A DNA stretch of 61,970 bases, filler included, from Dugesia japonica (lineage: Eukaryota): assembly GCA_001938525.1 (NCBI GenBank). It is 4 parts of 4 records of this genome, joined end to end, with 100 filler letters (N's around TTAATTAATTAA, not from the genome) between each part and the next. Parts side by side here need not be neighbours in the genome. Positions count along the whole stretch, not along the records: positions 52,887 to 61,970 come from MQRL01582287.1; 3 more parts are not named here. One strand, 5' to 3'. This document shows positions 1 to 61,970 of this stretch, one piece after another. A program made the position numbers and the translations under genes. Every line of letters starts with the position of its first letter. Within the stretch, counting starts at the first letter, position 1. Below the pieces are notes generated by a model. It was not told where the DNA came from, did not search any database, and was given only the letters and a program-made list of their open reading frames with translations.

Positions 1-12000: not shown

Positions 12001-15000
12001 AAAAACTATCTATACATCAACTAAAGTACTTGCTTCAGAAAATCTTCCTTATCGGAGCAAAAAGTATGTCAACATGACACCACCCCTACCCTGGTGACTA
12101 CCGATTTTAATGAAAATATAGAAAATTTAAACGTAAGGCAAGAATGCCTCATCAACTTATATTCTAAAATTTCTCCTGCCTCAGGAAATAGGATAACAAA
12201 GAAATATGGTTTTTGAAGGCAGGGTCAAGTAGAAATATGGCACGCACAATTGCATACTAAATAAAATGGTGTGTATAAAGTTTTCACGTAAGGTAATCAT
12301 AAAAGGTTAATGAACAAAGAAACTTTAAAACGAGTACACAGCCGCTATTTTGAATTTTTTAAATTTTATTCTTGTACATTTTGATAAAAAATTGAAAAAA
12401 ACCTATAGAATACCTAAAGGACTACAATCATAAAGCTGCTTCCATCTATTCAATTTAGTCACCAAAAACAAAAAGTAGAACAATAAAATATTTATTTGAA
12501 ATATTTTTGTTACACTACTAAAGAAAAAAGTCTGTTTTAATTAAAAGTTAGTTAGTGACAAACTAAAATTTTTATAATGACAAACTAAATTCATGTGAAG
12601 TTCTGATAAATCATGGACGCGGATCGTCTTCATTTACAGTTGCAAATTTTATTTCAAAATGGAAAAAGTATAATTCTTGATTGATATCTATTAGTTAAAT
12701 TCAAAATATCACAATCCTCTATATATTATTATTTATTATCACAAGTGTTTGATTAAAGTTTGCAAAAAAGATGAAGAATAATCCATAGTATATAAACAAA
12801 AAAATGAGAAATATTAAATTTAATTTTCAATTCATTAAAAAAAATATTTCGCATATATCAATTTTCTATTTAAAAAATACCTATATTATAATCATTTTTC
12901 AAAATAATTTTTTTAAATAATTTTATATTTTTATACTTTTACTAATATAATATATAACAATTATATGAATTAATTTACATTTTAATGTTTTATATTTGAA
13001 AAATCTGTAATCCCCTTTTTTACTATAATATTTGAATGAAATTTAAATTTTTCAAAAAATAAATTTGAATATAATACAATATATATACAAATTAAAAATT
13101 TCTCAGATATGTATAATATATGAATTACTCTTACAGTATCGATAAATACTGATTTTTAAACATTATCCCAGTATTTGTCTTCTCCTAATAGTTTTGATTT
13201 TCTTTCTAATTTTGGGAACATTTCATTAACTATCTTTCTTGGAAGTTCTAAAAATAAATGATAACCATAATAAAAATTTTTTTACCACGTTTAGTTATTT
13301 CTTCATTTTTTAAAAGCATTTTGATATTGTATTAATATTAAAATGGAAAATGAATTACTTTATATACAAATTTGTCATGTAATTCAACGTGACAAATTAA
13401 ATTTGACATATCAAAAACATGGAAATTCTTTGTTTAACTTGCAGTGACATCGGATTTGTACTGCACTTATTTTGCAATTAAAAGGTTTAAACCAAAGGTT
13501 CCAATCAAAACATGATAGTAATCAAAAGTAACACAAATTTCAACAAATAAAATATATACATGCAAACGAAACATTAATTACCTATCAAGACCGAGTATTT
13601 AAGCAAAAAACATTTAATGAATTTTCTTTATTTTAATGAGCAACAAATTATTTCTTCAATGAAAAATAAAATCATATTCATCACTGTGGATTACAGAATT
13701 TTATGGAATTCAAATGAAAATTCTCAAAAGATCAATAATATATTCATTTCAAGAAATTGTACGATATGCATTGAATATGTTTATAACATTTTATATATCA
13801 ACTTCAATTCATCTGTTTTATTTTTAACCAAATCATTTCTGGTACACAATAAACTCTATCGTCGTCGGCGTTTTCTCTATCATTCGTAAATCTTCTTGAA
13901 TATTTTCTAAATCATCCATTTTTTATATAATAAATTAATAAAAAATATCTTACATGTAGCTTCAAATTATTTTTCCTCCTCATCTGTCGTTGTAATACAT
14001 TCTTTTGCATCAATTTCTAAATCGTTTTGTTCAACTTCCTCATTTTGATAAACGTCTTCAGTATCTATGGATTTTTCAATTATTTTGTTAATTATTTAAA
14101 AGTAATGACTTTAATAAAATTTAATTTCAAATATATTAATCCAAATTATTTCAATTTATAACCAATGATATGAAACTAATATTATATAAATTCAAGATTT
14201 TAGAAATTAAACATTATTTTAAAAATATGTTTAATTAGACAATTAATCGTTGAAAACAGAAAGAAATGTTGAAAAATATACAGATTTGTGTTTGAAATAA
14301 TTAAGAGTCAGATTTTGAATACATAAAAAGAATGGCTCAAACAAACATCCCAAAAATTAGTTCAACGTTAAATGCAAATACGTTAAGCAAATATGTACCT
14401 TGAAGAATATTTATAATCTAGATTTGTTAATCAACACACTTATGGAGATATCAAACAATAATGTATTACTATACCGACATCATTGGAGAGTACATTAGAA
14501 GCTGGTTTACGCGTCTTGAGGCAAATTCAATTTTTAGTCTCGTATTATTAAAAAGATAGAAAATCAAAAAAACTTGCATTAAACATAGATTCATTGTAAA
14601 ACATGAATTTTTTAATGAATAATCCAGTAAACGTTTTTAATCTCAAACCACTAACAGTTGCAAATTTACCTTATGAAGAAAATAAAATAAAAGTAACGAG
14701 TGCATTAAACAATAATTTTATATATAAAAATCCAGAGCTAATAAATGATATCAAGCTGAATATCAAATTCCAATCTCTATCATTCGCGTAGGCAAAACAA
14801 CACAAATTTCATATTAAAACAAAAGCAAAAACTAGTGGTAATGTTGTTTTATTATTTCAAATTTAATTTTAGTATTTAGAATTAATTTGTCAAACAAAAT
14901 ATTCAAATGATCATAGAATATCATATGACTGAAATAAAATTTCGATGTTAAATAAATGTATTTATTCTATTTACTTTTATTATTCATTTCATTTTTTTAA

Positions 15001-15997
15001 TGTAACATATATTATATAAGCAATCAACTATCTATTAATTGTTACTAGAATTTGTCGAATTTGGTCTGAATAATGTTTTTCAATCAATTTGATCATGTTG
15101 TCTGTAATTAAATTTATTTCTATATCTGTTTCTATATTTCAAAATTATTATTGTACTAAATAAAAAGTTTTTAAAAATATTTACAAAAATAAAATGAAAA
15201 TAAATATTCCAATTTGCTATTCTCGTTGACAATTTCATTTTTTTGATCCTGTGGTTGTGTGTGTTTATTAAATTTTAAAATCTGTGTATTTTGGGTTACT
15301 AAGGCGGTTTCTAAAAAGTAGGTCAAGTTGAGTTTGTGTGTGTGAAAGAATGGTTTTGGACTCGACGAGTAGCTGGAGATCTTGAAAATAATTTTTTTGT
15401 AGTTTTTAAGATTTGTTTGTTTATGGACAAAAATTCGATCTAAACATTGTTTAAAGGACTTATGTTGTGTGATGGATGGTTTTTGTTAGAAGGGTAGTGG
15501 CGCCAAGGAACAGTCGTATGAGTTATCGTGGCGTGTTTTTTTGGTAGGTTGTTTTTGTATTGGGTTATTGGATTTGAATGATAAATATTTTCTTGGAAAG
15601 ATAATGTGCTTTGATTTTTTATTTAAAGGGCTCTAATTTGATTGGTTGATTTTTGTAAATAGGATAAGTGTGTTAAAAAAATTTGTCAGGAGGGAGAGAG
15701 GGGTATGTATTGAAAGATGATTAATTATCAGATTTTTTAATAATTATTTGAAATTTTTCTGGTGGAGGTGTGTGACGTCATAATCGTTTGAAATCTTTAT
15801 TTTTGTTAAAAATATTGTAATTTGGTTAAATTGATGAATATCATTACTGCTGCAATTTTTAATAAAAAATCTCATTACCGATGCAATTTTCGATTAAAAA
15901 CCTATATGAGGTGAAGATTTTCTCTAAAAATAACATAATTGTGGTAACAGTTTTCTGTACAAAATGATAAAAACATAGAACGTTTTATAAAAACATG

Positions 15998-17616
15998 TTA
16001 GCTGGGAATTTGTCTTTACAAAATGATAAAAAAAACAGAATTTTTCAATATATATAACTAATAAGTCTATATAAAAAAGACTTATAAGTAAATATTTTGA
16101 TATCTATAAGGTTAATGAGTATATTATTTGCATAGCTACCTTGTATTATTTAAATAGCAACCATGTATTATAAAGATTATGAGTGTATTATTACAAAGTA
16201 ACACTATAAAATAGGGTTTATGAGTGTATTATTTACATAGCAACCATAAATATAAGGTTTATGAGTAAATTATTTCCATAGTTACCTTGGATTATTTACA
16301 TAGCAACCGTGTAATATAAGACTTATAAGGGTATTATTTGCATCGGTACCTTGTATTATAGGGTTTTTGAGTCTACTATTTGCATAGTTACCTTGTATTA
16401 TTTACATAACAACCATAAAATATAAGGTTTATGAGTACATTATTTGTATAGCTACCTTGTAATTTTTACATAGCAACCATGCATTATAAGGATTATGAGT
16501 ATATTATTTCAAAGTAAGCCTGAATAATATGAATTATGAGTACATTATTTGCATAGTTAACTTGCTGTATTTACATAACCACCATGTATTATAAGGATTA
16601 TGAAGTTTTAATACATAGTAACCCTGTAATATAATGTTTACGAGTAAATTATTTGCTTAGATGCCATGTAATATTTTCATAACAACCGTTTAATATATGA
16701 TTTTTGTGTGTATTATTTACATAGTAACTGTGTATTGTAAGTTTTATGAGTCTATTATTTACTTAGTAACTCTGTATAAGGTGTATATTATTTACATTTT
16801 TACAGTGTAATATAAGGCTTATGGGAGTAATATTTACATAGAAAACTGTATAATATAAGACTTATGGGGGAATTATTTACATAGCAATCTTTTATAATAA
16901 GGATTATAAGATTTACGTGTGTATGAGTCTATTTATTACATATTTACCTTGTATTATTTGCATAGCAACCATGTATTATAAGGTTTATGAGTGTTTTTAT
17001 ACATAGTAACCCTGTAATATAATGTTTACGAGTATGTTACTTGCTTAGGTGCCATGTAATATTTACATAACAACCGTTTAATATATGACTTTTGTGTGTA
17101 TTATTTACATAGTAACTGTGTATTATAGGGTTTATGAGTATATTATTTACAAAGTTTTTGTGTATTAGGTGTATATTATTTACATATTTACCTTGTAATA
17201 TAAGGCTTATTGGGAGTAATATTTACATATAATCTGTATAATATAAGACTTATGATTAAATTATTTACATAACAACCGTGTAATATAAGACTTATAAAGG
17301 TATTTGTATATAGTAAAAATATAATATAGAGTTTATGAGTAAACTATTTATATATTAGCCGTGTAATATAAGGTTTACAAGTGTATCATTTGCTTAGTTA
17401 CCATGTAATAGAGTGTTACTTTGTAATAATACACTCATAATCTTTATAATACATGGTTGCTATTTAAATAATACAAGGTAGCTATGCAAATAATATACTC
17501 ATTAACCTTATAGATATCAAAATATTTACTTATAAGTCTTTTTTATATAGACTTATTAGTTATATATATTGGACAATTCTGTTTTTATCAATTTGCATAG
17601 ACAAATTCCCAGCTAA
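15998..17616. repeat. Foldback-like structure: ~205-bp inverted arms around a ~1.2-kb 39/22-bp minisatellite
   Basis: 15998-16205 is the reverse complement of 17412-17616. Internal units resemble TATAAGGTTTATGAGTATATTATTTACATAGCAACCATG. Confidence 0.85.
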
Positions 17617-17639
17617 ACAAAATTCCATATTTACTAAAA

Positions 17640-17960
17640 ATTCTAAATGAAAAATAAAAAATGAAAAATTTTCTATGAAAAATCGAGCATGAAAAATCGA
17701 ACATGAAAAATTTGACAAGAAAAATCCAAATGTAAAATTACGCATGAAAAATTGAACAGGAAAAAATTGAGTATAAAAATTAGAAATGAAAAATTGTGTA
17801 TGAAAAATCTAAATGAAAAATCAAGCATGAAAAATCATGCATAGAAAAATCCAAATGAAAAATCAGGCATAGAAAATCAGGCATAGAAAATCAGGCATAG
17901 AAAATCGGGGAATGAAAAATTCCACAAAGTGATATAAAAAAATTCCCATGAAAAAAAATT
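17640..17960 (+). repeat. Degenerate 13-14-bp tandem repeat (ATGAAAAATC/ATAGAAAATCAGGC) upstream of pPolB
   Basis: About 20 visible iterations; probably the subterminal region of Polinton B. Confidence 0.7.
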
Positions 17961-18021
17961 CCTCTTAAAGAGGACCTTTACCACCTTTTTTATAAATATG
18001 ATTAAAGTTTATCTTTATAAA

Positions 18022-20977
18022 ATGGTAGTAGAAACTTTCACTTGTCGGTATTGTGGAAAAATCATTAAAAAATTGGGAGCTCTTAAAACTCATATAAAAA
18101 TAAGCATGAGTTAAGAATTCCAACACCATGTCCAGAGTAGCATATTTACAATGGAGATTATAAAATAGAATATTTTAAAAATAGCAAAATCGAATTTACA
18201 AAAGACATTTCTCAAGATGCTGTAATAGAAATGACTTTTTACGCAAATGAGTTAAAAGAAATGACAACTAGATTTTTTAATTTAAGAGGGCAAATACTTA
18301 TTCGACTTTCAGCATTATCACTATATGCTAAAATTGTAGAGGGTTTAAATGTAAAAAGAGAGTTTAGATCTTATGCGAAAAATAAAAAAATAATAATGGC
18401 ATCAGAAATTGAAACCGCTGTAGGAGGTTTAATTACTGAAATAGATAAATATATAAGTGATACAGATAGAAGTGAAAGCGGGTGGACTATTGAATTTATA
18501 ATAAATTTTACATATACTCTTGAACGTTATCAATCACTAGTGACCGCTTGGACATATGTCAAGTTGCCATTTATTAAAATGGGAGTAGTAAATATAGAAA
18601 ATAATGATAATAAATGTTTGCTTTATTCAGTTTTGGCACACAAACATATTTATGCAGATCCAACAAGACAAAGTCATTATTTACGACACATCGATGAATT
18701 TAATTTAAAAGGTGCTAATTTTCCAACAAGACTTCATCATGTGCAAATATTTGAAAGATTAAATAATTGGAAAATTAATATTATAGAAATTAAAATTATA
18801 AATGGAATAAAAATATTACAACCACTTCAGATTTCCCATCATGATACACAACCAAAACCAGAGTCTTGCAACAAGAAATATAAAAATATTAGGAAAAAAT
18901 TCTTTGTCCCATTATACTTTCATAATGCGGGTGGTTATGACAATCATCTTTTATTTAGAGAATTATTAGAAAAACACCCAACACAAATTAGTGATATAAT
19001 TCCACACGATGATGAAGTGTATATATCTTTTAGATTTAAGAAAATTAAGTTTTTAGATTCATGCAGATTATGCCAATTGATGACAATTGAAAAAATGGGG
19101 GCTAATTTAAAAGATGGAGGGGTATATCCACATTTAAAATCTTTCAATCTTAAACCGAAAAAAGTTATATTTCCTTACGACTATGTAAGGGGGAAAAGAA
19201 TACAAGAAGTAATGGAATTGTTAAAATTAAATAGAATTCACACAAGGAAAGAATGTTTCAACACAAACAGAAAGAAATAACAGAGGATGAGTATAAGGAA
19301 TTTCTTGAAGATCTTAGCAAATTTCCAAATCTCTGGGAATACATGCTTCACTATATGAAACGTGATGTAATAACTCTTGCAGATTTTTTCGAAAATTTTC
19401 GTAAGACTTCTATAGAAAATATTGGAATCAACCCATGCTACTGTTACTCTTTACCAGGACTTACATGGGCAGCAGGAATGAAATTTACAGGAGATCAGTT
19501 ATTATATGCAAAACCAGAAACTTATGATTACTTTCTAAAAAATGAAGCAGGAATTCGTGGTGGAGTATCTGCTGAAACCGGTGAAAGACAAGTATTCAGT
19601 TATACTAAAGACATGCCTTTTAAGAGGGTAACTAAAGTGGATTGTGAGTATCTAAAGAAATTAAGAGAAAGTGGTAGGTTAAATATTCCAGAATAATTTT
19701 TCGATGAAACATTTTTAAAATATATTGATCAAAACTCCTTGTATGCATCTTGCATGACAAGACCTCTTCCAACCGGTCAGCACATAGAATGTAAAGAACT
19801 AACATATGAAAAAGCAACTAAAGAGTATAATTTCCTCTATGAGGTGGATTAAGATTATCCTCCAGAGATTCATGAGAAAACGAGGTATTTTCCATTAGCT
19901 CCAGAGAGAATAAATATTCAAGAAAAAATGTTGGCTCCTTATCAAAGAAGATTTAATAAAAAAAATCCAAAAGATAATTATAAATTAGCACTTACTCAAT
20001 TCAATAAAAAAAATTACATAGTACAGGGAAGCACTTTAGACTTATATCTTAAACTTGGAATGAAATTGAGAAAAATTCATTGTAAATATAAATTACCAAT
20101 GAAACCGTGGTCAAGAGAATATATTCTTTTTAACGTTGAGAAAAGAAATGTGGCGAAATAAAATAATGATAAAAATAAGGACTACATGTTTAAAATGTGT
20201 AATAATTGATTTTATAACAAAACCCTAGAAAATCCCAGGAAATATACTAGGTTAGAAATGGTTGGATGTGATGAAGATTTTCAAAAGTTTGCTTCTAAAC
20301 CAACTTATGTTTATTCAAAAACGTTTTTCCCAAACACAGCCGCAATGAACTTGTTGCAAACCTATGTAAAATATAATAAATTTCCATACATTGGTTTTAC
20401 GGTTTTAGAATATGCCAAAGAGGAAATGTATGAATTTGTTTATATAGAGATGGCACTAATGATTGGAATGAAAAATTATAAAATTCACTATACCGACACA
20501 GATTCACTCTTTGTTGAAATCAAGGGGCAAGAAAATTTGGACAAGTTGAAAACACTTTTAGGAAATGAACTCTTTCAAATGAAAGGCGAAATGTCAGATA
20601 GTGTAATTTTACAATGTGATCTTTTAAGAGCAAAATGTTATGGTGTATTATTTAAGAAAAAAGATGGAACTACAGAATTTAAACAAGTGCGTAAAGTCAT
20701 CGCAATATATAACAATTTAAAAATGTTTCAGTTTGATAAAATTTTAAATAATCCAAATGAAATAGTTTATGGAAGAAATTATAGATTAAAATCAGAGTGT
20801 CATGAAGTTGAATTAGTTCATCAAGATAAAATTGCATTAACTGCTTATGATGATAAAGTGTTGATAGAAATTAATGAAATTATAATATGGCTAAACGGTA
20901 ATCAATTTTATTGTTATAGAGTTGAAACATGTCATTATAGGTTAGAACTTTTATGGGATGTTTTAGATTGTCTTTAA
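18022..20977 (+). pseudogene. Protein-primed family B DNA polymerase with N-terminal C2H2 zinc finger; stops, frameshifts and a probable internal deletion
   Basis: CRYC..HIKNKH; FHNAGGYD, FLDS, FPYDY and YMKRDV (exonuclease); GIRGG; YIDQNSLY (motif A); K..NN*FYNK (motif B); YTDTDS (motif C). Confidence 0.95.
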
Positions 20978-21486
20978 TTTGTTTAAGTCAAAATTATAAT
21001 TTGGATTTTCATTCTTAGATTTTAAAATTATTTCTTGAACTTCTCGAATCATGGTTTTACTTGTAGAAATTTCTTCATCACTTAAAATATTATCATTTAA
21101 GGCTTTTTGTTGAAATAGGAAAAGTTTATTTTTAACAGCCTCTAATTTTACAATAAGATTGGCATACTTCTTTTTTTGTTTTGAATTAAAGATGAATTCA
21201 ATGCACCAGTAATTGGAATTGAAGATCCTATTCCAGTTATTATAGGAAGACCAATTGTAGTAATTCCTAAACCAAGTGGAGTTGCAATTTTTATTCCATC
21301 ATCAGCTGCAGACCATTTTCTTTAAAATTTTCGATAGTGTTTTATTTTATGATTTATAAAATATAAATCATTTTCGAAATATTTAATTCTTAGGGATGAC
21401 AATTTTGTCTTCAAGTCTTCAAGTGTATAATTACTAATTTCCTGTTGATAATTTTTTAAATCTGGATACAAGGATTCTTCTGCCAT
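20963..21486 (-). pseudogene. Putative membrane protein of Polinton-like elements, disrupted
   Basis: MAEESLYPDL start, Gly-rich hydrophobic stretch (PLGLGITTIGLPIITGIGSSIP), C-terminal KALNDNILSDEE. Confidence 0.5.
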
Positions 21487-21500
21487 TTTATTAAAGGTTT

Positions 21501-21812
21501 TTATAATTCTTCATAAAATTTTTTTCTTTGATCTTTAGGAGGATTACCAGCAAAAATAATAAGTCTATGAATATAAATATTTTCCGGTAAAAATAAATGA
21601 AAAATACTTTTTTCTCTATTATGATAATCATAACCACTTATAGATTGTTTAAGAGTTTTTCTATCTATTTCTATTTTAAATTTTCCAAGTTTTTCTAATT
21701 TAAAATCTAAAACATGATAAGTATTACTAAAAACAAAAATAATATTAATAATTTTATTCACCTTCGTATATCCAGAAATAAAAAGCATATACTGAACCAA
21801 TGTCTTTGTCAT
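21501..21812 (-). CDS. Hypothetical Polinton protein (103 aa)
   Basis: Open ORF tightly packed in the minus-strand gene block; no motif recognised. Confidence 0.5.
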   Translation of the reverse strand: MTKTLVQYMLFISGYTKVNKIINIIFVFSNTYHVLDFKLEKLGKFKIEIDRKTLKQSISGYDYHNREKSIFHLFLPENIYIHRLIIFAGNPPKDQRKKFYEEL

Positions 21813-21814
21813 AT

Positions 21815-22171
21815 TTAAAATAAAGTTTTCAAGGAATCCAAAGAAAAAAATATTTTTTCATTAAGATATTCCCAAAAACCCTTTATTATTATTTTTTCTA
21901 AATTTATATATTCTGAGACGTAGGAATAATATGGAAATCTATTTTCATTTTTACGAAAAAAATGCAATTTAAAAATCGCAAAAAAGCTTAAACTATTTTC
22001 AAGAAAATCTGTTCTTTTAATATCCACCCATGTTAAATAATTATCAATTAATTCTTTTATTTTTTCAAATAACTTTGGAGATTTAGTTTTTTTATATGTT
22101 TCTAAATTTTCATTAATTTCTTTTACATATTCTGGGTGAAGAAGGTTTTTTATATTTTCAAATTCCACCAC
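21815..22171 (-). CDS. Hypothetical Polinton protein (at least 118 aa; 5' end may be disrupted)
   Basis: Open ORF ending 2 nt before the next ATG; no motif recognised. Confidence 0.45.
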   Translation of the reverse strand: MVEFENIKNLLHPEYVKEINENLETYKKTKSPKLFEKIKELIDNYLTWVDIKRTDFLENSLSFFAIFKLHFFRKNENRFPYYSYVSEYINLEKIIIKGFWEYLNEKIFFSLDSLKTLF

Positions 22172-22199
22172 TAAAAGAGAGAAAGGATCATTTTGTTTT

Positions 22200-22475
22200 T
22201 TTTAACTTTTCAACATCATCTTTTATTTGGTAAAAAAACTTTAAAACAAACTGTTTGAGAAATTTATAATTTACTGGATCATCTTCATCTTTAGGGTTAT
22301 TAGTAATTTTAAAGGTTTTAAAATTAATTTTCGAGAAATTTTAAATTTACTGCATCAAGTTCGTGTTTAGGTGGATCAAGAATTTTTAAAGTTTTAATAG
22401 TGCCACCAGACTCATTTACAAATCTTTTTTCATTGCTTGCATTTTGTATTCTTAATTTACCAGAAATATGATTTC
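22200..22475 (-). pseudogene. Short fibre-like protein remnant
   Basis: Two related repeats (ILDPPKHELDAVN and ITNNPKDEDDPVNYKF) of the P..D..DAVN type seen in viral fibre proteins. Confidence 0.35.
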
Positions 22476-22479
22476 CTTA

Positions 22480-22911
22480 TCATTCATCGTTTGTAAGCTT
22501 TCTCCAAATATGTTCCTTTATTTCAGAAATAATATCAAAAGATTTTTTTGGAAAGCTGTACAAAAAATAAATAGAAAGCACTCCACAAATTCTTGTTTCA
22601 AAAGGTTGAACTTGAATTTCATTAAATTTTTCAACATGCTTCTCAAGATTTTCATGAAAAGGTTTTAAACCAAAAGAGTCAAAATAATGTTTATTCTTCA
22701 TTGCAACCCAATGACTTCCATTTTGATTTGAATTTTGATAATTAAAAATATAATTCATATCATTTTCAAATTTATCTGGCAACTCATTTTTCATGTAAAT
22801 TTCCTATGGTATTTTTAAAAATTTTGCAAATGAATAAAGATCAAAATTTGTAGTTGTTGTAATTCCAAATGTTTTTAGAAAATCTAAAATTCCTATTTCA
22901 ATATTGGACAT
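22480..22911 (-). pseudogene. Adenain-like (C5/Ulp1 clan) cysteine protease, one frameshift near the 5' end
   Basis: GSHWVAM (His), YFDSFG (Asp), Q.FETRICG (Gln/Cys). ATG at 22911 overlaps the end of the penton gene. Confidence 0.9.
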
Positions 22912-23567
22912 TTTCTTAAATGAATTAATAATGACATTGTTTCGTTAATAAAATCTACAGGATTAAAATTTTCATCAACAACGTTAAATCTTAACTCATC
23001 AATATAACCACTAGATATTTTTGAGTAAATACGTTGTGGGTGTCTTTCTATTATTTTAAATCCAAACCTTACACTATTTACTGGAAATGAATATAAAAAA
23101 TTAGTTGGTTTATTATTTATATAATTTCCCTTGATTAAATTAGAAGTAATATTGATCATGTTTATATTTTTACTAATGTTTATTTTCTCTTCAGAAAAAT
23201 ATTTTTTTCCAGGAATATATTCTTTTACTGAAAAACCGAAAAGTTTAAAAAAGAAAGATTTATCATCAAATTTTAAATTGGATTTTATTTCAAGCGAACA
23301 TCTAGCTGTTGAGAGATCAGCAATTATAACTATTCCTAGGTCTTTTAATTTCTCTGCAATTTCTTTAACCTTATAGGCTCCAGGTTGAATTTTATTATTT
23401 ACTACATTATAATTAAAATAACAATTTTCTTTTTGTATATTAAAAATAATATTATAACAAGAAAAATAAATTAATCCAAGTTCGTGTTCTCCTATTAATT
23501 CTAACGGATGTTTTAAATTAATTTCTAAATTAGGACCTTTACCAGTAACTAAAAATTGATGAGACAT
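22893..23567 (-). CDS. Minor capsid protein (penton), intact 224 aa
   Basis: PLEL..EHELGL.YF..YN..FNI, IQPGAY, ITSNLIKGNYIN..LYSF, GFKIIE..P..IY and VVDEN..PVDF motifs. Confidence 0.88.
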   Translation of the reverse strand: MSHQFLVTGKGPNLEINLKHPLELIGEHELGLIYFSCYNIIFNIQKENCYFNYNVVNNKIQPGAYKVKEIAEKLKDLGIVIIADLSTARCSLEIKSNLKFDDKSFFFKLFGFSVKEYIPGKKYFSEEKINISKNINMINITSNLIKGNYINNKPTNFLYSFPVNSVRFGFKIIERHPQRIYSKISSGYIDELRFNVVDENFNPVDFINETMSLLIHLRKCPILK

Positions 23568-24399
23568 TTATTTAAAATATTTTTTGAGATAGTCATTATA
23601 TTTTTTATTTGAAATTAATTTCTTTGCTATTAATTTTCCATAGACCGTTTTTATCTCATCGCTAGTATTTTCATGACCCGATATTTTAGCTAAAATTAAA
23701 ACCATTAATTTTTCAAATAAATCTATTCCATCTCCAAAGAATGTTATTTTTTTAATTGTTTTTTAGGTATAGATTCTAGTGATTTAGGTTTTACTTTGGT
23801 TTTCAACATTTTATAATAATTTCCTTTCTTTGGATGTTTAATATTTAATTTGTATAAATATATATTTACATCTTCTGATTTATAAATATCAGTTTCTTAT
23901 CCTTTTCCTAAAATTAAATGCAATATTTCATCTTTGTATGGAATAAGTTCATTTCCTGTATAAAAATATGGCTTTGTATCCTTTTCAACTAAATATATTT
24001 TTTATTATTAGTTTTTATGGTTGGATACATTTTTTCATTAATATTTAATTCTGGTGTTGTTGTTGGTGTTAAATCTTTTTTATTAAGTGTAATTTTTTCA
24101 TCATTTATCAAGTGTGGTTCTAATATTGGATCTAATTTTGGTTCTAATATCGGTTGAACCATAGGCTGCGATGTTTGTACTGCAGGGGATTTTATTTCTT
24201 GTCCTGATTGTGATAGGGTTAACGGTTGTAATTGTTGTTGTACTGTTTATTGTAATGCTGAAATTAATAGTTGTTGTTGAAAAGCAAGTGATGATTGTAA
24301 ATTTTTAGATTGAAGAACTTAACTCGTGAAATATTCATTATATTTTTCTTCAGCTGCAATTATTTCTTTTAATTCTTTAATTCTCGCTACGCTGTCCAT
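23568..24399 (-). pseudogene. Conserved Polinton protein with Pro/Gln-rich middle, disrupted
   Basis: C-terminal DLFEKLMVLILAKISGHENTSDEI resembles the L..RL.LL.A...AGN....EI motif; its TAA abuts the penton ATG. Confidence 0.55.
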
Positions 24400-24441
24400 T
24401 TTATTAAGGATTTAAATATATTCCTGTTCCATCATAGGGTC

Positions 24442-24923
24442 TTAAAAATATTTCCCTCCCTTTTTTAATTCTTTCGATGGTTTTAAATTTTGATTTCTTA
24501 AATATTTATAAATTGCTTCACCCTGTTTTTCACTTTTCTTTTTTACTTCAAATTCTTTTTCTTTTTGATTTAATTGATCAATTTCAAGTTGATGTTTAAC
24601 TGCCTCTCGGGAACTTGAAACGGTGGATGCGATTCCACTGGCTACGCCGGCAAGGCTCGCTGCAGCAGCAAGAATTCCCGGCATGGCGGACAAGAAAAAA
24701 AGACCGCATTGTTCTTTTTGATGTTTTTCATTTCTTCTTTTGCTTTTTTACCTATCCAATAATTTTTACCATTAACTTTAATCGATCTACTAAGATTTGA
24801 ATTTATTAATTTTTTTAATTCTTCTTCTGTTATATTTGTATTATTTGGTTCTGGTCGTGCTTCGCTTCGCTCGCTAGTACTTCCTTTTAGTTGTGCCACT
24901 TTGCTCGCCATTTTAGTTAGCAA
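24442..24923 (-). pseudogene. Small amphipathic/basic virion core or membrane-active protein (frameshifted into two ORFs)
   Basis: MPGILAAAASLAGVASGIASTV amphipathic helix followed by a coiled, basic tail. Confidence 0.5.
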
Positions 24924-25659
24924 AAAGATCAGTTGTCATTTCATTTGTTAATTGATTTAAATAAAAATATGTATAGGGTTCTTTCCAATGAAAATTTACT
25001 TCATAATCATATTCATCTTTATCAGTAAATACATTAGAAAATAAATCACTATAAACACTGTCACTATCTTTTTTATTTAATCGAAAAAATATAAAACAAT
25101 TTGCATTATTTCTTATTGAATTTTTATCAAGGTGAAAATATGTTTGTGAAATGTAAATTACATTACAATTTGAATGTCTACCTCGAGTGAAATAACTTTT
25201 TCGAGTTTCTTGTTTTTTATTTACAACATCATCAAAAATTACAAGATTCTTTTTTAATTTTTCACAGCGGATAATCTCTAATGGATCACTACTTAGGGTT
25301 ATTCCAATTACCTGCGGTCTTTTTGTTACAAATTTCTTTTGAATGAAAAAATCTATAACTTCTATTGGGGTCGCACAGGAATCTGGAACAATCGCTTGCT
25401 TCTCAAATATAAATATTATTTCTTGTTTTGTTAATCCATTTAAAAATCCATGATTTAATAACTGTACTTCAAATTGATTAATTGTAGTTGAATAAATTAT
25501 GAGAATATCATAATCAAGAAAACCGAGCGTAAGTAACATTTGAGTCAAGAGAACATTTTTTCAACAACCAGAAGATCCAATTATTAATAATCTAAAGTTG
25601 CTGGGGAAAAGTTTAATTTTAAAAGTTACCTTGTCTCTTTTCCAAACTAAATTACTCAT
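24913..25659 (-). pseudogene. A32-like genome packaging ATPase with a nonsense codon in Walker A
   Basis: RLLIIGSSGC*K (GGA>TGA), LVIFDD, and RGRHSNCNVIYISQ..IRNN. Confidence 0.92.
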
Positions 25660-25665
25660 CCTTTT

Positions 25666-26469
25666 TCATAAAGAAGTTTTTTGTAACTCCTTCTCATAAA
25701 ATCTTACAAGAATTTTTCTCCGTTTGAATCACTAATTTCATAAGTTGGTGGAATTGTTAAATAAATTTTTCTAATAAAATAAGTTTCTACAGACCATTTA
25801 AATCTATATTTTTTTTCAAATGTATTTTTTTTAATTATAAATACTCTAACTTTATCTCCTATTTTAAATTTATGTTTAAAATTTTTAGATCACTTTTCTT
25901 TGGGTTCCTCATTGAAAACTTTACCACTAATGTATGCTTCTGTCGGAGTTGTCTTTATTGAAGAATGAATTGTATTATTATAGTTGTCTACTATTTCTTG
26001 TGTGAGCTCTTGTGTGATTTCTTGATTCCCTTCATCAGTAAAAGGTTTAAATAGTTTGTTTTTAAATGTTTGGTTAAATCTTTCAATGACAACTGGCTTT
26101 CTATGATTATAAGTAGAGTACATGTTGATACTATTTTTTCTACACAAATCAGAAAATGTTTTGTTGTAAAATTCCTTTACTTGATCAATCCAAAGATTAT
26201 TTGGAACTTGACCACTATTTTCTAGAATACTTTGAAATGCTTCGGTAATCACTGGACCGGTTTTATTATCACTTGTATATAGATCTTGTATAAAGATCGA
26301 TCACAGTTAACATTACTTGTTTATTATGAAATGTTAAATCTGCAGACCAAGTTTCATCTTTTTCACTTACAGTTACTTTTAATAATTGTTTTGGTTTTCT
26401 ATAATTACGATGAAGCTCGTCTGCTAGTCCTCCTCCTATAGATTGACCAATTAAGAATTTTTCCTTCAT
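25666..26469 (-). pseudogene. Retroviral-like DDE integrase (C-terminal part of a probable PLA2-integrase fusion)
   Basis: LADELHR, WSADL, LTVID, LWIDQ.KEFYN, IERFNQT, YNNTIHSSIK.TP, FKIGDKVR and FYEKELQK motifs. Confidence 0.92.
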
Positions 26470-26888
26470 TGCAATTTTTACAAGACTTCCTTAAAATTTT
26501 TCTTCTGGTGTTGGATCTTCAATATTATTAATATCTTCTATTAAATGTACATCAGCTACGTGTTGATCTCTCATGTCTTCTGAATTATAAGCAATGTCAT
26601 GTTTCAACGCAGCTGCATCAATTCTATTAATTGGTTCTTCTCCTGGTAATGGATTATTATTTTCATCAAGTCTTAAATCTAATCTAGTTCCGGGACCAGT
26701 GTAATTGTGATGAAATAAATGTCTTTCATCGGGGTATTTGTCCCAATTAAATGGTTTTAAAATATTACTAACAAAACTTGATGATTGAAGATCGCCGCCA
26801 CCTTTACAAAGTTTCATATGCCTAGCTTTATTTTTTTTAACATGGTTCTATGACATTTTTCATATGTAAATTTAAACGATTTAGTCAT
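26470..26888 (-). pseudogene. Parvovirus-type phospholipase A2 domain (PLA2X) preceded by a C2HC-like zinc finger
   Basis: HNYTGPGT (Ca2+ loop), PINRIDAAALKHDIAY (His-Asp) and AD. Upstream (Y)EKC-x9-H-x3-C is read across one frameshift. Confidence 0.88.
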
Positions 26889-26892
26889 TTTT

Positions 26893-28143
26893 TTAACGAC
26901 TAAATTCAACACCTTTAACATTTTCAATCATTGCAATTTTATTATTAGCTAATTTCATTTCAATGTGTTTTTCTTCAAGAATACACCAGTAAAGACTTCA
27001 TGTAAAATCTGGATCCTTTGATCAACATTTATTTATATTTAATCTAACATCTTGAGCTGAAAGATCAAAACAGAAAATTGGATATTCGTCACCAAATTCT
27101 TGAAGAGATAATTGAGGTTCTATGAAAAAGTCTTGACAACATTTTAAATAATTTAAATAGAGAGAAATCATTTCATTATTTTCCACATTAAATTTACATT
27201 CATTAATTGGATAGTAATTATTGTTTAATGGAATTTGCATGCTTTTTAAATAATAATTTTCAATTTTATCTCCGACTGCTGGCGCTACTGCTTTTGTGGT
27301 TTTTGTTTTCTTTTTAATAAATAAATTATTATTATTTGCAAAAGAAATAGTTTCATTTTTCATAGCAATAAAAATATATCTTGGTTTGTATGCTAGCATA
27401 CTTAATTTTATAAAAGTATAATTTCCAGTATTTAATATTGCCTTTCCTGTAATTCCATTTAAAAATGCAACTTTAATTGGTTTATCAGTTGAGATTCTTT
27501 CTAAAAGCATTAATTCCATTTTAGGTGCTAATATAAATTCTGGAATGTGTCATTCAAGAGTCATTAATTTTAAATTTAGAGAGCCTTCTCCTTTAAATAA
27601 AAGTTTATTATTAATTTGTCTATAACAATTAAATTCAATCATTGTATTGTAAAATACGCGGGTAAAATTTTGAATGAATCCAAATAAATTTTTCAATGGA
27701 AAATAACCTTCAAATTTTTAAGAAGCATAAAATTTCTTTCTTCTATCTTCTTCAAGAATACATCCTGATAATTCTCCATATATTTCTCTATGTATATAAT
27801 TTGTTGTAACAAAATTTAACATTGTTGATATAGTGCCAGGGTCGCTAATAGTTTCTTCATCTGATGCTCCAAGTTTTAATCTCATAAATTTAAATAATGA
27901 TGGGAAAAAATTATTTTCTAGTATTGCAGTTTTTCCTTCGGTATATTCTAATTCTATTCTAAAGTATAACATTGCATTACAAATATCTAACGAATTTGTT
28001 GATTGTAAAGATTGAAAAGTTATCTCCCCATATTTTATTAAATTTGAAATTGTACTAGATGATGGTGAAATTTTTAAAATGTCATTTTTTAACATTTCAT
28101 GAGTAAAAATAATATTATTATCGAGATTTATTTTTCCTTCCAT
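26893..28143 (-). pseudogene. Major capsid protein (hexon-like double jelly roll), disrupted
   Basis: ORFs 27718-28143 and 27022-27519 with LENNFFPSLF, KPRYIFIAM, YYP and YPIFCFDLS; about 415 codons in total. Confidence 0.82.
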
Positions 28144-28180
28144 TTTCTATAGTAATTTTTTTAACTGTTATAAAAATTCA

Positions 28181-28705
28181 TTATATCACTCGGTCTTTTT
28201 CTTTTATATTTTCCATTACCGTTGCCCTTACTATTACATTTACCATCACTTTTACAGTTGGCCCTACGATTATCATTACTTTTGTCCCTATCGTTACCAT
28301 TACTTTTTCCACGGAATTTTTTTCAAGTTTATCTTCTAAAGAAATAAATCTTCCATTTAAATCTCTTTCCATTAATGTTTTTGTTGTTCTTTTATTAAAT
28401 GGAATGTTAAATTTAATTATATATGTTTTTATTGTTTCTTCATTAAATGGATGAAGCTTACAAAAATATTTTATTGAATTTTTTTTAAAATTAAAATTTT
28501 TCATCATTTTGTGTAAAACAGTCTCCTTTTTTATAAATATTTTTTTAGCTGTTGCTCTAATTTTTCCTGAGCATGTTGTTGGGACTTTCACACGTTAAAA
28601 TTTATCAATAATCTTTTCTTTACCTTCTAAATTATTATAAAAATTTATAATCTCTTTTTGTGAAAGTCGCTTTCTACCTTCTTTTAATTTAAATGCAAAA
28701 CTCAT
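28181..28705 (-). pseudogene. Hypothetical basic Polinton protein, one internal stop
   Basis: ATG at 28705 is in frame with ORF 28181-28591 across one TAA; the 3' part has a degenerate 24-bp repeat. Confidence 0.45.
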
Positions 28706-28731
28706 ATCTTTATAATTAATTATTAATGGTT

Positions 28732-29254
28732 AGTAGGTAGATAGTAGCGCACTGTATCACCCCTCCCTCCGTTGACCTAAACGGATTATTACATAAGTGA
28801 TCCAGTATTTTTCTAATGTAAATAGGCGGTGGCACACATTTGTGTGAGTTACATAATGTAATTCGCGAGAATTAATACATAAGTGATCCAGTGTTTTTTA
28901 TGTGAATTTAGGCGAGAACAAAATTTATGTGTGCCAGATTAATTTCGTCGCGAGATTATTACATAAGTGATCCAGTATTTTTTATTTTTACTGTGTATTT
29001 AGTTGGGTAAAGTTTTTTATAGGATTTTTTTATGAAAATTCGGGTAAACAACTCAATTTGTTTAAATAATATGAAAATTTAAAAATTTTTTAAATCAAAT
29101 TTTTATTTTTATGGGAATCCGGGAGAACCTCTAAAATTTCGAAAATTTTTGAAAATTTTTTTTATCGAGATTTTTACTTGAATCGTTGGAGAATTCGATG
29201 GAGATTATTTTTCACAAATAAAAATTTTTCGAAAAAATTATTTCTCATCTTTAC
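28732..29254 (+). mobile_element. Polinton terminus/TIR pointing right, with three TACATAAGTGATCCAGT repeats
   Basis: AGTAGGTAGATAGTAGCGCACTG start, C-tract, repeats at about 28790, 28876 and 28960, and AAATTTTT repeats. Truncated by the contig end. Confidence 0.75.
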
Positions 29255-29354
29255 NNNNNNNNNNNNNNNNNNNNNNNNNNNNNNNNNNNNNNNNNNNNTT
29301 AATTAATTAANNNNNNNNNNNNNNNNNNNNNNNNNNNNNNNNNNNNNNNNNNNN
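29255..29354. other. Artificial contig linker
   Basis: 44 N + TTAATTAATTAA (stops in six frames) + 44 N. Confidence 0.97.
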
Positions 29355-29400
<46 letters not shown>

Positions 29401-30718
29401 TATTATTATTATTATTATTATTATTTTTTTTTATATTAATATTATGATTATTATATTATTAATATTATTATTAAAATTATTATAAGTTCATATCTAAATT
29501 TTTTTATTTAATTAACTTTGCCCTAACTTCCTCTTTAAAATTTTCCAATTTTCTTTTCAATAAATCTGTTTTAAATTGACAGTAAAATGAGTGTTGAAAG
29601 GAAATATTTTATTAACAAACGTCTCGGGTAATTGAAAATCATTTTGACTATATTTCTATGTATTATATAAAATTTAAATATTGTAACTTTAAAATAAGAA
29701 AGGATTTGTTTTGATAAAATAAATAATGATAAATTTGTGTATAATTTCTCAAGATTTACTTTTCTTTCTTTCTGTATTTCTTTTATATAATTTTATTGAA
29801 GAACATTGAAATATTTGTCAAAGTTTCCGATAGGATTGAAGGGAAAATAATTTTCAATGGTGTTACTTCATAAATGAACGCACTCTTCAAATTGTGTTGA
29901 CTGTTAAATTCCGTAATTATAAATTATTAGACTTCGTTGGGAAGATGCTAAGAACGCAGGGATTTTGTAAGTCTCTGAATTTTGACCACCAGGATAAGAT
30001 TCATCAATTTTAGGTTGTTTTGGTGTAATGTTTTAGATAAATCTTTNATGTTTTTTGAACTTCTGTGATATTCAATAATTTAAAGACATTAGACATAACT
30101 TGCAAAATAATTCATTGTTTGAGTTGACAATGGAATCGTTTGGATAAATGCTAGCAAATAAAAACATGAGATTGCTTAACTCTAACCATATTTATCAAAA
30201 ATTTAATAATTTTTATTTTGTTTGCCAAAAATTTGTGAAATTAATATACTACATTAGATAAATATAACAAAATTAAAATAATAATCAAGTCATAAAAAAT
30301 CTATTTACAAATGCATAAAAAGGTTATAAAATTTCAGACTACATTTTAAAATAGTCTAAATAAAAAGTTAGTAAAAAAGTAATTTTCTCCTCTAAGATTT
30401 ATCAATGATAATTAATTAGAGGATATATTAAAAACAATTGAGTATTTAATTAAAAAGTTGATTTTTTTATCGTGTAACGTAGATTAATTTGATAATTTTT
30501 TGAAATTTGGATTGGTCAAAACTATTTTTGACCTTTTGAAAACTTTTTGACAATTTGGACTTCATAAATTTTAAAATAGAAACCTTTTAAGTAGTCAAAG
30601 GTGTTTTTACATATTATTAATAAGTTTTGAGTGATTTAAGATGCAATTGACTTTATTGACAAAAATTTCCCTATTATTAATATAATAATTTTACTACATA
30701 ATTTAACAATATTCTATT

Positions 30719-30787
<69 letters not shown>

Positions 30788-30837
30788 NNNNNNNNNNNNN
30801 NNNNNNNNNNNNNNNNNNNNNNNNNNNNNNNNNNNNN

Positions 30838-30905
<68 letters not shown>

Positions 30906-33900
30906 TCTACTGATATATTTTTAATACATTTATCCATTTTACTATTTATTAAAATAATTTATAATTTTACTAATATTTACTTTATATCTATTCTATCAAA
31001 TATTTAAAACTTTAATTCTACAATTATGTATTTCGCCTAATTATTTATTTCGTATTAATTTCATTCATTTTATATATGAAATACTTTTATTAACATAAAT
31101 ATATTTATGAAAAATAATAATTTTTACCAAACTATTTTTTGATAGTTCAGCTTTTTAAATTACTTTTTCTAATTTAATTTTTTATTTTTACTAGTTTTTG
31201 CTTTAATACTCTCTTTTCATTGTTTTTTCTCATTTCTATTCATTTAATTAATTTATTTGGATAATATTTCATTTTCGCCCTAATTTATTAAACTCTTTTA
31301 GGAATAAGCATTTTATTTATTTTTGTTCACTCTTTTGTCTGTTCCATCCAAACAGTTTTTTTAAAAGCACTATTATTAAAAAAAGTGAACTTACCAAAAA
31401 CAGCACAATTAAATAGTTATTTGCAAATTTATAAACGGAAAAGATACGTTGATACTAAAATCAGTTTAGATGAACTTCACCATTTATTCCGAAATAAGAA
31501 AAGGATCCGTTTGTTTTTAACTATAAAACAATTTACCATGACGAATTAGACGATGAAGGCATAAATGTATTGATCGACTGACTTAATCGGCTCCAAGGGA
31601 TTTTTGGGGGTTAACAATACATCAAGATCAAGATTATTAATACTTGATAAAAAATTCAACAACAAAAAGTCATTAATTTCACCTAATTTAAACAAAAGAT
31701 TAAATCTCCGTTCGATTACGTAACCATGATATCATAAGCATGTATTATTACGTATTAAAATGTCTAAATTTACACACCTCTTTGTGTGAATTATGTTGAT
31801 AGGTTAGTTTGGAAAACTCCTCAAATTATTAACATCAGAATTCAACTCCATACATTTATTAAAATAAAACTATAACATCATTATTTGTTTAAACAAACAA
31901 ATTTTAAAATTCATATTTAAAAACGTAAAATACTAAATATTTAATTTTATATTTTATTATATTTAAATTATATTTTGATTTCAAAAAATACACTAAAATA
32001 AATATATTTTATTCTATTTAAGATATTTTTTGATTTTAGAAAATACATTAAAATAAACATCTTTTATATATTTAATTTTATATTTAAAAACTCATTAAAT
32101 TTTAGTAATTTATTTTATAAATAATTTTCTTGATACAATTTTAAATATACTTTTGATTTTAANAAATTCTGTTCTCAAAAATAAAAAATTTAAATCTGTT
32201 TTTTAAAAAATTATCTTATATATGTAATCTACGAAACTCAATCTGATTGGTCACTGGCTGATGGGTAAGGTAGTCCAGTGCTGAACTATTTATCTTCTCT
32301 ACATATCTATCATTTAAAACCAATTTATTTTCAATCAACATTTATTTTAACAAAATTTTTTATCTGTTCAATTAATCTTGAGCTAGCAGTGTTTTCATAC
32401 TATAATACCTTTAAAGAATTGATTTATAAGTACATAAATAGCAATTCAATTTCAAACTTTACATGAATATAAAAATTTATTTATACAGATAGAAAAGATT
32501 AATTGAAAATCTTTATCACTATTCAATCATTATAAGTAACTAATCGAATTTACACACTTAATTTACTAGATAATTTACTACCACATAATATGCAAAAATT
32601 ACTAAACTAATTACACAAATCAATTAATAAAATATTACGGTTAATAATCAAAGTCTTAAGATATCAATTACCAATTATACAATTGAATCTAGCTTAAATT
32701 CAATATTTGATAATGGAAATTGTAAGGGATAATTTATGTATGAGAAATTTTTTATTTAAATTGTTAATTTTTTTAATGTTTATCTGTCTTTTAAAAAAGT
32801 GGTTTTAATTATCAGAATTGGTCGGGATCGGAAAATTTTAAGATATTTTTTTATTGTAAAGTAATTATTTCGAACTATTTTCTAATTGCGAATTTCTCTA
32901 GTTATTTATAATTATAATTTCTAGTATTAGTGTAAATCTCTAAATAAATACATTTTATTGATGTTTTTCAGCCTTTACATTCTATCAGAAATAATAATTA
33001 TAATTAAATATGGTTGAAGAAAATATGAAAATAAAGTTTGATATTTCAAACAGTAATCATATCCGAAGATGTCACATCGCAATAAAAATTTAAAAAACTG
33101 AAATATTTACAATATTTAAGGAAAACCATTTTTCACTTAACTCTTTTTTTTCACTTTTTCACTTAACATTTCCTCACAATTATAATAACAATAAAAAATA
33201 ATAATNNNNNNNNNNNNNNNNNNNNNNNNNNNNNNNNNNNNNNNNNNNNNNNTATCTTTTTGATATATTCAATTAAAAAGATATTTTATCAGTCGATTTG
33301 TATTTATTTTTTACCTGTGATATGATGATAATTAATGAGAAAATGTTTATATCAATTATATCATCATCATATTTATTATTGATATGATTCGCTCTGTTTG
33401 ATATCTTTGATAATTATTATTCTTAGCGATTTTCTAGTGATCATCAATATTTTTCTTTTTGAAATTATCAATAGTTTATCATTTATTTTTCTTTACTGAA
33501 AGTATATATGAAATGAAACAATTTTCTGTGAAAGTATTTTTGCAAACAAATTAAATTGTAACTTAAATTAAATTGAATAAAAAAAATGTTTTTTAATACA
33601 AATTATTCCAAAAATAAATTCCAGGAATCAAATACAACGAATGTCCTTAAAAATTGAAAACAATTAAAANAACTCATATAAAAATTTTGGAAATATTATT
33701 AAATTAAAATAAATGAAAATAAATAAATTAAATGATATTTGAATTATTTTACTTGTTCAACTTCACAAGAAAGAAAGAATTAATTTTCTCAAATTTTTTA
33801 TATGGAAATTACTTGTAAATGACGTGGCTTAATTGATTGTTAATGGAATTTTCAACGTAAGTTGTTTTATGAATATTTCTCAAAACTTTTTACTACTGTG

Positions 33901-34399
33901 ACAGAAAACGTTGCATATAAATTAATATTGTTTAAAATAAATTTGTTAAAATTTGTTTTAAAAGTAAATATTAAGTTCGTTCTAAAAATATTTTTTTTAT
34001 ACGTAAAAAGATCAAAATAAAAAAACAACGTGGTTGCAACTTAATTTTTGTTCATTTAAAATTTGATGATAATACTATTTCTTGTAATTTTTGAAATGTG
34101 AAACACTCATTACTAAAATATTCGAATGAATCTTTAAGCAAAGTAACAGTGATTTTAATATTTCCAAAAATCCCTAAAAATAACCAATTAAAATTTGTAA
34201 ATTTTACAAGAGTAATGGTTTTGTAATTTTAAATGATTGATAGTAAAGTAAATGTTTTGAGAGGAACGCAGTTTTTTTAAAATTAATAAATTTTGTAACA
34301 ATGGTAAATTGCCACCTATCAAAGACGAAGAATGTTAGAATGGTTTATTTAAAAGAATTAATCAATTATAGACTTCTTGATCCTGAATTATATAAGGTT

Positions 34400-35300
34400 C
34401 TTAAGGTGGTTGGTTAACAACCAACTAAATAAGGAAAAGGTTGATTTGTTTATTGGAAATAAACCACTATTTTATAAACGCTATGTGGATTATATATTTC
34501 AGGTTTTTAATAACCAAGTAAATATTGATTCATTCCTAAAGTATATGAATTTGCTGCATAGCAACCTTATATTCACTACAAAAATGGAATGTAAATCTAA
34601 ACTTTCTTTCATTGACATAATAATAGAAAGAAAATACAAACATTATGAAACAGAGATTTATCATAAACTAACGGATACAGGTTTGTATACATCTTCTGGT
34701 AGTTTTTATGAATCTCATTACAAGTATAACATGGTTAAAGACAGTTGTATAGATAGTGGACTCTTTACTCTTCATATTTGAAGTCTTGTGCTAATATTCA
34801 AAGTTTAACTTCTTTACTAAATAAAAATGGTTATTGTAAATAAATTATAGAAAAATTAAATAGTGAAACAATTTATAAGATCATTTATAAAAATAATAAA
34901 GAAATAAAAGATGTCAATTATAATGGTAATAATGATTTAAATTGTGAAAGTATTATCAAAGATCCAGATAAGATTTATAAGTTTAGTTCCGTATTAACTA
35001 TTTCGTAATCGGAAAGATGTAAACAATTTGATAGTGGGTTGTTAAATATAGAAATGACTCTGCAATTTTAAAATAATAAATATGTTTAGTAATAGGTCTA
35101 AAACACCGATTCAATTGTGTTCTGATCTTGTTTATAAATTTGAATGTAATAGGTGTAATGTCACATACATTGTAGAGACGCCCTGTCATCTCTGTGCAAG
35201 AATTCAGGAGCATCGTTGAGTTGGTAGTGAAAGTATTATTGCTGAACTTGATATTAATTGAAAATCAGTTATCAGTATATTGAAGAGATTGCATAAGTGA
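34400..35300 (+). mobile_element. Penelope-like retroelement remnant (RT C-terminus and GIY-YIG endonuclease)
   Basis: YKRYVDYIF..FL..MN.LH.NL.FT...KLSFID...IYHK.TDTG; LVYKFECNRCNVTYIVET..HL..RIQEH at 35116-35216. Confidence 0.88.
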
Positions 35301-36136
35301 TTATATAACCAGAACTTTTAATATATAAGAATTATTTTTAAAAATTTATTAAATATTGTTTTAAAAAGTATTAAATATTGAACTTAAAGATAACAGATAT
35401 TCTGTCAAAATATGTAGTGCATAAATATATCTTGAAATGGCATTTTAGAGTTTTTAACAAAAATAATAATAATAATAACATTTATAAAAATAACTGTGAG
35501 GCATACATACCTCGGGTAAATAACAATCTTCTTTTAGCATAATTATTTGTTTAAAAAAATTACAAGGTTTCTAAATAAATTTTACAATAATAAATTTACA
35601 CTACAATAACTTATAATTTACAAATAATTAATAATAAAAATTACACTTTAAAATTTATTAAAGAACCAATATTACCTTGTCAAAATTCCAAAATAAATAC
35701 CTTCAGATAAAATTTAGACTCAGATTTATTTTTCAAATATAACCCACTTAAAAACAACAGATTGTAATATTTAAACAAAATCTAAAAATTCTTATTTATA
35801 ATTAATCCTCACAATAATAATAATAATAATAATAATAANNNNNNNNNNNNNNNNNNNNNNNNNNNNNNNNNNNNNNNNNNNNNNNNNNNNNNNNNNNNNN
35901 NNNNNNNNNNNNNNNNNNNNNNNNNNNNNNNNNNNNNNNNNNNNNNNNNNNNNNNNNNNNNNNNNNNNNNNNNNNNNNNNNNNNNNNNNNNNNNNNNNNN
36001 NNNNNNNNTAATAATAATAATAATAATAAGAAGAAGAAGAAGATGATGAAGAAGAAGACAAAGAATGATAACAACAGTATTTTATTATAGTAACATTAAC
36101 AACTAATTTATTAATAAGGGTGCCATACATGGTAAT

Positions 36137-38901
36137 TGTGAGTGTTTAAGAAAGAAGTTGAAATTTTTTGTGCTTTGATTAGAAACTGTTTTTTAAAAAC
36201 TTTTTAAAAAAAATTAAAAATCACAAATTAATTAAAAGTTAAAATAATTATTTTGAATGGATGTTTGATCTAAAATTTTCCAGCTGAAATTATTTTTAAA
36301 AATATTAAGAAAAAGGGTTTGAATGTCAATAAAATTTTGCAACTGAAATTATTTTTGAATGAATCTGAAATTTTAAATCTATTAGAAAATAGTTTTCAAT
36401 CAGATTAAACAAATAATGATGTAATAGTTTTTTTTGAAATAAATTTTTTTTAGTTGAATTTTGATATTGATAATCCTGGATCTCAAAACTCATCTTCGCG
36501 ATAAATACCGATGCGACCACAGCAAGATTGTAGCCAAAATTATTTTGCAGAGGCAATGATCTGGAAAAGTTTATTAAACGGTGTGAAATATACTTTGAGG
36601 CAAAGAACATCGTTTTTAAGAAAGATCAGGAACGTTGGGTAACAACTACGTGAAGATTTAATAAAAGCATATATGAAGATATTGAAGAAAGCGGATGAAT
36701 ATCGAGAAAGATTGCGATTAGCTTTTGAGAGCAAGAAAGACATAATAAAAGATTTACAGAATCTTGTAAGCTTTCGACTTGGTGATGAAGAACTTGAGGT
36801 GTTTTTAAAAATGTGGAAGATTTGGTCCATACATTTTTAGCAAATGGAGAGCTAACGATAGAAAAACTTTTATCAAAAATGCTAATAATTTGTGCAGATA
36901 GTAAAAAAGCAGAAGAAGAGATTATTATTCAAAAATTGGAGAAAGTAGAAGATATAAAAGAAATGCTATCCTTGGTTGAAAAAATAGAAAGAAGAGAACC
37001 TATTAGTAGTAAAGACTTACGCGGGTGTAACACGTGGAGAGCGTTTCGGAGAGAGAAGACAAAATATCTAGAGAGTTACAAAAAGAACGGAACCATAGTG
37101 TCTACTATGCCATAGTTATGAGCGTATAAAAAGAGTGTCCAAAATATTCTCATGTGGTATGATGTACTTGTCACAAAAAAGGCATTTAAGTAGAAATCGC
37201 CCAGACAAGAAACCACCAAAATGTTTTGAGTGTGGTAAGATTGGTCACGTCAGAAGGATGTGCACAGAAACTGTATGTGTTAGATGTAAAAACCGGGTCA
37301 TGGAGCGGAAGAATGTTATTCGAACATTAATAAACCTAGACTAGAAGAGAGAAGATACAATTCTAAAAGCGGACAACAAACAAAATATTGTAGTCGGACC
37401 AACCCAATTCATGCCACTCGAGAAGAAGATGACGAACAAAACGAAGAGATATTTTTTGAGAGCATAATAGAAAATGAAGATCTAAGAAGAAAATACCCAA
37501 AAGGTTAGAGCTACTTCAGTAGAGGAGTTGGTCAGAGCCATTCATTAAACGAGATACCGTTTAAATATCATCCAGAAGCCGAGAAATGGGATGAGACTAG
37601 TAAAGTGAGAGAAAACGTTTACAGATTCCTAAAAAGAGAAAGTTTCAATGATGCGAAAGTTAACAGAGCAGAAGTGATAGGAATAATTGAAGAGAGACAG
37701 AATGTAGAAATTTTGTATGATAAAATGTAAGGGAGACCTAGAATTTCAGTGATGATCAAGGGTGAACAGTTTGATTGTTTGTTAGATACAGGAGCAAGAA
37801 TAAATGTGATGAGCATGAAACGATTTAAAAAGAAACAATATTAGAGAAAAACGAGGAAAGATTGCATTGCGCGAATAACAGCTCATTGAAGACAATTGTA
37901 AAGATACGCTCGAATTTGTAGTTTCAGAGGTGTGCAAGGAAATAACATTTAAAATAGTAGAGAAATTAATACCAGATCTAATTGGTGGAGTGTAATCATC
38001 TTCAAAATAAGTGCATTGTAGACATCAATAATCATCGAGGAAAATTTGTTAGCAACATCAAGGCAAAATTTGGAATGCCGATACAGACAGGTGAACAATG
38101 GAGACATGCAATGGAGATTCTAGAAATTAACAAAGATCATAAATTGACTGCGATTATTCAGAATAATGAGGATGTATTTATGGCGGATAAATGAGACATT
38201 GGAAGCACACGCTTAACAAAGCATCGAATAATCACTAAAGAGGTCCAATCAACATAAAACCGTATCGCCAACCAATGAATCTAGAGGAGAAGATTGAAGA
38301 GACCATCAAGAAAGATGAAACAAGAAACAAGAACNAAGATCGTCATAAATAACCCTATAAGATCAAGAAGAAGGTTCATGACAGACGTTACATCCTGGAA
38401 GATACAAACGGAAAAAGTCTCGAAAAAAACATAGAGAAGATCAAAAAAATTCTTAAAAGGGGGGGTGTGAGTGGTTTAAAAGGGAGTTGAAATTTTTGTG
38501 CTTGATTGGAAACTGTTTTTTAAAATCTTTTTCTAAAAAAATTAAAAATCACAAATTAATTATAAGTTAAAATAATCATTTTGAATGGAAACTTGATCTC
38601 AAATTTTGCAGATGAAATTATTTTTAAAAATCTTAAAGCATTTGAATTAAAATTTTACAATTAAAATTATGTTTTAAAAATATTAAAAAAGTGTTTAAAT
38701 AAGAATAAAAAATTTGCAACTGAAATTATTTTTGAATGAATCTGAAATTTTAAATCTATTAGAAAATAGTTTTCAATCAGAGCATGAGGTTTTAATTTGT
38801 TTGATTAAACAAATAATTATATTATAGTTTTTATTTTGAAATAAATTTTATGTAGGTGAATTTTGATGTTGATAATCCGAGTTCTCAAAACTCATCTAAC
38901 A
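36137..38901 (+). mobile_element. Internally deleted Ty3/Gypsy LTR element (gag and protease, no RT/RNase H/integrase core)
   Basis: LTRs 36137-~36499 and 38466-38901 (TG..CA), PPT AAAAGGGGGGG, flanks GTAAT/ATAAT (5-bp TSD, one mismatch), CFECGKIGHVRRMC knuckle and LLDTGA protease. Confidence 0.9.
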
Positions 38902-39089
38902 ATAATTATTAAATTTATGATTTTAAAAATTAAATTAATGGTCAAACTGTTAATATTTTGAAAGTGAGGTTAAACTAATTAAATTTAAACTATTAAATTT
39001 AGTAGTACAATTATGACTCCATATCCTATATATACATTTCTTACAATTTTCAAAAATTTTTATACTAAATGTTTTATTTTGCATTTTGT

Positions 39090-39385
39090 ATGACTACATT
39101 TCTGCCAGAAAAAACGTCATTTGCGGAAAGCATTACGTTTTATATTCAACTTAAAGAAAGTTGTTATCAATGCACATAAATTGCTTGTAGAGGCTTATGG
39201 TAACCATGATTTGGCTGAAAGAACTTGTCGATAATTATTTCAATGATTCAAATCCGAAAATTTTGGTGTGAACGACAAGTAGCACGGAAATTTACGAAAT
39301 AAATTGGAAGACGATGGACTGCAAGCGTTATTGAACGAAGAAGATTCTCAAATGCAAGAGCAATATCATCAAATAAATTAAGAAA
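39090..39385 (+). pseudogene. Mariner (Mos1/mauritiana-like) transposase N-terminal HTH fragment
   Basis: HLRKAL.F.FNLKK....HKLLVEAYG......TC...F..FKS..F.V.DK.HG......ED..LQALL.E resembles the Mos1 N-terminus. Confidence 0.85.
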
Positions 39386-39811
39386 ACNNNNNNNNNNNNN
39401 NNNNNNNNNNNNNNNNNNNNNNNNNNNNNNNNNNNNNNNNNNNNNNNNNNNNNNNNNNNNNNNNNNNNNNNNNNNNNNNNNNNNNNNNNNNNNNNNNTTT
39501 AAAAATAATGAATGCAATTATCAAATCTTTCGCTTCAAAATTATTTTACTCCAACAAAAATTTTGATTTGTTTTCTCTTACAGTCTAAAAATAGATAAAA
39601 TTCCAATAATTTTAATTTACTATTATTTATATTTTTAAAATATTAAAAATAGCGAAAAACCTTTCTAAATATTAAAAATTCGAGAAATAATTTTTGTATT
39701 AATACTTTATAAATATTCCTGTAACTAATTTTAAATATATTTTATTTTATTTATGCATATTTAAGAATATTTAAGGAAAGATGAGTTTTAAAAAATTAAA
39801 AGATAATTGTA

Positions 39812-40100
39812 AGTAGATGGATAGTAGCGCATGGCCTCATATTTTACAATTTTTATTGGTAGCACACGCGTTTGTAAAGTTTTGGTATGGCCGGAATTTT
39901 AAGGTCAAGTGGCCCAAATTTTAACCGTTTTTATTGGTCGAATTTTTTAAGGACAAGTTCGAGTGACTTGATTTTGATGAGTCATTGATATTTTCTGATG
40001 TGGTAAGGTCAAGGTCATTTGTTTTTTGTTTAAATTAATTCATATTTTATGATTTGTTTAAATTTACCGATATTTCAGATGTTTATTTAAATAAAGTTAT
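39812..40100 (+). mobile_element. Polinton-like terminus pointing right
   Basis: AGTAGATGGATAGTAGCGCA matches the other termini. Confidence 0.6.
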
Positions 40101-40188
40101 GCAAAGACTTCTAGGGATTTTTCAAAGAAAATCGATGGTAAAACCTATTTTGTTTAAGTGAATTTCCCAAGGGCAATATTAAGATTAG

Positions 40189-40521
40189 ATGCCTTTTAAT
40201 CATTGTACAAACGATCGAGATGACAATATGCAAAAAAATTCAAGATATGTTAATAAAGTATATGATGAAAAAGATGATCTATGCAAATGTGATAAATTAT
40301 ACTATTTTGATGAGAAGACGAATAAGTTTTATGAAGAACAAGAAGAAGATGAAACTTTGAACAAAAACAAAATTGTCGAAATNNNNNNNNNNNNNNNNNN
40401 NNNNNNNNNNNNNNNNNNNNNNNNNNNNNNNNACAAAAACAAAATTGTCGAAATATTGAAGATGTTAGAACTAAACGTTGAAAAAATTAAAAAATTTCTA
40501 AAAAGGTGGAATGTTAGGTAA
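40189..40521 (+). CDS. Hypothetical small protein next to the Polinton-like terminus (spans an N gap)
   Basis: ORF with plausible amino-acid composition. Sequence duplicated on both sides of the gap suggests the true length is shorter. Confidence 0.35.
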   Translation: MPFNHCTNDRDDNMQKNSRYVNKVYDEKDDLCKCDKLYYFDEKTNKFYEEQEEDETLNKNKIVEXXXXXXXXXXXXXXXXXXKNKIVEILKMLELNVEKIKKFLKRWNVR

Positions 40522-41025
40522 TTTTAAAAATTTGCAAATATTTTTAAAATGTAATGCAATGTTATTAGTTTAAATTTTTTAATGTAAATAATTAGTAAAA
40601 AATTTTAATAATTAAATTTTATTGCTTTATTTTTTATGAAAAAATTTTCATAAGTTATTTCATTAAGTTAAATCATTAAGTTTAATTAAAATCATCCATT
40701 TAAATGAAAATTATTAAGTTAAAATTTTTATAATATTATGTAAAGTATAAATCATTACTTAAACAAAAATTAATTTAATATTAATTTAAAATGTATTAAT
40801 TAAAAACTTATTAATTAAAATCTTATGAACTTTAAAAACATTTTCAAACCAATAAAACCTTTAAAAACTCTATACGAATATATAAAACTAAATAGATAAC
40901 CTATAAACTCCTATAATATTTTAAAGAAACCTTATTAAAACTTTGATTTATCGTGCGATTTCATTGTTTCAATTGCATTTATGTTGCACAAATATGACTC
41001 ATTTTCTTGGTTTAATTGAATTCCT

Positions 41026-41215
41026 GTTGTATTTAACTTGTTATAGATGCATTAGTGTTATATTTTTCTAGTTATAGATGCATAAGTGTTGTATTTTCTT
41101 TGTTATAGTTGCATTAGTGTTGCATTTTCTTTATTATAAAGGATTTCATGTTGCACTTTCTTTATTATAATTTCATTCGTGTTGCGTTGTCTTTGTAATC
41201 ATTGCATTCATGTTA
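41026..41215. repeat. ~31-bp tandem repeat, about 6 copies
   Basis: TGTTGTATTTTCTT..TTATAGATGCATTAG iterations. Confidence 0.75.
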
Positions 41216-42709
41216 ATAGAGAAACATAATGACATATCATCCCCCCGTCAAACTAAAGTGATTTTTTTTGTTTTTGTTTTAATTAATGGGTGATTTTTGT
41301 AAGATTTTAAAAATGATCTCTTCCACTCTCATCGTTTTCTTTTTAATCATATAATTCCTCCTGAATGCTCAAACTTTTAGTGTTCCTTCTAATAGACTAG
41401 CCCTGTAAAATTGAACAAGATCTAAAATTATGGCCACACTTGCCGCAAATTAAACATTTTGTCTTTATTTATCTTTAGGAGCGACTATGACTATATGTAA
41501 TTGAAAAATAAACTACACCCAATTCTGTTTTTACATGATTTTGATTTAACACAATTTAAAAAAAGTTTCATTCTCTTTTTACATGAGTTGTTTTGATTTA
41601 CCACGATACAAACGGTTGTAAATATATATAAACAATATATATATATATATATATGCCTTTTTAGTTGTAGGAAATTCACGTAATACAATACATAAAAGTT
41701 TTGTATGCACTTGAATTTTGAGCTTCGTGTTTAAACAAAGTGTGGAGAAGTATATTTTTTGTTAAAAAAATTTATACGAGTTTATCTAGTGATAGCGGTG
41801 GTATTTAACTCTTAAGCAAATATATGCGTTTAATATAACAGAATGATAGTGAACAAAGTTTTATTGCATATTTTCTATTTATTTTTATTATTTTTAATGT
41901 TTATCAATTTTTGAGACGCCTATTTTCATTTATAAATAAATAATAATTTGATTTTTTGAAAATGTGCAATCTCTATGAAATAAAAAGTGCAAGTAATGAA
42001 TTTTAATTTGCTTTCTTGTAGATTTTCTCTATTTTTATTAGATCTCTAACCGATCATCTATTTTTCATATATGCGAAATCTTTCTACACGAATTTGGCTG
42101 GAACGTATCTATTGTGATAAACCAGAATTGGGTGTATTTAAGAAAAGGTTAACTTAAACAAAATATATAAAATAATTGAGAAGACTTTAAAAGATTTTCA
42201 ATTATAAAATCAAGTTAAGAAAACTGACGAAATTTTTATATTGGAAACGTCAAAGTTGCACAAAGTTGTTGGAATATAAATGGCTTTCTGTAATAGAGGT
42301 GCTTATCGTGTTATCTAAAAATGTCATTAAAATTAAAATCAATAGTATTTGTCTATTATAATGATCAAGAATCCCCCAATTGACTAAGTAAGAAGATATT
42401 ATAGATTTAAATTTATACAAAATTTTCAGATTTAGAAAATTCTGAAGAATTGCTTTTGTACAATCATAATAAATCACTAAGTTGTCTTTAAATTAACAAT
42501 TTATTTTTTCTTTTAAAAGAATTAACTATCGAGTTAATTCTAACTGGAAATTCAATAAAGATTATTCGGTTTATTATATTTTACATCAGAAAATAAATAA
42601 ATTTTAGTAATTACTAGGTAAACTATTCAACTTCCGATTTTAACAAATAAATAATTAATTTAACATTGTGAAATTTTTGAAAATTTTCTAGAATTAAATA
42701 CATGAATAA

Positions 42710-42809
42710 NNNNNNNNNNNNNNNNNNNNNNNNNNNNNNNNNNNNNNNNNNNNTTAATTAATTAANNNNNNNNNNNNNNNNNNNNNNNNNNNNNNNNNNN
42801 NNNNNNNNN
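42710..42809. other. Artificial contig linker
   Basis: 44 N + TTAATTAATTAA + 44 N. Confidence 0.97.
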
Positions 42810-43854
42810 TTGATGATTATAATAACGTCGTATTTATCATATTTATTATTGGAAATTTCATTAAATCAAAAGCTTATATACAAAATATTGTTTAATTTTG
42901 TTATATTTCTTTTTTTTAGTTATTGATAGTACATCGAATTTTCGACTTTGTTTTCATTAGGAATTGAAATTTTTGTAGAGACAAAACGATCGTTTGTATG
43001 AGAATCATCATTATTCTATAATTGAACATTTAATTTGAAAACTTTCCCCGGTTATATTTTATTTACAATGTCAATTTTTTTAAGCGCAAAATTTAAATAA
43101 CTTTTCTATGAAATTAATTAAAATATTAATATACTTTATTAGTAATTTTTAGTTCAAAATTTGAGAAAATTTCTTCTCTTTATAAATTCAGCCAAATAAT
43201 TTTTCTATTTATTCTATTCTTCGACGGTTAATATTAAAGTGTCAATTTTAATTTTAGGCTTTCATTAAGATTATCAATTGATGCAAAATCTTCAACACAA
43301 ATTTCAGTAATCTTTCTGCAATTTTTTTACCTTTTAATTCGAATTTTTCAGAGATTAGAAAATCCTTTCGAATTAATAGAGTCAATAATATATTTTATTT
43401 AAAGAATTCTCCGATTTTTTTTGCTTAAAATTCTTACCCTTTAATTCATAAATATTTTTTTTTACCCGTTTAATAAAATCTTAAATATTTATTATTTTTT
43501 TTTTATTATTTATTACTTACATCGGATAAGCTTAAAAGAAAATTGTTAATATTCTCAACTGATTTTTCATATCGGAATTTTTCATAAAAAAATTTAAAGT
43601 AATCAAAAAGTTCGAATTAATGAAAATGTATTTATTCGATTTTTCGAATAATTATAATAGTAATTACTTTATAAAATTTAAATTTTAAAAAATCGAGTTA
43701 CTGAAAATATGTCGAATTAGAGATGATTGACTGTACTTAATAAAATTTACAAATTTAAAATTATTGATTTAATAATTTCGAGAAAATATTTTTATATTAA
43801 TTTACTGTATTATTAATGTAATGAATATACACAACAGGTTACATTTCCACACTT

Positions 43855-44170
43855 CACAGGAAGAAACATGAAGAATTACTCATTAAACAAGATAAACCTA
43901 AAATCAATGTATAATAATTAAAGAAATTGACCAATTAAAATTCATTGAGATAAAATCAATTCCAAACTTTTTATTTGAACAATAAGTCAAAAAGTTAAAT
44001 TCTGAAGAAGACAAGTCGAAAATTCTAAACACTATCAACAACTAAAAAAATATTTAAAATATATAAAAAAAACAGCATTTTGACCGAAAATTTTAAAAAG
44101 ATGAAATTTAAAATACGATCAATAGTTAAGTCCAACAATTATTCTCACAATAAGTATAACTGTAAAACTA
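43855..44170 (+). mobile_element. Penelope-like 3' end: GIY-YIG C-terminus, hammerhead motif and conserved tail
   Basis: HRKKHEELLIKQDKPKINV* (E..LI....P..N motif), then CTGAAGA-AGAC-AA-GTC-GAAA at 44002-44021, then the CGATC..GTCCAACAATTATTCTC tail. Confidence 0.7.
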
Positions 44171-44282
44171 GAATATGTACAAACTGAAATATAAAGTCTA
44201 ATATAAATTTTACAATTGCAATTATTGCGAGAATAATTGTTGGACGTAACCATTGATCGTTTCTTTTTTGGTTTTTGATAAC

Positions 44283-44318
44283 ATTTCTATATTTCGACTT
44301 TGTCTTCGTCAGGAGTTG
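44283..44318 (-). ncRNA. Minimal type I hammerhead ribozyme motif (Penelope-type)
   Basis: Reverse complement reads CAACTC-CTGACGA-AGAC-AAA-GTC-GAAA-TATA-GAAATG; core intact, stem I weakened. Confidence 0.65.
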
Positions 44319-44345
44319 ACTTTAGAAAGAATTGACTTGAAAAGT

Positions 44346-44382
44346 AGATTTCTGACGAAGACCAAGTCGAAATATAGAATTG
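44346..44382 (+). ncRNA. Minimal type I hammerhead ribozyme motif (Penelope-type)
   Basis: AGATTT-CTGACGA-AGAC-CAA-GTC-GAAA-TATA-GAATTG; intact core, stem II GAC/GTC, palindromic ATAT stem III. Confidence 0.75.
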
Positions 44383-45091
44383 TTATCAAAAACCAAAAAA
44401 ACAAATTTTGATCGAAGCTTTTGTTTAAAGGCTTCATAAAATTAAAGATATAGTTTAAAATTTTAAAACAAAATAATTTTTAGACATTTGTTTACTAGAA
44501 ATAGATTATCACTCATTTTTCATTCATGTTTTTAATATGAATATAATTATGACGATATTTAATTTCACTTCTTTTAACAGTAGAAAAACTAATGGAAAAA
44601 TCAATAAAAAAAGTCATTTTAATTTATTAACCCTTTTTTTACTTTTTAACATTGAGTCTTAAAACGACTTTGAAATGAGAAATTGTCGGATTTTAGTACA
44701 ATGTTTTCAAGTTTTTTTTTAAAATTTTACGTATCTCACCAATTTAAATCAACCAGTAACTGTACTCTTTACAATAATTATTTATAATTTCATTCATCAT
44801 ATTACTACTTACTAAATAATAATAATAAAATTTGCTACTAATTATTAATAATAAATATTTGTTTGAAAGCACTTAATTTCCTGAAATATTTCACTCGAAT
44901 CATTTGTTGTAAAAGTATTTCAATTTTCATTTGACATTTATTAATTATGATAAAATAACAAGTGGTAACATGTTTTGTAAAAATAAAATTTTTGTTGGTA
45001 TCTTCACGATTTTATTAAATTATGTTGTTTCTTGTCATTAATGATTATTATTCACAACCCAATCCATATAAACATAATAATAATAATAAAC

Positions 45092-45141
<50 letters not shown>

Positions 45142-45203
45142 NNNNNNNNNNNNNNNNNNNNNNNNNNNNNNNNNNNNNNNNNNNNNNNNNNNNNNNNNNN
45201 NNN

Positions 45204-45250
<47 letters not shown>

Positions 45251-46547
45251 TTTACAATTGCAATTATTACGAGAATAGTTGTTGGAATAATTCGATTATT
45301 ATAATTAATATAATTATTATATTAATAATAATAATATTAATAAATAAATAATTTAATTTGTTAATAAACACAATTAGAAATTAATCAATAAGTTTATACT
45401 AAAAACAAATTTTTAAATTTTATATTTGCTTAAAAATACTTTCAACAAATAAGGAAATAAATACAAATTTAATTATTTTTAGATTTTATTTAAAGAAATA
45501 GTAGTTGCCTCGTGACAATAGTGCTGTCCATTAAAATTATCTTTACTGTTATTAAAATTATTAATTCTTTTTGAATCGTATATTAATAGATAAATCTAAT
45601 GAATTTCGATTTAATTTGTTTTAATTTTACATTTTTATTATCTAATTTTTAGAAATGATTTTTTTTTCTTACTCTGTTTCATATTGAAATGTTTTCCATA
45701 GAGAGTTGAATTTTTTTCACAGTCAACAAAGTAAATTAGGAATTGAATTTCTGAAAATATGTCTTACTAATTTTCTTCTAAGTCTCATTTGATGTTATAA
45801 ACATTTGTAATAGAAATTTGTAAATTAAAAGAACATTTGTGAAAGTTTATTTAATTTTCTGCTAATAAATGAAGACGATTGTATAGACAGACATACATAA
45901 ATCGTAAAATCGAAAAGTAAACTAATTCCTGTTGATGTATGAGAAAACGAATTAATGCAGGATATATGATGCTACAATTAGTCAGTAGTATATAAAATAT
46001 AGTTAATTATTTGACAAATTATTTGCATACATATACCTGATTGTTTACTATTTTTATTTCTGACTTTATGACAATAGTGGCTGCTGGCATTTCAATATTA
46101 TTGTTACATAATTTCTTTTAGACAATATTTTTATTATGATATCATATATAAAAAACACACCCTTTTTTTTAATTGTTTTACTTTCATTTTAGCAATGAAA
46201 AATACTGCTTTTGACCAATCAATTTTGATATTTTTAATGAATTTCTTTCTAGAGACGTTTGACACTTTGAAATGTTTTTTCTGTATAAAAATAAATGCTG
46301 ATATAAACCGTATTTTACGTGAAAGATTTGGTAATTATCATTGTAATAAAAGAAAAATTTGGTTAATTTAAGTAAAAATGAAAAAAAATATTTTTATTTT
46401 ATTTAATCTGATTCATTTTTAATTACAAAGAATATTTTTAAAAAATTGAATAAAGATAATTTATAAAATAAAAATTAAAGGCTTTATTTTAAATTGTTTT
46501 TTGTTAATTATCGATTTTATTTTTTAAAGTTTTCTATTGGATAAAAC

Positions 46548-46594
<47 letters not shown>

Positions 46595-47819
46595 NNNNNN
46601 NNNNNNNNNNNNNNNNNNNNNNNNNNNNNNNNNNNNNNNNNNNNNNNNNNNNNNNNNNNNNNNNNNNNNNNNNNNNNNNNNNNNNNNNNNNNNNNNNNNN
46701 NNNNNNNNNNNNNNNNNNNNNNNNNNNNNNNNNNNNNNNNNNNNNNNNNNNNNNNNNNNNNNNNNNNNNNNNNNNNNNNNNNNNNNNNNNNNNNNNNNNN
46801 NNNNNNNTTTCAATATTTAAATGGTTCACTTCATAGACGTTTCTTAGCAATTATTTGACGGATTTTCAGAATTCAATTATCAATAGATAAGCCTCTTCAA
46901 GACAAACATTTATTTCACTTGCTTCATTTTGCTTTCTCTCACAGACTTTTTTAATTGAAAATTGTCAAATCCTACCTGCTATTTCTTTAAAATTGATACT
47001 TTTCATAAATTAACTTAATTAATTTAATTGATTTAATATGTTTAAAAATTTTCCACAAAACATTATTCGAAAAATTAATTAAATATTAAAAAAAATTATT
47101 CAATCGACTATTATTTTAATTAAAAAAATTCCTGAATTTCATTTCAAGAAATTTCCCGATTTTTTCTGGATCAGAAAGTAATTATTAAAAAAAAATAAGA
47201 TCGCTTTTTTAGTCGACAAACGGTTGAAAATAAGCGGTAAAATATATTTTTGAATTTCATACTTTGCGTATTTGTCGAGTGTTTCTTGTCAACAGAAGAA
47301 CCGTAAAAAGTCAAAAAGCAATTAAAATATTTGGTGTTGTTTTAAATTGAACGTTTGAAATCCAAATAGTTTTAAATTAGTGCATTTGCAGTAAAAATTA
47401 TACATGATCAATCTGAATTTTGTTTTAATGTATTCAATTACAAATTATTTTTAATATAATCAACAGGAAGAGAGGATATTTTGAAAATCGCTTTCGGTTT
47501 TGATTGTAAATTTTTTATGCTGATTTTCGACAAAATAATCTCTATTATTATCAATGTTTTTAAACTTATTTCCAATATTTTGATAATTCTAATGATAAAA
47601 TTATTATCAAAGAATAAAATTTCTAGACTTCAAAATCGATTAAAAATTTTTTTTAAATTACAATCTAGTCCCGATAATTGACGTTTAAATTTTTATTGTT
47701 TGAAGGAAATTGTTAGGATAACACAGGGGTTCATTAATTTTGCACCCGTGGTGAAATGTTGAAAAAATGGAAAAAATAAATTTTAAAATAAAAAAAAGAA
47801 AATATTATATATCTCATCT

Positions 47820-48395
47820 TAAAAACATTTGGAACAGCTTGAAGGTAGATTTCAGCAATTTACCATTATCGAATCTGTGCCTACATGTTTTCTAAATTCT
47901 TTTACTGCTCATTTCGACATTATCGAAAATTCTAAATCGATAGCAGAACTTTTTCATGAAAAAACAACGAAATTTAAAGAGAATTTTGATCTTTCAAAAT
48001 GCAATTTAGTTGATCATTTGAAAAAATGAATTTTCAATATCAAATCCTGTGCAAATATATATTTCCAATCATAAATATTAAAAATTCTCAACTTACTTAT
48101 GTCAACCTTGAAGATTGCTTATGATTGGGTTTATAATCTTGCACACTAACTGTGAAAAATTAGCATTAATTAGCACTAATTGAAATCATATAATAAGTAT
48201 ATAATAGGTTATATTAAATATATTTTACAAAATGAATGTTATAATAATATAAAGGGCATCATAATTTTATTTATTTATATTTTGCAATCTCGAATGAACT
48301 TGCGCCACAAAATTTTGAAAATCCTTGGGATTAGATATAATAAGTATTTGCTCATGGTTTTTTTAACCCGTTAAACCTGATATTGAGGATCCCAG
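47820..48395 (+). mobile_element. hAT (SPIN/Buster/GTF2IRD2-like) transposase C-terminal remnant and 3' region
   Basis: LEGRFQQF..IE....FLNSF and a ..LKIA......H* ending resemble the C-termini of this family. Confidence 0.45.
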
Positions 48396-50088
48396 ATGCA
48401 ACAATTTAACGTGACTACCAATAATATTTTTGAACTTTTGACTAAAAAACAAAATATAAAAAAATTACACCTGAATTAATAACTCCTAATTTTTTTGAAA
48501 AAAAANNNNNNNNNNNNNNNNNNNNNNNNNNNNNNNNNNNNNNNNNNNNNNNNNNNNNNNNNNNNNNNNNNNNNNNNNNNNNNNNNNNNNNNNNNNNNNN
48601 NNNNNNNNNNNNNNNNNNNNNNNNNNNNNNNNNNNNNNNNNNNNNNCAAAAAAATAATGAAATTGGAGTTAGTATCAATAATATTTGTCATTTTTTATTT
48701 TAAAATATATCAATAATGTTATTTGAAAATTATTAACCAATCAAGATTTGATTTTCTGTTTTTAATTACACATGATAAATCAATTGTTTTTGATTTTGAT
48801 CAATAAAAATCTATTGATTAACATTTNNNNNNNNNNNNNNNNNNNNNNNNNNNNNNNNNNNNNNNNNNNNNNNNNNNNNNNNNNNNNAAAAATTTAAATT
48901 GTAAATTGGAATTACTGAATTTTTTAAGTATTAATTAGGATGTGTAAAATTATCTTTGATAATAAATTTTTTTTTTAATATTCAGAAATTATTATAATAA
49001 TTTTTGACTTGTGAATTTGCTTTTTTGGATTTAGTAGAAATCATGGATGTACATTGGGAAATTTTATTATAATTAGTAAAAGTTATTAATTCTCATTGTA
49101 ATCAATTTATCTGATATTATAAAGGAAAATCGCTGATAGTATTAGTTAATGCAAAATTATCAACAATGTTTTCAATAAAAATAATAAAATTATATTCTGT
49201 TCGTTTTATTGAATATTTTTAAAAATATTTTAATGTTTTTAATCGTTTCTTCATTAAACCGATTTTAAGTTAATAAGCTTTTTTAAAAAATATAATTTTA
49301 AAAAATGAAATAAAATTATTTTCTTAAATAGAAATTGAAATTCTAAATTAAATTTTAATAATTATTAGTTATTTTAAATATTTCAAATTATTTCAAAATA
49401 TTTCAAAATCTGAACCAATGTAAAATTAAAATATTTCAAAACGCTAAAATATTTTTTGAAAAGAAAAAAAAAACTCATCTGTCAATTAATGACACATTTT
49501 CGAAAGTTTTTTTTCTCGTTTATTTCGTCTAGTAATTAATAATTAATCAATAATTAAATTAAAAGTCAATTTTATTATCAATGACCCCAATTATATTTAA
49601 AATAATTAATAAATTTAATTATTAATTTTATACATATATTTTATTTCAATAAAAATGTAAACTAAAATTTAAAAATTTTTTAAAAATTGATTTTAAAATT
49701 TTCGAAAATAAGAATAATAAAATTGAAAATGAATTTTTAATATCAAACTAGTAAAAAAAATTAATTTAATTTTTTTTCTATTTTATTATATGATCGAGAA
49801 AAAGTTCAAGAATGACATTTAATTTTGTTTTTATATTTTCTAATTTAACATGTTCTCTACCCAATCTAGATTCGTGTTTGCAGATCGCATAAAATGCTTA
49901 ATTATATTCTTTTATATTCTATTTCATTTAACTATAAATTTCACTTCTAAAATCGCAATATTTTAATTGGTAAACTATTATTTAGTGAATACCAAATTTA
50001 AAAAGCCTGCTGAACAAAAATTTACTTTCTTTTTTCGATTTCAGCAAATTCTGACATTTTCGGTTTCTTTCATGATGCGGATTTATAG

Positions 50089-50222
50089 TATTGTGGTATT
50101 ATTGGTATTGTGGTATTATTGGTATTGTGGTATTATTGGTATCGTGGTATTATTGGTATTGTGGTATTATTGGTATTGTGGTATTATTGGTATTGTGGTA
50201 TTATTGGTATTGTGGTATTATT
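50089..50222. repeat. 17-bp tandem repeat (TATTGTGGTATTATTGG), about 8 copies
   Basis: Near-perfect iterations seen directly. Confidence 0.92.
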
Positions 50223-51327
50223 TAGTATTGTTTGGACTCATGCATAAGAACTAACAATAACATTATTGAAAATTCTGAAATAAAAATGTGTGTAGGTAAC
50301 TTTAAATATAAATAAATAATAATAAAAAAAATAACTAAGATAACGTATGTTTCTAAAATTTTATTTATTAAAAAAATTTACAAATTGTTGAAATGATAAA
50401 AATTAAAGATAAATAAAGGGGCCNNNNNNNNNNNNNNNNNNNNNNNNNNNNNNNNNNNNNNNNNNNNNNNNNNNNNNNNNNNNNNNNNNNNNNNAATACC
50501 GTCCTAATAAGAATGAATGGTGGGACTAAATTTAATCACCACACTTTAGAATACAAGAATTAATTTAGGTGCAGAATTTAACAGATAATAAATCAATCCA
50601 AAAGAATAGTATTATTATTTAATACCTTTTTATTAAAATATATAATGGTATTAATAATCTTAACTGATTTTCAGTACCACCAAAAAATCTTTTAAATAAA
50701 ATCAAGTAAAATTAACCTTTTAAAATGCTAAGATTAGCTCATACTTAAATGATTTAGTTTTACCTGCTAGTATCAATTTTTGTCAAGGTTTTTTTTGTCT
50801 AAACTTTAATGATTTAAGATTAGTTTATATACTAATCTTTTAACCTTAACGGTGGAACCTACATAATTTACTAAACTATCAAAAAATTTAGATATGCTAT
50901 AATAAGTAATTTTTTATACCTAGAAATAGAAATAATATANCAATAAAATTTTTATGTTTTTTATTTAAATAATAATATAATTATTGTTACTATTTTAAGT
51001 AATTAATAAAATTTAATAATTAATAATAATTCCCGTTTATTTATTCAAACAACTTAACAAATTAAAACTTAAAATTAAAACTTATAAACTTAACTTACAT
51101 TCCCAACAGTATTGTGATATTTTCTGATATTGTGGTGTTGAAAACGCGTATATTATTTGAACTCCTTTTGATAATTGATCTCTCATCTTTGTTGGAAAGA
51201 CAGATTAAATTTATTCCTATATGTTTTAAAATTTCTGAATGACCTGAAAATTCAGGCATTTGTATACAATAAAATTGAATATATACATCGAATTGCTTTT
51301 TTTTAGAATGTTTAGGTGTAACTGATA

Positions 51328-51565
51328 TTTTACAATTGCAATTATTGCGAGAATAAATGCTGGACATAACAATCGATCGTTTTTCAGAATTCATTTTATA
51401 TAAAAGCTTAGATTAAAATGTTGTTTTTTTTGGTAATTGATCACAATTCGATATTTTGACTTGGTTTTCTTACGGAAAAATGTCAATTCCTGGAGAAGAC
51501 AAAATCGAAATATCGAATTGTTATCAAATACCAAAAAAACAGAATTTTGATCGAAAATTTTATTT
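51328..51565. mobile_element. Inverted pair of Penelope-type ends with two degenerate hammerhead motifs
   Basis: Tail on minus (51328-51380), degenerate motif on minus (51444-51480), and CAATTC-CTGGAGA-AGAC-AAA-ATC-GAAA-TATC-GAATTG on plus (51484-51520). Confidence 0.7.
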
Positions 51566-52217
51566 TAAATAACTGATATTATTGGAATTTTAATTTCTAT
51601 CAATATTGATTATTTTTATTATTTGTAAATAATTTTATCCCATAACCCTTAAAAATAGGAAAATATTTTATTCAAATACTTCAAGAGTTAATATTATTTT
51701 ATGATAAATTTAATTACTAAAATATCCTAGCGTAAAAATAAGGTTAACAATTTACCAAAAATAATCAAATTATATATGCGCGCACACACACACACACACA
51801 TATATATATACAAATAAATAAAGTAAATAATTCATGACCGAAATTATCATGATAAATTGATAACTCCAACCCAGTAAGCACATCCGGCCACAAATATTAA
51901 TTTTATTTAGTTAAAAATTTAAAAAAATTGCGATGAATTATTTGTCATTTATTCAAAAATAAAAAATAAAAATTGAAAAATAAATTTAAAGTCAAAATTT
52001 ATTTAATAAACTACTTTAAAATAATTGTATTGTAATGGATAAAATGTGACGAAATTTTCCCTAAAATTAGTCAGTAAACAAAAATTGTAAAATAGACGTC
52101 TGCAGTGGCAGAATTTGGGAAATAATTCCGCAGTTGTTAAGGCTATCATAGCTCTGTTAATTTGCACTTTGAAATGATTAATACCGTAAAGAGGAGCTGC
52201 TGACATTTGCTACACAT

Positions 52218-52280
52218 ATGCATCATCAGTGGTTAACAGACATATCGAAAAGTTGTAACGAGAGTCATCGAGTTTTGCAA
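52218..52280 (+). CDS. Candidate first coding exon of a host gene (MHHQWLTDISKSCNESHRVLQ)
   Basis: ATG to CAA|GTTGGT, phase 0, compatible with the next exon. Confidence 0.45.
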
Positions 52281-52395
52281 GTTGGTTGAAATTAATCCGA
52301 TTATCGTTAAGAATTTTTGTTTAACTATTTCATAAAAATTTATGATTTATTAGATGATTTTTCAAATGCAATAAATTTTTTTAAATTTCATTTAG

Positions 52396-52587
52396 TATAT
52401 TAATCGCAAAGCCATCATTCGGCCGTTAGCATTCAGACCTGTACAATCAACAAATACAGAATCTAGTCCAACAAAACCACCAGTAGCAGCTAAACCAAAA
52501 TTTCCAGAACAAAGAAGGTCTAGTCCACCTCCAGTTCCTCCACATGCAAGTCGTGTCCCATTAAAAACCAATTTAAATAGAGTTCAA
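52396..52587 (+). CDS. Host coding exon, Pro-rich, with an IIRPLAFRPV motif (possibly LZTS/N4BP3-like)
   Basis: TTTCATTTAG acceptor, 64 open codons, CAA|GTAAGT donor. The motif resembles the LZTS-family IRPTAFKPV. Confidence 0.75.
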
Positions 52588-52752
52588 GTAAGTATTCGGA
52601 TGAAAATTAATCTCCTTATTTTTATTCTAATTTTAGCAAATTTCTAAGTATTCAAAAAATCTCAAATGTTTTAGTATTTGTCTACTATAATTATAATGTA
52701 TTATTATTGGTTTTTTATTATTATAATTATAATTATTATTATTATTATTTTA

Positions 52753-52786
<34 letters not shown>

Positions 52787-52886
52787 NNNNNNNNNNNNNN
52801 NNNNNNNNNNNNNNNNNNNNNNNNNNNNNNTTAATTAATTAANNNNNNNNNNNNNNNNNNNNNNNNNNNNNNNNNNNNNNNNNNNN
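52787..52886. other. Artificial contig linker
   Basis: 44 N + TTAATTAATTAA + 44 N. Confidence 0.97.
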
Positions 52887-53093
52887 GCCATTATTTAAAA
52901 ATTTATTTTTTATCAACTTGAGAGAGATCAATTTCATTTCTTCATTTCAAGATAGTCTCTTAGCTCGAATTCTTTCACTTTTAATTATACAAATTTTTTG
53001 GCTGATGGTAGTATAAGGTAATATATGTCCACTGTGAAATGGTTTCATATATAATTGGGTAATTAATATAACTCTTGAATAAATTAAAACAGT

Positions 53094-53130
53094 CAATTCC
53101 GGAAGAAGACAAGGCCGAAATATCGAATTG
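53094..53130 (+). ncRNA. Degenerate minimal hammerhead motif
   Basis: CAATTC-CGGAAGA-AGAC-AAG-GCC-GAAA-TATC-GAATTG; perfect stem I with a core U>G change. Confidence 0.6.
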
Positions 53131-53204
53131 TTATCCAATATAAATAAATTAAACCTAAATTTTGATCAAAGCTTTTATATTAAATGAATTCTTATTCTTA
53201 TTAA

Positions 53205-53238
<34 letters not shown>

Positions 53239-53789
53239 ATTATTATTATTAATATTATTATTGTTGGGGCGAAACACCTGAAAAACAAGATGAAAGTTGG
53301 AAAATAAATCAACAAACAAGAATGACGAAACCATTATGGAAAATGAGGCAATGAAAGCGATTATAGAAGGAAACGAAATAAAGCCAAAGATGAATATAAG
53401 AAACCGAGTAAAATAAAGCAACTTAGTTTGGGAAATTAAGAACAATTATTAATTTAATAATAAACAACAAGGAAAAGTAATAAGGAAAATAATTAATTAA
53501 ACAAAGAAAATTAATTTATTTTAAAAAAAAATGAAACGAAATTAGCAGAAAACCTATTTTATCCGGATAACTTTGTTCCAGGAAGTTGGGAAAAACCCGG
53601 ACAAGAAAAACTGAAGAAAGAACATCGAGGTGCAACTGAAATGACAAAAAAGAAAAACATACCACCTTCCAGAAGGGTACGGCAAAGTTTCCAAGATCCA
53701 GCCAATGAGAATCCTAAAATTAAAAATAGAACAAAATTTTTGTTTATTTTTGGATAAACGTAGTAGTTATGATAAAAATGACTAGTGTT

Positions 53790-54300
53790 ATATTAATAAA
53801 ACTTAGTTGATACAGTAAAAATAATTCTTCATTCTAATTAAAATTCCTTCATGTCAATAATGTACATAACCATTACTTTATGAGTAAACTTAGTATTTAT
53901 AATAACCATAATTAATGTTGAATTAATCAAATTTAGTTTAGGAAGTATAAAATAACTCCTTATTCTAATTAAAATTATTTAATGTCAATAATGTAAATAA
54001 CCAACACTTTATGAGTAAGCTTAATAATTATAATAACTATAATTAATGTTGAATTAATCAGATTTAGTTTATAAAGTATAAAATAATTCGTTATTCCAAT
54101 TAAAATGACTTAATGTCAATAATTCAAATAACCATCATTATGAGTACATTTAAGATTTCTGATAATCAAAATTTATGTGGATTCAATCAAATTTATTCTA
54201 TAAGGTATAAAATAATTCCTGGTTATAGTTAAAATCACCTAATGTTCATAATGAAACCATCCTTCAAGTTAGGAATAAACATAACAATTTTGATGATCAT
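53790..54300. repeat. ~131-bp tandem repeat, about 4 diverged copies
   Basis: AAATAA(T/C)TC...ATGTCAATAAT...TATGAGTA recurs at about 53819, 53950, 54081 and 54210. Confidence 0.85.
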
Positions 54301-55722
54301 GAATAATAAATTTTAGTTCCCAACAAGTAAAGTGCGCTAGTGAAATTCTCTACAATTAATAATTAGACTGTGTATCCTTTTGTAATGGATTGAATTGCTG
54401 GAAATCATTAACTATCAAGTGTGTTGTTATTACAATATAACAGAATATTTATCATTACAGTAAATTCATGATCTCGCATTTAGCAAATACACCACATCTG
54501 AGCTATAGGATTCGATTTAGCTGATTTTAAAACAACCAATATTTTTTTTATCACATAACAAAATAATAAAAAATTAGGAAAGCAAGACAATCATTTATTA
54601 GAATTTTAATATAAATCTATCCACTAACAAGGATTTGTCATGTAAATATCCACAAGAATTTGATCATCTGATAATTTCCAAAAACAAAAAGTATTGACAT
54701 ACACTGGCTTTTATTGATAGGAAACTTTCGTAGATGCATCATCGCCAATACTGAAAACCAAACGGATGTTTTGTCATAAAACTAGTTTTGCTGTTCAATG
54801 ATTGAAGCACCATATTGTTTGCCAGTAATCCTACAATAAATGAGGTGACTCATAGTCGACACATGGTTGGTACAGTTTTCTAAGCCTGCACACGAACACA
54901 AGTGGGTATACATGCTAACACCTTTAAAACCAATGCGAGTAAGCCCTATCACTAGGCAACCACAGACGCGACAATTTAAACATAAAAATAGAGCTGAAAT
55001 ATTGTTAAATTTTAATTTTTGACATTACGATTATTTTAACAGTTTCAAAATATTACTAGATTTAGAGTAATTACTCTCATCACTAATATTAACAATTTTC
55101 TAGAAGATGAACACCAACTCATTGGAACCCCTTTTTCTAGTATTATTATCATATGATCGATATTATCATCTGTAGAATGATTACTATGACTTTTATTAGT
55201 TATAATATTACTAACACAAATATGATTGTCAGTATTGATATAGAGATAATTCTTTCATTATTATTAATATTACCATTATTATCATTAAGTGTTCTCTCAA
55301 ATCAAGATTATCATTATTAATCCGGATAACATCGTTATTAGATACTATCAAAGAACTATTCTTGGGGAAAGATAACCAACCCCTAGTTAGTATGGCTATT
55401 GATTTTTAGCATTTCATACGACATGACTATCGTTCCGGTACTATTAACTATCCTTCAAATCGATGAAGCCTGATACTGTTGCGGTCATAAGGGTTATCAT
55501 CATTACTAGTAACCAAGAAGGATGTAGTTGACATTATAACCTTTAAAGTGAATAGGACTAATCCACAGGATCATATCAGATGAATTTCAACTAAAATCAT
55601 TTCAATAGATTAATATCATGAGACGAGTCGTCCACGTAATACCACCAGAATAGTAGCCAATATTTGTTGAAGAAAGATTCTAGGATATGAATTAAACTAT
55701 ATCTTTCCGTTATTTTTTTTAG

Positions 55723-55907
55723 TGATGGCAATCGTGTTGCGGGACGCTCTCCGCCAGATAAGAAAGCAACGACGCTCTACTCGCCTAAAACAATTAATTG
55801 CCCACTATTTGGCGAGAGGCCAGGGGGAACACCCCGACGAAACAGATCTTCAGTGTTTTGTTGAGATGTTTCCCCTTGAACATAGAGTGGATATCGACGA
55901 GGAGTAA
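55723..55907 (+). CDS. Cassette 1: terminal exon ORF (~60 aa)
   Basis: TATTTTTTTTAG|TG ATG; GC-richer than the flanks. Confidence 0.55.
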
Positions 55908-56119
55908 CCGCGCTGGCTAAACCCATAGTGGATTCACTCATCTAAAGTGTATTTAATCTAATTGTCGTATCATACATCGTCTATGAATTAAATCCTGTGT
56001 TTTATTTTACTTACAATTTATTTCTCTTAAATATAATCCATTGATTTACCCAAATGTATTTCACTCTGTTTAAATAAAAAAATTCATTAGCTGTTTATTA
56101 TAGAAAAAACGAAACACTT

Positions 56120-56548
56120 ATGGAATATAAATGGGAAGTATGCCTAGATGTCTATTCAGGCCGGACGACATTTAAGAGGTATAAGAACCCATACAATCGA
56201 GATACCGGTGATTTGGTTGATCACACCAATTTACCTCCCAAGCAAGTAGATTACGAAAGGCAGTGGGACACGACCGAACGAGCTGCTTACTATAGTTGGT
56301 GAGGCCCACGTAGAGACCGGTTCGCCACCCCACCAGCAACCCTGTCCTTCGAACGTTCGGCAGAAATTCCGCAAATAGAACGTGTCTGTCACGATGGCCC
56401 TTCGTCAGTCGGGCTTACTACGAATTTCTTGCCTCCCACGGCACAACTCACGTCGTTCATACAAAATAACCTGTGGGGAGTCCAAAATGCGCTAATTAAC
56501 ATCAACGATGAAAATGTGGGAGAAGAGCACCTCGATGTGCTAGCATAA
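56120..56548 (+). pseudogene. Cassette 2: 142-codon ORF with one internal TGA
   Basis: Acceptor TTTATTATAG at 56103; the frame stays open 81 codons past TGA 56300 to TAA 56548; AATAAA at 56564. Confidence 0.55.
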
Positions 56549-56697
56549 ACCTAATACTATTAAAATAAAATTTAAATTGATATTTATTTTCCTTAGTTAT
56601 TTGGACTTAAATTGTTATTGTCTCATTAATTGATCCTATTTTCGACTAAATTCAGTCATCGTTAAAAATCTTAAATTTTACGCTAACTTTGTTTTAG

Positions 56698-57065
56698 TGC
56701 ATTCTTCTTTGAACCGATCACAGGCCCCAACCAAGAAATTACGCGAGGATAGCGAGGATAAGGAGATTACCTGGGACCTATATAAATTAGCTAAGAGGCG
56801 ATGGGAAGCAGAGATCGCAACAGCTAACGCTAAAGTAAAGCGGTATAAAACGAAATGTACGAATGTTCGCGAAGAAATGAAGGTGGTGCAGGACCAAGAG
56901 AGGGTCTGGAAGGCTCAGGTAGAATCCTTCGCTGAAATTATCTGGTCCAGCCATGACCGTGAGAATAAACTGGTCAAGGACATTCTCCTACTGAAAACGA
57001 AATCTTATCTGGAGCCACTTATGATTGATAAGGGCACCCAGACGAAACTTAATTCCCACGTTTAA
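56698..57065 (+). CDS. Cassette 3: terminal exon ORF, coiled-coil-like (~122 aa)
   Basis: Branch-like GCTAAC and TTTGTTTTAG|TG; AATAAA at 57082. Confidence 0.6.
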
Positions 57066-57189
57066 CCTTTATCTCTTAAAAAATAAAATTTTGTACATCT
57101 TACTTTTGATCTCTGTTGTTGACAGCTTTGATAATAAATTCGATAATAATAACATACATTGTTATCTGTTAATGCTTATTTTATTTTAG

Positions 57190-57572
57190 TGCCACGAATT
57201 AGTTTCCCCAACAACCTTAGGAGATGTCACCACATTCTGCGTCGCCTCCTTCTTGAAAGACATCTGAAACGCAAAGCCGACAAAGCCTTATTAAAGCACC
57301 TTGCTCAACGAGACCAGCTTATTAAAAAACTGGATCTAATCATAAAGAAGCAAAATGACCTTGCCATTCAGACAAAGGCATTAGAAACAGAAAATAAACA
57401 ATTATTGCAGCGGAAGATTGAATTTTTAAAGCAATACATTGCTGATTTATCCCGACAAATAGGTAATCCAAATATATTGCAATGAGATGATTATGAGGAC
57501 ATTGGAGCTTTTAATTTTGCGTTAACCGACCCAAGCCAATGGCTAGATCCAGGGGCGCTGGACTTAATTTAA
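57190..57572 (+). pseudogene. Cassette 4: terminal exon ORF, coiled-coil-like, internal TGA at 57483
   Basis: TTTTATTTTAG|TG; no in-frame ATG; the frame continues 28 codons past the TGA; AATAAA at 57585. Confidence 0.55.
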
Positions 57573-58639
57573 TTATTTTTATAAAATAAACTGTCAGTAT
57601 TCAAAATTTTATTTTCATTCTTTCAATAGTAACAATAATGGAAAAATCCTTGAACCCGAATATAAAGGTTTATCGGTGCGTACCTTCCATTAAGAGCAAG
57701 GCCAACCGCCATAAACTGAAAACCTACCACAGGAATGGTAGGGTAAATTCTTGAAAGGGTTCCCCTGAGGGCTGTTTTTCCCCAGCCCCCTTTTTGTGTC
57801 ACTCAACTCAGGTGGGACCCCAACATTATTATTATTATTAATGTTATTTAAAATATTTTTTGTAGGTGTCAATTTTTACATCTTTAGCATCAATTTCCCC
57901 ACCTAATTGTAAAAAATGATTTTTTTTATCGGCGTGTAAATTTTCACACATTATTATTATTAAAATGTTATTTTATGGGTGTGAATTTTCACACTTTTGG
58001 CATAAACTTTCACACCTCAATCCTGTGTATTGATGCTGGAATATTAAAAGAAATATATCATTGTTGTTATTTAAGATGTACTTTGTAAGGTGTGAACTTT
58101 CATACATTATTATAAACTTTGAATTTTCACACTTTTGGCATCAACTTTTACCCCTAACGGTAATTTTTTCCATTAAAAATAATTAGCCTCAAATATTTTT
58201 TTAACGAAATGAAATTATTATTATTTTTAATTCTATCATTAATTACTAATAGCAACGAAAAAAATTTATTTACATGATGACAGGTAATGTACACAAGGTT
58301 TTAAACATTTTTTGTAAGCACAATAATCTCCATGACTATAATATGGACAGGGAATATTATCTGGTATACATAATTGTAATTTTTCATTTAAGTTATAATT
58401 GAAAATTTGAAGACTTGGGAAAAATTTCTTTGTGGAAAATCTCAAATTTTTATTTTTGGTGCTTGATTTTCTCTGCGTAAACAACATGTATGGTTTCGAT
58501 TTTAGTATTATTTTACTCAGGAGGAAAAAGTGACTATGTAAAGGTAAAATATCGTCTCGCAAAAATGCTTCATTTAGAAGATATTCAGCTGCTTTCTCGG
58601 ATTTGGTAAATTTTTTCAAAAATTGAAAAAGTATCTCAG

Positions 58640-59400
58640 AATTTGCCAAAAAGGTATCTATTTGATAGAGAATCTTTCATTAATTCCAAATATGTAAACC
58701 TAAAATTATTAAACCTTTACATAAAAAGTTATATAGAGAAAATATGTACTTCATTTTAGGAGTCCGGGAGGAAATTATGAATTTTAAATAGGGTAACTAA
58801 AATCTAATTTTTACATAGTCTATTCAATAGAGAATTTTACGTTGATTAGGATTGGTCTAGTTAGAAATCACCAAATCTTGTCTGAAACTAAAGAAAATGG
58901 GATAAACCCGAGATTTTTTGACAATTTTTGAATTATTTTCTTCTCAAATTGTAACCAAACATACATTATTCTATAGAGAATTATTTACTTATACAGAAAA
59001 ACATCACTTAAAACCATCAAACTCAATTTTTTACAAAGAAAATTCGAAAAACCATAGTCAAAAATTTTGATTACGCTTAATCGACACAAATAAAAAGTTA
59101 TTTTTTTATAATTTTCGTCCAAATTTAATGATCCAAGTACTATTAGATAGAGAATGTTTTAATGATCAAGAAGAAATTTGTCAAATTAAATTACTTTGAA
59201 AAAAGTTAAAACTTTTTATATCTCAATAATTAATTAAAATTAAAAAGTATCTCAATTTAATTAAAAAACAATCTATTTAATATAAACGTTTACCCTAATT
59301 ACAAATATATTAACCTAAAATCACGTAACCATATAAATAAAAAGTTATATTGAAAAAACAAGTACTTAATTTGAGAGTCTCCGAGGAAAATAAAATATGA
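58640..59400. repeat. Non-coding repeat with a recurring ATAGAGAAT motif, probable non-autonomous DNA transposon remnant
   Basis: The motif recurs about every 150-170 bp (58661, 58827, 58973, 59147); 58680-58780 resembles 59297-59395. Confidence 0.4.
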
Positions 59401-61169
59401 TAATTTATTCGGTCAATTTTGAGTAGTTTTTTAATTGAATTTAGATGAAATTTTATTCTTCACCTGTCTTCAGTTATCAGAACTCTGTGCACAAGTGCTC
59501 AGACCTTAGAACTCTTCACTCTGTACACAAGATTTCAGTTATCAGTTCTCTGCTTACAGTATATGGAATTTTAGTTATCAATGATTTTCTCACTCTTTGC
59601 TGGTCTTTACTCTTCACTAGTGGTAAATGTATTGTTTAATTANNNNNNNNNNNNNNNNNNNNNNNNNNNNNNNNNNNNNNNNNNNNNNNNNNTGTTCTAT
59701 ATTTTTACTTTTAATTTGAAATTAAAATATATCCGTGTATTTTTAATAAATTGTTCTATTTTTATCATAAAAATCTAATAAATATTATTTTATAATATGA
59801 ATTTTTATTAAGATTGAATCAATGAAATTATTTGTAACTATTCATTGAATAAATTAAGTATGGTGAATTGATTAATTTTCAATGTGAAACTTAATTAAAA
59901 CCATGCTTTTATTAGTCAATTGAATTATGTTTAGAATAAATATTTTCAAAGGTAATTTAGAAAATAAATTAGATTTCAATTATATATTTTTATGATTAAA
60001 TTAAAAATTTTTACGGTTAAATTAAAATTATAATAGAAAATAATTATTAATTATTGATGAAACTTTGAAATATTTAAATCAAATTAAATTTCACATGTAT
60101 TTTTTACAATTAATGTTTTTAATTAATGTTTAATTTATAAAAGAAAATTTTATTAAGCATTGATTCATTAAAATAATTTCTAAACAATTATTTCATTTAA
60201 CTCATATAATTGATAAAATAGATTAAGTATGATTGATTTAATTATTTTTAAATAAGTATCAGTAAAAGTACATACAACTTGAATATATGTAAAACACATT
60301 AATTTTAGAATTATCTTTCAAATAAATAGTTAACATTATGTTTTTTAAATTAGAGTCGAGTATTAATGAAAATAAAAAACTTAAATCAAATTTAAACATC
60401 AAAGTAACTACTAGATAGAAAATTTAATGCTAAGTAACATGATTAAAAATCGCCAATCTTTAATCTTAATAAAAATAGTTAATTTCAAACTTAAATTATA
60501 ATAATTGAAACTTTTATTAAGCATTAAATAATTTGAAATAACTTGAAATATTTATTGAAAGTGACTAAAATAATTGATTAAATAAATAATTTTGAGAAAA
60601 ATATCTAAAACATTAAGTTTAAATGTAAAATACTCTCACTTTAGACGTTTTAAAATAATAAGTGAAATTTAAGCTTTTAAAATTATTAAGATGAAAAAAC
60701 CTTTACAATTTTTTATTTTAAATTAAGATATTACAATAAATAAGTATAATTTTAAAATTCAATTCAATGAATCAAATTAGTTACTCAAATAGTTATTGAT
60801 TTGATTATAATTTTACTTTAAATAAAACTTCTTTGAAGATTTAATTTATTAATTTTAAAAAATATTTAAATGAATAAATGAATTGATTTTAATTGATTTT
60901 TTAAGGCAAATAATAGGTTTAATTGAATAAAAAATTAATGATTGAATAAATTAATGTTCCAATTAGGTGACTAATTAATTACTAAACACATAAGAAATAT
61001 ATTGTTTAACAGATATTATTATATTAAGGTGAATAATTAATCAGTTTATTCAGGTTATTAATTTTAAAGTGTATATATATATATATATATATATATATTC
61101 AGTGTGAATAATAGAGTTGACTATATGAAATAAACGATGAACAGATTAAACCATTAACTGAATAATTAA

Positions 61170-61970
61170 TAGGTAAATGATGATAGTGAGTATTGTGTAT
61201 GTTAATACTTGATTATAGTGAGAATTTTATATGTTAATAGCTGTTGATAGCGAACATTGTGTATGTTAATACTTATTTATAGCGAGTTATATGTATTAAT
61301 ACTTGACGATATCAAGTACTGTATATGTTAAGAGTTGTTGATAGCGAATATTATGTATGTTAAAACTTGGTGGTATCGAGAGTTGTGTACAATGACTTAA
61401 ATCTTATGATAACTAATATTATACTAAGTATGATTAATAAGTTACTAATGTACATTAGTTAGAATGAACCTATATTTTCAAAGGATTTTATTATATTAAG
61501 TTGGAAAATATGTGAATAATTGACTGAATTATTTGGTTTGATTTATAGTACAATCAAAGAACAATTGATTGAGTGAACTATTGGCAGATTGTATATAGTC
61601 ACTTTTCAGTATTAGAGTCATTATTACAGAAAGGTTTATGTAAAATTTAACTAACTTCAGAAAAGTTTGTGGAAATTTTGACTATTTTTAAAAAAGTTTA
61701 TGAAAAGGTTCTAGTAAATTTTAGAATTATTTTCCCGCTCTTTTAGCACAGTTGATTCAGTGAAAAATTGGTAGATTGTAAAAAGTCACTTTTCAGTATT
61801 AGAGTCATTATTACAGAAAAGTTTATACAAAATTTAACTAACTTCAGAAAAGTTTGTGGAAATTTTCAATGATTTTGAAAAGGTTCTAGTAAATTTTGAC
61901 CATATAATTGGAACCTTTACATATGATTGACCATATTAATGGAACCTTTACATATGATTGACCATATTAA
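61170..61970. repeat. Mixed tandem repeats (~33-bp units, a ~190-bp duplication, 30-bp units)
   Basis: GTATGTTAATAC iterations at 61170-61390; 61560-61725 duplicated at 61750-61900; GACCAT..AAT.GGAACCTTTACATATGATT repeated at the end. Confidence 0.75.

Follow-up and report, generated by a model that had tools for sequence, protein, structure and literature searches.

How does the integrase of a Polinton (Maverick) reach a new cell? The question is raised by a gene of Dugesia japonica in which a parvovirus-type phospholipase A2 (PLA2) is followed by an rve integrase. The initial annotation had read this gene as a zinc finger–PLA2–integrase polyprotein with a premature stop codon and adenain-like cleavage sites at its domain borders, from which the element's own protease would release an entry enzyme and an integrase together. 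The present analysis covers the window, that is, the whole stretch of 61,970 nucleotides taken from assembly GCA_001938525.1, as well as relatives of the gene in protein and metagenome collections. The pattern of fusion and border motifs suggests, with a probability that we put at roughly 0.6, that such genes encode a precursor that is packaged whole and then cleaved. All of the parts are known already, whereas the arrangement and the modular joint appear to be undescribed.

A PLA2–integrase gene in a decayed Polinton

The window is AT-rich eukaryotic DNA, and from ~18100 to 28600 it is occupied by a dead, decayed copy of a Polinton/Maverick (Polintoviricetes), in which genes for PolB, rve integrase, ATPase, double-jelly-roll capsid and clan-CE protease are all present (Table 1). 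PolB lies on the plus strand; the capsid, the PLA2–integrase gene, the ATPase, small ORFs, a probable penton and the cysteine protease lie on the minus strand. The PLA2–integrase gene begins with an ATG at 26888, 4 nt past the capsid stop (26893–26895), and terminates at a stop at 25666–25668, just before the start of the ATPase. When 28551–29300 and 15501–18200 were compared with the window by blastn, no inverted pair was found around the genes that could represent terminal inverted repeats; N's begin at ~29256. Past the last Polinton ORF, 28735–29255 contains three copies of a 20–30-nt repeat and AT-rich repeats, possibly a subterminal region, which has no inverted partner in the window and leads into the N gap. 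The polymerase end of the Polinton adjoins a non-coding element (15998–17616) with 211-nt inverted arms (95.7% identical) and internal tandem repeats, followed by 14-nt tandem repeats at 17623–17934. An LTR retrotransposon remnant with pieces of rve integrase (E 2.2e-14) and reverse transcriptase (E 2.1e-14) is found on the minus strand at 6149–8047.

Table 1. Features of the Polinton copy, with positions in the window and the basis of each assignment (L, loci; P, proteins; X, sequencing runs).
Feature	Position	Strand	Basis
Protein-primed DNA polymerase B, in pieces	18141..20977	+	DNA_pol_B_2, E 0.0029; tblastn matches in L015, L054, L055, L058, L075
Clan-CE (adenain/Ulp1-like) cysteine protease, one stop in 5' part	22480..22910	-	Motifs, profile, model of a relative
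Probable minor capsid (penton) gene	22893..23567	-	Position and tblastn matches in L007, L074, L092; no Pfam match
Small ORF with hydrophobic helix, candidate pX-like core protein	24442..24747	-	Look and position; no profile match
A32/FtsK-type packaging ATPase, stop near Walker A	24913..25659	-	Pox_A32, E 2.4e-6
rve integrase core and C-terminal domain, two frameshifts and one stop	25666..26424	-	Profiles; Foldseek with P0002
PLA2–integrase linker GQSIGGGL, candidate protease site	26425..26448	-	Border motif in relatives; low pLDDT in P0002 model
Parvovirus-type PLA2 domain, including last helix past the stop	26446..26793	-	PF08398, E 4.1e-9; own profile 26772-26455, E 5e-50
Premature stop within last PLA2 helix	26491..26493	-	Sister-copy contigs X1, X5, X8; relatives open
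GGGD, N-terminal glycine motif before PLA2	26794..26805	-	Sequence; GG/GxG at this border in relatives
Gene 5' start: ATG and degenerate zinc-finger-like segment, A-run frameshift	26830..26888	-	Position relative to C2H2 finger of P0002 and close relatives; profile score not significant
Double-jelly-roll major capsid gene, in pieces	26893..28146	-	PF21738, E 3.3e-4; tblastn matches in fused-gene loci L001, L007

ORF and profile mapping bears out the claim that the PLA2 and integrase ORFs share one frame with a single stop between them. The PLA2 frame runs through 26494–26847, meets one stop at 26491–26493 and continues in the same frame via GSLVKIAMKEKFLIGQSIGGGLADELHR to the start of the integrase, which matches integrase profile positions 1–55 at 26424–26272 (E 8e-18). 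Chance does not account for the shared frame, since many intact relatives have an open junction at this place. Both the calcium loop (YTGPG) and the catalytic HD motif of the PLA2 are present in the window copy, and the DDE residues are recognizable within its integrase pieces.

The stop at 26491–26493 is a product of decay of this copy, as had been proposed. The gene has four further breaks, namely frameshifts in an A-run near 26830–26838, near 26270–26300 and near 25700–25725, and a stop at 25890–25892. Four sequencing runs of the host species were compared with 25550–27050 of the window. The contigs matching this interval number 3,747 in X1 and 3,766 in X5, and the family is thus high-copy and diverged. 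Reading the codon in these other copies, among the differences listed (40 of 270), another letter within the stop codon accounts for most of the contig depth: 664.5 of 716.3 in X1 (21 contigs), 605.4 of 712.1 in X5 (22 contigs) and 45.2 of 45.2 in X8 (6 contigs). In the sister copies with a changed letter the codon becomes sense, and two gap-free contigs of X8 span the PLA2–integrase linker (26335–26472 and 26345–26516). About a quarter of a raw RNA run, X14, was read and gave 36 reads, none of them 95% alike and none covering the stop codon. That the stop is functional in the window's family, either dividing two genes or being read through, is highly improbable: the window copy does have a Met 8 codons past it, but the stop cuts the conserved last PLA2 helix in a gene with four other breaks, relatives are open at this position, and the sister copies, most of which differ within the codon, largely refute such a function.

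Fusion of PLA2 and integrase among relatives

The fusion of PLA2 and integrase is almost certainly real, and its native state is a single ORF, as the initial annotation had supposed. The closest intact relative (P0002, 463 aa, 70% identical) carries finger, PLA2 and integrase in one ORF. A search for longer PLA2 homologs returned 39 proteins, comprising 16 with both PF08398 and PF00665, 19 Lottia gigantea gene models and 4 others, and both families were matched in 18 of 18 aligned fused members. A metagenome search with the fused alignment returned 72 loci; 48 of these include the last PLA2 helix and have the integrase in the same ORF (22), in another ORF within 600 nt (13) or far away (3), while five end too soon and five have none. 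Both of these searches favor fused forms by design. In three of the 13 loci with another ORF (L028, L030, L035) the integrase begins at a Met of its own, and the rest of those viewed (L042 was left out) are breaks at or near the junction. A phmmer search with PLA2 only, which has no bias toward fusion, yielded 569 cluster representatives; an integrase follows the PLA2 in 18 of the best 150 matches, many of the others being fragments. Scans of viral contigs gave 0, 1, 18 and 1 loci, and a scan of prokaryote genomes gave no loci. The fusion is already carried by sequence databases under automatic names: in ESM Atlas clusters of 184, 111 and 72 members most members have both families (feature scores 0.82–0.85, a lead only). 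The accessible literature contains no description of it that we found, and Repbase reports, subscription papers, figures and preprint supplements may show one.

The fused gene belongs to Polintons elsewhere as well. It shares a contig with a Polinton capsid, ATPase or protease gene in nine loci (L001, L002, L004, L005, L007, L018, L038, L074, L092), with the protease present in L018 and L074. About 1 kb interrupts the gene upstream in L074 (2530–3700), and this insert includes a 113-aa ORF (2804–3142) that by eye resembles a GIY-YIG endonuclease. A quick integrase tree places the window in a group of 49 rows (SH-aLRT 81) that are fused, junction-broken or truncated; stand-alone integrases fall outside it. 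In P0183 the integrase joined to the PLA2 at the same border belongs to another clade (SH-aLRT 100 with L030 and L035). P0040 shares the N-terminal motif of P0183; thus, the joint has been used with at least two integrase types. In the PLA2 tree (quick method, 111 columns, 47 of 94 inner branches open) fused and unfused states are scattered, and the two trees do not give the order of fusion and fission events.

Unfused arrangements bear on one alternative, in which the fusion is a by-product of compaction of two adjacent genes with no link to packaging. The integrase would then arise on its own through internal initiation or splicing, or else the precursor would be trimmed by a host GG-specific protease of the SENP/Ulp1 type. 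A sister clade (L027, L028, L030, L031, L032, L034, L035; SH-aLRT 97) has a stand-alone PLA2 that ends 2–4 residues past the glycine motif at its C-terminal border; in the six junctions that were inspected, what follows is an integrase of a different type, the one that is fused in P0183 and P0040, and it begins with its own Met 10–25 nt downstream. The genes are also kept apart in L047, L048, L058 and L075, and the fold of the element's protease is common to host SENP/Ulp1 enzymes. Against this alternative, the linker has no conserved Met (a Met is present in 9 of 45 fused proteins), and the fused state fills the large integrase clade and recurs with a second integrase type. We regard the compaction scenario as distinctly unlikely.

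A programmed −1 frameshift, producing PLA2 alone as well as PLA2–integrase, was also considered. In five loci (L013:349–520, L040:496–670, L041, L044, L053) the PLA2 ORF stops 8–12 residues past the glycine motif; the integrase then follows in the −1 frame with no Met of its own, and the overlap contains A-rich runs. As the main reading this was rejected in favor of probable homopolymer decay: two other loci are +1 (L046, L050), the PLA2 of L046 is identical to that of the fused L026 with an A-run of different length, the same clade contains in-frame members (L026, P0184, L092), and the downstream stretches of the five loci fold no better than shuffles (z −1.29 to +0.28). The short tail of P0154 is nearly the same as that of L013, and in these two a programmed frameshift, read from sequence, could still operate.

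The regions around the two enzymes are less uniform. The zinc finger is the weakest part of the polyprotein proposed for the window, where it is identified only by where it lies in comparison with the closest relatives. The first frameshift divides it, only 2 of the 4 expected ligands are recognizable, and when the break is read as X its score against a profile built from the relatives' fingers is 1.1 bits, compared with up to 10.2 bits for shuffles. The finger does form part of the polyprotein in P0002 and some relatives, with the four ligands of a U1/matrin-like C2H2 finger in register in close relatives and zf-U1 matches in 3 of 18 fused proteins, but it is optional; among 51 fused representatives the leader shows a C2H2 pattern in 12, a four-cysteine pattern in 3 (DUF5679 in P0183 and L092) and neither in 14, and fewer than 15 residues lie upstream in 22. 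The segment past the stop had been taken for the C-terminal helix of PLA2X. It is the last helix of the PLA2 but not a pX-like domain, and the PLA2X label itself is not supported: Adeno_PX matched 0 of 18 fused proteins at E 0.05, and in the fused elements L074 and L092 a pX-like domain is a separate ORF with weak Adeno_PX matches (E 0.046 and 0.0078, respectively). At the integrase end, Foldseek matches P0002 to retroviral intasomes and to a MELD-virus integrase.

Glycine motifs at the borders of PLA2

The glycine runs said to flank the PLA2, LCKGGGD and SIGGGL, are present in the window, and glycine motifs are conserved at both borders in relatives. Motifs were counted on PLA2 cores dereplicated at 90%, with the 19 Lottia gene models and the window dropped; "fused" denotes an integrase profile match or the integrase first-helix motif, a definition by which a few rows may be mislabeled. 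At the C-terminal border, a 12-residue window contains GG or GxG in 47 of 51 fused proteins and in 48 of 80 that are not fused; within 14 residues of the N-terminal border the figures are 27 of 34 and 30 of 43. Of 7,949 fourteen-residue windows in the body of the integrase, 25 contain the motif. Because non-fused PLA2s also carry it, the C-terminal motif is a feature of the PLA2 module and was not made for the fusion. An apparent depletion of GG/GxG inside the integrase (1 seen against a shuffle mean of 18) was rejected as evidence, as G pairs at spacings of 4, 6, 7 and 8 are equally rare.

The more specific assignment, adenain sites of the form (M/I/L)xGG|X at the domain borders, was not sustained. 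The 47 fused C-terminal motifs comprise 14 of type GG|X and 33 of type GX|G, and since the P4 residue is M, I or L in only 6 of them and K in 22, the adenain rule is not kept in relatives, either as (M/I/L)xGG|X or as (M/I/L)xGx|G. In the window LCKGGGD does not fit. The one match is IGGG|L within SIGGGL, and the glycine aligned with the conserved site of relatives is found four residues upstream of it; in this copy that site reads GQS, with no Gly at +1 or +2. Of the features that the proposed survey was to look for, the widespread PLA2–integrase fusion and a GG/GxG linker emerged, while the strict adenain form did not. By motif and position, the borders do agree with mavirus-type GG|X and GX|G sites in an exposed linker. 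In an AlphaFold2 model of P0002 (mean pLDDT 71.9, pTM 0.43) the two motifs lie in low-pLDDT segments (30–50 and 153–164) that flank a confident PLA2, and the stand-alone integrase of L075 has its start 8 residues ahead of the helix that comes after the linker in fused proteins.

The element also encodes an adenain-like protease of its own, as the initial annotation had implied. The open 3' part of the protease ORF (22480–22803) aligns with four relatives and keeps the His, Asp, Gln and Cys residues of this clan-CE enzyme; a profile of the ORF and its relatives matches adenain (PDB 1avp, E 0.0023), and a model of the L018 protease (pLDDT 88.1) matches adenain 1nln (E 7.9e-5, TM 0.63), with host SENP/Ulp1 also among the clan-CE matches.

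The principal alternative to cleavage, which we judge unlikely though less so than the compaction scenario, is that the fusion stays uncut as a multidomain protein in which K-x-K-x-x-x-G-(G/x-G) caps the last PLA2 helix and provides a flexible tether. Such a role would accord with the mostly lysine P4 and with the persistence of the motif in stand-alone PLA2s that end 2–3 residues later (L031, L032, L034, P0163), where a cut would remove almost nothing. GxG is also found in the folded PLA2 core, as G-P-G of the calcium loop in 33 of 51 proteins, and so GxG alone is not a cut signal. A helix cap, however, hardly explains the second, independent glycine pair at the N-terminal border, and the two forms of the motif, GG|X and GX|G, are exactly those measured as sites of the mavirus protease. 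The linker is of variable length (2–56 residues), and the separate pX-like ORF of L074 likewise has GG directly ahead of its hydrophobic helix.

A proposed cleavable precursor and its possible role in virions

Cleavage of a co-packaged PLA2–integrase precursor stays the reading that we favor, and it can be set beside several known systems. Adintoviruses have a parvovirus-VP1-type PLA2 in a Polinton virion module with adenain, FtsK ATPase, hexon, penton, PolB and rve integrase. What defines PLA2X there is a pX-like domain at the C-terminus of the same protein, and PLA2X is listed as a gene in its own right (Starrett et al. 2021, PMC8502044). Here, by contrast, the PLA2 is followed by the integrase, and L074 and L092 carry the pX-like ORF apart from the fused gene. 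The Spodoptera elements Sf Maverick 1/2 have a CAP protein containing a PLA2 with catalytic and calcium-binding residues, an rve integrase (INT) and an adenovirus-type protease (PMC5803895), but CAP and INT are separate ORFs and their integrases have a chromodomain, for which P0002 has no Pfam match and L092 a weak one. The mavirus protease, also of clan CE, cuts GG|X and GX|G, and mavirus virions contain the integrase MV02 along with a hydrolase, MV13, that is cleaved at GK|G (Born et al. 2018, PMC6048507); there, integrase and hydrolase are separate genes and the latter is a predicted alpha/beta hydrolase, not a PLA2. Adenovirus pVI is a membrane-active core precursor that is cut at IVGL|G, freeing a short basic peptide (PMC4246237; adomavirus LO6, bioRxiv 341131). 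Non-fused PLA2s such as P0118, P0139 and P0145 have short basic tails after xGL|G that bear a resemblance to the pVIc peptide; of the 27 short tails that follow the motif in non-fused PLA2s, 13 have a K/R content of at least 25%. The strict P4 rule is not followed here, and the cargo behind the site is an enzyme. Polinton lipases have already been proposed to be packed in virions and to aid entry (PMC4642659), and no virions of Maverick-Polintons have been seen according to a 2026 preprint (10.64898/2026.06.19.733378).

In the proposed pathway, a precursor consisting of an optional nucleic-acid-binding leader (here a C2H2-type finger), GG, PLA2, G(G/xG) and rve integrase would be packaged as a core protein, perhaps with the leader bound to the genome. 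As the particle matures, the element's protease would cleave at GG|X or GX|G, in the way that the mavirus capsid protein is processed by the mavirus protease, and the products would be a free PLA2, which may act as a parvovirus-like entry enzyme helping membrane escape, and an integrase with an N-terminus like that of stand-alone Polinton integrases. Integrase would in this way be loaded at a fixed ratio, and an incoming genome could integrate without prior gene expression.

Retroviral integrase enters the particle on a structural precursor, Gag-Pol, and is freed by the viral protease. The likeness is one of logic: in the Polinton, too, the integrase would enter on a structural precursor and be freed by a protease, but the element is a dsDNA one, the fusion is in frame and to an entry enzyme, the protease is a cysteine and not an aspartic enzyme, and a programmed frameshift was tested and is unsupported.

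The cut sites would be older than the fusion, marking the points at which the PLA2 module is processed, and what lies behind the C-terminal glycines appears to be a modular slot: it may be empty, or be occupied by a pX-like tail, by a short basic tail or by an integrase from either of at least two lineages. A broader reading, which we offer tentatively and consider slightly short of even odds, is that the Polinton PLA2 is a protease-cleavable carrier whose cargo behind the C-terminal glycine site is loaded into the virion and freed on maturation, the integrase having been plugged in at least twice.

These genes also offer natural substrate–enzyme pairs for measuring the specificity of Polinton proteases. 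An integrase fused to an entry enzyme over candidate protease sites, and kept so in a large clade, is most sensible if the integrase is a virion component, and the fusion suggests a route by which it reaches a new cell. If the carrier reading is true, these elements would represent a dsDNA virus with Gag-Pol-like delivery of a ready-made integrase together with an entry enzyme, and the fusion would provide direct evidence, from the genes themselves, for the spread of these Polintons as particles whose genome integrates on entry.

Follow-up and report, generated by a model that had tools for sequence, protein, structure and literature searches.

The window analysed here is the whole stretch of 61,970 nucleotides, filler included, from Dugesia japonica (assembly GCA_001938525.1). 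In the part taken from record MQRL01582287.1, an element of 4564 bp interrupts an (ATT)n microsatellite and carries four coding blocks (A to D) on the + strand. The features of the locus are the following:

53188..53261, no strand: (ATT)n microsatellite left of the interruption; its terminal 4 nt TTAT (7: TTATTAT) form the putative target site duplication (TSD)
53262..57825, +: whole element, probable solo LTR, 4564 bp, TG...CA ends
53262..53281, +: left terminal inverted repeat (TIR), with 8 bp matching perfectly and CACCTGA in addition
53282..53746, +: left arm, rich in A (49% of 53262-53780), at a family depth of about 1e4
53747..54307, +: tandem array of a 131-bp unit, about 4 copies
54939..54944, +: candidate splice donor GA/GTAAGC, predicted from the sequence
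55723..55907, +: ORF A, 60 aa with Arg-rich start; acceptor TTTTAG/TG (AG ends at 55722), ATG at 55725
55821..55878, +: stem-loop inside ORF A
56120..56548, +: ORF B, 142 codons; in-frame TGA at 56300-56302, AATAAA at 56564
56698..57065, +: ORF C, 121 codons; acceptor (AG ends at 56697) with CTAAC just 5′ of it, AATAAA at 57082
57027..57044, +: DKGTQT at the end of ORF C, after the helical region; fits the LC8/DYNLL-binding motif
57190..57572, +: ORF D, without Met; acceptor (AG ends at 57189), in-frame TGA at 57483-57485, AATAAA at 57585
57661..57691, +: TATAAA and, some 28 nt 3′ of it, an initiator-like TCCATT; candidate promoter of the LTR
57723..57820, +: subterminal hairpins, candidate R/U5
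57808..57825, +: right TIR, pairs with the left one
57826..57839, no strand: (ATT)n run right of the interruption, begins with TTAT

The left terminus, TGTTGGGG at 53262, is the sole + strand occurrence of this sequence in the window, and the right terminus is formed by CCCCAACA, ending at 57825. The TG..CA-type termini with (ATT)n on both sides, as given in the preliminary description, were confirmed. The inverted match extends beyond the 8-mer (chance at a given position 1.5e-6, computed): at both termini TGTTGGGG is followed, after 5 or 3 nt, by CACCTGA. TRF called the left (ATT)n at 53188-53262. When TSD lengths of 1-15 nt were tried, just 1, 4 (TTAT) and 7 (TTATTAT) matched, and 3, 5 and 6 were excluded; Ty3/Gypsy duplications measure 4-6 bp. 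The 4-bp TTAT duplication proposed earlier fits the repeat register, but it is not the unique solution: because the site is a microsatellite, 1 and 7 nt fit as well. (ATT/AAT)4+ runs make up 1.0% of the window. Neither a direct repeat of the element ends nor a second copy of the element was found in the window. Other classes were rejected on ends and TSD: Troyka LTR retrotransposons have CG..CG ends and a 3-bp TSD, unlike this element, and the ends and TSDs of Helitron/Helentron and Polinton elements do not fit. The element has Gypsy and Polinton neighbours, and the genome is AT-rich; its base composition and its repeats are compatible with a planarian host.

CCCAACA is present also at 54319-54325, and an alternative internal boundary had been placed at 54325. 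We dropped this boundary: the 7-mer is commonplace (10 occurrences in the window, 3.0 expected), and at this position it has no ATT flank. A complete CCCCAACA, overlooked in the preliminary description, lies at 57206 within ORF D.

ORFs A, C and D begin at TTTTAG/TG acceptors, all in the same phase. Three of the five TTTTAG sites on the + strand open 60, 121 and 97 codons in one phase, and none of 2000 local shuffles reached three such ORFs. In B, C and D an AATAAA lies 15, 16 and 12 nt past the stop, a spacing with a joint chance of about 1e-4, calculated post hoc. As ORF D has no Met, it needs an upstream exon. Joined to an acceptor exon starting with TG, the candidate donor at 54939..54944 would spell ATG; spliced reads were not observed there.

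ORF C shows helical periodicity. ORF D consists of a basic stretch, leucine heptads and an acidic tail, and looks like a basic zipper; in a single-sequence fold its residues 1-97 gave one helix of 84 residues (pLDDT 90). The corresponding fold of ORF B was unusable (pLDDT 36). The stem-loop in ORF A has z scores of -4.7 on the + strand and -2.5 on the - strand, in a window picked after a scan. ORFs A to D are not paralogues of one another. Recoding of TGA was considered for the internal stops of B and D and rejected, the two stops being compatible with decay in a copy that differs by about 10% from its relatives.

The ORFs of the element matched no gag, pol or transposase family, in agreement with the preliminary description, and Pfam gave only weak matches below the cutoff, several of them to coiled-coil families. 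No usable match was obtained for the ORFs scanned against PHROGs, for ORFs C and B in a word-index protein search (near lengths only), or for ORFs D and C among PDB sequences, where the single low E-value of ORF D belonged to a designed repeat protein in which no stretch passed. In the Atlas, ORF D had no usable match, and the best value for ORF C was 0.90, with no family and low recognition. A full HMMER scan of 1.84 billion representatives, which covered ORF C alone, gave no usable match, and metagenome tblastn with the same ORF yielded 237 pattern matches, 0 of them confirmed. ORF A was scanned against Pfam and PHROGs alone. Metagenome and viral contigs scanned for DNA motifs gave 0 matches, as did Rfam and the tRNA search. 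With no homologue or family for any ORF, the functions assigned below rest on motifs. Among the papers listed by literature searches, none dealt in its title or opening abstract lines with genes inside planarian LTRs or with Gypsy elements targeted to AAT; the family may already be described in Grohme et al. 2018, in the supplements of that paper or in Repbase.

The copies were surveyed with DNA contigs of two studies (X1 and X3) aligned to 53240-58640, a stretch that takes in 815 bp of repetitive flank, and the alignment passes over 57816-57852 as repeat. There were 14,336 (X1) and 10,920 (X3) contigs, numbers that include the flank; depth is not equivalent to copy number. The family is dispersed and about 90% alike (contig identity mostly 90-95%), with a depth of 2-8 for contigs identical to the present copy. 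The interior is therefore not single-copy host DNA, the possibility that the preliminary description had named against itself. Summed family depth was about 1e4 in the left arm, 6e2-1.4e5 in the ORF bins and 7e4-2.4e5 at the right end. The ORFs exceeded the spacers, where bins 55955 and 56498 had just 110-179, and at equal GC (0.36) middle bins had 13-128 vs 3,500-7,800 in the ORF D bins. Bins 54145-54506 alone dropped to near single-copy depth (3-17).

Contigs of other copies connect ORF B to ORF C (56437-56718, 284 nt, both runs) and realign 4-13 nt upstream of the C and D acceptors (joints to 56692, 57176, 57181 and 57185). Among the joints listed, 54043 to 57566 occurred in each of the DNA runs, at depths of 34 and 51; it could represent a 1.06-kb form uniting both arms, or it may be spurious, because it is AT-rich on both sides. 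Part of the stretch was found in 15 of the 24 runs listed (best share 0.40); no RNA run was listed among these, which speaks neither for nor against expression. RNA reads at least 95% alike over the whole stretch, flank included, numbered 24 of 595 (X17) and 1 of 90 (X20), and none of the 15 joints listed (15 of 66) had RNA support. This copy of the element shows almost no RNA. The data support one inserted unit that belongs to a multi-copy family and whose interior has real coding blocks.

Outside the coding blocks, the 131-bp array may be enhancer-like; BLAST detected no kinship to the 16-17 kb satellite. The motif pair at 57661..57691, judged by motif consensus, may be the LTR promoter. Downstream of it no AATAAA was found, and no transcript ends were listed. 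The adjoining hairpin region contains a 40-nt block (57744-57783) common to related families, and relatives with loose ends at 57744 have other letters there with a hairpin still at the same place. The fold of the right end beats shuffled sequences by just a modest margin (z -1.0 to -2.2).

The best reading, to which we give a probability of about 0.6, is that the element is what remains of a large Gypsy-type element: a decayed solo LTR whose U3 holds an accessory cassette with alternative splicing. From the features above we infer the LTR identity, the U3/R/U5 layout, the splicing and the protein functions; solo LTR is the most likely identity. Against it stands that neither a PBS or PPT nor a copy flanking gag-pol was seen. 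Of the gene-bearing solo LTR claimed in the preliminary description, the inserted multi-copy unit and its coding blocks have held up, and the LTR status is probable. The parent would be a large Gypsy-type (Metaviridae-like) retrotransposon, which a retroviral-type integrase would have put into the ATT run (TG..CA ends, short inverted repeat, 4-bp duplication); LTR-LTR recombination would then have removed gag-pol. The LTR would be long because U3 holds the cassette. The four short genes may be alternative terminal exons, every one having a 3′ splice site and/or a poly(A) signal to itself, with A, C and D spliced in phase 1 onto a common upstream exon. Unless leaky, poly(A) signals within U3 would shorten the genomic RNA. 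To judge from their motifs, the products are probably regulators: D could be a bZIP-like transactivator, C a coiled coil binding the dynein light chain LC8, and A an Arg-rich protein whose ORF overlaps an RNA hairpin. The element itself would not be self-mobile.

Accessory genes within an LTR have precedents. MMTV sag and HIV nef are ORFs in or overlapping U3 and are expressed from spliced RNA; each is one ORF that shares the LTR poly(A) site, whereas here there are up to four, three with their own AATAAA. Burro/GYPSM1 is a planarian giant Gypsy with thousands of copies, a total length >30 kb, up to 25 kb of internal sequence and, by implication, multi-kb LTRs (PMC6431247). Compared by description only, it resembles the present element in copy number, multi-kb LTRs, tandem repeats (described for Burro and Ogre), accessory ORFs and an AT-rich genome with Gypsy and Polinton neighbours; but its extra coding lies in the giant gag-env-pol polyprotein or accessory ORFs, section 7 of PMC6431247 mentions no genes inside the LTR, and the domains named there (BIR, MATH, BCL2, ankyrin) have no match here. 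The Ogre (Tat-lineage) plant retrotransposons share the LTR length range (1.9-6.5 kb), but the 1-2 additional ORFs described for them belong to the internal region (PMC6431247). The start codon might be assembled across the splice junction, as can happen in Drosophila gypsy env (PMC2585583); env lies outside the LTR and its junction is AT/G, whereas here it would be A/TG. The ORF3s of bdelloid rotifer LTR retrotransposons, said to be expressed from spliced messages, are likewise small and family-specific, some of them coiled-coil, but each is a single ORF downstream of pol and outside the LTR (PMC5408684).

Several observations would also suit an element that never was a retrotransposon: a non-autonomous cut-and-paste DNA element that is moved by a Ginger-like integrase-type transposase, carries a gene cassette of its own and has short derivatives arisen by internal deletion. 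TG..CA (TGTNR-type) ends and 4-bp TSDs define Ginger1 and Ginger2/Tdd too, and these have introns (PMC2836005); the possible 1.06-kb deletion form, the greater abundance of the ends relative to the middle, and genes with their own poly(A) signals point the same way. Ginger TIRs, however, are about 40-270 bp long as against 8+7 bp here, the targets described are CCGG/CCGT or RTATAY, not TTAT within (ATT)n (same source), and the ORFs contain no remnant of the integrase-like transposase. Membership in Ginger was rejected on TIR and target, and we consider this origin improbable. Somewhat less probable still is a composite, in which an unrelated gene-bearing repeat (about 54044-57565) was later inserted into, or captured by, an ordinary 1.06-kb solo LTR. 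The very uneven family depth, the near single-copy bins, the 54043 to 57566 joint and, at another place in the window, a similarly composed TGTTGGG..CCCAACA unit of 1.2 kb speak for it. But the joint lies 6 nt ahead of the point where the stop codon of D ends, and the poly(A) signal of D (57585) stays with the right arm, an arrangement that suits deletion from a long form; neither a TIR nor a TSD was noted at the inner borders. Quite unlikely, finally, is an operon in the cassette of the same element, whose genes would be separated by spliced-leader trans-splicing and not by cis-splicing to a common exon. The AATAAA-to-acceptor gaps of 133 and 107 nt are near the operon spacing of about 100 bp reported for flatworm and C. 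elegans, but flatworm leaders end in ATG, and in the resulting phase 0 the three acceptors would open 0, 4 and 25 codons; D has no Met of its own.

Solo LTRs are usually regarded as non-coding promoters or regulatory DNA, and four small genes in an LTR-like unit are unusual for DNA that is normally regulatory. If the solo-LTR reading is true, a high-copy LTR with several selected genes would bring complex-retrovirus-style regulation into an invertebrate Gypsy lineage, add a large pool of unannotated orphan genes outliving the loss of the provirus, and offer a testable tie to the host dynein light chain and to transcription control. A bolder form of it, which is conceivable though doubtful, sees the LTR as a small regulatory genome: a leader exon, alternative terminal exons with their own poly(A) and a junction-made ATG would yield the bZIP-like transactivator, the coiled coil for LC8 and the Arg-rich protein, solo LTRs in their thousands could express these genes without gag-pol, and the integrase would prefer (AAT)n, of which one site is seen here. 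If true, the AAT targeting would make this one of the rare Gypsy integrases directed by sequence.

The element is bounded at 53262 and 57825 by TGTTGGGG and CCCCAACA, with ATT repeats on both sides, in agreement with the preliminary description. Its four plus-strand coding blocks are GC-rich (38-49% GC), whereas the spacers between them have 21-28% GC.

Features of the element
53262 to 57825, plus strand: element, 4564 bp, start TGTTGGGG, end CCCCAACA
55723-55907, plus strand: ORF A, starts directly after TTTTAG/TG
56120-56548, plus strand: ORF B, own ATG
56698-57065, plus strand: ORF C, starts directly after TTTTAG/TG, CTAAC just 5′ of the acceptor
57190-57572, plus strand: ORF D, starts directly after TTTTAG/TG
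57723-57742: hairpin, just before a 40-nt block common to related families

The terminal 8-mer has a chance of 1.5e-6 at a given position, and the two ends share CACCTGA, 5 and 3 nt inward of the terminal 8-mers. A complete CCCCAACA also occurs at 57206, within ORF D. The element splits an (ATT)n run. When flank lengths of 1-15 were compared, the two sides matched only at 1, 4 (TTAT) and 7; the proposed 4-bp TTAT duplication is thus compatible with both flanks but not singled out, because lengths 1 and 7 match equally. No direct repeat of the element ends and no second copy was found in the window. The suggested preference for AAT repeats concerns a single insertion site, and such runs make up 1.0% of the window. 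An alternative boundary at 54325 was rejected despite the lowest family depth nearby: the CCCAACA at 54319-54325 is a frequent 7-mer (10 occurrences in the window against 3.0 expected) that lacks an ATT flank, and no joint or loose end falls there among the contig and read comparisons listed.

A second TGTTGGG..CCCAACA unit (442-1660, 1.2 kb) is bordered on the right side by an AAT run without a matching duplication and has an A-rich left arm resembling that of the element, TATAAATA near 930 and a 230-N gap; BLAST revealed no real similarity between this unit and the element. The element's left flank is one copy of a small palindromic repeat family (51386-51623, 53086-53235, 44199-44429), and the right flank (57946-58640) is a very high-copy, transcribed repeat.

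Segment 53240-58640 was compared, at 85% likeness, with two DNA runs from different studies (X1, which may be the window's own sample, and X3) and with two RNA runs; part of the stretch was present in 15 of 24 listed runs, these 15 coming from a single organism. The contigs placed, most often 90-95% alike, numbered 14,336 (X1) and 10,920 (X3), counts that take in 815 bp of repetitive right flank. Contigs identical to the window copy of the element had a depth of 2-8. Summed family depth, which does not equal copy number, was about 1e4 in the left arm, 3-290 over 53783-55773, 6e2-1.4e5 in the ORF bins and 7e4-2.4e5 in the last two bins. In most middle bins other copies outweighed the window copy (e.g. 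112 of 120 at 54656). Plainly, the element belongs to a dispersed family, and its interior is not single-copy host sequence; a depth close to single-copy was reached only over 54145-54506. One X1 contig was identical to the window over 54478-54924, and its 138 preceding letters did not align at 54340-54477; the contig may stem from another allele or a close copy, or may differ by an indel.

Family depth in the ORF bins exceeded that in the spacer bins 55955 and 56498 by 4- to >800-fold. GC alone does not account for this, because middle bins at 0.36 GC reached only 13-128, in contrast to 3,500-7,800 in the ORF D bins (0.35-0.39 GC). The depth over ORFs relative to spacers suggests selection on the ORFs. 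Contigs of other copies omit the spacers, alignment restarting 4-13 nt before the acceptors of ORFs C and D; a bridge from B to C (56437-56718) was seen in both DNA runs.

Phase 1 frames stay open for 60, 121 and 97 codons at three of the five plus-strand TTTTAG sites, and three such sites arose in 0 of 2000 local shuffles. The stop codon is TAA in ORFs B, C and D, and AATAAA lies 15, 16 and 12 nt downstream of it, respectively (joint chance about 1e-4 in a post hoc shuffle test, counted for D from 2 nt before the end of the stop codon); the nearest AATAAA downstream of ORF A is 165 nt off. A single in-frame TGA interrupts each of ORFs B and D, and the sequence beyond it is open and GC-rich; the window copy is thus broken in two places. 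ORF D has no Met and the first Met of ORF C is residue 61; C and D therefore require an upstream exon. Several candidate upstream donors, the best at 54939, end in A, and joining one to a TG-starting acceptor would make an ATG over the junction. Splicing creates the start codon of Drosophila gypsy env (PMC2585583).

Sequence and profile searches, whose coverage differed between ORFs, found no homologue or family for ORFs A-D. The ORF C product shows helical periodicity, and the DKGTQT at its end fits the LC8/DYNLL motif [D/S]KX[T/V/I]Q[T/V], a motif often flanked by coiled coils (PMC3078936); the looser [KR]xTQT appeared in 2,466 of 200,000 shuffles, and a six-frame translation of the window contains it once. 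The ORF D product runs from basic through leucine-heptad-rich to acidic, and its first 97 residues are predicted to fold with a single 84-residue helix. This layout is bZIP-like; no bZIP family match was obtained. ORF A has an Arg-rich start, and the ORF overlaps a stem-loop (z -4.7 on the plus strand, 0 of 200 shuffles, in a region selected by a prior scan). ORF B gave no usable structure model.

At the right end TATAAA (57661) is followed about 28 nt downstream by TCCATT, a pair that we take to resemble a promoter. No AATAAA follows the TATA box in the right end. In the loose-end consensus of relatives (agreement 0.76 and 0.51) the letters differ, with a hairpin still at the same place, its arms being CCTAGC/GCTAGG in the two RNA runs and ATCCAA/TTGGAT in X1; the whole right-end fold is only modestly better than shuffles. 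Hairpin and shared block suit an R/U5 region, short of proof. Positions 57816-57852, the right end and what follows, were left out of the contig and read comparison as repeat. The RNA comparison drew on 13.6 and 11.6 million reads, roughly one quarter of each run. It placed 595 and 90 of them, counted across the entire segment with its flank, of which only 24 and 1 reached 95% likeness or more; among the 15 joints listed of 66 none had RNA support. In both libraries the subfamily of the window copy is nearly silent; distant relatives with the right-end block are transcribed.

Most likely (probability roughly 0.6) the element is a solo LTR that remained after recombination between two LTRs. Its long U3 would carry accessory genes that serve as alternative terminal exons, and their poly(A) sites would be leaky. 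A non-autonomous, Ginger-like DNA element is unlikely, because neither TIR length nor target agrees with those described in PMC2836005. Somewhat less probable still is a composite in which a 1-kb LTR later received an insert. A joint from 54043 to 57566, with 20 other letters between, was present at depth 34 and 51 in the two DNA runs. It would correspond to a 1.06-kb form uniting both arms, but is suggestive only, because both sides are AT-rich and side length is not given. This short form would retain the poly(A) signal of ORF D, which weakens the composite reading. We give least credence to the cassette being an operon: the distances from AATAAA to the next acceptor (133 and 107 nt) are like operon spacing (PMC8629364), but the frame does not fit. 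One flatworm spliced leader has ATG at its end (PMC12582326), and an ATG-ending leader would read phase 0, open for only 0, 4 and 25 codons.

Other elements were noted in the window. A Polinton/Maverick-like region (about 18100-28600) contains A32-type ATPase, integrase and double-jelly-roll ORFs (Pfam); its long ORFs at 18141-20977 look DNA polymerase B-like by eye, with no Pfam match. Beside it, a foldback unit (15998-17616) with 210-bp inverted ends, 96% alike and starting with TGTT, encloses a 42-bp tandem array. A broken-up Gypsy-type pol on the minus strand (about 6150-8850; RVT_1 and rve matches) is unlinked to the element. The three identical 100-nt gap markers (29255-29354, 42710-42809, 52787-52886; 44 N, TTAATTAATTAA, 44 N) are linkers from the assembly, not biology.

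By description, the probable solo LTR may be likened to Burro and Ogre, whose LTRs are long (PMC6431247). Our literature search, with Grohme et al. 2018, its supplements and Repbase outside its scope, turned up no account of planarian LTRs that carry several genes or of planarian Gypsy elements targeted to AAT repeats. The sag gene of MMTV is a U3 gene, and the cassette may be likened to this type. The element is real and, by these analogies, would work like a Burro/Ogre-like long LTR combined with a sag-type U3 gene as in MMTV.

Follow-up and report, generated by a model that had tools for sequence, protein, structure and literature searches.

An element of 4,564 bp (positions 53262 to 57825) in the analyzed window, a stretch of 61,970 nucleotides of Dugesia japonica DNA, filler included, contains what are probably three unrelated genes on the + strand, here denoted A, B and C, each of which begins directly behind a splice acceptor with TG in the same phase and has an AATAAA hexamer shortly past its final stop. 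With modest confidence, we take the best explanation to be a single leader ending in A that would be cis-spliced alternatively to the three gene units, all inside a probable long terminal repeat (LTR), building the start codon A/TG at each junction (the slash marks the splice site). In this scheme, a gypsy-type LTR retrotransposon would carry an accessory transcription unit within its 4.6-kb LTR; a promoter near 54.7-54.99 kb, or else the main leader of the element, would yield a short non-coding leader ending in A; alternative cis-splicing would join this leader to acceptor 55723, 56698 or 57190, each junction creating an ATG for the frame of another of the unrelated genes; and all three transcripts would have separate poly(A) sites at which to end. 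RNA left unspliced or spliced wrongly would yield neither B nor C protein, so that the choice of splice and poly(A) sites would set the product.

Acceptors, reading frames and polyadenylation signals

The sequence-only reading had described four tandem open frames, cassettes 1 to 4, each behind a pyrimidine-tract acceptor, and the four AGs were verified on the sequence (55721-55722, 56102-56103, 56696-56697 and 57188-57189). The 10 nt ahead of the YAG contain 9, 7, 7 and 8 pyrimidines, respectively; a CTAAC branch-like site lies 13 nt ahead of the gene B acceptor; and at each of the four T-rich acceptors, the GC content steps up sharply into the open frame. The exons start with TGATG, AAAAA, TGCAT and TGCCA, so the observation that TG in phase 1 opens three of the four stands; their frames run for 60, 121 and 97 codons. 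B and C are long frames that lack an early ATG and whose opening TG, at an acceptor, could complete one; in A, another ATG follows at once.

The same reading had treated the cassettes as four equivalent acceptor-ORF-poly(A) units with intact single frames, and this had to be revised. Downstream of cassette 1, the first AATAAA comes only 165 nt past the stop; cassettes 1 and 2 probably belong to a single gene as its two exons, so that the genes number three; and cassettes 2 and 4 are each interrupted by an in-frame TGA (56300-56302 and 57483-57485). The claimed AATAAA at 12-16 nt past the stop was found at 15, 16 and 12 nt after the stops ending at 56548, 57065 and 57572, but for cassettes 2 and 4, this applies only to the stop beyond the TGA. 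These hexamers occupy positions 56564-56569 (gene A, with T-rich sequence downstream), 57082-57087 (gene B) and 57585-57590 (gene C); the first two are 132 nt and 106 nt from the next acceptor. Poly(A) hexamers are present on both strands (16 on +, 12 on −) and favor neither orientation of the element, which speaks against the model.

Genes A, B and C

Gene A consists of exon 1 (55723-55903), a probable GT-AG intron of 200 nt (55904-56103, GC 0.28) and exon 2 (56104-56548, 147 codons). The stop of cassette 1 (55905-55907), which would end a product of 60 aa in unspliced RNA, overlaps a GT donor at 55904. This donor and the acceptor at 56102-56103 are both in phase 2; therefore, cassettes 1 and 2 probably represent two exons of one gene. 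Chance agreement in phase 2 is expected in about 8% of cases (24% of codons end in G, times one third). Exon 1 encodes an Arg-rich, helix-like N-terminal stretch and an acidic end, and no homologue among longer proteins was detected in 20 candidates. Exon 2 has its own ATG at codon 6 and a homologue, P0001 (E = 3.8 × 10−21, 63% over 60 aa), which begins at a Met that exon 2 also has; this would suit a start of cassette 2 on its own and counts against the model. As the homologue is open at the position of the TGA in A, programmed read-through there is disfavored. The profile of exon 2 matched only P0001 among 45 candidates; thus, no fused exon 1-exon 2 protein was seen, and homologue searches with B, A exon 1 and A exon 2 found no spliced or transcript-derived protein. 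Two of the three initial matches to exon 2, P0002 and P0003 (one a repetitive protein, the other a bacterial adhesin with RTX repeats), were repeat artefacts consisting of five summed stretches and were dropped, as was a WW-like reading of exon 2, which lacks Pfam support. The predicted fold of P0001 is of low confidence (pLDDT 51), with 0 matches at E 0.001 in the viral fold search and no usable match in the protein atlas. The TGA in A overlaps a GTGAG donor-like site, which was considered as a donor to B or C and rejected, its phase opening merely 17 codons in B and 3 in C.

Gene B (56698-57065, 121 codons) is intact. Its first Met, as had been noted, is codon 60; the part before this Met stays open in frame in only 39/3000 shuffles, and the predicted helix continues through it. 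The protein has a basic N-terminus, a long helix or coiled coil (residues 12-104 in the AlphaFold prediction from a single sequence, mean pLDDT 82.6) and a C-terminal [KR]xTQT motif at residues 111-115, outside the folded part and past the helix end at 104, as expected of an LC8 client. Among 123,936 six-frame codons, this motif was found a single time, in B (183/20000 shuffles). [KR]xTQT is described as an anchor of LC8 binding, but many TQT peptides fail to bind LC8, and the motif does not guarantee binding (PMC6607443). LC8 itself is reported to be a hub used in transposon silencing in Drosophila (PMC7861614). No homologue of B was detected at E 0.001 (1 candidate), and in the protein atlas, B falls among weak, unnamed clusters (recognition 1529).

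Gene C (57190-57572) contains no Met, in agreement with the earlier observation. The first 97 amino acids comprise a basic region (net +13) and a heptad zipper, and beyond the TGA, there follows an acidic tail of 28 codons (net −7); the fixed frame is open in 3/3000 shuffles for the first 97 codons and in 594/3000 for the tail. The bZIP basic region is defined by the signature Asn-x7-Arg, which is absent from the C sequence, where a basic region and heptads are present, and Pfam yielded no bZIP match for C, only weak coiled-coil matches.

In the profile and structure checks that had been proposed, no Pfam match exceeded a curated cut-off in any of 7 frames, and PDB sequence searches gave chance-level matches only. 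In the model, the products would be small, soluble and basic or helical and would most likely act in the nucleus to regulate the element: A may be an Arg-rich RNA- or DNA-binding factor, B a coiled coil dimerized via the host hub LC8, and C a transactivator that resembles a basic zipper and has an acidic tail. Env-like or membrane features were not seen in any of the element genes. Both A and C contain an in-frame TGA; therefore, the element at this locus is a decaying copy.

Units A, B and C lack similarity to each other, with 0 of 8 DNA comparisons and 0 of 10 protein pairs reaching the 5% level (best 29/500 shuffles), and paralogy was rejected. Thus, the shared TG in phase 1 does not come from duplication.

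Candidate sources of the leader

A GC-richer island at 54700-54990 (GC 0.35-0.42 vs. 0.18-0.25 in the surroundings) is a candidate promoter, possibly bidirectional. It includes a palindromic TGACTCA at 54846 (the window has 6 TGA[CG]TCA sites, one of them in the element), a minus-strand AATAAA with a T-rich tail at 54715 and the best candidate for a common + strand donor, CGA/GTAAGC (54936-54944), where the intron would start at 54939. A leader spliced at this donor would end in A, and the new ATG would have G at −3; two out-of-frame ATGs in weak context are located 6 and 27 nt upstream of the donor. The + strand upstream of the genes has only two GTAAG sites, 54939 and 54015, each preceded by A; across the window, A precedes 20 of the 65 GTAAG sites, and with a looser donor score, 8 A/GT candidates pass. 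The GC content barely changes past donor 54939 (from 0.43 to 0.40), and a strong acceptor-like site (10/10 pyrimidines) is found at 55139, between this donor and the first gene.

The second GTAAG site could serve a different form of alternative cis-splicing, in which a short coding leader, ending at 54015 or at a donor in the internal region that a full element would have and this copy lacks, supplies the ATG and joins the exons in phase 1. Donor candidate 54015 belongs to the second copy of a + strand tandem repeat (53792-54253; a 131-bp unit repeated 3.6 times, with TATAAAAT and a TTATGAGTA word in every copy), has an in-frame ATG at −4, one codon upstream (the last four bases are ATG plus A, and HTLV-1 tax uses an ATG-plus-one-base leader), and is preceded by TATAAAAT at 53946, about 70 nt upstream. 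However, a coding leader sets the phase and not the dinucleotide, yet all three exons open with TG; furthermore, this donor sits in repeats of GC 0.15-0.20, and the same word recurs 7 times within the repeats that belong to another, unrelated element of the window, as would suit a site for protein binding. We consider a coding leader rather unlikely. Initiation at the junction codon is putative: a leader from donor 54015 would bring an in-frame ATG, and the junction would then be codon 2.

Spliced-leader trans-splicing at each acceptor of an operon-like polycistronic RNA, with polyadenylation after each gene, would account for the spacing of the units. The AATAAA-to-acceptor distances of 132 and 106 nt are close to the peak at about 100 bp reported for the spacing of trans-spliced genes of Macrostomum and C. 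elegans (PMC8629364), and these same-strand genes lie within the 300-bp distance applied to flatworm operons, where cis- and trans-splicing are said to use common acceptors and the spliced leaders reported end in ATG, with two exceptions noted (PMC12582326). Such a leader would be out of frame, as the sequence-only reading had argued: behind an ATG-ending leader, the frames at the three acceptors stay open for just 0, 4 and 25 codons, and C itself lacks a Met, which leaves the mechanism workable for A only and, overall, quite unlikely.

The carrier element

The assumption that the array is located within a mobile element was borne out, the element ends having been found around it. The unit has TG...CA termini of the TGTNR type and a terminal inverted repeat (8 bp perfect, about 20 bp imperfect), ends of the kind expected of a solo LTR, and ATT tracts flank it on both sides. 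Copies of TTAT in these (ATT)n tracts (53258-53261 on the left, 57826-57829 on the right) are the candidate target-site duplication; the flanks agree at 4 bp and 7 bp and disagree at 5, 6 and 8 bp, and the TTAT/TTAT match is weak because the target is an ATT microsatellite. Frame scans and Pfam revealed no gag/pol frame inside the unit, consistent with a solo state, and no transposase frame; PBS- or PPT-like sequences adjoin neither end, both flanks being ATT tracts, and there were 0 Rfam matches. In 2018, Grohme et al. reportedly described Burro LTRs of about 5 kb with AAT/ATT microsatellite ends. The element is probably a solo LTR, and a very long one, from a retrotransposon of the gypsy type (Burro-like). 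The window holds no second copy of it, and we do not claim kinship with a second, CCCAACA-ended unit at 442-1660 (14/300 shuffles under lenient scoring, 443/1000 under strict scoring).

A Ginger-like non-autonomous DNA transposon, or some other element with the same cassette, is a conceivable carrier instead, given that gag-pol is not attached to the unit here and that TGTNR is used as a terminus criterion for LTRs and Ginger elements alike, the latter also producing 4-bp duplications (PMC2836005). However, Ginger1 is described as having terminal inverted repeats of about 40-270 bp and Ginger2 of 50-180 bp, the targets being CCGG/CCGT or RTATAY (PMC2836005), whereas the present element combines an imperfect repeat of about 20 bp with an ATT-tract target and no transposase frame. 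A carrier other than an LTR is improbable, and a Ginger-like identity alters only the carrier, leaving the splicing model unaffected.

Coding signal and chance expectation

The pattern could also have arisen by chance, or the cassettes could be captured host exons without a common expression logic. Taken alone, the short frames of cassettes 1 and 2 are not significant in length (817/2000 shuffles for cassette 1, 317/2000 and 429/2000 for the two halves of cassette 2), the corresponding values for B and C being 19/2000 and 29/2000; two frames are broken, B and A exon 1 have no homologues, and AATAAA is common, starting 10-20 nt downstream of 3.8% of the window positions. Nevertheless, with thresholds that were chosen after seeing the data (a GC step of at least 0.15 and a frame of at least 55 codons), 4 of the 12 acceptor-like sites on the + strand of the element qualify, exactly the four cassettes, compared to 1/308 sites outside the element and 1/17 on its − strand. 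TG with a phase-1 frame of at least 55 codons is present at 3/12 of the element + strand sites vs. 1/308 outside; the chance of three sites sharing any dinucleotide and phase is about 1 × 10−3, and for TG in phase 1 itself, it is 1 × 10−6 to 6 × 10−6. The codon-position bias (GC1-GC2 = 0.192) was equaled in 0/2000 shuffles, and the GC3 of the element genes (0.37-0.52) differs from that of a host-like exon (0.08). The coding nature of the array is supported by the codon-position bias together with the one real homologue, P0001, which argues against chance, and we hold an accidental or captured origin to be hardly probable. The weakest explanation dispenses with the common leader and invokes near-cognate GTG starts or separate promoters on unspliced RNA; the codon spanning each boundary is indeed GTG, in frame, in all three genes, but the T-rich tracts, YAG and the branch-like CTAAC belong to the signals of splicing, promoters would hardly fit into spacers of 106-132 nt, and A has an ATG immediately behind its TG, which makes this reading highly improbable.

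Relation to known systems

The preferred model, a leader ending in A cis-spliced to three genes, has precedents for its central step. In Drosophila gypsy, the start codon of env is described as being formed by splicing of the leader AT to the G of the env exon (PMC2585583). Thus, an errantivirus of the same superfamily makes a start codon at a splice junction as well; however, gypsy has one such gene, internal, split as AT/G and using the LTR poly(A) site, whereas the unit described here has three, split as A/TG, in an LTR-like unit and each with its own AATAAA. For the herpesvirus EBV, a leader exon ending in AT is reported to need the correct acceptor to form the ATG of EBNA-LP (10.1101/170746); there, the choice toggles one gene, whereas here, it would select one of three genes, each with a poly(A) site of its own. 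We found no description of the EBNA-LP start in PMC5887285.

The adenovirus major late unit joins a common leader to alternative acceptors and has several poly(A) sites, and MMTV sag, HIV nef and the foamy virus bel ORFs are located in the U3 of the LTR; all these genes, from other virus classes, carry their own ATG, whereas here, the ATG would be splice-built. Small nuclear proteins encoded by spliced or separately promoted RNAs are described for Cer1 CERV, the Retand/Grande antisense ORFs and HTLV-1 HBZ (PMC10309623, PMC11963269), and alternative polyadenylation after sORF1 for MDG1 (PMC11952523). These ORFs differ from the present ones in their internal-region location, the relevant parts of these sources describe no common split start codon, and no sequence similarity to any of them was found. 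The giant planarian gypsy elements Burro and GYPSM1, to which the present element is likened by description, are reported from very AT-rich genomes and have accessory ORFs with regulatory domains (PMC6431247); as far as that source describes them, these domains reside in or upstream of the polyprotein, in contrast to the spliced genes within the LTR proposed here. Such elements are reported to be de-repressed upon piwi knock-down (PMC8532177); we found no account of Burro LTR structure in PMC8532177, PMC11410931 or PMC13238120.

Invertebrate retrotransposon LTRs are usually treated as non-coding control DNA. If the model is correct, standard ORF finders would miss such genes because the start codon is absent from the DNA, and dispersed solo LTRs could go on producing transposon proteins. 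The array would then be a compact case of splice-gated translation with one donor for several genes, and its products candidate regulators of the Tax/Rev type for giant gypsy elements, the accessory functions of which are described as open (PMC6431247). More speculatively, and in our view doubtfully, a lineage of invertebrate gypsy elements might have acquired, entirely within the LTR, a regulatory operon like those of complex retroviruses: one leader would give its A to three unrelated genes, the choice among them being made by alternative splicing coupled to polyadenylation, perhaps from a promoter active in both directions and in antisense to the genomic RNA. As the unit is part of the LTR, each solo LTR would then stay a self-contained regulatory module of three genes, with C acting on the TGACTCA/TGAGTA sites of the element and B engaging LC8. 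In the literature searched, we found no description of a three-gene array inside an LTR with a poly(A) site for each gene. The splice-built start codon itself is already known from gypsy env and EBNA-LP; what is unusual is a row of such genes in one terminal repeat.

Array of acceptors, frames and poly(A) signals

The array of splice acceptors, reading frames and AATAAA sites in the LTR-like mobile element at 53262-57825 is a real, well-structured feature. On re-examination of the sequence, the four acceptors (55722, 56103, 56697 and 57189), exon starts, frames and AATAAA sites were found where the sequence-only reading had placed them. On the plus strand of the element, 4 of the 12 acceptor-like sites combine a GC step of at least 0.15 with a frame of at least 55 codons, and these are the acceptors of the four cassettes; by the same criteria, with both thresholds set after the data were seen, only 1 of 308 sites outside the element and 1 of 17 on its minus strand qualify. 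Over all frames pooled, GC1 exceeds GC2 by 0.192, a strong codon-position bias that was reached in 0 of 2,000 shuffles. Taken singly, frame length is significant for gene B (cassette 3, 56698-57065; 19 of 2,000 shuffles) and gene C (cassette 4, 57190-57572; 29 of 2,000), and not significant for the pieces of gene A (817, 317 and 429 of 2,000).

The four tandem cassettes proposed earlier probably represent three genes, A, B and C. The stop of cassette 1 overlaps a phase-2 GT donor and the next acceptor is likewise phase 2, with 200 nt of 28% GC between them, so that cassettes 1 and 2 are probably two exons (55723-55903 and 56104-56548) of a single gene A; such a phase match has a chance of about 8%. 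The merger removes both exceptions to the pattern, the exon without a TG start and the cassette without AATAAA: an AG|TG start in phase 1 and an AATAAA 12-16 nt past the end are common to all three genes. It is less probable, though tenable, that cassette 2 starts independently; this would be compatible with the fact that its homologue P0001, an unnamed ENA protein encoded on a contig 512 bp long, begins at a Met that exon 2 also has. P0001 (63% over 60 aa, E 3.8e-21) is the sole real homologue of this exon; the other two of the three matches were rejected as repeat artefacts. Gene A is interrupted by a single in-frame TGA, and so is gene C; since P0001 is open across that of gene A, the element copy at this locus is probably decaying.

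Further sites were observed in the element. At 55139, between a candidate donor and gene A, lies a strong acceptor-like site with pyrimidines at 10 of 10 positions; the 59-codon frame behind it is AT-rich and of low complexity. A plus-strand frame of 80 codons (53515-53757) and a minus-strand acceptor-like site with a GC step at 53715, after which each of the three phases stays open for 50-65 codons, may reflect strand-biased composition.

Start codons and candidate donors

Three independent exons would share a dinucleotide and phase by chance about once per thousand; for the particular combination of TG and phase 1 the expectation is about once in 1e5-1e6. Genes A, B and C are not duplicates of one another (similarity compared with shuffles). 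Gene C has no Met and the first Met of gene B is at codon 60, yet the preceding 59 codons of gene B are open in frame (as in 39 of 3,000 shuffles), and a single-sequence model predicts a helix at residues 12-104, across that Met; the start must come from further upstream. A leader ending in A would complete ATG at all three genes, and we lean slightly towards a mechanism in which the terminal A of one leader supplies the start codon of each (A|TG). Flatworm spliced leaders, reported to end in ATG (PMC12582326), would be out of frame, as already argued from the sequence, opening 0, 4 and 25 codons at the three genes. The spacing between AATAAA and the next acceptor (132 and 106 nt) is operon-like by comparison with values reported in PMC8629364. 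Homologue searches with genes A and B found no transcript-derived protein showing the leader junction.

The GTAAG donors upstream of the genes number two, and both are preceded by A, as are 20 of the 65 GTAAG sites window-wide. The candidate at 54939 (plus strand), in a promoter-like island, puts G at −3 of the new ATG, but is preceded, at distances of 6 and 27 nt, by two ATGs that are out of frame and in weak context; that at 54015 (plus strand), in AT-rich repeats, brings its own in-frame ATG. Six weaker A|GT candidates are also present, and a full-length element might have its donor beyond the LTR.

Carrier element

The window is animal-like DNA with a GC content of about 25%, a composition that would suggest a planarian-type host. 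It is rich in AAT/ATT microsatellites and also contains N gaps and several mobile elements in decay. The element of 4,564 bp starts with TGTTGGGG and ends with CCCCAACA, its termini being inverted, imperfect copies of each other over about 20 bp. ATT tracts, the last four bases of which match, border it on both sides; inside are 3.6 copies of a 131-bp tandem repeat and a GC-richer island (about 54.7-55.0 kb) with the sole TGACTCA of the element. Planarian giant gypsy elements reportedly have 5-kb LTRs and microsatellite ends, according to one earlier paper. The element is best read as a long solo LTR, which is fairly likely. No transposase or gag/pol frame was found in it by frame scan or Pfam, and no second copy within the window. 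TGTNR ends occur in gypsy LTRs as well as in Ginger transposons; the latter, however, are described as having TIRs of 40-270 bp and other targets (PMC2836005).

Were the genes to run sense to the genomic RNA, its transcription would have to continue through three poly(A) sites; an antisense arrangement would make the island a bidirectional promoter, and just beyond it, at 54715, the minus strand carries an AATAAA with a T-rich tail. But with 16 plus-strand and 12 minus-strand poly(A) hexamers in the element, either orientation may apply.

Predicted products

No Pfam family exceeded its cut-off for the frames of the array, and no usable match came from the atlas, PDB, fold or Rfam searches; homologue and fold searches covered genes A and B. 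Gene B is a predicted coiled coil with a [KR]xTQT motif at its end (183 of 20,000 shuffles), which occurs nowhere else in the window's 123,936 six-frame codons; TQT is an anchor for binding to LC8 but does not suffice for it (PMC6607443). The N-terminus of gene A has an Arg-rich stretch. Gene C, with a basic region, heptads and an acidic tail beyond its TGA, would be built like a viral transactivator; it failed a test as a bZIP. By analogy with CERV (PMC10309623) and the antisense ORFs of Retand, Grande and HTLV-1 (PMC11963269), the products most likely act in the nucleus, regulating transcription or RNA export. Among the genes compared in the window, the GC3 of the array (0.37-0.52) is closest to that of gypsy pol remnants (0.28-0.36), Polinton genes having 0.12-0.21 and a host-like exon 0.08.

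Comparison with known systems

Splice-built starts are already known, as is alternative poly(A) use at accessory ORFs; the three-gene row in an LTR-like unit would be new. The gypsy env start codon is reported to be built by splicing as AT + G (PMC2585583), whereas the split proposed here is A|TG, and EBNA-LP is reported to require a leader ending in AT, rather than A, together with a particular acceptor (10.1101/170746). For MDG1 elements, alternative poly(A) at accessory ORFs is described (PMC11952523), and for planarians, giant gypsy elements that carry accessory ORFs (PMC6431247). No precedent for three unrelated genes with one shared split start and their own poly(A) sites inside an LTR was found in the literature searched, outside which lie most subscription papers, Repbase and the Burro paper with its supplements, where these LTR transcripts may be described. 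The array is a variant, so far without a precedent found, of complex-retroelement accessory gene expression.

Other features of the window

A decayed Polinton/adintovirus-like element with long subterminal repeats occupies about 16,000-28,800 and encodes, on the minus strand, an A32-type ATPase (24916-25560), a phospholipase-A2-like domain (26494-26847) and a weak, below-cut-off double-jelly-roll match (27025-27549). TTATGAGTA occurs 10 times in the window, on the plus strand only, with 7 occurrences in the Polinton-side repeats (16259-17333) and 3 in the 131-bp repeats (53878, 54009 and 54138); it is possibly an AP-1-like host factor site exploited by unrelated elements. A second A-rich unit (442-1660), with TGTTGGG and CCCAACA ends, an AAT tract beside it and an N gap inside, is perhaps another LTR family; the similarity of its ends to those of the main element is not significant. 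Decayed gypsy pol with RT and integrase matches lies at 6152-8577 (minus strand). Two plus-strand remnants were read by eye, one gag-protease-like (about 36500-38470) and one resembling Penelope-type reverse transcriptase (34362-35260), the latter with no Pfam match at E 0.001.

The TTAATTAATTAA linkers within N runs at 29298, 42753 and 52830 are artificial contig joins. One such join separates the element from the host-like exon, which is proline-rich (52430-52587, plus strand) and has a donor also preceded by A, so their adjacency is uncertain; if the two are contiguous, the element would lie in a host intron, in the orientation matching its acceptors and poly(A) sites.
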